Shown: positions 1-64,000, numbered from the stretch's first letter. The stretch: DNA of 64,000 bases from Octopus sinensis (GCF_006345805.1 NC_043021.1:14446001-14510000); one strand, 5' to 3'. Notes: a model not told the origin generated them from the letters alone. Numbers and translations: made by a program.

Positions 1-134
1 GTTGGCCTGAGGCTATAGTAGAAGACGCTTGCCCAAGATGCCATGCAGTGGGACTGAACCTGGAACCATGTGGTTGGGAAACATTATTTTTTCCAAAATT
101 AATTGTAAAAAAAAAAGAAAGAAAAGAGACAGTA

Positions 135-625
135 TATTTCAGTAGAGACATCAGACTCGCTACCAAATGCAGATTGGTGAATGCAATTGTCTTCCCAGTA
201 GCAACATATGGATGCAATACCTGGACACTAAAGAAAGCTGACCAGAAGAGAATTAATGCATTTGAGCTTTGGTGTTGGAGAAGACTTTTACAGATTCCAT
301 GGACAGCAAGGCTCACCAATGGAGAAGTTCTTAAGCAGATCAGGCCGAAAATGCCGCTAGACGCTAGGATCACCAAGAGTAGATTGACATATTTTGGTCA
401 TATTATGTGGAGAAAATCCTTGGAGAATGACATCATGCTCGGAATGGTCAGTGGCAAGAGAGGAAGAGGCCGACCAAGAACCCGCTGGCTTGACACCATC
501 AAGAGTGATACCAGAATGGACATAGCTAATCTGAAAGAAGTGGCCCAGGATAGAACTGACTGGAGGACACTGATCCATCGAGTAACCGGGAGTTGACTTC
601 AACTGAGCGGATAGATAGGTAGATT
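135..625 (+). mobile_element. 5'-truncated RTE-clade LINE (RT C-terminal region plus (GATA)n tail)
   Basis: Translation RLVNAIVFPVATYGCNTWTLKKADQKRINAFELWCWRRLLQIPWTAR...LTYFGHI...GKRGRGRPRTRWLD is the typical RTE/BovB-like post-RT region; ends in gatagataggtagat. The N-terminus of the tracked ORF 48..596 comes from an adjacent SINE. Confidence 0.85.
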
Positions 626-1202
626 GTAGCTAAAAGACCATTTTTTTTTCAAATTTACCTGTGAGTTCATTGACTTTCTTTAAGTTACTCTGGACGTCAT
701 CTTCACAAGCCTTGATTAATTTACTGTACTGACCCACACCCTGAAAGCACAAAGACAAACAGACAAGAATAAACAACAGCTGGAGAAAAAGAGAGAGAGA
801 GAGAATTCACAAAGCACTAAACACCATTATTATTGGTTTCAAATTTTAGCACAAGGCCAGCAATTTTGAAGGAGGAGATAAGTCGATCCCTCTCGCTTCA
901 ACTGGTACTTATCAACCCTGAAAGGATGAAAGGCAACGCAACACTGACCCCCAATGGCATTTAAACATAAAATGTGAAGATAGACAAAATGCCAGTTAGC
1001 ATTTTTTTTCTGGCGCAGTAATGATTCTGCCAGCTTGCTGCCTTCAAAACACTTTCATTATTAACCAAAGTGCTGACCTGTGGCTAACAAAAGCCACCAC
1101 CACCACCACCACTGACATGGAAAGGAAGCAGGGTGGGGTGGAGTGGCTACAAGGTATCTGGCAACTAATCACCAACATTTCTTAATTAATTACACCGCAA
1201 TT

Positions 1203-1418
1203 ATTATGTGGAGAAAATCCCTGGAGAAGGACATCATGCTCAGTGGCAAGAGAGGAAGAGGCCGACCAAGAACCCGCTAGCTTGACACCATCAAGAGGGA
1301 TGCCGGAATGGACATAGCCAATCTGAAAGAAGCGGCCCAGGATAGAACTGACTGGCGGACACTGATCCAACGAGTGACCGAGAGTCGACTTCGACTGAGC
1401 AGATAGATAGATAGATCA
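1203..1418 (+). mobile_element. Second, shorter 3' fragment of the same RTE LINE
   Basis: Close copy of 404-620 (attatgtggagaaaatcc...cgacttcgactgagcagatagatagatagat) with a (GATA)n tail. Confidence 0.85.
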
Positions 1419-2022
1419 AATAGATGGGAAACTGTAATACTTACATAAGTTTTCAAAAGGGCAATGTCTCCTTCATCAAGTGCTGAAACAATAAACACAT
1501 AAATATTAGATATATGGGTGTCTGCACACATGTACACACAGACACACACACATATACATTAAACCAAAGACTGGGATTTATATTATCTTTAATTCCGGTC
1601 TCTGATGTAATGTAATTCATATTTTGCAACCAGGAATTTCAGCTTATATGGATAGTTTTCTTCCTCAAGATAAGCCACTGCACAGATATGCACCTTGATA
1701 GCCAGTATTCACTGTAATGCTTACTGAGGATTCAGCTTAGATCTTAAGCCCCTTTATCTCATCATTATAATCATCATTTAATATCCATTTTCCATGCTGG
1801 CATGGGTTGGACAGGGCTGGTAAGCCAGAGAACAGCACCAGGCTACAGTCTGATTTGGCATGGTTCTATGACTGGATACCCTTCCTAATGGCAACCACTT
1901 TACAGGGTGTGCTGGGTGCTTTTACCTAGCACCGCACCAGCACAGGACTCTTTCAGCTCAATCCTCTTCACCAGAGGGAGGCTTATTGTTTCTGCTGTGG
2001 AATACAGGTCTTCTTGGGTACG

Positions 2023-2055
<33 letters not shown>

Positions 2056-2057
<2 letters not shown>

Positions 2058-2235
2058 CAAAATAAGCAACAAGGATATCCAAAGTAGTGTAGTACAATTT
2101 TTTATAAATTCTATATGTGGCTGAAGATTGGTCGACATTTTAAAACTGATGTAATACTTACAGTGTTTAATAAAATGAAGTAGCATGAAACGATTGTACT
2201 ACACTACCTTGGATATCCTTGTTGCTTATTTTGAT
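2056..2235. mobile_element. MITE with ~43-bp terminal inverted repeats
   Basis: atcaaaataagcaacaaggatatccaaagtagtgtagtacaat (2056-) versus attgtactacactaccttggatatccttgttgcttattttgat (-2235); sits next to a (TA)n tract. Confidence 0.75.
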
Positions 2236-2365
2236 TATAATCACCCCATTTGATTTATATGGATCCAATACCATACCAAATTCTGGTGCCTTTAACTTAA
2301 GTACCATATTCATCTGAATCTCTCTCTCTCTCAAATCCAGTTTAATATCCATAAAGCCATCTTGG

Positions 2366-2735
2366 TGTTTTCGTCTTTTACTTGTTTCAGTCATTTGTCT
2401 GCGGCCATGCTGGAGCACCACCCTGAAGGGTCTTAGCCAAACAAATCGACCCCAAGACTTATTTGTTTAAAGCCTACTACTTATTCTATCGGTCTCTTTT
2501 ACCAAACTGCTAATTTACGAGGATGTAAACACACCAACACGGGTTGTCAAGCAGTGATGGGGGGGGGAGACAAACAAAGACACACGTACATAGATATACA
2601 CACACACATGACAGACTTCTTTTAGTTTCCACCTACCAAATTCACTCACAAGGCTTTGGTTGGCCTGAGGCTATAGTAGAAGACGCTTGCCCAAGATACC
2701 ATGCAATGGGACTGAACCTGGAACCATGTGGTTGG
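2366..2735 (-). mobile_element. SINE family S2 (tRNA-like head, ccttgggcaagtg CORE-like motif, central microsatellite)
   Basis: Matches the many S2 copies in the window (e.g. 62265-62650). Confidence 0.8.
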
Positions 2736-3380
2736 GAAACATATATAGTGCAAAAGGACTAAAAGTCCTCAACTTACTCTGGTGGTTAAAAAATAATTGG
2801 GAACGTCTATCGTATATGATGCATGGACGCCAGGAAAATATATTTTGTGCATCACGTGATACACAGGACAGGTAAAGGGTTAATTTTGATAATTACAGGC
2901 TGATCAACTATTATTTTTACTACATGTATAGAATTCAACGAACGTCGACAAAAATTCTAAGGTGTGTCGTTTTATGTCCATAAAATTTAACCAGAAAATG
3001 GTAATTAACTCTGTTTAATTAATCATAGTGGACGTTTGTGTAAAAATGATGATTTATTTGTGATTGTAGCGAGGTCGTTTCTCCGTGGCCTGTTCCTTCG
3101 GTACAAAAGTACCGAAGATCGTTGTTTACCATTATACACACATAGATACATAATTTTGCGTTGTTTATTATTGAATCGGTTACAGAATTATAATTCTTGA
3201 AAACCATCATAATGGATGAAACGGATTAACTCTGTAGACTAAGTCATTAATTAACGAACATATTAAATCCAAATTCCACAAGCGTTAAATGTTAGACTAA
3301 CTGTTCCTCGGGGTCCCACAACTTATGCGAAACGAAAATGGTACGGCGAGGGAGGGGTTAAAATACGAATTTTTTTTTTT

Positions 3381-3744
3381 GGCAATCTTTCGTCTCTAGT
3401 AGACCTTTCCGTCGATTTCCGTAAAAAAATTTTATTTTTTACATATGTGACGAGGGAAGTTCTTTTGAAGTTACCGTGTATGTGAAGCATTGATGTACAT
3501 GTGTGTGTGTGTGTGTTTGATGGGGTGTGGGAGACAGACAGTATGTTGTGTAAGTGAAGTGCTTCTGTTAGTGTGTGTGAAGAGACAGAGTAATGTGTGA
3601 AAGAAAGAGATAACTGAAATTTTTACTCGGTGTATGTGTATATGTATGTATATTACTTCAAAAGTTCCCGCAAGCCCATATGTAAAAAAAAATTTTTTTT
3701 TTACGGAAATCGACGGAAAGGTCTACTAGAGACGAAAGATCGCC
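3381..3744. mobile_element. Foldback MITE with ~90-bp TIRs
   Basis: ggcaatctttcgtctctagtagacctttccgtcgatttccgtaaaa... at 3381 and its reverse complement ending ...gagacgaaagatcgcc at 3744; no clear TSD. Confidence 0.75.
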
Positions 3745-4253
3745 CCGTTTCTTTTTCTATGAAGTAAGGGACTTCCAGAGAGAAAGCTACGTTTGATTTT
3801 TTTTTCTCTCTCAACATTAATCACTCAGGAAGTAGTCACATCTATCTACGTAACGGTTTGGTGATGTAAACAGGAAAATAGAACACAAAACCTGAGTCTA
3901 TATATTTTTATTATTATTAATAATAATCAGAAGTTACAGGCGAGAATTTCATGAATTTGGCACTTATAAAGTGATATAATTCCTTATTTAGGGCCTTTCT
4001 GTGTCTGTTCTACGTGTACGTTTTGTAGTATTTAATGCATACATATATATATATATATATAAATTAAGATAGGGGTTGCAAATTCAACCCTCCATGGGAT
4101 AACATATATCCAATATACTACTAGTGAAGTACCCAACTATATATTTTTATGTTTAACCTTAATGTTCTTATGTAGTGGTTCAATAAAGTATGTGATTGGG
4201 TATTATCTGGTAGTTGATTAATGATTTAGATGTATTTCTCCATTTTCTGATTT

Positions 4254-4284
<31 letters not shown>

Positions 4285-4291
<7 letters not shown>

Positions 4292-4411
4292 ATTTGGCAC
4301 GAAACTCTCGGACTTTGTTGCTTTTGCTAAATATTAATAATATACGTATACTCATATTTTTAGTTCTATTTATCCTGTTTGCACCAACATACCTATATAT
4401 ATATATAATAT

Positions 4412-4455
<44 letters not shown>

Positions 4456-4565
4456 TTGATTTGGCACGAACTCTCGGACTTTGTTGCTCTTGCTAAATAT
4501 TAATAATATACGTATACTCATATTTTTAGTTCTATTTATCCTGTTTGCACCAACATACCTATATA
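4285..4565. repeat. Direct duplication of a ~110-bp unique segment between (TA)n tracts
   Basis: atatttgatttggcacga...gcaccaacatacctatat occurs at ~4285-4395 and ~4452-4562. Confidence 0.85.
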
Positions 4566-5054
4566 TATATATAATACGATTCCTGACAGACAGATAGACA
4601 TTATACGATTCCTTACGGGTTTAAGAGTCCATACGAATCCAAAATTACGGTTAAAAAAGTAAATAAAGTTGGAAAAGGCATAAAAGTATATTTTAAAAGA
4701 ATGTTTAAAATTTTTGTTACAGTGAGCGATTTAAACTATAACAGGTTTCGACGTATCTATCTTAGAATTTTGGGGAGAAGCCAAAGAGAAAAAAATTGGG
4801 GATTAACAGTCTGTACCCATGTTTTAATGCATATTATATATAATTCCTTATTTATGATATATATATATATATATACCGACTCAAAGTGGGTATATTAACC
4901 GAACTGTACAGTATATATAACCAATACAGCCGATCTTAGCGATCAGTTTCACACTAGCGATTAGGTAACAGACACAATAAAGAACAGTTTGACTGAAACT
5001 CCATATGACTTACAGCTGGCGTTGAGTTCCACTTTCTTTCCTTCGTCCACTCAT

Positions 5055-5101
<47 letters not shown>

Positions 5102-5228
5102 AGATAATGGTGTCTTTGAGACCCAAAGGTGTCAGGTAATGCTGAATAAGTGCTATAGACAGACCATAGTTAAGTTCCAGATTCAGGGTTCAACGTTGGT
5201 TCTATGTCAGCGTGTGTGTATAAGAATT

Positions 5229-5268
<40 letters not shown>

Positions 5269-5699
5269 CATATATTTACAAATTGAGATAGGGGTTGTAA
5301 ATGCAACCCTCCATGGGATAACATATATCCCAATATACTGCTAGTGAAGTACCCAACAAAGTTAATACATAAATGTTAATGATTGCGATGCAATCAATTC
5401 ATTTACTGTATTATATGGGCAAAGGTAAAATGATTGTATATATACATATATATATATTTTATACAAAATATGAATTAGAGCTAAAAACCACTATTATGCA
5501 ACTCAAACAGTGATAGACATAAACCAATACATAAATAACAAATAATATATATAATTAATATAATATATATATATAGTTTTTTGGGGGGTGGGTTTCTTCA
5601 AAAAGTATAATATGAATGATAAATATAATACAATAAGTGCTATAGACAGACCATAGTTAAGTTCCAGATTCTGTAATATTGCGAATAAAGGGTTCAACG

Positions 5700-6190
5700 T
5701 TTATATATATATATATAATCTGGAACTTAACTATGGTCTGTCTATATATATATATTTATATATATGTGTGTATATATATTATGTATGTATATATATATAT
5801 TTATATATGTGTGTATATATATTATGTATGTGTATATATATATATGTGTGTATATATATTATGTATGTATATATATATATATATGTGTATATATATATAT
5901 GTGTATATATTTATGTATGGATATATATATATATATAATATATATATAGGGAAGCTTTATGAAAATATGTGTGTATATATATATGTATGTATATATATAT
6001 ATTATATATATATATATGTGTGTATATATATATATATGTATGTATATATATATATGTGTGTATATATATATATATGTATGTATATATATATATGTGTGTA
6101 TATATATATATGTGTATATATTTATGTATGGATATATATATATATATATATATATAGGGAAGCTTTATGAAAATATGTGTGTATATATAT

Positions 6191-6247
<57 letters not shown>
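5700..6247. repeat. Compound (TA)n/(TG)n microsatellite with higher-order duplication
   Basis: Almost pure TA/TG; agggaagctttatgaaaatatgtgtg repeated at ~5948 and ~6166. Confidence 0.9.
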
Positions 6248-6251
<4 letters not shown>

Positions 6252-6589
6252 TGCTCTCTCACGATTCCTGTTTATGACACAGCAAATTTTTTTTTTCTAT
6301 CGTTAAACACAGAAGAAACATGGTTTTTGTAAATAAAAAGTGAGTCAGTTTAATGCCTTTTACCTTGGATGTTTTTCTCCTTCTCAGTCTCCTCCTCTTT
6401 TACTTTCCTTTGATCGTTTCCCAAATAGTCTGGCATGCTTGTTGGTTTTCTTTTTTTAAAAAAAAATAGCAAAACTCCTTCGGTAAGACAAAAATTAATT
6501 TAGGGACAAGCAACTGACTACAAAATATCGATAGCGACGAACGAAGGATGGTTTGACCGAAGAGCTCCACCGGGAGATAGTTGTCTACC

Positions 6590-6914
6590 CTTGACTACAC
6601 ACTCTCTCTCTCTCTATTGCTATCTATTTATTCTCTCACTCTCTCTCTATTGCTATCTATTTATTCTCTCTCTCTCTTTCATTTTCTGTCTAGTTATAAC
6701 TTTCTCTCTATTTATTTACCTCTTTCATTTTCTGTCTAGTTATCTCTTTCTCTCTCTCTCTCTATTTATTTATTTATTTATTTATCTATCTATCTATCTC
6801 TATTTATTTATCTCTCTCTCTATTTATTTCTCTCTCTCTCTTTATTTATTTGTCTCTCTCTCTTTCATTTTCTGTCTCCCTGCCTTATGCTTATTCTCTT
6901 TTGCTGCCTGTTAA

Positions 6915-6974
<60 letters not shown>

Positions 6975-7035
6975 TCTTCCCTCAAGTTGTATCTATCTCT
7001 GGCTTTCTTCCTAGTTATCTCTCTCTCTATCTTTG
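6590..7035. repeat. Pyrimidine-rich compound microsatellite ((CT)n, (TTTA)n, (CTAT)n)
   Basis: Direct inspection. Confidence 0.85.
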
Positions 7036-8160
7036 CAGGGAGCTCCTCTATGCTGTTGACCTGGCCCTCATAGCAGAATCACTACCAGAACTAGAGAAGA
7101 AATTTCAGGTGTGGAATCAATGTTTTGAATCAAAAGGCCTTAGAGTCAATGTTGCAAAGACCAAAGTTCTAGTAAGGAGGAAGGTGAACACATCACACAC
7201 CCCTTCAGGTAGGTGGCCCTGCTCGATCTGTAGTAAAGGTGTAGGTAGAAACTCCATGAGATGTACCCAGCGTAAGCTATGGACACATAAAAGGTGCAGC
7301 AAAATCAAAGAAAGATTAACCGGGAACATAGCTTTTGTGTGCGGCAGATGCACAGGGGCAATAAACACCACAGATGCTCAGAAAACAGATTCCATCACAT
7401 GCCAGGGAGAGAAACTAGAAATAGTTGATAGCTTCCGCTACCTAGGTGACCAAATCTGTAGTGGGGGTGGATGCTCAGAGAGTGTTACCACTAGAACTTA
7501 TTCTAAACTGGGCAAAGTTCAGAAATCTTCTACTCCTACTTGTGACAAAAGGCCTCTTGCTCAGAATGAAAAGTAGATTGTACGATGCATGTGTGTGAAC
7601 TGCCATGCTACACATCAGTGAAACATGGGCCATGACTGCTGAAGACATGTATAAGCTTGAAAGAAATGAAGCTAGCATGATCCACTGGATGTGTAATGCC
7701 AGTGTGCACACACGACAGAGTGTAAGCACCCTGAGAGAAATGTTGGACATAAGAAGCATCAAATGTGGCGTGCAAGAGAGACGTTTGTGTTGGTATGGTC
7801 ATGTACTACGGATGAATGAGGAGAGCTGTGTGAAGAAGTGCCACTCCCAAACAGTGGAAGGAATCTTGGGTAGAGGGAGACCCAGGAAGACATGGGATGA
7901 GGTGGTGAAGCATGACCTTCGAATGTTGGGCCCCACAGAGGCAATGACTAAAGTCCGTGACCTCTCAAGATATGCTGTGACTGAGAAGACCCAGCAAATA
8001 AAGTGAAATCACAGTTGTAACCTACACTAATGTTGCATAACCAGCCCCCTCAAAAAGTACCTTGGATCGTAGGGCGACATTCTGTGCTTGACGAGACCTA
8101 TTGAGTCAAGTACATCAACATCAAAATCAAAATCAAATCAAACCACAATCAAATGGAAAT
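7036..8160 (+). mobile_element. Decayed RTE-clade LINE, 3' half (RT catalytic region to 3' tail)
   Basis: ELLYAVDLALIA (YADD degenerate), GLRVNVAKTKV, FRYLG, then after a frameshift SETWAMT...LERNEASMIHWM...RLCWYGHVLRM...GRGRPRKTW; (ATCAA)n-like tail at ~8115-8150. Confidence 0.85.
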
Positions 8161-8574
8161 TGTAGTGGATTTGGTGGACGGAAATTGAAAGAAGCCTCTG
8201 TGTGTGTGTGTGTGTGTGTCCTTGTGTCTGTGTTTGTCCCCACCACAGCTTGAAACTGGTGTTAGTATATTTAACTGTAACCTAGCAGTTTGGCAAAAGA
8301 GACCAATAGAATAAGTACCAGGCTTTTAAAAAAAAAGGAAGTACTGGGGTCGATACATTCAATTAAAGATTCTTCAAGGCAGTGCCCCAGCTTGGCCGCA
8401 GCCTAATGACTGAGAAATAGATTCTTCAAAAAGATGGAATGTTCCTAATTGGAATGTCTTTTCAATGCAGACCCCACCCTTTTCTTCAAATGAATGGTAA
8501 ACATTTCTACTTCACATGTACCATTGGTTGCCTTGGAAACTGACTGAATATCATACATCCTAATTATCTCCCCT

Positions 8575-8853
8575 AAAAGTACCGCCTCGACTGGCTTCCA
8601 TGCAGGTGGCACGTAAAATACACCAATCCGACCGTGGCCAATGCCAGCCTCGCCTGGCACCAGTGCAGGTGGCACGTAAAAAGCACCCACTACACTCACG
8701 GAGTGGTTGGCGTTAGGAAGGGCATCCAGCTCTAGAAACATTGCCAGATAAGACCGGAGCCTGGTGCAGCCTTCTGGCTTCCCAGATCCCCGGTCGAACC
8801 GTCCAACCCATGCTAGCATCGAGAACGAACGTTAAACGATGATGATGATGATG
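8575..8853 (+). mobile_element. Retroposon family S3 with (GAT)n tail (RTE-like 3' end)
   Basis: ggcacgtaaaaagcacccactacactc...gttaggaagggcatccagct...gttaaacgatgatgatgatg; many copies in the window. Confidence 0.75.
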
Positions 8854-9111
8854 AAAAGGGTTCTTTTGGTCTTCAAGCTATCACCCTTCTGCTCTTCATT
8901 TCATTACTCTTGCTGTATCTCACCTTCCAGATTTTAAACTATAATCAGTTCCTCTCTAGAACAACGACTTTCTGCAATTCTCCTGTATAAACATTGGCCA
9001 CATCTTTTTCCATTAGGACTAGCAGATTTCCCCTCCTTCGGTCTATTCTTACTTCTTTACTGTCCGCAAGGGGCTACATACAGAGGGGACAAACAAGGAC
9101 AGACAAATGCG

Positions 9112-9330
9112 ACAGACACGTTAGCGCACCGAGCGAAATGCTTAGCGGTATTTCGTCTGTCATTACATTCTGAGTTCAAATTCCGCCGAGGTCAACTTTG
9201 CTTTTCATCCTTTCAGGGTCGATAAATAAAGTACCAGTTTCGCACTGGGGACGATATAATCGACTCAATCCCTTCGTCTGTCCTTGTTTGTCCCCTCTCT
9301 GTTTAGCCCTTTGTGAGCAGTAAAGAAATA
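9112..9330 (+). mobile_element. SINE family S1 (B-box gagttcaaattc; gcctttcatcctttcggggtcgataaa Meta-SINE-like domain)
   Basis: Matches 62723-62942 and other copies. Confidence 0.8.
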
Positions 9331-9339
9331 TATATATAT

Positions 9340-9655
9340 CAACCCCAGTGCATAACTGGTACTTAATTTATCGACCCCGAAAGGATGAAAGGCAAAGTTG
9401 ACCTCGGCGGAATTTGAACTCAGAACATCGCAGCAGACGAAATACCTATTTCTTTATTACCCACAAGGGGCTAAACACAGAGGGGACAAACAAGGACAGA
9501 CATAGGTATTAAGTCAATTACATCGATCCCAATGCGTAACTGGTACTTAATTTATCGACCTCGAAATGATGAAAGGCAAAGTCGACCTCGGCGGAATTTG
9601 AACTCAGAATGTAACGGCAGACGAAATACCGCTAACAGTTCTGCCAGCTCACTAC
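9340..9655 (-). mobile_element. S1 SINE dimer
   Basis: Two S1 bodies joined at gaaatacctatttctttattac (~9440-9460). Confidence 0.75.
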
Positions 9656-10154
9656 CTTCAGTCCATTCTTGGTAATCTGAAGTTCCTCCAAATCAAAAAG
9701 TCCAGTTCTAAACATGAGATTGTTGGAAACAGTCAAATCTCTACATCTTCATTGCTTACAAGGGGTGACTTTCTGAGCAACTGACTGAAGTGTTAATACC
9801 ACTTTTGAACACACTCCTCCCTGCCGTTTCCATGGATGATGCCAACTCACTGTTTTACTTCAAGACAGAGATGGACCGAGAAGTGTGGTGGGTGGAATTC
9901 GTTGCTGTGACCCAGGTTGGAACATGGCCATACAAAAAAAAAAAATTAAAAATAAGACATCTCTTACACCAGTTTGGGAGGATTTTCCTAGGATCATTAG
10001 CACTGCTACCCAAGAATTTTGTGGTTACCTACACAAATCTTATGGAACATATTAATACTTTGCCTGTCCAAAGCATTTTCATACATTTGTCCTAAGCATC
10101 CGTATTTGTTTTCAGACTTTTTAGTTGACCCTTGTTTCATACATTCATACATTA

Positions 10155-10540
10155 CAGGAGCACTCTGTCGGTTACGACGATGAGGGTCCCAGCTGATACG
10201 ATCAACAGAACAGCTTGCTCGTGGAATTAACGTGCAAGTGGCTGAGCATTCCACAGACACGTGTACCCTTAACATAGTTCTCGAGGAGATTCAGCGTGAC
10301 ACAGAGTGTGACAAGGCTGGCCCTTTGAAATACCGGTACAACAGAAACAGGAAGAAAGAGTGAGAGAAAGTTGTGGTGAAAGAGTACAGCAGGGTTCACC
10401 ACCACCCCCTGCAGGAGCCTTGTGAAGCTTTAGGTGTTTTCGCTCAATAAACACTCACAATGCCCGGTTTGGGAATCGAAACCGTGATCCTACGACCGCG
10501 AGTCCGCTGCCCTAACCACTGGGCCATTGCGCCTCCACTA
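10155..10540 (-). mobile_element. Full-length tRNA-derived SINE family S4
   Basis: On - strand: ggaggcgcaatggcccagtggttagggcagcggactcgcggtcgtaggatcacggtttcgattccc (A box TGGCCCAGTGG, B box GGTTTCGATTCC) followed by a ~320-bp body shared with 58276-58647. Confidence 0.85.
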
Positions 10541-10819
10541 CATTCATACATAATATAAATCTTTCCTTTCATATGTCTCAAGTTACTCTGGTGATTGAAA
10601 AAGAACAGGGAACGTTTATCATATATCATACACGGACTTCAGGGTAGTATGTCTTGTGTATCACATGTAATACATGTGTAGTGGCTAGGGTCACCAATTG
10701 TAGCAGCTGGTATGATGTAACCCGACTACCAAATGTAGAACACTTGAAGGTTCTCATGTCAGAGTAACCAGTGAAGAACATGGAAGAATCAACATCAAGA
10801 AGGAAGAAATAATATATAT

Positions 10820-11130
10820 CATCATCATCATCGTTTAACGTCCGTTCTCCATACTAGCATGGGTTGGACGGTTCGACCGGGGATCTGGGAAGCCAGAAGG
10901 CTGCACCAGGCTCCAGTCTGATCTGGCAGTGTTTCTACAGCTGGATGCCCTTCCTAACGCCAACCACTCCGTGAGTTTAGTGGGTGCTTTTTATGTGCCA
11001 CCTGCACAGGTGCCAGGCGAGGCTGGCAATGGCCACGATCGGATTGGTGCATTTTACATGCCACCGGCACGGAAGCCAGTCGAGGTGGCACTGGCACCGG
11101 CCACGATTTGGATGGTGCTTTTTACGTGCC
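10820..11130 (-). mobile_element. S3 retroposon copy
   Basis: (CAT)n tail then cgtttaacgtccg...gatgcccttcctaacgccaaccactc. Confidence 0.75.
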
Positions 11131-12194
11131 CTATTCATTTGCCTGACAAGTAGTTAGAGAGACAGCAGTTATTGTAGTGGCAGTGACAACAAGGTTGGCT
11201 TGCTGGTTGATAGTTGATAGTATGGAAGTTGCTGTCAGCCAATAGAGAGTGAAAGCATAAGGAATGTGCAGTGCTGACTGGAGAAGAAGAAAGGATAAAG
11301 GTAGCATTATCTTTCTTGCAGCCGAAATCTTCTATTCATATGTCTAGTGAAATACGAAGGGAAGTGTTGCTCCTTGGTCGTGGTTGATGCCAAAAAAGAG
11401 TGAGAAAGGAAATGCTCTCTGTTATATAGACTATGGTCAGTTATGTAGGTCAAACCTTAAACAAAGGACTGACTTTTCCTTCCCCAGCACTGGTCCTTGG
11501 AGGGTCAGGTGTTTCCTATCAATCATCTGGTATGGAGATGCAAATGAAGGATTTCTCGCTTGCTTTGTTAAGCAACAAGTGGGTGGATTTGGTTTCAAAT
11601 TTCAGGCAGAGCCAAGCAAGGTCCCTGTGCATAGAAGAGACAAAGGATTAAGACAGCTGCCAAAGAAAAAAGAAAGAGTGAAACATGTTAGTTCTGTGAT
11701 AGTTGCCAAGTGAAGAAAATGTTCATCTACAAGGGATTCATATTTATATTTGTCCCACAAGTGAAGTGGGTCAGAATAACAATGGAAACGAATGGGTTTA
11801 TATCTGGGTTGAACTGGCTTTCAACTAAGATGTGGGTGAATTTGACAGACGACACATATAAGATCTGAGTATAATGGAAAGTGGCAGGAAGAAGGAATCA
11901 GTTTGAGGTTTCAATGCCTGATCGAAAATAATACAGTCTCTTTTTGCTACAGCCAAACACCCCCCACACACACACACACATGTTGTCATCATCATCATTA
12001 TCATCATTATCAAGGCTAAGAATACCAGCAGACCATTTACTGATGGGGTGACTCAATACTGAATGTAGAGTTAAATTCACTGTTAAGTTTGGGCTTTACA
12101 ATATGTTTGTGTGTGTGTATTATATTATAATGGAAGAGGTCAGTTTATGGGGTTTCCCTGGGTTTCTTGCTCATAAGTCCAGCAGTGTTTGGAA

Positions 12195-12860
12195 TCTGAC
12201 CAGGAAAAATCCAGCCTTTACATACTCTCTCAAAAACACCAATCTCAAGAAGTCTTCTAGTGGACATGATCTGGGTATTATTGTAAACAACAATCTGCAT
12301 TGGACAAACCACATATCTAAAATTGTCAAAAAGGCTGATGGGGTGCTAGCATCACTCAGTAAGACCTTTGTCAGCCACTCTCCAGCTATCTCTTTAAAAT
12401 TGTATACGACAATGGTGTGTCCACACTTGGAATTTGCATCACCAGCCTGGAACCCCTCTCTTGCTCAGCATATAAATCTCCTGGAAACTGTTCAGAAATG
12501 TGCAACAAAGTGAATACCCACAGTCAAACATCTACCATACTCTGAACGTCTTGCATTTCTGGGCATGGATACATTGAAGCTCAGACGTCTGGCAACTGAC
12601 TTGATTGACACCCACAAGATTATCCACCATATTTCCAACAACAACCTTGGGTACCTTTTTGAATTCCATACGACAAACACTCACGGACATGCTTATAAAA
12701 TCAAAAAACATCACAGCTCCCATGACTTTCAGAAACAATTTTTCATGCTCAGAATTGCAGAAGCATGGAATAAACCACCCGTATCAGTTGTTAGCTGTCG
12801 AGACACTACATCCTTCAAAACTTCCATGTGTCCTGAAATCCACAAACAGTACACTTGATG
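12195..12860 (+). mobile_element. Decayed CR1/L2-type LINE, RT C-terminal region
   Basis: DLGIIVNNNLHWTNHI...KLYTTMVCPHLEFASPAWNP...LLETVQKCATK* ...LPYSERLAFLGMDTLKLRRL..DLI...FFMLRIAEAWNK; in-frame stop at ~12511. Confidence 0.8.
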
Positions 12861-13619
12861 GTCATTTTTTTCTTTTTAGTTGTAGTGCACCTGAGCACTG
12901 TATACAACAATTTCCTTCATCATTATATATGTGTGTGTGTTGACTTTCTGTGCAACATTTTATGGCCGTTACTCAATGTAATGTCACACACCCACTTCTG
13001 TTCCCACTCAGTGGTACCCTACACAGTGTTCAATATCTGGTGCAAGACTGTCTCTCCTTTCTATCTATTTCTCTATCCTTCTCCTCTCCCCTCTATCTAC
13101 CTGCTGCTTTTCTCTCGTTACTGCCTTCTATTTCTTCCTCTGTCCATCTCTGTCAACTACCTACTGTCTATCTTTATTCCCTTCTTTCTCCACACTCTCT
13201 CTTTCTTCCTACTTGCTCTTCCCTAACCTTCTCTACTCTCTTTTTTCACTTTTTTGGTACCAAAAGACAATCCAATTTTTTATCACTCATCGTTTTTCTA
13301 CTTCACCAGTGCATAGGTAAGGCATCATTGTTTAATGTCCATTTTCCATGCTGGCATAGGTTGAACGGTTCGACTGGGGCCTGGGAAGCCAAGAGGCTGC
13401 ACCAGGCTCCAGTCTGATCTGGCAGTGTTTCTACAGTTGGATGCCCTTCCTAACGCCAACCACTCTTACTGCTTATGTTAGCTCTGCTTGATACATTTCC
13501 AAAATTAAACATTTTAATATGCAAAATATACTTCACATTATTACATATACTATGCATTAATGCAAAAAATATTATGTTTATTGGCTATCTTCAAAATGAT
13601 CACACCATCAATGGAAAAT

Positions 13620-14000
13620 TTCAATGCCAACTTCCTAAGGCAGTTATGAAAGGCTATCAAGACCAAACACCCAGAAAAACTGATGAATGGGGTTTTGTTT
13701 CATTAGGACAATGCTTCAGCACACAAGTCCTTGGTTTCAACGGCTGCTGTGTGTGACTGGCTTTGAACTGGTTGATCACTTTCCCTATATTAGTGATTTG
13801 GTTCCTTCTGGTTATCATCTGTTTCCCAACATAGAAAAACACTCAGCTGAGCTCCAGTATCACTATGATGAGAACATCTTATCTGTTGTTGATGACCATT
13901 TTGATCAACAGAAAAGCTTCTTCACCAGTGCGATCCAAGCACTGCAACTACTTATGGAAGTGTGTGGACAGTAAGAGGAACTATGTTAGAAAATGAACTT
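13620..14000 (+). mobile_element. Mariner transposase relic (catalytic C-terminus)
   Basis: GFELVDHFPYISDLVPSGYHLFPN (cf. mariner YSPDLAPSDY motif) ...DDHFDQQKSFFTSAIQAL; frameshifted. Confidence 0.75.
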
Positions 14001-14324
14001 CATTTGGTAACATTCCATTGAGAGTGTCTTGCTCAGATTATGAACGATTCAACCAACCCACATAATAATAAAAATTATTATTATACCTGCATTTGTTTTA
14101 ATGCTAACATTGGAAAAAATCCACATTTTTCATTAAAAAAATTAGGACCTGGGTTTGCACCCCCTAAGCAAATTTTGTTGCTTGTGCCACCTCAGGGCTT
14201 GTGAATGGATTTGGTAGACAGAAACAAATAGCAGCCTATCGCGTTTGTGTGTGTGCACGCGCGCGAGTATTTCTCCCAACACTGCTTGACAATCAATGTT
14301 AGTTTTCTAAAGTCCCCGTAACCT

Positions 14325-14685
14325 ATTTCTTTACTACCCACGAGGGGCTAAACACAGAGAGGACAAACAAACGGATTAAGTCGATTACATCGACCCCAGT
14401 GCGTAACTGGTACTTAATTTATCGGCCCCGAAAGGATGAAAGGCAAAGTCGACCTCGGCGGAATTTGAACTCACAACAACGGCAGACGAAATACCTATTT
14501 CTTTATTACCCACAAGGGGCTAAACACAGGACAGACATAGGTATTAAGTCGATTACATCGACCCCAGTGCGTAACTGGTACTTAATTTATCGACCCCGAA
14601 AGGATGAAAGGCAAAGTCGACCTCGGCGGAATTTGAACTCACAACAACGGCAGACGAAATACGCTTCTGCCAGCTTGCCGCGTAG
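14325..14685 (-). mobile_element. S1 SINE dimer
   Basis: Two near-identical S1 bodies with the invariant junction at ~14490-14510. Confidence 0.8.
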
Positions 14686-15040
14686 GTCCCCGTAACATAT
14701 CATTTTGGTAACAGAGGCTAAAAGAATAAGTATCGCTTAAAAATTAAGCGCTGGGGTTGATTTGTTACACTCAACAACTTCGAAGCAGTGTCCCTACCAT
14801 CGCCATAATCTAATGATAGAAACAAATAAAGATAGAATATGACAGAATATACAACTAAGCCTCTCAGCTGGCTCGAAATAGCAGTCAAATCATCCTCAAA
14901 TTACAATGCCTTAAAAAAGAACGGAAAACTGGGAGACAGAAACGAAATAGCTGTGGTTATAACGCATTCGGTGACATGAGAACGACCTAGGGCTAAAAAG
15001 ACAACATAAACAACTATTAGTACACGCTCAACGTTCTAAT

Positions 15041-15110
15041 CACGTGAGTATCTAATCCGGCGTTTTGATTGGCTGGTTTTTCTGATTGGTTCGATTTAAA
15101 CGAAGCGCGG
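15041..15110 (+). promoter_or_regulatory. Putative promoter of the kinesin-6 gene (E-box, two inverted CCAAT boxes, CHR-like TTTAAA)
   Basis: CACGTG 15041-46; ATTGG 15068-72 and 15085-89; TTTAAA 15095-15100; gcgcgg 15105-10; locally CpG-enriched, non-repetitive sequence. Confidence 0.55.
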
Positions 15111-15298
15111 CTAAACTTTTATTTGGATTTCTGTTTATTTTTTCCTTGTTAAAAAAAAAAGATATTCGCTAACAAAGTTGTTTGTTTTTTTACATTAATT
15201 CACTATTTTTTCACTCGTTTTGGTTTTTTTTTCCCCCTACAAAACTCATCAATTCGTGATATTTCTTCATCAAACTGACACGTTAAAGTACTAATTAG
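15111..15298 (+). other. Probable non-coding exon 1 of the kinesin-6 gene (5' end uncertain)
   Basis: Consensus donor AG|GTGAGT at 15298/15299. Splicing to the acceptor at 20238 places an in-frame TGA 10 codons upstream of ATG 20249. Confidence 0.5.
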
Positions 15299-15807
15299 GT
15301 GAGTAACTTCGGAAGTTTTCCTTCATATTTATTCCATTAGCACAAGTTTTAACGTCTAAACCAATTATATATATACAAGCATCTCGAAATGTAAGTAGCC
15401 TCTGTCATTTTTGAAAGAATTATTTCTAGAAATAAATGTCATTTAATGCATTTGAATACTTAATCTAGTATTTAGTAGACATTCCTTGTACTATTTTCAA
15501 TGGCTTGACCCGTTTCATACCAGTTATTTAAGTAAATTTAGTTTGAAAAAGTTAACGGCTATCTCTTAACGTGAATGTAGAGCAAATGATTATATTTTCG
15601 GTGTATTCAAAGCACTTTCTTTTAAAACCTTAATTTAAGTATAGGTCCACTAGGTTCGATATTGTATATCCAAATATACAAGGCTGAAATGTATTATCCT
15701 ATATAATGTATATTGCTAGTATTTTTTTTTTATTACTAATTATTATGGTTTTTATTATCAATTCTTACTTTGGTAGCACTTGAGTTGTTCGCATATATTC
15801 TACTCTT

Positions 15808-16000
15808 GCTTAGCGGTATTTCGTCTGTCGTTACGTTCTGAGTTCAAATTCCGCCGAGGTCAACTTTGCCTTTCATCCTTTTGGGGTCGATAAATAAAGT
15901 ACCAGTTTCGCACTGGGGGGCGATATAATCGACTCAATCCCTTCGTCTGTCCTTGTTTGTCCCCTCTATGTTTAGCCCCTTGTGGGCAGTAAAGAAATAT
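15808..16000 (+). mobile_element. S1 SINE
   Basis: gcttagcggtatttcgtctg...gtaaagaaata. Confidence 0.8.
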
Positions 16001-16147
16001 ATATTCTACCCTCTCACGAAATACTTAATTTATATATATATATATTCATATACGTATATATATTTGGGTAAATTTACCTATATGTAATGCGAGCATGTTC
16101 TTAGTTATAAAAGATTGTGCGTGCGTGCATATATATATATATATATA

Positions 16148-16350
16148 TTTATAACGGAGCAAGTGATTTGATCTGAGATCGTGTTCTGAAACGAAAACAA
16201 TTGCAGCGTGGAAGGGTGTTTGTAAGCCATTTAAGAAACACACAAAAGCCATTCGATTCACTTCAACATTTAAGTTTAATTTGTCAAAATATTTTCGTCG
16301 CTTTAAGGACCGCGACCTGTTCACTGACAAAAATCCGTGCTGCATCTAAG
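16148..16350 (-). mobile_element. Candidate Penelope-like element terminal fragment abutting (TA)n
   Basis: Non-coding segment next to a TA microsatellite and carrying a minimal hammerhead fold; the PLE assignment is inference. Confidence 0.4.
16280..16331 (-). ncRNA. Candidate minimal type I hammerhead ribozyme (G3-C8 core variant)
   Basis: - strand: TTTGTCA GTGAACA G GTCGC ggtccttaaa GCGAC GAA AATATT T TGACAAA = stem I / core / stem II / GAA / palindromic stem III / U17 / stem I. Confidence 0.55.
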
Positions 16351-16745
16351 CAGTATACATACATCTCCCACTGTATATCAACACTGATAAATCTTGGTAG
16401 TGTTTATATAAAACTGAAATTTACATTTCATGTGAAAATGGCGCAATTCATAGAACAAGACGAAGCACCTCCTTCACCCGACTTTTGGTTCCACTCACGC
16501 TAGTGTCAGTCCACATGCCATTTGTATTTTTCTTTATAGCTGATGTGTCAGCATTTAAATGAATGACTGTATTACAATGCAAATAACTTACAAATATTGT
16601 AACGGCGTGAAACCATTTATGTTTTAAAAAAATTAGATGTGATGAAATGTGACTAAGTGGAATGAAATTTGAAATTTACTGTTATTTTAAAATGAAAAGA
16701 CGGTTTGACATGTTGACAAAAGAAAGGAAATATAAATAGGATATC

Positions 16746-16950
16746 TCTTTACTCTTTTACTCGTTTCAAGTCATTTGACTGCGGCCATGCTGGAGCACCG
16801 CCTTTTAATCGAGCAACTCGACCCTGGGAGTTATTCTTTTGTAAGCCCAGTACTTATGTTATCGGTCTCTTTTGCCGAACCGCTAAGTAACGGGGACATA
16901 AACACACCAGCATCGGTTGTGAAGCAATGCTAGGGGGACAAACACACGCA

Positions 16951-17001
<51 letters not shown>

Positions 17002-17165
17002 GACGGGCTCCTTTTCAGTTTCCGTCTACCAAATCCACTCACAAGGCTTTGGTCGGCCCGAGGCCATAGTAGAAGACACTTGCCCAAGGTGCCACGCAGT
17101 GGGACTGAACCCGGAACCATGTGATTAGTAAACAAGCTACTTACCACACAGCCACTCCTGCGCCT
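16746..17165 (-). mobile_element. Full-length S2 SINE
   Basis: Complete head (aggcgcaggagtggctgtgtggtaag on - strand) to (ctctttta)n tail. Confidence 0.85.
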
Positions 17166-17238
17166 ATCTCTATTATTTTTTAAAATCAGAATTTGTTTTG
17201 TTTTTTCGCGTAACATTGCAGCAATTAGTTAAGCAACT

Positions 17239-17379
17239 CGATCTTTTCCTTTTGAATGGCAGCATTTTCTCACGCCAAAAATAGTTTTATTTTGACACAT
17301 TCTACCAGTATACGAAGTTTAAAAGTGTTTAGTTTACTAGAAATTGTGTTGAAAACTGCCGTTCAAAAGGAAAAGATCC
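17239..17379. mobile_element. GGATC...GATCC MITE with 8-bp TSD
   Basis: TIR gatcttttccttttgaa; TSD AAGCAACT at 17231-38 and 17380-87. Confidence 0.85.
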
Positions 17380-17583
17380 AAGCAACTTTGTTTCCATTCA
17401 AATTCCGCCGATGTGGTCTATGCCTTTCACATTTCAAAAGTTGATGAATATAAAGTACAGGGCCTGGTTCTTCCCTAATCGACTGTAACTTTTCTTGTGC
17501 TTTGTTGGAAACCTGGTGCATTCCAATATAATAAAATTGAAAATTATGTAGGGCACAAAAAAAAAAAAAAAAAATTCGAGTAT

Positions 17584-17950
17584 GTAGGAGTAGCTGTGTG
17601 ATAAGTAGGTTGTTTACCAACCACATGGTTTCGGGTTCAGTCCCACTGCGTGGCACCTTGGGCAAGTGTCTTCTATTAGCCTCGGGCCGACCAAAGCCTT
17701 GTGAATGGATTTTGGTAGACGGAAAATGAAAAGAAGGCCGTCGTATGTGTCTGTGCTTGTCCCTCCAACATCGCATGATAACCGATGGTGGTGTGTTTAC
17801 GTCCCCGTAATCTAGCAGTTCGGCAAAAGAGACCGATAGAATAAGTACTAGGCTTACAAAGAGTAATCTCTGAGGGGGGAGGGATTTGCTCGACTAAAGG
17901 CGGTGCTCCAGCATGGCCGCAGTCAAATGACTGAAACAAGTAAAAGAGTA
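17584..17950 (+). mobile_element. Full-length S2 SINE
   Basis: gtaggagtagctgtgtg...aaacaagtaaaagagta. Confidence 0.85.
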
Positions 17951-18220
17951 TAATACCAATCTGCAAAAGAAAGATCGGTAAATCAATGAGGAGTGAGGTG
18001 GAATTTTATCGTTTTTCTTAAACTTTTTTTTTCTTGGATTTATGTTACCTGTAATTTCGAGAAATAATATCAAATATATGAAGCAAACTGAAAATAGCAT
18101 TTTGTTTTTTGTTTTTTCTCAAAAGAAAGTCAAAAATTTACAGAAAGGCCCAAGGCAAAAATCCCCTCATCTTCACACACACACACACAAGAGTGGGTGC
18201 TGAAAAGTTCCTGGCTTTAA

Positions 18221-18434
18221 CCCTTTTAGTGTTCTGATTATTCTATCAAACATAATGCCTATTGATTCCCATTGATTTGAATTAATCATGCATTATCTCA
18301 TATCTTCAAGATCTTGATGGTGTAATTACTTAATGTAGAATAAATAACATTGTAGGGTAGGTGTGAGAGCCTGGATCTGGTCAGTTTGAACATAAAACAG
18401 ATTAGCTATTATGGCCGGTTTAAATACTAAAGGA
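18221..18434. mobile_element. piggyBac-type MITE family B inserted in a mariner-derived MITE
   Basis: TTAA-CCCTTTTAGT...ACTAAAGGA-TTAA; flanked by gtgctgaaaagttcctggc and gggcattgcg...caataagtgtgtgaatctgagggg. Confidence 0.75.
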
Positions 18435-19044
18435 TTAAGGGCATTGCGAAGGGCTGTTGCAATAAGTGTGTGAATCTGAGGGGAATATGTTGAGTAAAAT
18501 CATAATTAACTGATCCTCCTGTGGAGCATCATTGTGGTTGTTTGAACTTCGAATCATCATTGTTTAACGTTCGCTTTCCATGCTAGCATGGGTTGGACGA
18601 TTTGACTGAGTACTGGTGAATCAGATGGCTGCACCAGGCTCCAATCTGATCTGGCAGAGTCTCTACAGCTGGATGCCCTTCCTAACGCTAACCACTCCGA
18701 GAGTGTAGTGGGTGCTTTTATGTGCCACCTGCACAGGAGTCAGTCCAGCGGCACTGGCAACGACCTATGATGGGCTTCTTTAAGTTTCTGTCTACCAGAT
18801 CCACTCACAGGGCTTTGGTTGGCCCGAGGCTATAATAGAAGACACTTGCCTAAGGTGTCATGCAGTGGGACTGAACCTGGAACCATGTGGTTCGTAAGCA
18901 AGCTACTTACCACACAGCCCCTCCTACTTCTATAGATTCCAGAATTAGTTGAATACTGGACAAAATTTCTTCACATTTTCGGTTCAGATCATAAGCGTGA
19001 CATATCTCCTACCCCACTTCCTTCATACTTACCCTATTACTGAT

Positions 19045-19402
19045 TTAGCTTGTTTACCAACCACATGGTTCAGTCCCACTGCGTGGCACCTTGGGCAAGT
19101 GTCTTCTACTATAGCCTCAGGCCGACCAAAGCCTTGTGAGTGGATTTGGTAGACGGAAACTGAAAGAAGCCCGTTGTATATATATATATATGTATGTGCG
19201 TGTATGTTTGTGTGTCTGTGTTTGTTCCCCTAGCATTGCTTGACAACCGGTGCTGTATGTCCCCGTCACTTAGCGGTTCGGCAAAAGAGACCGATAGAAT
19301 AAGTACTGGGCTTACAAAGAATAAGCCCCGGGGTCGAGTTGCTCGAGTAAAGGCGGTGCTCCAGCATGGCCGTAGTCAAAATGACTGAAACAAGTAAAAA
19401 GA
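19045..19402 (+). mobile_element. S2 SINE
   Basis: Family match. Confidence 0.8.
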
Positions 19403-20203
19403 AAAAGATTCCGGGTCTCCAAGGGTCCTAAGTCTATTGTATTGATCCCAGTCTTGACTAGATGAAAACTGACTAGCCCATGATCATTTAATGTCTGTCT
19501 TCCATGCTGGCATGTGTTAGATGGTTTCACAGGCGCTGGCAAGCTAGAGAGCTGCACCAGGCTCCACTTGTCTGTTTTGGCAAGGTTTCTATGGCTGGAT
19601 GCCCTTCTCTGGTGCCAACCACCTTGCAGAGTCTACTGGGTGCTTCTTATGTGACACTGGCACAGATTTGTATATATGGATCTGTATGTTTGTGTGTGGT
19701 TGTCATTCATTTCCAAGTGTTCTGGCCTTGGGGAAATATTACCTTGCTTGGAAGCGGGTAAGGGTTGGCGACAGGAAGGGCTCCCAGCTGTAGAAAATTG
19801 GCCTCAATAAGCTTGGTTCACCTGATGCAAGCATGGAAAAGTGTATATTAAAATGATCGTGGTAGCAGTTACCCCACCATCACATTACTCAACGTACACA
19901 CTCTTGGGTTGTAATATACAATTATAAAATGTCCCCAAGGACAAAAGTTACCAACCTCCACCTCTACCCCTTGTGACATTTTTCTGCAGCTTGTCCATTT
20001 CCTCTCATACACTGACTTTTTATTCATTTGAATAACAATCAGGAGTCTATGAAACCTCCCACACCTGAGGGCAGTGCTCCAGCATGGCCACAGTCAAATG
20101 ACTGAAACAATTAAGAGCTGGAAGGACATCTGGCTATAGAAAATCTTCAACAACTCTCATCTGACCCACACTAGCATGGGAGTACTGAAAATTTTTTTAA
20201 ATG

Positions 20204-20234
<31 letters not shown>

Positions 20235-20248
20235 TCAGAATTTTCATT

Positions 20249-20434
20249 ATGACGAGTAGAGAAACAATTTTGTCATCGGGGGATGCGGAAGATGAGGACA
20301 AGGACAAGGTAGATGGTCTGCGTAAAAACTTACTCGATGAATTTTACAGCGAAACTAATGACAACTTTGAAAAGCTAAAGGTCTATTTGAGAGTTCGACC
20401 ATTCACACCTGAGGAACAACAGAACAAATATCGG
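20249..20434 (+). CDS. KIF20A: Kinesin-6 (KIF20A/B-like) coding exon 1
   Basis: Long poly-T acceptor ..cag 20238; MTSRETIL...KLKVYLRVRPF (motor beta1 motif); donor CGG|gtgaga; phase 0. Confidence 0.9.
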
Positions 20435-20905
20435 GTGAGATTGAGATAAAGGCTGATGTGTGTGGGTGGTCTTTAAAGTTGGAAATCCATGTGTATATAT
20501 ATATATGTGTGTGTGTGTACATATACATACACAGATACAAATGCACATATATGTATGTGTATTTGTGTGTGTGTATATATATATGGCTGTGTGGTAAGTA
20601 GCTTGCTTACCAGCCACATGGTTCTGGGTTCAGTCCCACTGCGTGGCATCTTTGGCAAGTGTCTTCTACTATAGCCCTTTCTGATACCAACTGCTTTGCA
20701 TACATGTGTGTGTGTGTTGCATGATGTCTAGTCACGGGGGGAAAATATTCCCTTGTTTTGAAGTGAGGGTTATTGATAGAAGGGCAGTCGGTCATAGAAA
20801 ATCAGCCTCAACAAAACTCCTTCTGACCCATTCAAGCACGGGAAAGTGGATGTTAAACTGCTGATGATGCCTTCTTTTCATTAAACTTTTTCTTACATCT
20901 TCTAG

Positions 20906-21161
20906 AGCTGTCTGACAATCTGTGGCAAGACGGTCACAGCTTGGGCCCCAAAGGATTCCAACACGTACAAAAGCAACACTTACACTACCAACAAGAATGT
21001 TCAGACATTCAAGTTCTCAAGAATTTTCGATGAACAGACATCACAGAGCGACTTTTACAGCGAAACCTGTCAGGGACTCGTGAAGAACTTCCTCAATGGA
21101 CAGAACTGCCTCATGTTTGCTTATGGAGTAACCAACTCGGGCAAGACATACACAATACAAG
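20906..21161 (+). CDS. KIF20A: Kinesin-6 coding exon 2 (P-loop)
   Basis: FKFSRIFDEQTSQ...FAYGVTNSGKTYTIQG; GxTNSGKT is the KIF20 form of the P-loop; ttctag| and G|gtattc; phase 0 to 1. Missed by the ORF track. Confidence 0.95.
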
Positions 21162-21364
21162 GTATTCAATCTTTTATCTTTTACTTGTTTCACTCATAAT
21201 GCTGGGGCGCCACCTTAAAGTTGTTAGTTGAATGAATGGCCCTGGTACTTTGTTGGTTTCTTTTCAGTTTCTGTCTACCTTAATCCACTCACAAGGCTCT
21301 GGTTGGTCCAATGTGCCACAGAGAGGGGCTTAACCTGTAGCCGTGTTGGCAAGCAAGCTTCTTA

Positions 21365-21583
21365 TTTCTTTATTGCTCACAAGGGGCTAAACATAGAGGG
21401 GACAAACAAGGACAGACAAAGGGATTAAATCAATTACATCAACCCCCAGTGCGTAACTGGTACTTAATTTATCAACCCTGAAAGGCAAAGTCAACCTCGG
21501 CGGAATTTGAACTCAGAACATAGATGAAAAACTGCTAAGCATTTCGCCTGGCGTGCTAACGTTTCTGCCAACTCATCACCTTA
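21365..21583 (-). mobile_element. S1 SINE
   Basis: Family match. Confidence 0.75.
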
Positions 21584-23116
21584 TGTGGTAAGAAGCAAGC
21601 TTCTTACCACACAGCTGTGCCTATGAAATATGTAATAATTTATTACCCATATCATATATACAATACATGAAAAAGGGTAAAGATTCCCTTTGGTCTTGAA
21701 TGACCCAAGGGACTGCACATTAGAAAGTTTCCCTCCCAGGCTCAAGTCTGGACAAGGTTGTTTATGGAAGACCAGTAGTTGCCCATGCATGCCAGCCTCT
21801 CCTCAATGTTATCTCAGGGAAAGACAAAGGCCAATACATCTTGGCACCAGTGACATCGCAACTCATTTCTACAGCTGATTAAGCTGGAGCAATGTGAAAA
21901 TAAAGTGTCTTGCTCAAGAACGCAGCACACAGCCTGGTCTGGGAATCGAACTCACTGCCTCGTGTTTGTGAGCCAAACACTCGAACCGCTTAGCCATATA
22001 ATGCAAAAGCATCCTGTGGTCTGCAATAGTCAGTAAAATAGAAATAAAATTTTTTTCATTTCTTCCCTCTGTGTGGTATGATACTAGATGATTCATGGTC
22101 AGGCACTGGTCTATGGCCCAGTGGTTGGGGATCTCCACTCTTTAGCCAAAACTTGAAAACAACATTCAGTTAAAGGCCAGCAATTTTGGGGGTGGGGTGG
22201 GGGGGTAAGTCAATTATATCAACCCCAGCGTTTCATTGTTACTCATTTTATTAATTCCGATAGGATGAAAGGCAAAGTCAACCTCACCGGAATTTGACTC
22301 AGAACGTAAAAGACACATAGAATGCCCACTAAGCACTTTTTCTCTTGTGCTGATGGTTCTTATTTCTTTACTGCCCACAAGGGGCTACATACAGAGGGGA
22401 CAAACAATGACCCCAGTACTCAACTGGTACTTATTTCATCGACTTCGAAAGGATGAAAGGCAAAGTCGACCTCGATGGAATTTGAACTCCGAACATAACA
22501 GCAGATGAAATACTGTTAAGCATTTTGCCTGGCGTGCTAATGGTTCTGCCAGCTCGCCGCTTTATGTGTGCTGAGGATTCTGCCAGCTTCTTGCTCTTAA
22601 CTGAATATTAAATGGTTTAATATTTTGGAAGTGTTTGAAAATAATCGTTTTCTTATTTTTTTGTACAAATTTATTATCATTTCATTCGGTCCACTCAGCT
22701 GGCAAAAATGAGTAGTACCAGTAATTCAAAGGGCCAGCCTTGTGTCACGCTGAATCTCCCTGAGAACTACGTTAAGGATTATTTATATAGGACAGATAAG
22801 TATTGCCACCTTATTGTTACTACAACATTTCAGCTGGTGTACTCTGCAGCCTTCATCAGGTGTCTTGGTGGAATTTTGAACCCAACCCTTTATTTGACTA
22901 ATGGGGTACTCTGTAGAGCAGTATTACATTAAGGGTAAACGTACATGTCTGTGGAGTACTCAACCACTTGTGCCTTAATTTCACAAGCAGGCGGTTCCGT
23001 TGATCGGATCAACTGAAGCCCTTGTCAACATAACCAGCAGAGTGCCGGCTGTTGTTATACCATTTCGTCGTTTATTCTCTCAGCGAAAATATCATATTCT
23101 TTGTTTGCTGTTTCAG

Positions 23117-23304
23117 GTACACCGAAAGAACCAGGTATATTACCTCGTACGCTTGAGACAATATTCAGCCACATCTCCGGTAAACTGTGGCACGGTCTCG
23201 ACCTAAAACCAAAAATGTATTTAGACGTCATAAAACTATCGCCCACCTTTGAAGCCGATGAAAAACAAAGAAAAGAAGAACTTTTGCGGTTAGCTTCTTT
23301 TGAT
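23117..23304 (+). CDS. KIF20A: Kinesin-6 coding exon 3
   Basis: (G)TPKEPGILPRTLETIF...DLKPK...; tttcag| and GAT|gtgagt; phase 1 to 0. Confidence 0.95.
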
Positions 23305-23355
23305 GTGAGTTGTTTACTGTATTACTTTCTGAATTTTCCATCTTTCATCGTTTAA

Positions 23356-23575
23356 CCCTTTTGTTACTAACCCGGCCGAAACCGGCTCTGGCTCTGTGGT
23401 AAAATGTTTTGTTTTCAAAAGTTTTGAATTAAAATATTCCACCAAACCTTAGTCACAATTTATGTTCCTAACACTAGCCTAATGATAACTAAGTTATTTT
23501 ACTAAATTCTTTGTTACATGTAAAATAATTGAAAGAAACACAGAGCATCTCCAAATAAATACAGTAACGAAAGGG
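23356..23575. mobile_element. piggyBac-type MITE family A
   Basis: TTAA-CCCTTTTGTTACT...AGTAACGAAAGGG-TTAA. Confidence 0.85.
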
Positions 23576-23639
23576 TTAATTTAAAATATCTTGGTGTGGT
23601 CAAGTGGTCAGTAAGTGAAATATGTATTTTATCCCGTTT

Positions 23640-23758
23640 TCATCTAACTGCAGTTCTTTTGTACCATGCTGGGATATAAAGGCACTTGAAATGAGAGGTG
23701 TCAAATATCTTGACTTTGTAGTGATATTACTACTAATGCAGTAATATTAAATCCATTT
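23640..23758 (+). pseudogene. Decayed duplicate of the 24535-24599 exon and its upstream intron
   Basis: ttcatct..ttcttttgtacc.tgc.gggatataaaggcactt..gtgtcaaata.cttgac..taatgcagt aligns to 24506-24617; the acceptor AG and donor GT are lost. Confidence 0.5.
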
Positions 23759-23780
23759 GTTCACATGAATCTTACATATG

Positions 23781-24489
23781 CAGTAAGGTCTCGATATATG
23801 AGTTAATTTGTTCCCGGAGACTGCTCGTAACGCAAAAACTTGTAAAGCAGAGCAATGATTTCCCATAATAGCAATGTTATAAATTGCATCTTGTTCTCAG
23901 AAAAATATTTTACCTATAAAATTTACAATACTCGTAAATAAATGGCAATAAAACAACAGTGGAATGTAAAGAATATTTTATGTAAAGTAAAAATGTGAAG
24001 ATCATATATAATAAAAAGAAAAATATAATCGTTTTCTGAATCACTTTCACTCACACTTGGACATGCACTCATCACTTGTAGACGCAATCGCCAATTCACA
24101 AGCACTTGTAGACAGACCTGATTTCTTTTTAAAAAACAAGTTTAGAGTTTGCTTTTTTTTTTATTTTTATTCTTTTCCCCCTACTCTCAGAACCTGTATT
24201 GTTACATGTTGCAACGTTGCTGCATACACAAAATTTCGTTTTTGGATTTGGTTTGCTAGATTCTTTATGTCAGTTTGTGTGTTGAAGCATATTCTGTTGT
24301 GTGTGGGGAGAGTCATTTTCTTTTTGTGCCTTATAATTTAACACACTCACCGGTAAAATTTCCGCTTTTTTTCTTATTTTTATTTTCGTTGCGTCTTGCA
24401 GCCTTTTCAATAGTCTTGACTCTCTAAAAATAAAATTTGTAAATCCGGTACTTGAATAAAGCCAGTACTTGAAAAGTGAGGTTTTACTG
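23781..24489. mobile_element. Tigger/pogo-like DNA transposon relic
   Basis: Ends cagtaaggtctcg... and ...gtgaggttttactg-TA; interior degenerate. Confidence 0.45.
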
Positions 24490-24534
24490 TATTTTACAAC
24501 CTGTATTCATCTGATTTCTTTTGTACCTTGCCAG

Positions 24535-24599
24535 GATATAAAGACACTTTCAAGTGAAAAGTGTCAAATACCTTGACAAAATCATATGTTAATGCAGTG
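24535..24599 (+). CDS. Probable extra kinesin-6 exon (loop L6 insert) with a 1-nt frameshift in this sequence
   Basis: Acceptor ttcttttgtaccttgccag|, donor GTG|gtatgc. 65 nt as given; adding one base in gaaaa (24556-60) gives open DIKTLSSEKVSNTLTKSYVNAV in phase 0/0. Confidence 0.5.
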
Positions 24600-24685
24600 G
24601 TATGCTTAAATCATTTATATGAGTATAACATATATTTCTATTTGTACATTACATATATTTATACATACATTTTTTTATATTGCAG

Positions 24686-24761
24686 GAATCTGATAACCAG
24701 AGCACTTTTGCAGACAGTGGTCGTGAGTCATGTACCTTAGATGCCCAAGAGACCACCCACG
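24686..24761 (+). CDS. KIF20A: Kinesin-6 coding exon 4 (L6 insertion)
   Basis: ttttttatattgcag| ESDNQSTFADSGRESCTLDAQETTH G|gtgagg; phase 0 to 1 bridges the flanking exons exactly. Confidence 0.8.
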
Positions 24762-25103
24762 GTGAGGATGTGGCAATAGCCAAAGAGAGGGTGGTGGTGG
24801 GGGGCATGCATTCATCATCATCATCATCATCATTTAGTGTCCGCATTCCATGCTAGCATGGGTTAGACGGTTCAACTGGGGTCTGTGAAGCCAGAAAGCT
24901 GCATCAGGCCCAGTCTGATCTGGCAGTGTTTCTACGGCTGGATGCCCTTCCTAACGGATGGTGCTTTTTACGTGCCACCGGCACCTCATTATGAAAAGTA
25001 AATGGAGGGGTGTCTGTTGTTGTAGAACTATCGGACGGATTACTAAGCCAGGGAGCTAAAACCTCTTCACATCTTCGACTGAGGACATGGGCCTCTCATT
25101 ACT

Positions 25104-25486
25104 CATTTACTTGTTTCAGTCATTTGACTGTGGCCATGCTGGGGCACCACCTTTAGTCAAGCAAATCGACCCCAGGACTTATTCTTTGTAAGCCTAGTAC
25201 TTATTCTATCGGTCTCTTTTGCCGAACCGCTAAGTAACGGTGACGTAAACACACTAGCATCGGTTGTCAAGCGATGTTGGGGGATAAACACAACACACAA
25301 ACATACACACATATACATATATGCGACAAGCTTCTTTCAGTTTCCGTCTACCAAATCTACTCACAAGGTTTTGGTCGGCCCGAGGCTATAGTAGAAGACA
25401 CTTGCCCAAGGTGCCACGCAGTGGGACTGAACCCGGAACCATGTGGTTCATAAGCAGTCTACTTACCACACAGACACTCCTACGCC
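25104..25486 (-). mobile_element. Full-length S2 SINE
   Basis: Family match. Confidence 0.85.
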
Positions 25487-25919
25487 TTCACTCCTGGCCC
25501 TTCACTATTTAATGTTTTTGCCTTTTAATTGATGACTGATTAATTACCATATATGTTTGTAATTAACCCTTTAGCATTCAGATTACTCTGTCAAATATAA
25601 TGCTTATTTAAAAAGTTTTTTAAAAAAATTTATCTAGTTTCAGCTCACGAGCTGTGGCCATGCTGGGGCACCGCCTTTGTTCACATTGTTTTGAAATAAC
25701 CATGCATTCTTTCATGGTTTTGAGATTTCAGTTTTGCAATTGTATATTTTTGGAATGACAGTGTAGAATAGGTGAGATAGGCCAGATCCAGTCAAAACAA
25801 AATTTTAGCCAGATATGGCCTGGTTAAATTGCAGGACTTTATCAAAAAACTGCATGTGACTTATTGCTGTGCGTTAGAAATTTGCAGCTTGCACTAATGC
25901 ACAATCATGTGCACATCAG

Positions 25920-26205
25920 TGCCGGGCCGTTGCCAGTGCCGCCTTAGCTGGCTTCCGTGCCGGTGGCACGTTAAAAGCTCCAACTGATCGTGGCCGATGC
26001 TGGACCCCCTGGCACCTGTGCAGGTGGCACGTAAAAAGCACCCACTACACTCGCGGAATGGTTGGCGTTAGGAAGGGCATCCAGCTGTAGAAACTCTGCC
26101 AGATCAGACTGGAGCCTGGTGCAGCCCCTGGCTTCCCAGACCCCGGTCAAACCGTCCAACCCGTGCTAGCGCGGAAAATGGACGGTAAACGATGATGATG
26201 ATGAT
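25920..26205 (+). mobile_element. S3 retroposon copy
   Basis: Family match with (GAT)n tail. Confidence 0.75.
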
Positions 26206-26588
26206 ATGGTTATTTCAGTCAAGTGATTGAAACAAGTAACAGAATGACCCTTCCAAATGCTAACCACTTTACAGTGTGAACTGGTTGCTTTTTGCTTGGC
26301 ACCAGCTCTGGTAGGGTCACCGAGTAACTTGCAAGACAAGGAATTTTGAGTGGGGCAGGGGAATTTGTGTCAGAGGATGAAAAGTTAGAATATGACAGAG
26401 AGGCAGAAACAGGGGTCTTGACATAGAGGAGGTGCATGGTACCGAGTAAGATAGGCACAAGAAGTTTCTATGTCCTGAATTCACTTTCACAGCTTTTGAG
26501 AACCTAGAAGTATAGCAGACAGTATTTGCTCGAGGTGCCATGCAGGAGGAAAGAACCTGTGAATCGTGTAGTTGTGAAATGAACTTAA

Positions 26589-26970
26589 CCCTTTCGTTAC
26601 CAACCCGGCTGAAACCAGCTCTGGCTCTTTAGTACAAATGTCTGGTTTTCACAAGTTCTGAATTAAAATCTTCCACCGAACCTGAGTCACAATTTACGTC
26701 CCTAACTCTAGCTTGACCCTTTAGTGTTGAGATTACTCTGTTAAATGTAATACTTTTTCACTCAAATTGTTTTGAATATTGTAGGTTAGGTGTGAGAGGC
26801 TAGATATTGCCAGTTTGAATATAAAACATTTAGAATATTTGGGCCGGATATGGCCGGTTTAAACACTTAAGCGTTAATGATTACGATATTATTTTACTTA
26901 ATTCTTTGTTATATTTAAAATAATTGGAAGAAACACTGAGCATCTCAAAATAAATTCAGTAAGGAAAGGG
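26589..26970. mobile_element. piggyBac MITE A with nested MITE B (26717-26873)
   Basis: Outer TTAA-CCCTTTCG...GAAAGGG-TTAA; inner TTGA-CCCTTTAGTG...CACTTAAGCG-TTAA. Confidence 0.8.
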
Positions 26971-27094
26971 TTAAAACGGTCGTGTGATCCTTAGGAGCTT
27001 CCATAGAATTTACCAACATTTTCATAATTTACGAATTTAAAATAATATCAATTGTTAAGACATACCTCAAACATGAATTTGTTTTTCTCCTCAG

Positions 27095-27298
27095 ATTCTG
27101 ATGTTAATGAAGAAGACTTGCTGCGTTCCACCCATCTGGATGACTCTGCGTTCTCGGGCCAAATAAAGTATTCGGTATGGATCAGTTTTGCTGAGGTATA
27201 CAATGAGAATGTGTTTGATCTTCTGGTTACTCCTCTCCATAAGAAGCGGAATCCCTTGAAGTTGGGTCAGGACAAAAACAGTAACCATTACATTCGTG
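27095..27298 (+). CDS. KIF20A: Kinesin-6 coding exon 5
   Basis: YSVWISFAEVYNENVFDLL motor motif; ctcag| and G|gtgagt; phase 1 to 1. Confidence 0.95.
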
Positions 27299-28185
27299 GT
27301 GAGTAATATTTCTTTTGACTTTTGTATGGTAACAATTGAGTTGGATGGATGCACATCAATGGTTTCGTTAACATCCTCATCACCATCGTCATCTAATGTC
27401 CAATTCTTGCATAAATCGGATGGAATTTGACAGATTTTCTTGGGCCAGATGCCTTTCCTGTCTCTGACCCACACCTATTTCTAAGTAAAGTTTAACCATG
27501 GCCAGACATGTTTTCACGGCAGATTTGTATTTAAGGGTCACTGGTAGTAATGACATGTCACTCATTTACAACTATCATGCGTTAGGAAAGGCATCCGACT
27601 GTAGAGGCCAAATAAGACTGGAACCTGGTGCAGCTCTCCAGCTTACCAGTTCCAGTCAAACCGTCCAACCCATGCCAGCATGGAAAAAGCACATTAAATG
27701 ATAATGATGGTACAATATCAAGAAAAGGTCACATAAAACACACACTGCATAAAACAGGTTTCTTTGATTTTCTGTCTACCAAACCTGCTGACAAGGCTTT
27801 GGTTGGCCTAGGGCTATAATTAAAGACCCTTGTTCAGTATGCCATACATATACGTATAATGTGTGCTTTTTTTTTTCTATATTTTCATTCACATACAGGC
27901 GTGGCTGTGTGGTAAGAAGCTTGCTTTCTACCCACATGGTTCCGGGTTCAGTTTCACTGCATGACAGGTGTCTGCTACTATAACCTCAAGCCTTGTGAGT
28001 GGATTTGGTAGACAGAAACTGAAAGAAGCTGGTTGTATATTTGCATGTATATATGTGTGTGTGTTAAGAGCTTAACGTCCATTCTCACTTGACATCTTTT
28101 CTGTCTTAAAATCCCAATCCCTGATTGTTATCATTCACTGATTGCTTTTTGATACGCTTGTTTTCATTTCTTACACATGTGACAG

Positions 28186-28297
28186 GTTTGACAGAAGTAA
28201 ATGTTTCATCCATTGAAGAGGCCCAGAAAGTGTTGATTCTTGGCCAGAAAAATCTCCACAAAGCTGCCACAAAACTCAATCACAATTCCTCTCGAAG
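28186..28297 (+). CDS. KIF20A: Kinesin-6 coding exon 6 (switch I)
   Basis: GLTEVNVSSIEEAQKVLILGQKN...TKLNHNSSR(S); gacag| and AG|gtaagg; phase 1 to 2. Confidence 0.95.
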
Positions 28298-29842
28298 GTA
28301 AGGCTACATCGTTGGTTTATTCCAGTGGTTTTCAACCAGGGTTCCGCCAGTACAGTCCAGGTGTTCCGCAAGAAGTTACAAAACTGCTAAAATCGGCAGT
28401 AATTTTCAAGTCTCCTGTGCAGATATGTATGCATAAGACTATTAAATTATTGCACAGGGGTTCCTCGAGCCAATGGAATGTTTCCTTGGGGTTCCGCTCC
28501 AGCAAAAAGTTTGAAAAGCACTGGTTTATTCTTTTGTGGGCCCATGGTTCTTGCTATCATCAAATCTCATCTGTTTCCAAGTGGAGTAATAATATTCCTC
28601 CCAGTCCCTCACACAAGCATGGACTTGTCTAGACAAGTGAAATGCAAACTGGACACTGACCCACACACACGACAGAAAAGCAAGATATGGATGCAATATT
28701 CTTTTATTCTTGTTTCAGTCATTTGATTGCGGTCATGATGGCGCACCTCCTTTAGTTGAGCAAATTGACTCCAGGACTTATTCTTTGTCAGCCTTTTACT
28801 TATTCTATCAGTCTCTTTTGCTGAACTGCTAATGTTATGGGGACGTGAACACACCAACGCTGGTTGTCAAGTGGTGATGGACACACTGAGATATATATAT
28901 ATCATCATCATCATTTAGCGTCCGTTTTCCATGCTAGCATGGGTTGGACGGTTCAACTGGGGTCTGTGAAGCTGGAAGGCTTCATCAGGCCCAGTCAGAT
29001 CTGGCAGTATATATATATATATATATATCTGATGGGCTTCTCTCAGTTTCCTTCTACCAAATCCACTCATGAGGTTTTGGTTGGCCTGAGGCTATAGAAG
29101 TCTCCTGCCCAAGTTGCCACACAGTGGGACTGAACCCGGAACCATGTGGTTGGGGAAGAAGCTTCTTACCACATAGTTGCACTTGAGTGTGTTTGTATAT
29201 ATTCAAACATAGACAACAGGCTTCTTTCAGTTTTCCATGTACCAGTTGTACTCAAGTCTTTTGCTGGCCTGAAGCTATAGTAAGAGACACTTGTCCAAGG
29301 TGCCACACACTGGGACTGAACCCAAAACCATGTGGTTGGGAAGCAAACTGCTAAACCACACAGACTTCATAATGTAAAATACGTATGAAAAATGCATTCA
29401 GATCTACTTGGCACTTTGTGGCATTTTGTCCACACGGTGGGAACCCAAGAAGAGGTTCAGGGATCATCTTAAGCTTGCCCTCAACTCCTGCAACATTCAA
29501 CCAGCACAACATGAATACTTTGCTCAGAACTGGTAAACCTGGCGCTCCTTCTGCGACGAAAGAGCTGCACGCTTTGAACTAATCCGACATGAGAAATTTC
29601 AGGAAAAGAGACATGAACATCATCTCTGACACACCATCAGCATAATGGGCAACTTCTCTTGTCATCTGTGTTCAGGGACATGCCATTCCAGGATCGGACT
29701 GTTTTCACATCTATCAACTCCCAAAATGTTGGGTGAGACTCCTAGAGTACAACATTGACAGACAGCTATAAGCAGTAAGGTAAAGGCTCTCAAAGAGAGG
29801 GTCAAATATGGCTCCTAGTTTGAGATTTTCTTCGTAATTATA

Positions 29843-29979
29843 AGGTTGTCCCAAAAGTTCGTAGAAAGTCTTGGAAAATAATGGTCTTTATTTTTAGGAA
29901 TAATTTTTGTTGTTTTTGTTAGTACTTGGCGAGTAAAAATTCAATTTTCGCAAGTGTTTATGAACTTTTGGGACAACCT
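29843..29979. mobile_element. Small Tc1/mariner-type MITE
   Basis: 18-bp TIR aggttgtcccaaaagttc / gaacttttgggacaacct in TA-rich flanks. Confidence 0.7.
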
Positions 29980-30092
29980 AATATAAGTTGTCACAATACG
30001 AGATTTTTTTTTTGTCACATTATATGTATGTCATATGTCATAATATTAGGTTGTTATAATATTAAACTTGCTTCTTCTCATTCTTGTTGCAG

Positions 30093-30164
30093 CCATTGTA
30101 TATTTAATATCAAACTTGTACAAGTTGTTAACAGAAAGAACCCAAGTGTGGCTAAAGTGAGCAT
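30093..30164 (+). CDS. KIF20A: Kinesin-6 coding exon 7
   Basis: (S)HCIFNIKLVQV...VS(M) completes SSRSH; ttgcag| and AT|gtaagt; phase 2 to 2. Confidence 0.9.
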
Positions 30165-31333
30165 GTAAGTACTCCTCGACGTTTGTTACAAATATTCCCC
30201 CTCTCTTTGTGTCTGTATGTGTTGTTATTTGTTCCCTCTCGAGTGATGCCTAGCTCATAAGGGCTGGTTTCATTGGCCTATAGGTTCCTCAGCTGGTGGG
30301 CTGCTAGATGCAGGAGGAAAGAGTGAGAGAAAGTTGTAGCGAAAGAGTCAGTAGAAATTTGCCATTACCTTCTGCCGGAGCCACGTGGATCTTCGGTATT
30401 TTGATCATAAACACACACATTGCCCAGTCTGAGATTTGAACCTGCGATCCTGCACTGCAGGTCTGTTGCTCTAACCACTAGGCCATGTCCCTATGTACAT
30501 TATTATTATTATTGTGTGAGCGAGTTGTTAAAGCATTAGATAAAACCTTGTCATTTCTAGTTATTTCCTGTTTGCACTGTACTCAAATTTCATTGTGTTT
30601 AAGTTTTGCTTTTCATTTTTTGGGGGTTGATGAAATAAAAGACCAGTTGAGCACAAGGGTTGATGAAATAAGCTAGTCCCTCTCCCCACAAATTTCAGGT
30701 CTTCTACCATTGAAACCATTATTATTATTATTAAGGCAGTGAGCTGGCAGAATTGTTAGCATGCTGGGCAAAATGCTTCACGGCATTTCGTCTGTCCTTA
30801 CACCCCAAGTTCAAATTCCGCTGAGGTCGATTTTACCTTTCATCTTTTCAGGGCTGATAAATTAAGTACCAGTGGAGTACTGAGGTTAATGTAATCAACT
30901 TTCCCTCTCCACTCAAATTCCAGGCCTTACTGCCCCCGAGTAAATTCTTCATTATTTTCAAAATTTAATTTAATTAAAGGCAGTGCATTTCCATTCGAAA
31001 TATGGTAACGAAAAGGTTAAAGTAGGAGTTCAAGCAGGTGCATGTATGAAAGTGCTGTTAGATAGAACCCTTTACAACGATGTGATTTGTGGCTTCACTG
31101 CTGTTTCTAGCACTTCATTTGGCTGTGTAGAGGCTCCTTTATTTGGTTGTTAGAGGGAGGGCAGGCTTTGCTTTTTGGTTTAAGGTGTTGAACTGGCAGA
31201 ATTGTTGGCACATCACACAAAAATGCTTAGTGGCATTTTATCCATCTTTCAAATTCTTCCAATGTCGACTTTGCCTTTCATCCTTCATAAATTAAGTACC
31301 AGTTGTGCACTTGGGTTGATGTAATCGACTTAA

Positions 31334-31551
31334 CCCTTTAGCATTCAGATTACTGTCAAATGTAAAGCCTGTTTAATCACATTGTTTTAAATTAATTGTA
31401 CAGCATCTTGTAACTCTGAGATTTTGATGATGTCCCTGTTTATTTTTAGAATGACTTTGTAGAGTAGGTGTGAGAGGTCAGAGCTGGCTGGTTTGAGCAT
31501 ATAACAAGAAGACAATTTTGGCCTGATATGGCCGGTTTAAACACTAAAGGG
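31334..31551. mobile_element. piggyBac-type MITE family B
   Basis: TTAA-CCCTTTAG...CTAAAGGG-TTAA. Confidence 0.85.
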
Positions 31552-31632
31552 TTAAACTCTTCCTCTGAAATTGCTGGCCTTGCGCCAAAATTTGAATCTA
31601 ATGGTTATTTGTTTTTGTATTTTTCTTTCTAG

Positions 31633-31779
31633 GTTGTCTCTCTGTGACTTGGCAGGTAGTGAGCGTACGTGTAAGACCAATTCCACAGGTGATCGTCTGA
31701 AAGAGGCTGGCAACATCAACACTTCACTGCTGACACTTGGCCGGTGCATTGAGACAATGAGAAGTAATCAGTTAAGAAA
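31633..31779 (+). CDS. KIF20A: Kinesin-6 coding exon 8 (switch II)
   Basis: [11 protein letters not shown]...[19 protein letters not shown]; ttctag| and AA|gtgagt; phase 2 to 2. Confidence 0.97.
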
Positions 31780-31934
31780 GTGAGTTTACTGATGTGGTTT
31801 CATTGAGGCAGGTTTTATACGGTTGGATGCCTTTCCTGTCCCCAACCCTCATTTGCTGCCAAACAAGATAAAGTTTCCCCATAACTTGACATTTGAAGGA
31901 AAATAGTGTTGAAAAATATAAATCCGACATACTC

Positions 31935-32130
31935 TGTTACTTGTTTCATTCATTTGACTGCGGCCATGCTGGAGCACCGCCTTTAATCGAGCAACTCGAC
32001 CCCGGGACTTATTCTTTTGTAAGCCCAGTACTGATTCTATCGGTCTCTTTTGCCGAACCGCTAAGTAACGGGGACACAGCAGCATCGGTTGTCGAGCAAT
32101 GCTAGGGGACAAACACACACACGCATATGC

Positions 32131-32161
<31 letters not shown>

Positions 32162-32327
32162 TACGACGGGCTTCTTTCAGTTTCCCTCTACCAAATCCAC
32201 TCACAAGGCTTTGGTCGGCCGGAGGCTATAGTAGAAAACACTTGCCCAAGGTGCCACGCAGTGGGACTGAGCCCGGAACCATGTGGTTGGTAGACAAGCT
32301 ACTTACCACACAGCCACTCCTGCGCCT
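31935..32327 (-). mobile_element. Full-length S2 SINE
   Basis: Family match. Confidence 0.85.
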
Positions 32328-33097
32328 GATCAACTTAGGATCTGTCAGTCAGAACAGAACTCATAAGTGGAGGAGGAGGTGTATTTTATGCTCTTTCAAA
32401 GGTTGTCTGTGCAATGGCTGTTGTCAACCGACTGAACGGCTGTGTGTTATTTAATGGATCTTTATCGGCTTCTATGATGAGTGTTTAGTCTGATCAACTG
32501 AACTCCTTGCCTTTAATTAGCATGTAATTGGCTGAGTACTCTACAGTAATTTTCATGTACAATTGCCATGATATAAGGTTTGTGTGGGCGGGCAGGCCTA
32601 GATGTGAACTGTATGGAAGTTTATCCATCTGACAAGCTTCCTTACAGTTTCCATCTTATTTTCACTCACATGGCTTGAGTCAACCTGAAGCTATGATAGA
32701 TCCCTTTTGACCAAAATGTGCAGTGGGATCGACCCGAGACCATGTGAATGTGAAGCACACTTAGCCATTTGGCCATGCTTATTGTACCTTGATGGTATTT
32801 AGTTTTGGCCCCATTGCTGTCTGTGACCCTCATCATTATTTAATGTCCCATGCTGGCATGGGTTGGTTGGATCAACAGTGAGCTCCAGTGTCTGTTTTGG
32901 CAAGGATTCTACAGTGGAGGCCCCTCCTAACACCAACCAATTTACAGAGTGGACTTATGCTGTTTCTTTGTTTTTTCATGGCATCGGAACTGTGTGACTT
33001 GCAAGCCTAAAGACTTTGATGGCCCCTATTACTGATGAAGAGTAGAAAAGAGAAGGAATGTGATAATTCTGGCTGGAGTGATGAGGGACGGTATTTT

Positions 33098-33399
33098 GGA
33101 TCTTTACCTTTTGACCTACAGATATAAAAAAAAATAATTTTTTGTAACTAAACACTTTCAAACTCCGGACACTGGTAGAATGTGTCATATAAAACATCTT
33201 TTACTCTTAGCATTGATTGGTTGAAAGTACCGAAATACGACAACTTTAACGTGAAATAACTTCGTAAATATAACTTTTTCTCAAAAACACTAAGAGTAAA
33301 AGATATTTTATATGACACATTCTACCAGTGTCCAAAGTTTGAAAGTGTTTAGTTACAAAAAATTATTTTTTAAATCTGTGGGTCAAAAGAGAAAGATCC
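33098..33399. mobile_element. GGATC...GATCC MITE (~110-bp TIRs, degenerate 8-bp TSD)
   Basis: Flanks ggtatttt / agcatttt; same subfamily as 50912-51279. Confidence 0.8.
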
Positions 33400-33477
33400 A
33401 GCATTTTCTGATGTCGGGCGTGAAAATACCTTGCTTTATTTCATATCTTTTTCTTTTTCCCCGTTTCTTATTTCTAG

Positions 33478-33755
33478 GGAGTTTCCAAAGTTGATTCCTT
33501 ACCGAGACAGCAAGTTGACCCGTCTTTTCCAGGGTTTCTTCAATGGTCATGGTGAGGCCATAATGATTGTCAACGTGAACAAATGCAGCACTTTGTTTGA
33601 TGAAACTCTGCAGGTGTTCAAGTTTTCGGCTATTGCCAAGCAGGTAGTCATTCAAAAGGACCCACTGAAGTCACCGTCTGTCAACATCTCACCCGTGCTC
33701 CCTGTCAAGCCTCTCTCAAACCTTGAAAGGGATTCTATACCCTGGGCTACAGATG
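33478..33755 (+). CDS. KIF20A: Kinesin-6 coding exon 9 (end of motor)
   Basis: IPYRDSKLTRLFQGFF..G...MIVNVN.....DETLQVFKFSAIAKQV; tttctag| and G|gtaaac; phase 2 to 1. Confidence 0.95.
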
Positions 33756-34149
33756 GTAAACAATTTTAATCACATTCACATGTACACTTTTTAATTATAG
33801 CATGGAAGGCAGATGTTAAACAGTTAAATGATGATGATGATTATATGTATATATATATATATCAAGTACCAGTTACGCACTGGGGTTGATGTAATCGACT
33901 TAATCCCTTTGTCTGTCCTTGTTTAGCCCCTTGTGGGCAATAAAGAAATAAGAAATCTATGGATGATTTAGCAGGTTGCTAATGTCTATGCAAATAATTA
34001 AATTAGTCAGCTGTTGAGCAGTGTGTCACCAAAATGGAAAACTATAATTCTCATAATTCAGTGCGAGAGATGAGAGCTAAAGCACTCTGATGCTGCACAC
34101 ACATGGTGGGCTTCTCTCAGTTTCCATCAACCTGAAGCTATTCTTTTTT

Positions 34150-34519
34150 TTCTTGTTTCAGTCTTTTGACTGCGGCCATGCTGGAGCACCGCCTTTTAGT
34201 TGAGCAAATCGACCCCAGGGCTTATGCTTTGTAAGCCTAGTACTTATTCTATTGGTCCCTTTTGCCGAACCGCTAAGTGACGGGGTTGTAAACACACCAG
34301 CATCGGTTGTCAAGCGATGTTGGGCAGACAAACACAGACACACATACATATATACGACAGGCTTCTTTTCAGTTTCCGTCTACCAAATCCACTCACAAGG
34401 CTTTGGTCGGCCCGAGGCTATAGTAGAAGACACTTGCCCAAGTTGCCACGCAGTGGGACTGAACCCGGAACCATGTGGTTGGTAAGCAAGCTACTTACCA
34501 CACAGCCACTCCTGTGCCT
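34150..34519 (-). mobile_element. Full-length S2 SINE
   Basis: Family match; its head seeds the adjacent tandem array. Confidence 0.85.
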
Positions 34520-35190
34520 ATAGTGCAAATGAAAAAAATAAAAAACTCGCCCAAAGTGCCACGCAGTAGGACAGAACCTGGAACCATGTGGTTGGTAAGC
34601 AAGCTACTTACCACACAGCCACTCCTATGCCTATAGTGCAAATGAAAAAAAAAAAAAAAAACTCGCCCAAAGTGCCACGCAGTAGGACAGAACCTGGAAC
34701 CATGTGGTGGTAAGCAAGCTACTTACCACACAGCCACTCCTATGCCTATAGTGCAAATGAAAAAAAAAAAAAAAACTCGCCCAAAGTGCCACGCAGTAGG
34801 ACAGAACCTGGAACCATGTGGTTGGTAAGCAAGCTACTTACCACACAGCCACTCCTATGCCTATAGTGCAAATGAAAAAAAAAAAAAAAACTCGCCCAAA
34901 GTGCCACGCAGTAGGACAGAACCTGGAACCATGTGGTTGGTAAGCAAGCTACTTACCACACAGCCACTCCTATGCCTATAGTGCAAATGAAAAAGAAAAA
35001 AAACTCGCCCAAAGTGCCACGCAGTAGGACAGAACCTGGAACCATGTGGTTGGTAAGCAAGCTACTTACCACACAGCCACTCCTATGCCTATAGTGCAAA
35101 TGAAAAAAAAAAAAAAAACTCGCCCAAAGTGCCACACAGTGGGACAGAACCTGGAACCATGTGGTTGGGAGGCAAACTTTTAACCACACA
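34520..35190. repeat. ~115-bp tandem array built from a SINE-SINE junction
   Basis: ctcgcccaaagtgcc recurs at 34546, 34662, 34776, 34891, 35004 and 35119; units differ mainly in poly-A length. Confidence 0.95.
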
Positions 35191-35595
35191 AACAGCCAGC
35201 ACCTTTGTCCATATTCATTCAGTCTCACTGGAAAATTAGGTCCCATAACATTTCCTCTGTAGCTTGCAACAAATTAATCTGAGTTTCACTGTTTCTTTGA
35301 AAATTCCTCAGTTAACCATTTCGCCATTAACCTGAGAGGTTTGGCCTTAGTTGGATGTTAAATAAATGAAGGATTTTACAGAGATAACATTTTATCCATG
35401 TAGTGGGGTTGACATGATGTTTTCTTGTTTTTTTTGTATATATATTTTCCCTCTCATCCAAACTGACTTCATTTCAAGGTATTTTGAGGGGTTTTTTTTT
35501 TTTTCTCACTCTTACTTTTTTTCCCCCCCCTCATTCACTCTTTGTCTGTACCTCTTTCTTTTTCTCTCACTCTTACTTTTACCCTATCTTTTCAG

Positions 35596-35693
35596 TCATT
35601 TTCAACGAACCACATCCATCTGATGTTGAACCACATCCATCTGATGTTGAAGACGAAACTTTTGAAGAAGAAGAACTCACCGAAAGAGAGAGT
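35596..35693 (+). CDS. KIF20A: Kinesin-6 coding exon 10 (acidic linker)
   Basis: cttttcag| (V)IFNEPHPSDVEPHPSDVEDETFEEEELTERES |gtaaat; phase 1 to 0 fits both neighbours. Confidence 0.75.
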
Positions 35694-36262
35694 GTAAATA
35701 CTATTTTTGTCATTTTCCTTCTCACCATTCATTGTTTCATTTATTCTGGCTTAGTGGTTAGAGTGTTACACTCATGGATCATAGGGCTGTGGTTTCAATT
35801 CCTGTATCAGGCAGTGTGTTGTGTTCTGGAACAAAAACCCTTCATTTCACCTCACTTCCATCCATTCTGCTAACAAAAACAAGTAATCATGCAACAGACC
35901 AATGTCCCATCCAGTGGGGAATATATATATGCCTCAGAAAGCTGGAAACTTGGTCTTAGGCGTCAATATGACTCAAGGAGGAACTTTATCCATCCTCCGT
36001 ATTTTGAAAGGATAACTGTGCCCTTTTGAGTAGCACCATCATCATCATAATCCCTTCTATTAAAGTTATACGGCCTGAAATTTGGTGGGAGGGGGACTAG
36101 TTGATTACATCAACCCCCCAGTGTTTCACTGGTACTTGATTTATCGATCCCAAAAGGATGAAAGGCAAATGTCGGCCCCGGTGGAATTTGAACTCAGAAT
36201 GTAAAGACGGATGAAATGCTGCTAAGCATTTTGCTAGTGATTCTGCCAGCTCGCTACCTTAA

Positions 36263-36483
36263 CCCTTTTGTTACTGTATTTATTTTGAGATGCTCTGTTT
36301 CTTTCAATTATTTTAGATATAAGTAAGAATTTATTAGTAAAATAACTTAGTTATCATTAAGTTAGTGTTAGGAGTGTAAATTGTGACTAAGGTTTGGTGG
36401 AATATTTTAATTCAAAACTTATGAAAACAAGACATTTTACCACAGAGCCAGAGCCGGTTTTGGCTGGGTTAGTAACAAAAGGG
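36263..36483. mobile_element. piggyBac-type MITE family A (reverse orientation)
   Basis: TTAA-CCCTTTTG...CAAAAGGG-TTAA. Confidence 0.85.
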
Positions 36484-37267
36484 TTAAATAATAATAATAA
36501 TACTTTTGGCGTTAGGAAGGGCATCCAGCTGTAGAAACTCTGCCAGATCAGATTGGAGCCTGGTGCAGCCATCTGGCTCACCAGTCCCCAGTCAAACTGT
36601 CCAACCCATGCCAGCATGGAAAGCGGACGTTAAATGATGATGATGATGAATATTAATAATTCTTTCTACTATAGGCGCAAGGCCTGAAGTTTAGGGAAGG
36701 GGACTAGTAGATTACAATAACCCCAGTACTCAACTGGTACTTATTTCATTGACCCCCCAAAAGGATGATAAGTAAATTCAACCTTGGTGGAATTTGAACT
36801 CAGAATATAGTGGCAGACGAAATACCACTAAGCAATTTAGCTGATGTGCTAACGATTCTGCAAGCTCGCTGTCTTAGGTCAAATTACTGATATAGGCACA
36901 AGGGTTGGAATTTTTTTTTTTTTTTTAATTTTTATCTAGTTTCAGCTCACAAGCTGTGGCCATGCTGGGGCACTGCCATGGTGAGGTTAGGCAATACCAT
37001 TAACTCAGTGTTTGTCTGGTGCCCTTTTTTTCTTTATTGACCTCACCTCCTCACTTCCAAAGGATGAAAGGAAAACTTGACCAAGGTCAGATTCCAACTC
37101 AGAGAAAATGCCTCCAGGATCATAGGGCTGTGGTTTCAATTCCTGTATCAGGTAGTGTGGAAATGCCTCCAGGCATTTTCTCTGATGCGCTAATGATTTT
37201 TCCCAGCTTGGCAGAGAAAGGGCTCAATCGATATTAACCCCAGCACTTGGTTGGTACTCTATTTTAA

Positions 37268-37488
37268 CCCTTTAGCATTCAGATTTCTTTGTGAAATTTA
37301 TTGCTTATTTATCCATACTGTTTTTGAATTAATCACATATTATTTTGCAGCTTCAAAATTTAAATGGTGTGGCTATATATTTTTAAAATAACATTGTAGG
37401 GTAGGTGTGAGAGGTTGGATCCAGACAGTTTTAACATAAAACAGATGGATTATTTGGGCCGGATATGGCCGGATTAAATGCTAAAGGG
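37268..37488. mobile_element. piggyBac-type MITE family B
   Basis: TTAA-CCCTTTAGCATT...AATGCTAAAGGG-TTAA. Confidence 0.9.
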
Positions 37489-38272
37489 TTAAAGAGTATA
37501 GGGGCAAAGTTGACTATAGCAGGATTTGAACTCAGAATGTAAACAGCTGGAAGAGATACAGCACTGTATTTTCCCCCCATCAATCCTGCCATCTTGCTGC
37601 CTCCATAATAATATTCTTTTTAATCTTGACACAACGCTAAATAAAATGAAGTTCTAGTCAAGTTTGCTGTTGATGTAATCGATTATCCCTGTGCCCCTAA
37701 TATTGCTGGCCTTGTGCCAAAGTTTAAAGCAATTAGATGGCGAGGTGGCAGAATCGTTAGCACACCTGGCAAAATGCTTAGCAGCATTTTGTCTGTCTTC
37801 ACATTCTGAGTTCAAATTCTGCTGAGGTCAACTTTACCTTTTAATCTTTCAGGGTCAGTAAAACAAGTTCCAGTTAAACACTGGGGGTCAATGTAATCGA
37901 CTTACCCCTCTCTCAAAATTGCTGGCCTTGTGCCAGAATTTGAAATCATTATCATTATCACCATTGTTGTTGTCGTCGTTGTCGTTAGGGTGGCAAGCTG
38001 GCAGAAGTGTGAGCACGTCAGGTGAAACGCTTAGCAGTATTTTGTCTGCTGCCACATCCTGAGTTCAAATTCCACCGAGGTCGACTTAGCCTTTCACTGT
38101 GGTCAATGTAATTGACTAACCCCAAAATTTTCAAGGCCTTGTGCCTAGAGTACAAATTATTATTATTGTTATTATTATTATTATTATCCTGTTTTGTCCC
38201 TTTATGTTTTCTAATCATGTGTGTCAGCCCTTGTGGCCAATAAAAAGAATTAATTATTATTGTTTGTCTCAG

Positions 38273-38433
38273 GGATTGTTGAACATCATAGAGACGTGCA
38301 AGACAAAGATTTCTTGGCTACAGAAATTGTTGACCGAGGAGAAAAAGAACCGAATGTTGGACGAAATAAAGATACGAGAAGAAGTGACCAAGGAGGTGAT
38401 GAAACAGTTTGTTATCATTGAAAAGAGTTACAA
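38273..38433 (+). CDS. KIF20A: Kinesin-6 coding exon 11 (first coiled coil)
   Basis: GLLNIIETCK...LTEEKKNRMLDEIKIREEVTKEVMKQF (IREEV motif of the KIF20 stalk); tctcag| and AA|gtgagt; phase 0 to 2. Confidence 0.9.
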
Positions 38434-38477
38434 GTGAGTAGACCGGTTTTATTTGTTGCTTAAATACACAGCTTCAT

Positions 38478-38970
38478 TTACTCTTTACTTTTTTACTCTT
38501 TTATTTGTTTCAGTCATTTGACTGCGGCCATGCTGGAGCACTGCCTTTAGTCGAGCAAATCGACCCCAGGACTTATTCTTTGTAAGCTGAGTACTTATTC
38601 TATCGGTCTCTTTTGCCGAACCGCTAAGTTACGGGGACATAAACACACCAGCATCGGTTGTCAAGTGATTTTAGCCCCTTGTGGGTAGTAAAGAAATAGG
38701 TATTTCGTCTGCCGCCATGTATGACATAAACACACCATATCGATTGACAAGCGATGTTGGGGGGCACAAACATATACACACACGTACATACATATATATA
38801 TATATATGACAGGCTTCTTTCAGTTTCCGTCTTCCAAATCCATTCACAAGGCTTTAGTCAGCCCAAGGCTATAGTAGAAGACACTTGCCCAAGGTGCTAC
38901 GCAGTGGGACTGAACCCGGAACCATGTGGTTGGTAAACCAGCTACTTACCGCACAGCCACTCTTGCGCCT
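38478..38970 (-). mobile_element. S2 SINE interrupted by a short S1 junction fragment
   Basis: gacataaacacacca duplicated around ttagccccttgtgggtagtaaagaaataggtatttcgtctgcc (~38670-38715). Confidence 0.75.
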
Positions 38971-39042
38971 ATCAGGATCATTTGTGTATTTCAGCAATAA
39001 TATAACAACAAAAAGGGTCAAAGTGATTTAAATTAAAATCTC

Positions 39043-39335
39043 TAATTAAAATTCCATGTTAATTTATAATCAGAGTACCAGCTTGAAGACACTAATTAAA
39101 ATTATGTTAATTTATAATCAGAGTACAAGCTTGAAGACACTAATTAAAATTCCATGTTAATTCATAATCAGAGTGCCAGCTTGAAGACTAATTAAAATTC
39201 CATGTTAATTTATAATCAGAGTACCAGCTTGAAGACACTAATTAAAATTCCATGTTAATTCATAATCAGAGTACCAGCTTGAAGACTAATTAAAATTCCA
39301 TGTTAATTTATACTCAGAGTACCAGCTTGAAGACA
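39043..39335. repeat. 48-50-bp minisatellite, 6 copies
   Basis: Unit taattaaaattccatgttaatttataatcagagtaccagcttgaagacac. Confidence 0.95.
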
Positions 39336-39457
39336 GTTAATTTATTAACCTTATTTTCAAGTATAATTGAAGTGTATATCAACAGGAATATGATACTGAA
39401 AGGTTTAAATAAATGCAGGTATAATTGATATTCATCTCTGTTTTCATTTGGTAACAG

Positions 39458-39623
39458 TGAAAAACTCCGTGCCAGTCAGCTGGAAGCAGAAGAAAGGTCC
39501 AATCGGTGTGTATTGAAGATGCTGAACACCGTAAGCTCCAAGAAGCGTTCTCATGATGAGGTGGAGAGTGAAGAGAAAGTTGTACCTTTGCATGTGTTTG
39601 AAGAACTGCAAGAGAAGAAACAG
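39458..39623 (+). CDS. KIF20A: Kinesin-6 coding exon 12
   Basis: taacag| (N)EKLRASQLEAEERS...ELQEKKQ |gtaggt; phase 2 to 0. Confidence 0.85.
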
Positions 39624-39699
39624 GTAGGTTGGATAATGGCTTCTTTGGATCTGAAATGTGTGTTTGTGTTGGTGGTATTTGTATCTCTTCATGAGGCGG

Positions 39700-40077
39700 C
39701 AATCTGGCGGAAACGTTAGCACGCCGGGTGAAATGCATAGCTGTATTTCGTCTGCTGTTACATTCTGAGTTCAAATTCCGCCGAGGTCGATAAATTAAGT
39801 ACCAGTTGCGCACTGGGGTCAATATAATCGACTTGATCCGTTTGTTTGTCCCTCTGTGTTTAGCCCCTTGTGGGTAGTAAAGAAATAGGTATTTCGTCTG
39901 CCACTGCGTTCTGAGTTCAAATTCTACCGAGGTCGACTTTGCCTTTCATCCTTCGGGGTCGATAAATTAAGTACCAGTTATGCACTGGGATCGATATAAT
40001 TGACTTAATCCGTTTGTCTGTCCTTGTTTGTCCCCTCTGTGTTTAGCCCCTTGTGGGTAGTAAAGAAATAGGTATTT
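39700..40077 (+). mobile_element. S1 SINE dimer (first unit internally deleted)
   Basis: Invariant junction aaagaaata|ggtatttcg at ~39888. Confidence 0.8.
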
Positions 40078-40750
40078 GTATTTCTTCATCTGTCAGGGTT
40101 GTTGGTGTTTAGTAGTGCTTGTGTGTCTGATGGCATTGTTTGATTGTGTTGCTGGATGCCCTTCCTAATGCCAACCACTACAAGAGTGTAGTAGGTACTA
40201 TTTACGTGCCACCACCATCGGCCATGATTACAATCTCACTTGGCTTCTCAGGTCTTCACAAGCACGGTATATCAACTGAGACCTTTGGCAAAACTACCAT
40301 GCTTGTGAAAACCTGTCAGGCCAAGTGAGGTCGTGGCCGATGCCAGTGTCTCATCAATGGCACCCATCCTGGGGGTACATAATAAGCATCCACTGCACTC
40401 TTGGAGTGGTTGACATTAGGAAGGGCATCCAGGCATAGAAACCAAGCCAAATCAGATGGGAACCTGTTTGCATCTCCCCAGCTTACCAGTTTTCAGTTAA
40501 ACTGTCCAACCCATGCCAGCATGGATAAAGCAGATGTTAAATGATGATGATGCTGTTATTTGATAGTATGTGTGGTTGTCTCTTGATGTATGTGTATACA
40601 TGTAATGCACACCTGTAGTTGGCACTGAGGTGATAGTGTTGTTATGTATGTGTGTGCGTATCAGAGAGAGAGGGGCAGGTAATCATGTCATTTGTAATTA
40701 TTAAAAAACCAATTGTATTTAAATTATATTCTCTCTTCTCCTTCTCTCAG

Positions 40751-40900
40751 GAATGTGAATTGAAAATCGAAAAACTAAACCAACAGCTCGAATCAACAAA
40801 AGCTCAGCTGCGAAGGCTGACATTGGATCGTTCTGCATTGCAATCAGAGAAGACCTCCTTACAACTGCAATTAGAGGTTCCTGGTCTCTACAAGAATACG
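40751..40900 (+). CDS. KIF20A: Kinesin-6 coding exon 13 (coiled coil)
   Basis: ctctcag| ECELKIEKLNQQLESTKAQLRRL...YKNT |gtaagt; phase 0 to 0. Confidence 0.85.
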
Positions 40901-41169
40901 GTAAGTCTCTTGGCTATGAAATGAAATGAAAATGCCTCATTATCCTTAATGGAACAAAGAGAACTTGTTGATTTGGCGGATCATCCTCACCAAAAGCTGT
41001 CTTGTTTGGCAGTCACTGAGTATTAAAAGAAACATCTGATGGTTTATTCTATCTTCTTGTGTTCTGAGGTCAGATTTGCCTTTCATGTTTCTGGGATTCA
41101 TAAAAGGCAAATGAGTCTATGGCAGCCAACTTGTGGGATTAAAGCATCTCACAAGATACATTATGATAT

Positions 41170-41549
41170 TTTTACTCTTTACTCTTTTACTTGTTTCAGT
41201 CATTTGACTGCGGCCATGCTGGAGCACCGCCTTTAATCGAGCAACTCGACCCCGGGACTTATTATTCTATGTCTCTTTTGCCGAACCGCTAAGTAATGGG
41301 GACGTAAACACACCAGCATCGGTTGTCAAGCAATGCTCGGGAGACAAACATAACACGCACACACATATATATATATACATATATACGACGGGCTTCTTTC
41401 AGTTTCCGTCTACCAAATCCACTCACAAGGCATTGGTCGGCCCGGGGCTATAGCAGAAGACACTTGCCCAAGGTGCCACGCAGTGGGACTGAACCCGGAA
41501 CCATGTGGTTGGTTAGCAAGCTACTTACCACACAGCCACTCCTGCGCCT
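41170..41549 (-). mobile_element. Full-length S2 SINE
   Basis: Family match. Confidence 0.85.
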
Positions 41550-41559
41550 ATCTGATTCA

Positions 41560-42275
41560 GTTCTTTGCATTCTTAGTTCAAATCCTGCCAAAGTCTAATA
41601 CTTATACTTCAGCCTTTCTCTGCTGTAGGCTATCGATGGATTTCCTCTTGACTCTGGACTATCCTTTTTGCATTCCTCATATTAGATTCCTGCTTTTTTT
41701 CAGCTCCACATCAGTATCCTACCACCAGCTATTTTATCTTCTACCTCCCTTATGACTTCTAGGTCAGAACATGACGTGTAATGCAGAATGTTGGTTTCCA
41801 TAATATGTGGTCTGTCCTTTCAGGTTTTGCTGCACTCCATCGTGTTTCCCTGAGAGAAGGCTTTTCTCCACTGTTCTGTTCTTAAACTTAGCCTGTCTTT
41901 TCTGCTTCTCTCTCATCATGTCCCTGCTTTTTCCATCTCGACCTCAGTGCCCTAACACCAGCTACATTTGGAGCATTCTCTCTTCCCCCTTATGGGTTCT
42001 AGGTTAGAGCCAGATGTTGGTTTCCTTTTATTTCCCCCAAGGGAAGGCCTCTTTCTCCCAGGTTTTCTTTTTTTGTTTTATCTAGAGGTGTCGGTCCGAC
42101 ATAAATCCATTTTCACCTCTGGGAAGAGGTGGTCCATATTATCTGACCTCTTCCTTTGACCTGTTAAGCATGGGAGACCCTAACCAGGAACTTGCACTCT
42201 GCTAGCATAATTCTCAGGGTCATTGAAGCACCCAAGTCACTACACTGTAACAAGGACTGGACCTTGTGGTGACCA
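41560..42275 (-). mobile_element. Highly decayed RTE LINE 5' end / endonuclease relic
   Basis: - strand ccttgttacagtgtagtgacttgggtgcttcaatgaccctgagaattatgc...ggtctcccatgc resembles RTE/BovB 5' ends; downstream frames are broken. Confidence 0.45.
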
Positions 42276-42832
42276 CAACCTAATTGGGTGTAAGCTTTTC
42301 ATCTGTTACCACTTGGGGTAGGGCAGGGTCTGGTGGGGACTTTAAGTCGAGTTGTTGCATTTTTACAAGCCAGATATCCTGTTTGAGTATATCTTTGCCT
42401 TCTTCCTCTGCTTCTCCAATCTTGGAGTCCCTGGAAATGGTCATGGACAGTACCCTTCCCTCACGACTAAACAATATTACCAAAAGAAAACAAAAGCAAA
42501 TTGTCTGATCTGATCCTTACCATGAGAAACAAGTCTCCCCCCTGGATAACGTGCTAGTCCACTTTGTAATCCTTAGCAACTAGGTCAACTGTGGGACATG
42601 TAGACTTACATTTAGTCTAGTTTGTTTTTAATGTTTTAGTCAGGGTATAGTAGAGGGCAGTAGCCATATCTTCAGTTGAACCCCTACAGTAGCTGGAGAT
42701 GTAGCAGAAGACACTTGTCCTAAGTGCTGCTCAGTAGGACTCACCCTGGGACCAATGGTTGGGAAACAAGCTTCTCAACCACACAGCCACACTTGCACCT
42801 ATTCTTTCTCTATTTTAGATAATGTTGTTTAA

Positions 42833-43049
42833 CCCTTTTGTTACTAACCTGGCCAAAACCGGCTCTGGCTATGTGGTAAAATGTCTTGTTTTCATAAGTT
42901 TTGAATTAAAATCTTCCACCAAACCTTAGTCACAATTTATGTTCCTAACACTAACTTAATGATACTAAGTTATTTTACTAAATTCTTTGTTATAGTTAGT
43001 AATTGAAAGAAACACAGAGCATCTCAAAATAAATACGGTAACGAAAGGG
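42833..43049. mobile_element. piggyBac-type MITE family A
   Basis: TTAA-CCCTTTTG...CGAAAGGG-TTAA. Confidence 0.85.
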
Positions 43050-43150
43050 TTAATATAGACTTTAAAAAAATATCAAGTATGTTACCTGTAATATGAATTG
43101 TACGATTATTAGGCAGTCTGTATGATATTTATTTTGTTCATTTTGGTCAG

Positions 43151-43249
43151 GTGGATAATACAAGTATGGGCGACAACATTGAACAGGCAAATGTCTTGAA
43201 CAAATTGACCAGTATGCTCAGAGACACCCAAGAAAAACTGGGAAATAAG
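43151..43249 (+). CDS. KIF20A: Kinesin-6 coding exon 14
   Basis: ttggtcag| VDNTSMGDNIEQANVLNKLTSMLRDTQEKLGNK |gtatgt; phase 0 to 0. Confidence 0.8.
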
Positions 43250-43546
43250 GTATGTTTTAATCCTTTTGTTACCATATTCCTGTTAAAGAAATATATCCAC
43301 TTTATTTCAATTAATTTAAAAAATAATGAATATAGTAAAATAATTTCCATATTCCTATCGAAATATATTTCAATTAATTTCCAAAATAAAGAATATAGAG
43401 GATATATTCCTTGGAGCAAAGATTGTTTGCCAACATAACATGGCAGTCCTTGTTTAGGATGCATGTTGCTGTAATTTAGCCCCAGGAGACATCGTCTCCA
43501 GTTGGCTATATGACACGATCTGTGTCATTTTCGAACAACAATATCT

Positions 43547-44305
43547 GGATCTTTTCCTTTTGATCGGCAGATGTCAACACAATTTCTAGTTAACTATACA
43601 CTTTTAAACTTCGTATACTGGTAGAATGTGTTTATAAAACATCATAATTCTATAGTTTGTAACATATTTCCACTATAAAATCGAGCATTTTGGCAATTTT
43701 AACCAATCAAATACGTCCATTTGGAGTCAAAACATACCGTGCTGTATGAATATGCCCCTCATTTAAGAAACAGATTGGGTTTATTTACATTTGCAAAGAA
43801 AAAAAAGATACCCTTTCCCCACCCCTAACCCTAATCCTAAAATAGATTGAAATGCAATAGATCAATACCAGGGCCATAATTATGGATGACATTTTCATTT
43901 GACACCGCTAGAAAAAAAAATCCCATTTTCCATAGCGGTGTCGTATGAAATCATCACCCATAATTATGGCCCTGGTATCGATCTATTGCATTTCAATCTA
44001 TTTTAGGGGTGGGGGAAGGGTAACTTTTTTTCTTCGCAAATGTAAATAAACCCAATCTGTTTCTTAAATGAGGGGCATATTCATACAGTACAGAATCTTT
44101 TCACCCCAAATGGAGGTGAGCGATTGGTTAAAATTGCCAAAATGCTCGATTTTAAAGTGGGAATATGTTATAACATATAGAATTTTCTCGATAAAGCCAA
44201 GAAAAAATGATGTTTTATAAACACATTCTACCAGTATACGAAGTTTAAAAGTGTTTAGTTAACTAGAAATTGTGTTGACATCTGTCGTTCAAAAGGAAAA
44301 GATTC
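43547..44305. mobile_element. ~760-bp near-perfect foldback MITE (GGATC family) with 8-bp TSD
   Basis: Arms of ~365 bp are reverse complements around a short spacer near 43912-43932; TSD CAATATCT at 43539-46 and 44306-13. Confidence 0.9.
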
Positions 44306-45290
44306 CAATATCTGTATCGTGATTTCCGGGTTGTTTCTTTTTGTCAGCACAGAATAATTGTTCAGCTAGAGGTGGCGCTGCCAAATTCCCGTTGGAAAAA
44401 CATAGCTTTCAAAGTGACAACTAGTCACTGATCTATAAATTAGGATATATTCCTGGCAAAATATATCATCTTTATTTCAATTAATTTCAAAGATAATGAA
44501 TATAATAAAATGATTTAAGCTGATTGATGGGACATAAACTAACCTGAAAATTTTAATTTACATCACTAGATGCCCTTCCTAATGCGAACCACTCCGAGAG
44601 TGTAGTGGGTGCTTTTACATGCCACCGGCACGAGGGCCAGTTAGACTCTAAGCACACATGACAGGCTTCATCAGCATCACCATCATCGTTTAACATCCAC
44701 CTTCCATCCTGGCATGGGTTGAATGGTGTGACGGGAGCTAGCCAGGCAGGAGCCTGCACCAAACTTCTGTGTCTGTTTTGGCAGGGTTTTTACAGCTGGA
44801 TACCCTTCCTAAGGCCAACCACTTTACAGTGTGTACTAAGGGCTTTTCAGGTGGCACCAGCACAGGCGAGGTTAGTTTTGGCATGATTTTTACAACTGGA
44901 TGCCCTTCCAAATGCCAACCACTTCAGAGTGGACTGGATGCTTTTTATGTGACATCAGTAGTGGCAGGGTCACCAAGTAACTTGCAAGATAAGAAACCTT
45001 TGAAGGGGGATGGGGAGTTGGTGGAGGTGTTTCCCCTGCACCAAATCCACTCATGAAGTTTTGATTGGCCCAGGATTATAGTATAAGACACTCGACCAGG
45101 GTATAACACAGTGAGATTGAACCTGAAATCAAAGTGGCCAGGAAGAAAATTTTTATCACAGCCATATTCTGACTAGGCATTTGAGAAATATCGTGAAGGT
45201 AAGGTGTTGGGAAAGATTTAACTGCTTTTTCTTGCATGGTGAGAGGTGTAATTACGCTTGTAGTCATGGAAGTTGCTATTGATGTTCTAG

Positions 45291-45401
45291 GAATCTGCCG
45301 TGAATGAATTGGAAGAGCAGCTCGAAGAAGCTGGTGAAACTTTCAAAGAACAACAAGAGAAGATAGAGCAGCTGGAGAAGATGGTGAAAGAAATGAAGAA
45401 G
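45291..45401 (+). CDS. KIF20A: Kinesin-6 coding exon 15 (coiled coil)
   Basis: gttctag| ESAVNELEEQLEEAGETFKEQQEKIEQLEKMVKEMKK |gtaaga; phase 0 to 0. Confidence 0.85.
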
Positions 45402-45452
45402 GTAAGAGAGATATGAAAAATATTGTTGAACTCTTTGTTTGGTTTATGCTTC

Positions 45453-45698
45453 GGTAGATGTAAAGTGTCTTTCTTGAGTTGTGAGACTCATAGGGTAGAT
45501 GTAAAGTGTCTTTCTTGAGTTGTGAGACTCATAGGGTAGATGTAAGGTGTCTTTCTTGAGTTGTGAGACTCATAGGGTAGATGTAAAGTGTCTTTCTTGA
45601 GTTGTGAGACTCATAGGGTAGATGTAAAGTGTCTTTCTTGAGTTGTGAGACTCATAGGGTAGATGTAAAGTGTCTTTCTTGAGTTGTGAGACTCATAG
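45453..45698. repeat. 41-bp minisatellite, 6 copies
   Basis: ggtagatgtaaagtgtctttcttgagttgtgagactcatag x6, one substitution. Confidence 0.95.
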
Positions 45699-45978
45699 GA
45701 GTGCTTTCCTGGTTTCCACCATCATCATCATTATCTAGCTTCCGTTTTCCATGCTGGCATGGGTTGTACGGTTTGACTGAGAACTAGTAAGCTGGGGAGC
45801 CTCACCAAGTTCCAATCTGATTTGGCATGGTTTCTATGGTTGAATGCTTTTGCCTTTCCTAATGCCAGCCACTCTTGAGAGTGTAGTGAGTGTTTTTTTT
45901 ACATACCACTGGCATTGGTCACAACTACGATCTCACTTCGTTTGACAGGTTTTCTCAAGCACAGTTATATCACCAAAG

Positions 45979-46455
45979 GTCTTGGTCACTTGTCACTGTC
46001 TCTGTGAGGCCCAACATTCAAATAGGACTGTTGCCATAGTAACGACACTAAAGCAAAAGTCTTGGTCACTTGTCACTGCCTCTGTGAGGCCCAACATTCA
46101 AATGGGACTGTTGCCATAGTAACGAACCAAAAGCAAATGTCTTGGTCACTTGTCACTGCCTCTGTGAGGCTCAACATTCAAATGGGACTGTTGCCATAGT
46201 AACAAAACTAAAGCAAATGTCTCGGTCACTTGTCACTGCCTCTGTGAGGCCCAACATTCAAATAGGACTGTTGCCATAGTAACAAAACTAAAGCAAATTT
46301 CTTGGTCATGTGTCACTGCCTCTGTGAGGCCCAACATTCAAATGGGACTGTTGCCATAGTAACGAACCAAAAGCAAATGTCTTGGTCACATGTCACTGCC
46401 TCTGTGAGGCCCAACATTCAATTGGGACTGTTGCCATAGTAACAAAACTAAAGCA
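45979..46455. repeat. 80-bp minisatellite, 6 copies, each with GTTGCCATAGTAAC
   Basis: Units start at 45979, 46059, 46139, 46219, 46299 and 46379. Confidence 0.95.
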
Positions 46456-47649
46456 CGCAGAGTAAAGTTTCTTGGCAAAGATTGACCATGAACCTCTGCT
46501 GTGCATGGGTGGCACTAAGTTTTAACATTCTAGCTCACTTCTGTTTACAGCAGTGCTTTGAAGGAACGTGTGTAGCGTGTTATTGTCGCATTGACCATGA
46601 CAGAGAAAGCTGTCATCCTGATACCTGCTCAGAGGCCTATGCACAGTTGCAGAGAGTGTATGGGCCACACACAAGTGTACAAGTGGTTCAGACGTTTCTT
46701 AGATGGCTGTAAAAATGTCGGTATTGATGAACGTTCTGGAAGACTGGCAACCAGCAGAACTGAGAAAAATATCGCAGATGTGCATGCAGCTGTGAGGGGA
46801 AATCATTGATTATTACACACATGTGAGTGAGAACACTTTGAGATATTTTTGGTATCTAACATATGTCAGATACTGCGAGCGCTGCTTCTGATGACCCAAG
46901 GTCACAGTGACAGCACTGCTTCTGATTGGTCAATTCATGGTGATGACCCGAGGTCACGGTGACTTTTGTCATTCATAAGTTACAACTAAACGTGAAGAAT
47001 TTAGTTATTGGGTTAATAAAATATGGTCGTTTATTCATGTGTAATAAATAAAATACCAAACTCATTCCCTATGGATACCGTATTTATTACAACTCGTGGC
47101 TTGTAAACGTATCTAACGAGCGAAAGCGAGTTAGATACGTTTACAAGCCACGAGTTGTAATAAATACGGTATCCATAGGGAACTCGTTTGGTATTCTCTC
47201 TATCTCCGTCCATGAGTTATCAGATGATGTGCAGATTAGTTATGGTTCAGTTCAGTCCATTATCACTGAAGATTTGAGTATGAGATGTGTGTCTGCCAAG
47301 TTTGTGCCAAAACTTCTTAGCTGAACTAAGACACTCGGGGTTCCAGTTGCGCAAAATCTCCTTGATTGTGTCAAGAACAACGAAAGCTTTTTTGCAAACT
47401 TTGCATAGGTCTCTGATTAGGGATCGCCAAGATTTGATGCAGATTTCCTGTTCAAATTTCTGTCATGGTCAGTGTGACGATCACATGCTACACACCTTCC
47501 TTCCAAGCAGTGCTGTAAACAGCAGAAATGAGCTAAAGTGTTAAAACTTAGTGTGCGTGCAGAACAGAGTTTGTGCCAAGCAGCTTCACTGTACGTGCTT
47601 TCGCTTTGTTACTATGGCAACAATCCGGATACTTATTGATCAGACCCAG
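46425..47649 (+). mobile_element. Internally deleted mariner with long (~190-bp) TIRs
   Basis: Left arm 46425-~46610 matches the reverse complement of ~47455-47620; the right end is followed by TA. Transposase N-terminal remnants AYAQLQRVYG, VYKWFRRFLDG..DERSGR and ELSDDVQISYGSVQSIITEDLSMRCVSAKFVPKLL. Confidence 0.85.
47052..47195. repeat. Perfect 53-bp-arm palindrome inside an insertion in the mariner
   Basis: 47065-47117 is the exact reverse complement of 47130-47182; 12-nt loop gagcgaaagcga. Confidence 0.95.
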
Positions 47650-47927
47650 TATACTCAACATGCACACAACACATCCCACATGCACACAGCAAATCCCACA
47701 TGCACACATTGAGCTATTTTTCATTTGCCAACTCCACTGACAAACCTTTAGTTGTCTGGGAACTATAGCAGAAGGCATTTGACCTGGTCGCCATGCAGTG
47801 GAATTGAACCAGAAATCATGTGGTTGGGAAGCAAACTTAACCACACAGCCATTCCTGTAATATAAATAATAGCATGATTAAAGTTTTTTTTTTTTTTTTT
47901 TCCCCCAAAAAAATTTTCTCTTTTCAG

Positions 47928-48518
47928 ACATCGACAGAATGCAAAGTGTGTCTGGAGAGAAGTGAAGCTGGGTCGCCAGTCGGGTCAAAAGCTAAATTGC
48001 AGAAGATGGAGTCTGTTCCGGAAAAGGCATCAGGTACAAACACTACTCTTCCTTTTCAAGGCACAACCAATGAAAAACGAGTTACTAGGAAAATGGTTTG
48101 TAATGGTATGGCTGCAAATGGACACAGAACTAATGATCTCATCACCACCAGTGTCCGTGGTGTCGTTGTGGAGAAGGCAGACGAGTCTCGTGTGCTACGG
48201 CTTTTGCTCAACAATACCAATAGCAGTAACTTGGTTCCAACACCGACAAAGACCAGCTTGCTACGCATGAAGAAATTTTCTTTGAAACAGTCTGACATTG
48301 AAAATAGCCCACCTGGTTTTGTTGGTAAGCTTAATAAGGGAGGCAAGAAGAAAGAGAGCTTGCGGCATCGTTTGCTGGCGCCGATCTGCTCCAATCTGAT
48401 TGCTGACAAGAAAAAGAAGAAAGGCGAAATAAGGAATCGGCGCCGCTCTAGTTTAGTTTGCAATAAACGTACTTCTCTTGATATAAGCAAAAAATATAAT
48501 TTACGAAGCAAAAGATGA
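47928..48518 (+). CDS. KIF20A: Kinesin-6 coding exon 16 (terminal exon of the 964-aa isoform; internal donor at 48033)
   Basis: cttttcag| TSTECKVCLERS...KKKKKGEIRNRRRSS...KKYNLRSKR-TGA; phase 0; total CDS 2895 nt. Confidence 0.8.
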   Translation, partial: TSTECKVCLERSEAGSPVGSKAKLQKMESVPEKASGTNTTLPFQGTTNEKRVTRKMVCNGMAANGHRTNDLITTSVRGVVVEKADESRVLRLLLNNTNSSNLVPTPTKTSLLRMKKFSLKQSDIENSPPGFVGKLNKGGKKKESLRHRLLAPICSNLIADKKKKKGEIRNRRRSSLVCNKRTSLDISKKYNLRSKR

Positions 48519-48626
48519 TTCCATTTTAGATTAATTTAAACAGGAAGATTATACCAAAATAATTAGGGGCTGTCTTGGGTAAATTGATACCAGAAAGGTT
48601 AATAATGTGTATACTATTTATGGTGA

Positions 48627-48632
48627 AATAAA
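48627..48632 (+). terminator. Candidate polyadenylation signal of the short isoform
   Basis: AATAAA 109 nt after the stop; weak on its own in AT-rich DNA. Confidence 0.35.
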
Positions 48633-49789
48633 ACATATTTTAGAAACGTAACATTATGTAGCAGAATGAAATATTGTAATGATCGGGCAATTTGTTCATT
48701 GTGAGCCTTGCAGCTACAGTGAACTAGAAAAGTTTCAATATCTGATAGCAGATGTTATTGACAAGGGTCAGATTTCATTACAATATTAAAACATTTGCAG
48801 GTCTTTCACTTTCCTTGGCTAAAACCAAGTTCAACTAGTTTAAAAAGTGGCACCTTTTAGAATTATCATAAATAAGATATAGCAATTAGATTTGTCTGTG
48901 GCTCCCAAATGTCTCAATTTTTTAATATGTTCATATCATCTCTAAACGTGATACAGACAAAACTGTTGTGGAAAACCAATATTATACCATCTGAATCAAA
49001 GTTGCAAATTTTGTAGTTGGTAGTTTTATACAAGACAATCTCAAATTTAGAGGAAGTGACGCAAAAACAAATGTCTTTAAAGCATCAATGGCCATGTTAT
49101 TTCAGAAGCAGGGGAAGGTTCCTTTTATCATTATTATTTAAATTTTTTTAATTTTTCGAGATTTCTTTTAATTTGCTGGAGTATGTCGTGGATAATAATA
49201 CTGAATTGATTGTGAATCTGTGTAATAACTACCTGAATTACGATGAATGTCTGCAATCAGTCTGTTGTGGATGAGATGTGAGGACTTGAATTAACCACTG
49301 TGTGTGTGTGTGTAATTTTGATCAGAGATTAAATGAAAGCTGATTTATCTCTTACATATCATTGTCCATGATGTTTGGTGTTGACAGTGATGATGATTGT
49401 CGTGAATGTGACAGATTTTTTTGAAAGAATCAGAAATTATGGAATAAATTTGTAAAGGTCCCGGCAAATTTTTGTTGTCTTGTTCTTTTTTTTTTTTTTT
49501 TGATTTGTTTTGTTGTATTGATTGAAGGGAATTCATTTCCCCCCTTTGAAAACCAGAGAAATCTTCACCTGAAGTCAATACTAACCTAAACTTTTGTTTT
49601 GGTTTCAGGTGAAGACCACTCCTGGCTGTTTGACCACACGGTCTCAATATGGTTTCAGTTTTTATTTATTTATTTTTCTCACTCCACCTCACGAGCATGT
49701 CTTGGCTTGCATCCTGGCCCAGGGTGGTGTTCGACAAAGGTGTAATCTGATGTCATGTGATACTAGACTGCACCTTGACCTTGGCTTTT

Positions 49790-49905
49790 CTCTCTCTCTC
49801 TCTCCTCCTCCTCCTCCTCTCTCTCCTCCTCCTCTCTCTCTCCTCCTCCTCCTCTCTCTCCTCCTCTCTCTCCTCCTCTTTCTTCCTCCTTATCTCTTTT
49901 TCTCT
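49790..49905. repeat. (CT)n/(CCT)n polypyrimidine tract
   Basis: Direct inspection. Confidence 0.85.
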
Positions 49906-50911
49906 CCATTTGCACAATACTCAGAGCCATGCTACAAACTGGAGTTTTGCCTCTTAAACTGGCAATTTAATCAATACTGGAGCCAGGTATTGTTGTCATC
50001 ATTGCTGTTGCTGCTTAGACCCATAAACGTATGACCAAAGGTATTTTAACTGACCAATGTGTCATTTCCATTTTTAAGATGCTCAGGTGTGATTTGAGGG
50101 AAATGCAACTCCTAGCAGATCAAGCTCCCTCCATTCTACAGACTCTATCTCTCGCTTGTATGGCTTAAAAGTTGTATTGAAAATGTGATGATTAATCTGT
50201 TTTGAGCAAGATCTTACTACTATTTCTAACAAATCGAGTCCCCTCCCTGCCATAGTTTCTCTCTGGTTGTCTTGAAAATATGATGACCAAGGGGGGGTTA
50301 CTTCTGTTGGGAACAAGAAAGAAGCTAGTGAGAGTAGATTATCTCCCCTTAACAGAAGCTAGTTTACATAAAACATCAGCATGAGAATAACGTATGTAGA
50401 TCAGTGTTCTGCAAGCGGCATGCTGGGGTGCCACAGTGTAACCTGAATGTAATTTTTTTGTCCCCTATACTTTTACTTATATTTATTTCAAAATTCAGTG
50501 GCACACCTAAACTAAAAATATAAGTCTTGCAATTGAAAAAAAACCCAAAAGATTTGCAGAGCACTAATGCATGTGTGTTAGTTTCCCAACTGCTTGATAA
50601 CCAGTGTTGGCTTGTGACTTAGGGGTTACTGAGAAGAACGACTACTTTGGGAACTAATTATGTGTTACGGCTAGATTTTTATCTACCTGGCTGTGCGATA
50701 AGTAATTTGCTTCCCAACCACACTGTTCTGGGTTCAGTCCCACTATGTGGCACCTTGGGCAAGTGTCTTGTGAGTGGATTTGGTTGGCGGAAACTGAAAG
50801 AATCCTTTTGTGTGTGTTTGTGTTTGGCACCACCACAACTACTTGACAGTTGGAGTTGGTGTATTTACATCTCTGTAACTTAGTAGTTCAGCAAAAGAGA
50901 CTGATAGAATA

Positions 50912-51279
50912 GGATCTTTCCCTTTTGACCGACAGATTTAAAAAGTAATTTTCTTTAAGTTAACACTTTCAAACTTCGGACATTGGTAGAATATGTCATA
51001 AAATATCTTTTACTCTTAGCACTTTTGAGAAAAGTTATATTTGTCTTGCTGACAAATAACGGCAGTAATTTTATTCAGCTGAATACCCGTCATTGATTGT
51101 TTGAAATTACCAAAATATGAGAACTTTAGCGTGAAATAACTTCGTAAATATAAGTTTTTCTCAAAAGTGCTAAGAGTAAAAGATGTTTTATACGACACAT
51201 TCTACCAGTGTCCGAAGTTTGAAAGTGTTTAGTGAAAGAAAGTTATTTTTTAAATCTGTAGGTCAAAAGGTAAAGATCC
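50912..51279. mobile_element. GGATC...GATCC MITE inserted into an S2 SINE, 8-bp TSD
   Basis: TSD ATAGAATA at 50904-11 and 51280-87. Confidence 0.9.
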
Positions 51280-51430
51280 ATAGAATAAGTACTGGAGTGG
51301 ATTGGCAGAATTGTTAGAGCATTGGGAAAATTCTTTGTGGGACTTGTTTCTGTTCTTTACATTGAGTTCAAATCCCACTGAGGTCAACTTCTCTTTTCAC
51401 CTTTTCTAGGTCAAGTTGCAGCATATTTTA

Positions 51431-51721
51431 TCTTTATGTATAAAAGTGAAGTTGTGTGAGTGTCTGTCTCCTACGATTTAGATTCCTAACTACTCCCACA
51501 TTTTGCGGTGCAGTTAAACCAAAAGCGGGTATCTTATAGTCTTGATTCATATTGAGCCCTTCTGGGTATTAGTGCGCATCTACGATTTAAAAAAAAATTT
51601 ACCACCAATTTTCCACATTTTTAATGCAATTTTTGCTATTATATAAGGGAAGTAACTCTCTAAAAATGCTTATATAGTTATTTCCCTTAGAAACCCGAGC
51701 AACGCCGGGCAATACTGCTAG
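51431..51721 (+). mobile_element. Non-autonomous Helitron
   Basis: Starts A|TCtttatgtataaaag; ends with GC-rich hairpin cccgagcaacgccggg and ...CTAG|T. Confidence 0.8.
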
Positions 51722-51879
51722 TAATGAATAAAAGAATTATCAGTTTAGACTAGTATAAGGAAGGTGATGCCATCTGGTGTCTTTTTTTTTTTTTTTATTT
51801 TGGTTGTGTGGTTGCAATTGTGAACTCAATGAAAAAGGGTGCTTGTTGCTGCCAATAGCTGAACTGGAGGACAAAGGTT

Positions 51880-52290
51880 CGGCTCTCAAGTCCTTCTTGT
51901 CTTGCTTTACAGTTGTGAAACATACCCTGTCTGGGGCTCTTAGGAGCCACCTGAACCCCTCTGGTACCAAGATGCTTTGCAGGATTATGGGTTACCATTG
52001 GTTGGTTTTTGTATCTGACCAACAACTCTACTCCGAAACTGACATGCGTCTGGTTACTTGTATGATTTGAGAGTGTCAGCTCAGACTGTTTGGTCATGCT
52101 TGGATATTTTTTTCCTTTTTCCGAGCTGGATCGTGGGTACCATGTTTTTCTTTGAGGATCCAGCTGGTGGGTGATGGTTTGTGTTAGTTGACAACATGCC
52201 ACCGCAGAAATGGAGGACTGCCTGGGATGACCTGAGCAGATACTGACAAATGGTGGATGCTGCAACGGCGCATTCCTTTACACCTGACCT
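51880..52290 (+). mobile_element. Decayed RTE LINE 3' fragment
   Basis: GTKMLCRIMGYHW..VSDQQLYSETDMRLVTCMI*ECQLRLFGHA. Confidence 0.7.
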
Positions 52291-52364
52291 GGAGGGAAGG
52301 AGGAGGGCAGGGTCCTCAAACCAGAGGTCTGGCCCCCAAATAGCTGTAGCAGATTGGACTTTAA

Positions 52365-52583
52365 CCCTTTAGTGTTCGCATTATTCTGCCAAAATTAATC
52401 CTTTTTTATCCACATTGTTTTGAACTAATCATGCATTATCTTGTAACTGAAAATTTGATGAGGTAGCTGTTAATTTTTAAAACGATATTGTAGGGCTTGT
52501 GTGAGAGACCAGATCTGGCCAGTTTGAACATAAAACAGGCAGAATACTTTTGGCCGGATATGGCCAGTTTAAATGCTAAAGGG
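52365..52583. mobile_element. piggyBac MITE B followed directly by a mariner-derived MITE body
   Basis: TTAA-bounded; downstream gggtattgtgaaag...ggcttagaaaaactgaaggacctctgcaataagtgtgtgaat (GLEKLKDLCNKCVN, mariner C-terminus-like). Confidence 0.8.
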
Positions 52584-53132
52584 TTAAGGGTATTGTGAAA
52601 GAATTGGTTGGAGGCCCAACCTTCTGAGTTCCTTTACAGGGCTTAGAAAAACTGAAGGACCTCTGCAATAAGTGTGTGAATCCGAGGGGGGAATATGAAT
52701 ATGAATACTAAAGGGTTAAGGGCACTCAAAGACCAGGTAGTGATGCAAAACCAACCTCTCCCCAGTAGGGTTTGAACTTACAAAAACAAATACTGCAAGG
52801 TATCACATCTGAATCTAACATTTCTGCCAGTCCATATAACTTAATAAAAGGTTATTTGTAAAAATTTATGATAGAATGTAACATTTTTGCTTCCCGTTGG
52901 AGACACCCCCAGGCTATATTCTTGATATTCCATGGAATTCACCACCAATTTGCGATAGTGATATTTTTTGTCTGAAGTCTCACATTACTGTAATTCAAAC
53001 CACATTATCCAAATTTTAGGAATTCTACAGAACTTGGATATGAAAAGAGTATAGAATTTCTGTCGTTTCTTTCATTGGAATGCTGTCCTCCATAAAATAA
53101 TTTCTGTGAAAAAGAAGCAATTAATGCTTATA

Positions 53133-53354
53133 CAAGGTGTTCAAAAAGTCTCTCCGCAGTGAATTTTTTCATCCTGACTCTCCAAGATGCATTTCAAAAC
53201 ATGTGTAGAAGAGTCAACTTATGTATTGAAAATGAAGGACAACACCTCTTATAAAGTTTTTTAAAGTCTAATGTATTCTTTTGTAGTCTTATGCTATCTT
53301 AAAAATTATTTTGCTATAAAATACTTACTGCGGAGAGACCTATTGAACACCCTG
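53133..53354. mobile_element. Tc1/mariner-derived MITE
   Basis: TA-caaggtgttcaaaaagtctctccgcagt ... actgcggagagacctattgaacaccctg; internal RVNLCIENEGQHL remnant. Confidence 0.75.
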
Positions 53355-54569
53355 TTTAATATAATCTGACACGTAAGTGCTGGTGTGGTAAGAAGTTTGC
53401 GTCCTAGCTGTTTGGCTCTGGGTTCTAGTCTCACTGCATGGCACCTGGGGCAAGTGTGTTTTACTATATTTTCAGGCCGACCAAAGCCTTGAGTAGATTT
53501 GGTAGACAGAAACTGAGAGGTGTGGGTATGTTTATTGTTCTGTGTCACCGCTTGAGAACCAGTGTTGGTTTGTTTCCTTCCCCATAACTTAGGTTTGGCA
53601 AACAAGACTGATAGAGTAAGTACCAGGCTTAAAGAAAAAAAAATATTGGGGTTAATTAGTTTGACTAAAAATTCAAGGTCATGTGCCATCATGGCTCCAG
53701 TCTAACCAAGGTGTCACACAGTGGGACCGAATCCAGAACCATGTGGTTGGTAAGCAAGCTACTTACCACACAGCCACTCTTAATATATATGCGTGTGTGT
53801 CTGCATCTGTGTTTGTCCCCCCATCATCACTGGACTACCTGTGTTGGTGTGTTTACATCCCCTTTAACTTAGCAGCTCAGCAAAAGAAACCACAGAATTA
53901 AGTACCAGGCTAAAAAGAAATGATAGTAAGTAATGGGGGTTGATTCATTCAACTAAGTGTTTGTCAAAGCAGTGCTCCAGCATGACCGCAATCTAGTGGC
54001 TGAAGCAAATAAAAAGATGGAGAAGATAAAAAAAATATGTATGTGGCACGTAAAAAGCAGCATCTGAACATGGCCGATGCCAGTGCCGCCTTCATTGGCT
54101 CCCATGCCAGTGGCACGTAAGAAGCACCGTCTGATTATGGTCAGTGCCTGGCCCCTGTGCCGGTGGCATGTAAAAAAAAGCACCCACCAACACTCTCAGA
54201 GTGGTTGGCGTTAGGAAGGGCATCCAGCTGTAGAAACACTGCCAGATGAGACTGGAGCCTGGTGCAGTACGGAAAACGGATGTTAAACGATGATGTGCAC
54301 TTGTGGTGGTGCCACATAAAATGCATTTGTGCCACTGCCATATAAAATGCCCTCTGCTGATGGCACATAAAAAGCACCCATGCTGGTGGCACATAAAATG
54401 CACCCAGCACACTCTAAAGTGGTTGGCATTAGGAAGGGCATCCAGCCCTAGAAACCATGCCACAACAGACAGTTGGAGCCTGGACAGCTGTCCGGTTTAC
54501 CATCTCCTGTCAAACTGTCCAACCCAAAGTTGGAGATATAATTCATAACCTCCTCTGAAATATTTAGGC

Positions 54570-55745
54570 AGAGGCATGACTGTTTGGTAAGAAGTTTGCT
54601 TCCCAACCGCATGGTTCTGGGTTCAATACCACTGCATGACACCTTAGGCAAGTATCTTCTACTATGACTCAAGCTGACCAAAACCTTGTGAGTGGATTTG
54701 GGAATTGTTAGATGGAACTGAAAGAAGCCTATTTGTGTGTGTTTGTGATTGTCCCCCACCACTGCTTGACAACCCATGTTGGTGTGTTTATGTCCCCATA
54801 CTTTTGCAGTTTGGCAAAAAAGACCAATTGAATAAGTACCAGGCTTAAAAAAAAAGAAATAAGTATTGAAGTTGATTCCTTTGACTGTGGTAAGTAGCTT
54901 GCTTATCAACCACATGGTTCCAGGTTCAGTCCCACTGCGTGACACCTTGGGCAAGTGTCTTCTACTATAGCCTCGGGCCAACCAAAGCTTTGTGAGTGGA
55001 TTTGGTAGAGGGAAACTAAAAGAAGCCCATCATATATATATATACATGCATGTGTCCCCGCCCCTTACATCGCTTGACAACTGATCCTGGTGTGTTTACG
55101 TCACCGTAACTTAGCAGTTTGGCAAAAAAGACCGATAGAATAAGCACTAGGCTTACAAAGAATAAATCCTGGGGTCGATTTGCTCGACTGAAGGCGGTGC
55201 TCCAGCATGGCCGCAGTCAAAATGACTGTAACAAGTAAAAGGGTAAAGGTGGTGCCCCAGCATGGCAACAGTCTAATGACTGAACCAAGCAAAAGTAAAA
55301 GCTAATTAAAACACGGTGTGTAATTTCTTTTTAGAAATTGAGTCATATAAAAAATTTGGGTTTTATTTTATATTTAGGTGCAGGAGTGGCTGTGTGGTAA
55401 GAAACTTGCTTCCCAACCACATGGTTCTGGGTTCAGTTCCACTGCATGATACCTTAGGCAAGTGTCTTCTACTATAGCCTCAGGCCAACTAATGTCTTAC
55501 GAGTGGATTTGGTAGACAGAAACTGAAAGAAGCCCCTCCTCTGTGTGTGTGTGTCTGTTGTCCTCCTCCACCACCTCTTCACGACTGGTGTTGGTGCATT
55601 TACACCCCCATAACTTAGTGGTTTGGCAAATGAGATTGATAAAATAAGTACCAGGCTTAAAATTAAGTCGCAGGGGTCAATTTATTCAACTAAAAATTCC
55701 TCAAGGCAGTGCCCCAGCATGGCCACAGTCTGAAACAAGTAAAAA
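54570..55745 (+). mobile_element. Cluster of three tandem-oriented S2 SINEs
   Basis: Heads at ~54575, ~54885 and ~55378. Confidence 0.75.
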
Positions 55746-55823
55746 AAAAAAAAAAGGATAAAATTTATTGCCTTTATTATTTTCTTCATTCCTATATTAA
55801 TTTTATCTCCCATTTCTTTCCAG

Positions 55824-58210
55824 AAGGCACCCAACCTGTGGAGAATGTTGCAGAATTTGAGCTGCGAGAACGTGCTTTAATTCATGGTTACAATGCCGAG
55901 ATAGCAAAGTACAAGCTATTGGTTCGGAAACTTCGTCAAGAACTTGGCTTTCGCAACACCAGTCACCTCTCACCAAATAAAAGCCTACGTCCCGAACTCA
56001 GCAGTTGTCTAGAACATAATGAGCTGAAGCAGTATTTACTGCGTCAGGTAAAGAAACTTCAAGACGAACTGGACAAAAACTCTCAGTGTGTGTCTGAGTT
56101 GCTTCATGAACTCGAAGTTAAGAAGGCTGCAGAGACGGATTTAGAAGAGAGGTTAGAGAAAGAAGCGAAGGGACACCAGCAGGCCAAAGCTGCTGTGTCT
56201 GAGATGAGAGAGAAGCTGAAGAAATTGAATGAAAGATGTCGTTCGTCGTCCTTCGAGGCAGAAAAAACTTATTTAACAATCAACAGTGAGATGTTTGACA
56301 GTGGAGATTGTGTTCTGTCTTGCAAAGAGAACAAAGATGAGGAATTTGCTTTGGGTGTTAAGAAATCTGATGAAAACCAGTCTGAGCATAGTGATGGGAA
56401 CAAGGAGGCAAGGAATAAAATAGTCAAGACGAAGAAAGAGAGTCCTCTTTTGAGCATCGAGAATCAAAATGACACGAAACTGTCTGTGTTTGATAATCAT
56501 AACTTGAAGGATAAAATAATTAATAAGAATAAGGAAATCTTGAAATTACAAGAGACACTGCTTTCATATTCAGAACTGGACTCCAAATATCAAAAGAAAA
56601 TCAAAGAAAATGAGGAACTTTTATGCAAAGTTCAAAAGCATGGAACTCTCGAACGTGATCTTAAAAAGAAAGTGAAAAATTTAGAAGCAAAAGTAGAAAA
56701 GATAGTGGTGTTTGAAGTTGAGATAGAGAGCCAAGTTGCCATCATTAAACACCTTCAATCAGCGGTGGATGAGAAATCTAAATTATTGTCTGATCTTCAG
56801 AGTCAGAATGGTGGAGAAAGTCCCATGTTGAAACGGAAGATGGAAGAGATGCAAACTGTGATGGAAGGTTTGCGTGAAATGGTCGATGACAGCACAAAAG
56901 AACTGGCCAAAAATAATGAGAAAATCAGTGATTTGGAAAACAAAGAAAAGATGGTGTCTTCTCTTCAGACAGAATTGGAAACCTTGAAATCTTGTCAGAG
57001 TAGTTTGAAGTCTGAGGCTAAGATTAAGTCTGATTCTCTTCAGAGTAAACTTGATGAGTTGCAATCTGAGAAAGACAAGGTCTGCAAAGAAAAAGATTGT
57101 TTAGAGAATGAAGTGATTCAGTTGAAAGAGCTTGTTGAGAAGAAAACAGAAGAAATGTCTAGTTTGAGAACAGAGCTGAAAGCCAAAGACATTGAGAGTG
57201 AGAAAGAAAATGTATTGGTTATCAATAACTTGAAGAATACATTACACAATGCAGTAAGTGAACGGGAAGGTGTGGTGCAGGAATTGGCAGAAGCTAAAGA
57301 GAAACTGTTGGGAAAAGATGAAGAAATCTGCCAAATGTCCAAAAAGATTGAGGAATATGAGAAAAAATTAGAAGACTCAAAGACTGAATTGGAAGCTGTT
57401 CAGGAAAAGAAAAGTATTGAAAGTGATGCTCTGAATGATATAATTAACGAGATGAACAACAAAATAGCTAGCATGAACCTACTGAAGGAAAAACTTCAGA
57501 AAGAAATAGTGAATGTTGCGGAACATTTGAAATCTTTGAAAACGGAACTGGCTACAGTTCGTCAACTGAAATTAGACATGGATGACAATGTGAAGAGCTA
57601 TATGGCAGATCTGAAGTCTAACCTGAGTGAAATTACTGGTCTTACTACTGCTGCTGCTGCTGCTCACTGTGATAAGTCGATGTTGACCGATTTGGAGATG
57701 CTGCCTGAAAAGAAGGAAATTGAATCTCTGAATTTGAAGATAGTTGACTTGGAGAAAGATCTGGAAGACAATGTTCATGTGAGAGAAAATTTTATGATTG
57801 AAATTTCCTGCCTTGTGGCATCATTGAAAAATAAAGACCAACAAATAGAAAATTTAACCAAAGACAAAATCCAGGCATCTGAGGAAGAATCTTCAGAGAA
57901 GAAAGTAAATCTTGAAAGTGATGTTGGATCTGAACACACAAGGAATCGATTGTCCAGTGAGAAATCCGATGATCTGAGTTCATCATCATCATCATCAGGT
58001 GAGAAACAGCACCACCAGGTGTCACCACCAAAGAAACCAGCCCGTCAGTCGGCACCAACGAAGCCAAGAAGACAGTCATTATGTAAGAAACAAGATGGAG
58101 ACACACAGACTTCTCCTGAGAAGCAGGACAGGGTTAAACAGACAACTCCTGAGATGCAAGTCGGATCCACGCAGACGTCTCCTGAGAAGCAGGAGAGACT
58201 TTCAAATATG
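55824..58210 (+). CDS. 2387-nt coiled-coil exon (probably the long KIF20B-like isoform of the kinesin-6 gene)
   Basis: catttctttccag| ... ATG|gtatgt; 795 uninterrupted K/E/L-rich heptad codons; phase 1 to 0. The linkage to the motor exons is inference. Confidence 0.85.
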
Positions 58211-58245
58211 GTATGTAGAAAAATTTATTGAGTTAGTAGTCTTAA

Positions 58246-58848
58246 CCCTTTAGCGTTCAAATTAATATGTCATAAATGTGGAGGCGCAATGGCCCAGTGG
58301 TTAGGGCAGCGGACTCGCGGTTTCGATTCCCAGACTGGGCGTTGTGAGTGTTTATTGAGCGGAAACACCTAAAAGCTCCACGAGGCTCCGGCAGTGGATG
58401 GTGGTAATCCCTGCTGTACTCTTTCACCACAACTTTCTCTCACTCTTACTTCCTGTTTCTGTTGTACCTGTATTTCAAGGGGCCGGCCTTGTCACTCTCT
58501 GTGTCATGCTGAATATCCCCGAGAACTACGTTAAGGGTGCACGTGTCTGTGGAGTGCTCAGCCACTTACACGTTAATTTCACGAGCAGGCTGTTCCGTTG
58601 ATTCGGATCAACCGGAACCCTCATCGTCGTAACCGACGGAGTGCTTCATATGTCATAAGTAATCCTTTTGCATTTACATATTTAAAGATTAATCTGGTAT
58701 TATCTTGTAGCTTCAAGATTTGAAAGATGTAATTGTTTATTTTTAGAATGACATTGCAGGGTCGGTGTGAGATACTGGTTCTGGCCAGTTTGAGCATAAA
58801 ATGAGTAGAATATTCAGGCCAGATATAGCCGGTTTAAACACTAAAGGG
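58246..58848. mobile_element. piggyBac MITE B interrupted by an S4 SINE
   Basis: TTAA at 58242-45 and 58849-52. Confidence 0.85.
58276..58647 (+). mobile_element. S4 tRNA-derived SINE with 11-bp TSD
   Basis: TSD ATATGTCATAA at 58265-75 and 58648-58. Confidence 0.9.
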
Positions 58849-59962
58849 TTAAAGAAATTCCTCAGTTCATCTGTATTGTTACTGCGTTCTTTTATTATTA
58901 TAGTCAAGGGTTCAATCCTATTGTGTAGCACTCTGGAGTCTTTTGCTCTAGCCCCAGGGGTTGACCAAAGCCTTGTGAGTGGGTTTGGTTGAAAGAATCC
59001 CATCACACACAAGCATGTACATGTGTACAGTTGCTCAACCTGCTACAAATAGCAGCCAAATTGTTCTATCTTATAAAAAGATACCTTTAAAAATGTCATT
59101 TTGGATATCCGTCCGTCTGTCCGTCTGTCCGTCCGTCCGTCCATCCGTCCATCCTCTATCCATCTATCTATCTTGCTAGCTAGCTAGCTATGCACCTGTC
59201 TGTCTGTAGCAAAGATGCTGCGTGTGAGTGACAAAACCACTTTGAGCATAATCCTGTAAATCAAAAAAAGAGAGAGATAGCACTTTGCTCTCATGTGTTT
59301 ATTCCCTCCCTGCCTAAGGTTACCATGGTCTTTCCCGTAGGCTTTTCTTTCCACGGATAAACCTAATCTTACTTTTTACATTTTTAGAACTCTTCAATAT
59401 ATATAGATGACCAATAGAATAAGTATTAGGCTTACAAAGAATAAGTCTTGGGGTTGATTTGTTCGACTAAATGCAGTGCTCCAGCATGGCTGCAGTCACA
59501 TGATTGAAACTAATAAAAGAATAAAAGCAGGCGTGGCTGTGTGGTAAGTAGCTTGCTTCCCAACCACATGGTTCTGGGTTCATTCCCACTGTGTGGCACC
59601 TTGGGCAGGTGTCTTCTACTATAGCCTCAGGCCGACCAAAGCCTTGTGAGTGGATTTGGTAGATGGAAACTGAAAGAAGCCCATCGTATATATATATATA
59701 TGTGTGTGTTTATATGTGTGTGTTGGTCCCCACCACCATCACTTGACAAGCAATGCTGGTGTGTTTATGTCCTAGGGTCAATTTGTTCGACTAAAGGTGA
59801 TGCTCCAGCATGACCACAGTCAAATGACTGAAACAAGTAAAAGAATAGCAATATATAGAATAAATGAAAAATATATTGGCTTTTCTCATGTTCCTTTATA
59901 TTTTATTTTTTATTTTATTTTATTTTTATTTTTATTTATATTTTTTGTTCTTTATCAAAAAG

Positions 59963-60398
59963 ACAAAGAAAGCAAAACAAGAAGAAAATGAAGAAACTAT
60001 GCAGATGGATGAAACCAATTCAGAGAACTTTGGTGACAAGCATCATGTGAACTTGATGAAACAAGAGCTGGGATCGATGGCGTCAAAACTGGAGTCTTTG
60101 CAGAAGTTCTACGACGACGAGAAATCCTTAAACGATGAAGTTAAGTCTGAACTGAATGATGTCAAGGTGAAGCTGTCCGAAGTGAAAGCTTCATACGAGG
60201 CCGAGAAATCTGTGACTCACCGGCTTCGTTATGATCTAAATGATGTGAGGAGCAGCTTGAACGAGGTGCTTGAATCATACGAGCAGTTGAACCTATCCCG
60301 GAGCGTAGTGCTTGGCGATGATCAACCTGAGGTTAATGAACAGACAATAAAGTCGTTACTTAACGAGCTTACCCTGCCACAGCAGGACATCATCAACG
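59963..60398 (+). CDS. Coiled-coil exon following the large exon
   Basis: T-rich tract then aag| TKKAKQEENEE...LESLQKFYDDEKSL...QDIIN G|gtaagt; phase 0 to 1. Confidence 0.8.
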
Positions 60399-60456
60399 GT
60401 AAGTATGTCGTTTGTGTTTTTTTTTCTGTCATCAAGCGTGGCTGTGTGATAAGAAG

Positions 60457-61057
60457 GCGGTGAGCTGGCAGAAACATTAGCACGCCAGGCGAAATGCTTA
60501 GCGGCATTTCATCTGCCGTTACGTTCTGAGTTCAAATTCCGCCGAAGTCGACTTTGCCTTTCATCCTTTCGGGGTCGATAAATTAAGTACCAGTTATGCA
60601 CTGGGGTCGATCTCATTGACTTAATCCCTTTGTCTGTCCTTGTTTGTCCCCTCTGTGTTTGGCCCCTTGTGGGTAGTAAAGAAATAGGTATTTCATCTGC
60701 CGTTACATTCTGAGTTCAAATTCTGCCGAAGTCGACTTTGCCTTTCATCCTTTCGGGATCAATAAATTAAGTACGGGTTATGCACTGGGGTCGATGTCAT
60801 CGACTTAATCCCTTTGTCTGTCCTTGTTTGTCCCCTCTGTGTTTGGCCCCTTGTGGGTAGTAAAGAAATAGGTATTTCATCTGCCATTACACGTTCTGAG
60901 TTCAAATTCTGCCGAAGTCGACTTTGCCTTTCATCCTTTCGGGATCGATAAATTAAGTACGAGTTATGCACTGGGGTCGATGTCATCGACTTAATCCCTT
61001 TGTCTGTGCTTGTTTGTCCCCTCTATGTTTATCCCCTTGTGGGTAATAAAGAAATAA
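60457..61057 (+). mobile_element. S1 SINE trimer (one head plus three ~183-bp bodies)
   Basis: Junctions aaagaaata|ggtatttcatctgcc at ~60686 and ~60870. Confidence 0.9.
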
Positions 61058-61460
61058 GAGTGTATGGGTGCTTTATACGTGCCACCAGCACATATGCGTT
61101 TACGCATCATTGACACGAGTGCATTTCATGTGGCACTGACACCTGTGAAGGACAAGTCTGCATGGATGGATGATCACAATTTATCTTACTTCAAATTTCA
61201 TATGTCAGAGTAACCTCAATTCATAATGGCAACCAGTATATGTCATCTAATTTTCAGCCAAGCCCATTTCTTATCTAAACAACAATAGCAACTTCTCTTT
61301 CACAAACAAGTTTAAAATTTTCAGTTGATAAGAGAAGGGGTAGGAAGAACTAGATAAATAGATAAAACGAATGAATAAATGTTAAATCAGATACCAGGTA
61401 TTTTTATAATCTATATTTCTCTAATTCAATAATGTGAGAGTGTGGCTATATATATATATA

Positions 61461-61877
61461 CTCTTTTACTCTTTTACTTGTTTCAGTCATTTGACTACGG
61501 CCATGCTGGAGCACCGCCTTTAATCGAGCAACTCGACCCCAGGACTTATTCTTTGTTAGCCTAGTACTTATTCTATCGGTCTCTTTTGCCGAACCGCTAA
61601 GTGACGGGGACGTAAACACACAAGCATCGGTTGTCAAGCAATGCTAGGGGGACAAACACAGACACACAAACATACAAGCACACACACATATATATATATA
61701 TATACATATATACGACGGGCTTCTTTCAGTTTCCGTCTACCAGATCCACTCACAAGGCTTTGGTCGGCCCGAGGCTATAGTAGAAGACACTTGCTCAAGG
61801 TGCCACGCAGCGGGACTGAACCCGGAACCATGTGGTTGGTAAACAATCTACTTACCACAGAGCCACTCCTGTGCCTA
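61461..61877 (-). mobile_element. Full-length S2 SINE
   Basis: Family match. Confidence 0.85.
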
Positions 61878-61878
61878 C

Positions 61879-61933
<55 letters not shown>

Positions 61934-62264
61934 TGGTTGACACTAGTCAATCTATCTTCATTATCAGAATTGGTTCCACAATGACACTTATACAAACTAC
62001 AGGTCATTCTGTCAACATTACTGGGCAGAAATCTTATCAATGTGGATGACTCAGTTTACCTGGGTATATGTCAATTATATTGAACAGATAATTAATAACA
62101 ATGAGTTAGAGTTTGTTTTTTTAATTCTAGTTCATGGTTCATTAAAAATAAATGCTAACAAAAAAGTATACTTAATTAAAGAAACAAAAAATAGTTGGAA
62201 AATAGTTGGGAATTCTTTAGAATATAGTGCGAAAAATCGATTTTTATAAAAAACAATATAACAT

Positions 62265-62650
62265 AGGCATAGGAGTGGCTGTGTGGTAAGTAGCTTGCTT
62301 ATGAACCACATAGTTCCAGGTTCAGTCCCATTGCATGGCACATTGGGCAAGTGTCTTCTTCTAAAGCCTCGGTCCGACCAAAGCCTTGTGAGTGGATTTG
62401 GTAGACAGAAACTGAAAAGAAGCCCGTCGTATATATGTATATATATGTGTGTGTTTGTGTGTCTGTGTTTGTCCCCTCAACGTCGCTTGACAACCGATGC
62501 TGGTGTGTTTACTTAGCGGTTCAGCAAAAGAGACCCATAGAATAAGTACTAGGCTTACAAAGAATAAGTCCTGGGGTCGATTTACTCGACTAAAGGCGGT
62601 GCTCCAGCATGGCCTCAGTCAACTGACTGAAACAAGTAAAAGAGTAAAGA
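62265..62650 (+). mobile_element. Full-length S2 SINE
   Basis: Family match. Confidence 0.85.
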
Positions 62651-62722
62651 GTATATATTCACTGTGTGTTTATTATACTAGCTACATAGTTAATATTTTA
62701 CTAACTATATATTTATTATACA

Positions 62723-62942
62723 GGTGGCGAGCTGGCAGAAACGTTAGCACGCCGGGCGAAATGCGTAGCCGTATTTCGTCTGCCGTTATGTTCTGAGTTC
62801 AAATTCCGCCGAGGTCGACTTTGCCTTTCATCCTTTCGGGGTCGATAAATTAAGCACTGGGGTCGATATAATCGACTTAATCCGTTTGTCTGTCCTTGTT
62901 TATTCCCCTCTGTGTTTAGCCCCTTGTGGGTAGTAAAGAAAT
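62723..62942 (+). mobile_element. S1 SINE monomer
   Basis: ggtggcgagctggcagaaacgttagc...gtagtaaagaaata. Confidence 0.85.
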
Positions 62943-63232
62943 ATATATATTTATTATACATCATCATCCCTCTCTCTCTTTCGGAGATGCACAAGCACCT
63001 ACACGCACATATACACACACGGCAGTAACTTCCGCCTGCTGAATTCAATCACAAAGCTTCGGTCGGCTCGGGGCTATAGCAGAAGACACCTACCCAAAGT
63101 GCCACGCAGTGGGACTGAACCCGAAACCATGTAGCTAGGAAGCAAGCTCCCTAACCACACAGCCATGCCCGCGCCTATACATATTGTGTATATTTGTTAA
63201 ACTTACTGAATATCAATTTTATTTCTCGGTAG

Positions 63233-64000
63233 CCCTTCAAAAACAAGGACAAAGTTGGAAGAGAAAGTATGAAGAAACATCACTGGAACTTGTCTCAGAG
63301 CGCCAGAAACTTCTGGACAGTCAGCATCAACCTGACTTCAACACCAAAGCGGAAAATAAGAAGCTCAGAAAAGAACTGATGTCAATAGAAAAACAGCTGA
63401 AAGAGGTTCAGTCTCAACATGAAATCCATTTGATCACCATGGAAACGGAAAGGATGACGAAAGAGTTGATCGAGGAACGTAAGCGCAGCGAGGACCGTCA
63501 TCTGCAAGAGGACATGTCGAGGTTACGGCATCAGTTGCAGCTGGCGAAAGAAAACAGTGAAAAATATTCAAAGCTTAAAATCGAAGTGGAATTATTGAGG
63601 GATGAGAATAATAATCTAAAGAAAGAGAAATTAGATGTTCCAGTTGATGATAAAGTAGATGAGGATAAAATAGATAAGGATAAAGATAAGCGGGATTGTA
63701 AATCCAGTAAAGAAGACATGGATTTAGGTGACATGTCAACGGCTAAAGGGAAGGAGGATTCGGAGGAGACATCAAAGGCAACAGTTGCTACGCAGACGGA
63801 TCTCGACAACAAGGAAACCTGCGATGTGTGTGAACTGATGAAGACCGAGAAGCAACAGTTGGCCGAAAAACTCAAAGTAAGTCAGAAAAAGATCCTTGCT
63901 TTCGAAGAAGACGTGGACGTTGCAGAAACTCCGCCATTCAGTCGAGTCGGTAGCAGTCGGCAGCTGCGGCGGGAGAAGATTTTGGCAGAAACTGCCAAGA
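63233..64000 (+). CDS. Coiled-coil exon, open to the window end (not in the ORF track)
   Basis: tttatttctcggtag| (A)LQKQGQSWKRKYEETSLELVSERQKL...ATVATQTDLD...LAETAK; phase 1 matches the 60398 donor; no stop in 255 codons. A possible earlier donor AAA|gtaagt lies near 63876. Confidence 0.85.

What the first reader, a model, noticed from the sequence alone, without database searches (positions are those of the whole stretch)
47928..58210. One kinesin-6 locus may encode both a KIF20A-sized and a KIF20B-sized motor
Read through, exon 16 ends the protein at 964 aa with a basic tail (KKYNLRSKR) and a nearby AATAAA. The same exon has an internal phase-1 donor TCAG|gtacaa at 48033, exactly the phase required by the orphan 2.4-kb coiled-coil exon at 55824. 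Joining them (…EKAS-E-GTQPVE…) and the next two exons keeps one frame for >=2000 codons. No start-bearing coding exon was found in 48.6-55.8 kb. Vertebrates use two paralogues for short (KIF20A) and long-stalk (KIF20B) kinesin-6; here a composite terminal exon (splice versus intronic polyadenylation) could provide both.
Basis: inference. Interest (0 to 1): 0.7.

Follow-up and report, generated by a model that had tools for sequence, protein, structure and literature searches.

The report
One octopus kinesin gene, two tails
A single mollusc cell-division motor gene (kinesin-6, KIF20 type) appears to make both a short KIF20A-like protein and a very long KIF20B-like protein by either reading through or splicing at one weak splice site, which suggests that the "vertebrate-specific" KIF20B has much older roots.

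Summary
Exon 16 (47928-48518) reads through to a 964-aa protein. Its internal phase-1 donor at 48033 joins in frame to the 2.4-kb exon at 55824, giving 2000 open codons to the window end.

The long form is real and already annotated. RefSeq XP_052832821.1 (O. bimaculoides "KIF20B, partial", 2192 aa) uses exactly this junction. Abalone and scallop "KIF20B" proteins carry the same stalk motif after a KIF20A-like motor.

The new part is the short form.
- The 161-codon read-through tail is under strong purifying selection: dN/dS 0.06-0.18 among three octopuses and 0.03 between two abalones.
- The same arrangement occurs in a more distant cephalopod-like relative, abalone and scallop. An AG|GT phase-1 donor is followed by a ~160-codon ORF inside the annotated intron, ending ...KYNLR(S/T)...
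- None of the RefSeq models seen uses this tail.

The best reading is a composite terminal exon, where splicing competes with read-through and intronic polyadenylation.

I had no transcript data. The tail's similarity to vertebrate KIF20A tails is at motif level only (profile comparison not significant).

The parts
20249..20434 (+). Exon 1, with start codon (MTSRETILSS...)
   Evidence: Gene model. It matches the N-terminus of XP_052832821.1.
20906..33755 (+). Exons 2-9, the kinesin-6 motor domain: 20906-21161, 23117-23304, 24686-24761, 27095-27298, 28186-28297, 30093-30164, 31633-31779, 33478-33755
   Evidence: Pfam Kinesin PF00225, 321 bits over residues 48-470. The best solved relative is the KIF20A motor 5ND2, 360 bits. 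Exons were placed by tblastn with homologues and phase bookkeeping.
35596..45401 (+). Exons 10-15, neck and first coiled coil shared by both isoforms: 35596-35693, 38273-38433, 39458-39623, 40751-40900, 43151-43249, 45291-45401 (the last carries the EAGETF motif)
   Evidence: Colinear with XP_052832821.1, and the KIREEV and EAGETF motifs are shared with KIF20A homologues.
47928..48033 (+). Exon 16a, the part of the composite exon common to both isoforms. It ends at the weak phase-1 donor CAG|gtacaa.
   Evidence: The AG|GT donor is conserved in three octopuses, a more distant relative, scallop and abalone. Its dN/dS is 0.39-0.58.
48034..48518 (+). Read-through tail of the short isoform. With base 48033 it makes 161 codons plus the TGA stop. 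It is basic and carries the motifs RVLRLLL, VPTPTK, TKTSLLR and KKYNLRSKR. For the long isoform this stretch is intronic.
   Evidence: dN/dS is 0.06-0.18 among three octopuses, and all indels are multiples of 3. The ORF and the stop position are conserved in P0004, scallop and abalone.
48627..48632 (+). AATAAA, the candidate poly(A) signal for the short mRNA
   Evidence: It is conserved at the same offset in O. bimaculoides, but reads AGATAA in the third octopus. This is motif-level evidence only.
48519..55823 (+). Remainder of the 7.8-kb intron of the long isoform (the whole intron is 48034-55823), the longest in the gene. It holds the 3' UTR of the short form, repeats, and a conserved hairpin block at about 49510-49680.
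   Evidence: No motor exon lies here and there is no Rfam match.
55824..58210 (+). Exon 17, a 2387-nt coiled-coil stalk exon. It has a phase-1 acceptor and starts ..GTQPVENVAEFELRERALIHGYNAEIAKYK.
   Evidence: It corresponds to residues 795-1591 of XP_052832821.1. The acceptor phase is conserved in four relatives.
59963..60398 (+). Exon 18 of the long isoform
   Evidence: Colinear with XP_052832821.1.
63233..64000 (+). Exon 19 of the long isoform. It runs off the window end, still in open frame.

Best explanation
The window holds one kinesin-6 gene of the KIF20 (MKLP2/MPP1) type whose exon 16 is a composite terminal exon.

Transcripts share exons 1-15, which encode the motor, the neck and the first coiled coil. 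At exon 16 there are two outcomes:
- **Long form.** The weak 5' splice site CAG|GUACAA at 48033 is used and joined to exon 17 at 55824. This gives a long-stalk, KIF20B-like motor of at least 2000 aa in the window (at least 2192 aa in O. bimaculoides).
- **Short form.** The site is ignored, translation runs on for 161 codons to TGA at 48516, and the RNA is cleaved and polyadenylated downstream, probably at the AATAAA at 48627. This gives a 964-aa KIF20A-sized motor with a basic, probably disordered tail.

The arrangement is old. It is present in cephalopods, a gastropod and a bivalve.

**Shown:** the reading frames, the splice-site phases, conservation of the donor, purifying selection on the tail, and annotated long models in four species.

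**Inferred:** that the short mRNA is actually made, which poly(A) site it uses, and that the choice is regulated. By analogy with MKLP2's basic C-terminal stretches, the tail may give Cdk1-regulated microtubule binding; this is inference only.
For: **Long form**
- XP_052832821.1 contains ...VPENAS-E-GTQPVESVAEF... and is 90.8% identical to the window model over all 2000 codons.
- Haliotis and Mizuhopecten 'KIF20B' proteins (2625-2774 aa) have a motor, the EAGETF motif, and then the exon-17 motif ALI(H/N)GY(N/K)AEI...DELDKNS.
- The tail exon and the exon-17 homologue lie on one contig, on the same strand, in a more distant relative, with matching phase-1 donor and acceptor.

**Short form**
- Tail dN/dS is 0.127, 0.18 and 0.058 in the three octopus pairs, against dS of 0.13-0.57. 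Indels are in threes only.
- In Haliotis asinina versus H. rubra the tail has 15 synonymous and 2 nonsynonymous changes, dN/dS 0.034. Tail identity is 96%, against 83% in the 3' flank.
- In scallop (L008, donor after 14395) and abalone (L009, donor after 24537), reading through the homologous phase-1 donor gives about 160-codon ORFs. They carry RVL(R/Q).., T(K/R)TSLLRL and a terminal KYNLR(S/T).

**Donor and intron**
- The donor is AG|GT in all four lineages, including the synonymous positions, although the flanking residues differ.
- It is the weakest of the 18 donors in the gene.
- It is followed by the longest intron in octopus, scallop and abalone.
- AATAAA lies 109 nt after the stop in two of the three octopuses.

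**Family.** Pfam Kinesin scores 321 bits, and the best PDB relative is the KIF20A motor.
Against: - I saw no RNA-seq, Iso-Seq or 3'-end data. The long junction rests on predicted RefSeq models whose read support I could not inspect.
- The short form has no annotated counterpart in any RefSeq record I saw.
- AATAAA and ATTAAA hexamers are common in AT-rich DNA. The one at 48627 is not kept in the third octopus.
- The H. rubra assembly has two 1-bp homopolymer indels in the tail. These are probably assembly errors, since its RefSeq protein is flagged LOW QUALITY.
- A profile comparison of mollusc tails with vertebrate KIF20A tails is not significant (hhalign probability below 1%).
Confidence: 0.8

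Rival explanations
1. There are two separate neighbouring genes. One is a complete KIF20A orthologue ending at 48518. The other is an independent coiled-coil gene starting somewhere in 48.6-55.8 kb. On this view the long 'KIF20B' RefSeq models are fusion artefacts of gene prediction.
For: I saw no transcript data. Exons 17-19 match no Pfam family. The donor at 48033 is weak. The motor's best hits are all named KIF20A and are 700-840 aa long.
Against: - The AG|GT at the same phase-1 position is conserved in octopus, a more distant relative, scallop and abalone, within otherwise divergent sequence.
- The exon-17 acceptor needs a phase-1 partner in all five cephalopod sequences.
- The order, strand and adjacency of the tail and the stalk are conserved across three mollusc classes.
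- Four independent RefSeq models join the two parts.
- No conserved start-bearing exon shows up in the intron alignment with O. bimaculoides.
- The distal tail of the abalone long protein resembles the human KIF20B C-terminus (E = 1e-8).
Confidence: 0.07
2. Only the long isoform is functional. The read-through frame is just the start of an intron, or occasional intron-retention noise, and makes no protein.
For: No annotated protein in the databases searched carries the tail. The sequence just after the donor is highly conserved, which could reflect splicing signals rather than coding.
Against: - Tail dN/dS is 0.03-0.18 in two independent lineages, with many synonymous changes.
- Indels come only in threes, whereas 1- and 2-bp indels appear right after the stop.
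- A roughly 160-codon ORF with the same stop position and the same motifs has been kept in four lineages.
- The chance of such an open frame is about 2e-5 per species.
Confidence: 0.04
3. Both proteins are made, but the short one comes from plain intron retention in full-length transcripts that use the distal poly(A) site. There would be no intronic cleavage and polyadenylation.
For: The poly(A) hexamer evidence is weak and not conserved in every species. Abalone has no AATAAA or ATTAAA within 1.1 kb of the stop.
Against: Retaining a 7.8-kb intron (about 24 kb in the distant relative), with many downstream exon junctions after the stop, would normally trigger nonsense-mediated decay. This follows from established knowledge of NMD. 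A weak 5' splice site followed by an unusually long intron is the typical setting of intronic polyadenylation. The 200 nt after the stop are well conserved among the octopuses (83-90%).
Confidence: 0.08

Closest known systems
Vertebrate KIF20A / MKLP2 (kinesin-6)
   Same: - The motor, including its long loop-6 insert, is the closest solved relative (5ND2, 8F18, 8BJS; 360 bits).
- All of the top 120 database hits that carry a kinesin subfamily name are named KIF20A.
- The neck motif (KIREEV...) and the EAGETF motif are shared.
- The short isoform has a similar size (964 aa against about 800-890 aa).
- It ends in a basic tail with a T-P site and a (K)Y.LRS(K/R)R-type end. Compare primate FLRNLLPRTPT...YARILRSRR with octopus RVLRLLL..VPTPTK...KKYNLRSKR.
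- MKLP2's unstructured basic C-terminal stretches bundle microtubules, and MKLP2's microtubule-bundling activity is suppressed by Cdk1 phosphorylation (PMC4350427).
   Different: Tail homology is not statistically supported (hhalign), and Pfam has no family for the tail. In vertebrates the short protein has its own gene. Here it would share its promoter and 15 exons with a long form.
Vertebrate KIF20B / MPP1 (MPHOSPH1)
   Same: It has an N-terminal kinesin-6 motor followed by a stalk of more than 1000 aa. The long isoform has at least 1197 aa after the junction within the window. RefSeq names the mollusc orthologues KIF20B. The distal tail of the abalone protein aligns to the human KIF20B C-terminus as I recall it (E = 1e-8). 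That comparison is memory-based and only a lead.
   Different: The literature treats KIF20B as vertebrate-specific, or absent from invertebrate genomes (PMC9603694; PMC5909929). The mollusc motor scores best with KIF20A. The distal end of the gene lies outside the window. No vertebrate KIF20B sequence was retrieved with the tools.
Composite terminal exons and intronic polyadenylation, e.g. the immunoglobulin mu heavy chain secreted/membrane switch (textbook knowledge)
   Same: One exon contains an internal 5' splice site. Splicing yields the longer C-terminal alternative. Read-through plus an upstream poly(A) site yields the other C-terminus. A weak donor followed by a long intron is typical of this setting.
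   Different: Here the two mRNAs and the poly(A) site have not been observed directly. The two products differ by more than 1000 residues of stalk, not by a short membrane anchor.
Drosophila Subito (the MKLP2 homologue)
   Same: It is an invertebrate kinesin-6B with a short stalk and a C-terminal region that binds spindle microtubules (PMC5940148).
   Different: Subito is known only as a short protein, and no long-stalk alternative has been described. Its N- and C-terminal domains are poorly conserved.

Membership tests
Kinesin-6, KIF20 (MKLP2/MPP1) subfamily | Kinesin motor domain with P-loop, switch I and switch II motifs | tested here: met
   Pfam PF00225 scores 321.5 bits, E = 6.9e-96, over residues 48-470. 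GVTNSGKT, NSSRSH and DLAGSE are visible in the model.
Kinesin-6, KIF20 (MKLP2/MPP1) subfamily | Long insertion in loop 6, which makes the motor about 40% larger than other kinesins (PMC5602324 abstract; PMC5909929) | tested here: met
   The motor spans 423 residues for a 327-position profile. The full-length match to the KIF20A motor (residues 35-472 to chain 36-488 of 5ND2, 360 bits) includes the insert. Other kinesins match only from about residue 255 onward.
Kinesin-6, KIF20 (MKLP2/MPP1) subfamily | Closest relatives are KIF20A/B rather than KIF23/MKLP1 | tested here: met
   KIF20A chains score 358-360 bits, against 200 bits for the kinesin-6A Zen-4 (5X3E). All of the top 120 database hits that carry a kinesin subfamily name are named KIF20A.
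KIF20A-type (short) product | Short stalk ending in a basic C-terminal tail homologous to the MKLP2 tail | tested here: inconclusive
   Size (964 aa), position after the EAGETF motif, basic composition and short motifs all agree. However, hhalign of five mollusc tails against 6-23 vertebrate tails gives a probability below 1%.
KIF20B-type (long) product | Stalk of about 1000 aa or more attached to the kinesin-6 motor in one polypeptide | tested here: met
   The frame stays open for 2000 codons, with 1197 codons after the junction. The same junction is used in XP_052832821.1 (2192 aa). This is annotation-level evidence; no reads were inspected.
KIF20B-type (long) product | C-terminal tail homologous to the vertebrate KIF20B tail | not testable with these tools
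   The distal end lies outside the window, and no vertebrate KIF20B sequence could be fetched. This is a lead only.
Composite terminal exon (splicing versus intronic polyadenylation) | Internal 5' splice site inside an exon that can also be read through to a stop | tested here: met
   CAG|gtacaa lies at 48033 and the read-through frame ends at TGA 48516. The same layout is found in five further species.
Composite terminal exon (splicing versus intronic polyadenylation) | The read-through part is real coding sequence | tested here: met
   dN/dS is 0.06-0.18 in the octopuses and 0.034 in the abalones. The motifs and the stop position are conserved across three mollusc classes.
Composite terminal exon (splicing versus intronic polyadenylation) | A functional poly(A) site inside the intron, downstream of the stop | tested here: inconclusive
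   AATAAA lies 109 nt after the stop in the window and in O. bimaculoides. The third octopus has ATTAAA at +16 and AGATAA at the aligned site. The nearest hexamers are at +196 in scallop and +1157 in abalone. Such hexamers are common by chance.
Composite terminal exon (splicing versus intronic polyadenylation) | Both mRNAs observed | not testable with these tools
   No RNA reads or cDNAs of these species were available. The Logan and ENA contigs retrieved were genomic.

The most novel reading that the evidence does not exclude
The ancestral kinesin-6B gene of bilaterians was already a dual-output gene, with a short tail encoded by read-through of a composite exon and a long stalk plus distal tail encoded by splicing. 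On this reading the vertebrate KIF20A and KIF20B genes arose when a duplication let each copy keep one isoform. KIF20B would then not be a vertebrate invention but the fixed long isoform of an ancient gene. Molluscs would still run both functions from one promoter through a regulated choice between splicing and polyadenylation.
Probability: 0.4. Interest if true: 0.75.

Novelty: new variant of a known kind. Interest (0 to 1): 0.6.

Why it matters
KIF20A (MKLP2) and KIF20B are studied as separate cytokinesis and abscission motors with roles in brain growth and cancer. KIF20B is described in the literature as vertebrate-specific or absent from invertebrate genomes.

If one mollusc gene makes both a short-tail and a long-stalk motor, three things follow:
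- The long-stalk form predates vertebrates.
- The vertebrate pair becomes a candidate case of isoform partitioning after gene duplication.
- Molluscs offer a system in which the ratio of the two motors is set by a single decision between splicing and polyadenylation.

There is also a practical point. Current RefSeq models for octopus, scallop and abalone appear to miss a conserved, selected 160-residue C-terminus.

Tried and rejected
- **Second motor or separate gene start.** I searched 48.6-64 kb for another kinesin motor by tblastn with seven homologues and found none.
- **Conserved hidden exon in the intron.** A sliding identity scan against O. bimaculoides shows background identity of 81-90%, with one 99% block at 49501-49600. 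That block is a hairpin or acceptor-like element without a conserved frame: a 2-bp indel lies just downstream of it. Rfam finds nothing there.
- **Small intron inside the tail (48034 to about 48150).** I considered this to explain the poorly conserved start of the tail in the distant relative. It is rejected because the candidate acceptor is out of frame.
- **Tail homology to vertebrate KIF20A tails.** Profile-profile comparison was not significant. Pfam has no family for the tails.
- **Distal KIF20B-like tail downstream of the O. bimaculoides partial model.** tblastn with the abalone and scallop C-terminal parts found nothing. That model ends at an assembly gap.
- **Transcript-derived contigs spanning either junction.** All cephalopod contigs retrieved were genomic.
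- **Janisch 2013 paper.** It is not held in the library.
- **Counting kinesin-6B paralogues per mollusc genome.** This was not possible.

Full report
**What is in the window**

The window is AT-rich, repeat-laden animal DNA. It is colinear, at about 88-92% nucleotide identity, with Octopus bimaculoides chromosome CM046625.1 (locus L007). It therefore comes from a related octopus.

A kinesin gene on the + strand starts at 20249. Using homologues and phase bookkeeping, I built a model of 15 common exons plus exon 16.

The protein has a kinesin motor (Pfam PF00225, 321 bits, residues 48-470). Its closest solved relatives are KIF20A/MKLP2 motors (5ND2, 8F18, 8BJS; about 360 bits over the whole motor including the loop-6 insert). 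The kinesin-6A Zen-4 scores 200 bits. Among the 120 best database hits, every one with a subfamily name is named KIF20A, and they are mostly 700-840 aa long.

**Check of the observation**

- Exon 16 begins at 47928 after ttttcag and stays open to TGA at 48516-48518, ending ...SKKYNLRSKR.
- With exon 4 taken as 24686-24761, the read-through protein is exactly 964 aa.
- AATAAA lies at 48627-48632.
- The internal donor TCAG|gtacaa after 48033 is phase 1.
- The large exon starts at 55824 after ctttccag with two codon bases, and ends ATG|gtatgt after 58210.
- Joining 48033 to 55824, then adding 59963-60398 and 63233 to the window end, gives 6001 nt. That is 2000 codons with no stop.
- tblastn with seven KIF20A-like proteins finds no second motor domain downstream of 48.6 kb.

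**The long isoform is real and already annotated**

I made a profile of exon 17 from the window and two relatives (alignment A1). Searched against 1.8 billion representative proteins, it returned three informative hits:
- XP_052832821.1, 'kinesin-like protein KIF20B, partial [Octopus bimaculoides]', 2192 aa, with exon 17 at residues 795-1591.
- Haliotis rubra KIF20B, 2625 aa, with the match at residues 960-1084.
- Mizuhopecten yessoensis KIF20B X2, 2766 aa, with the match at residues 853-973.

It continues through exons 18 and 19. My window model is 90.8% identical to it over all 2000 codons.

The abalone and scallop proteins have the same order: a KIF20A-like motor, the KIREEV neck motif, the EAGETF motif, then ALI(H/N)GY(N/K)AEI ... 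LLRQ.K.LQ.ELDKNS, and a very long coiled coil. So the 'orphan' exon is the stalk of the kinesin gene.

Further support comes from a more distant relative, probably another cephalopod (ENA ERZ21867824, contig ctg81445l). There the tail exon (L003 1802-2617) and the exon-17 homologue (about 24 kb downstream, L006) lie on the same strand of one contig. The donor is phase 1 (TCAG|GTACTG) and the acceptor is phase 1 (tttcag|AT AAT...). The acceptor phase is also the same in two other relatives.

I could not inspect the read support behind the RefSeq models.

**The short isoform: the new part**

The read-through frame behaves as coding sequence.

A search with exon 16 found the same ORF in a second octopus (P0003, 81% identity) and in the distant relative (P0004). 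In P0004 only the C-terminal 120 residues are alignable (55%), but the frame stays open and stops at the same place...SKRYNLRSKN* against ...SKKYNLRSKR*.

I aligned three octopus genomes: the window, O. bimaculoides and a Logan contig.
- All indels inside the ORF are multiples of three. One- and two-base indels appear straight after the stop.
- Nei-Gojobori estimates for the tail (48033-48515) are dN/dS = 0.127, 0.18 and 0.058. For example, one pair has 39 synonymous against 11 nonsynonymous differences.
- The shared part of the exon (47928-48032) is much less constrained, at 0.39-0.58.

The decisive result came from the scallop and abalone loci (L008, L009). In both, the exon just before the stalk exons ends at a phase-1 donor: scallop CAAG|GTACAC after 14395, abalone CAAG|GTAGCA after 24537. 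Reading through that donor gives about 160 further codons inside the annotated intron:

| Species | Read-through tail (excerpt) |
|---|---|
| Scallop | ...GKRVLQLIVTPLKSKILAHHTRTSLLRLRN...RRRISGKKYNLRSKRF* |
| Abalone | ...NRVLRVMVTPIQKLMARHTKTSLLRLKT...GSKQKYNLRTRLKF* |
| Octopus (window) | ...SRVLRLLLNNTNSSNLVPTPTKTSLLRMKK...ISKKYNLRSKR* |

Between Haliotis asinina and H. rubra (L011), the tail has 15 synonymous and 2 nonsynonymous differences, dN/dS 0.034. Tail identity is 96%, against 83% just after the stop.

The H. rubra assembly has two single-base homopolymer indels in the tail. Its RefSeq protein is flagged LOW QUALITY, and the substitution pattern still follows the H. asinina frame. 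I therefore read these as assembly errors, but that is an assumption.

None of the RefSeq proteins I saw uses this tail (O. bimaculoides; scallop X1-X3; both abalones). The tail search returned no NCBI protein either.

**The splice site**

The donor is AG|GT in all four lineages, including the synonymous positions. The preceding codon is TCA or CAA and the glycine codon is always GGT, although the neighbouring residues differ.

Three features fit a regulated choice:
- It is the weakest of the gene's 18 donors: gtacaa, against mostly gt[ag]agt.
- It precedes the longest intron of the gene in octopus (7.8 kb), scallop (6.9 kb) and abalone (8.1 kb).
- The first 40 or so codons after the donor have unusually low synonymous divergence among the octopuses (dS 0.09-0.21, against 0.15-0.72 further on). 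The numbers are small, but this suggests overlapping splicing signals.

A weak donor followed by a long intron is the usual setting of intronic polyadenylation (established knowledge).

AATAAA lies 109 nt after the stop in the window and in O. bimaculoides, but reads AGATAA in the third octopus. Hexamers in the other species are unremarkable. The poly(A) site is therefore inferred, not shown.

**How it most likely works**

Exons 1-15 are constitutive. At exon 16, either the weak donor is spliced to exon 17 (the long, KIF20B-like motor), or it is skipped and the transcript is cleaved after the tail ORF (the 964-aa, KIF20A-sized motor).

The tail is basic, with clusters such as KKKKKGEIRNRRRSS. 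It carries a conserved T-P site: TPTK in cephalopods, TPLK in scallop, TPIQK in abalone.

In human MKLP2, unstructured basic C-terminal stretches bundle microtubules. MKLP2's bundling activity is suppressed by Cdk1 phosphorylation, and its C-terminal domain binds the chromosomal passenger complex (PMC4350427; PMC5940148). A similar role for the mollusc tail is a reasonable inference but remains untested.

**Comparison with known families**

*KIF20A.* The motor, neck and EAGETF motif are clearly of KIF20A type. The tail resembles vertebrate KIF20A tails only at motif level. Compare primate FLRNLLPRTPT...YARILRSRR and fish RGLLVNIKESMTP..SLCRTIRK with mollusc RVLRVMVTP...TKTSLLR...KYNLRSKR. hhalign gives no support (probability below 1%), and Pfam has no family for the tail.

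*KIF20B.* The long product matches the defining long stalk. The distal tail of the abalone protein aligns to the C-terminus of human KIF20B with E = 1e-8 (scallop E = 0.013).

[quoted passage not shown] The mollusc data argue otherwise. One scallop protein is even named KIF20A by UniProt and KIF20B by RefSeq.

*Mechanism.* The closest textbook parallel is the immunoglobulin mu secreted/membrane switch, which also uses a composite terminal exon.

**Rivals**

1. *Two separate genes fused by gene predictors.* This is unlikely given the conserved donor, the matching phases, the conserved order across three mollusc classes, and the absence of any conserved start exon in the intron.
2. *The tail is non-coding intron.* The dN/dS values and the indel pattern exclude this.
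3. *Intron retention without intronic polyadenylation.* This would give the same protein, but the transcript should be an NMD target. It cannot be excluded without 3'-end data.

**Verdict**

The long isoform is already known from annotation. The conserved, selected short tail and the dual-output architecture across Mollusca appear to be unannotated. They bear on the origin of the vertebrate KIF20A/KIF20B pair.

Confidence that both products are made is about 0.8. Interest is 0.6.

Noticed in passing
window 49500-49780 (core 49562-49615): This single-copy intronic block is 99% identical to O. bimaculoides over 49501-49600, against a background of about 86-90%. It folds into a 16-17-bp hairpin (UCUUCACCUGAAGUCAA...UUGGUUUCAGGUGAAGA; MFE z-score -3.85). 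It contains TACTAAC, a pyrimidine tract and CAG, so it looks like a branch point plus acceptor at 49608|49609. There is no Rfam match. A 2-bp indel just downstream argues against coding. It could be a cryptic or alternative acceptor, or a structured regulatory element of the composite-exon intron.
   Followed up: partly
window 48034-48140: The first 110 nt or so after the weak donor are almost invariant among three octopuses, synonymous sites included (dS 0.09-0.21, against 0.15-0.72 further into the tail). The same stretch is also identical between the two abalones, apart from a homopolymer indel. This suggests splicing-regulatory signals overlapping the coding sequence.
   Followed up: partly
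L011 (Haliotis rubra), about 21.3-22.1 kb: The H. rubra assembly has two 1-bp homopolymer indels (a C run and a G run) inside the tail ORF relative to H. asinina. The RefSeq protein from this assembly is flagged LOW QUALITY, so these are probably assembly errors. A real frameshift in that species is not excluded.
   Followed up: partly
L009 (Haliotis asinina) 22965-23477: Residues 825-853 of the abalone protein (first part of a short coding exon) match at four tandem positions 128 bp apart. This looks like a local tandem duplication of an exon and its flanks.
   Followed up: no
window 1-6900 (- strand); L007 1-4193: In O. bimaculoides the upstream neighbour on the opposite strand is a 26S proteasome regulatory subunit 7-like AAA ATPase (Pfam OB_PRS7, AAA, AAA_lid_3). 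Window 641-6856 aligns to that region, so the window's 5' end probably carries part of that gene.
   Followed up: no
window, many sites, e.g. 16891-17121, 25288-25509, 32065-32451, 41308-41595, 61641-61940: There are many copies, in both orientations, of a short interspersed repeat whose translation reads ...RRASFSFRLPNPLTRLWSARGYSRRHLPKVPRSGTEPGTMWLV.... They are often next to (TA/CA)n-type simple repeats. These repeats account for much of the intron length difference from O. bimaculoides.
   Followed up: no
window 12052-12855, 13687-13971, 46576-46806 (+ strand): These are stop-free stretches that look like transposon remnants. One is a reverse-transcriptase-like C-terminal part at about 12.0-12.9 kb. 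The others are mariner/Tc1-like transposase fragments at about 13.7-14.0 kb and 46.6-46.8 kb. I judged them by eye from the translations and did not test them.
   Followed up: no
L010 (JGI sample 3300032708, contig Ga0314669_10007193): This is an intron-less 2497-nt contig, apparently a transcript from an unidentified eukaryote. It encodes a complete 787-aa KIF20-type kinesin ending ...NNTQKGKYGLRSKIAKIGTFV. So a short kinesin-6B with a KY.LRSK-type end exists on an apparently mRNA-derived contig outside molluscs.
   Followed up: partly
L007 35677-35831 and 23031-23070: The O. bimaculoides RefSeq model is 'partial' because it ends at an assembly gap. Another 40-N gap falls inside the tail ORF of that assembly. 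A separately called 488-aa gene follows at L007 36260-45676 and may be the missing 3' part of the kinesin gene. tblastn with the abalone and scallop C-terminal parts found nothing there.
   Followed up: partly
cluster of P0138 (Mizuhopecten yessoensis): The same 2774-aa scallop protein is named 'KIF20A' by UniProt (A0A210QD83) and 'KIF20B isoform X1' by RefSeq. This reflects its mixed character: a KIF20A-like motor with a KIF20B-like length.
   Followed up: no
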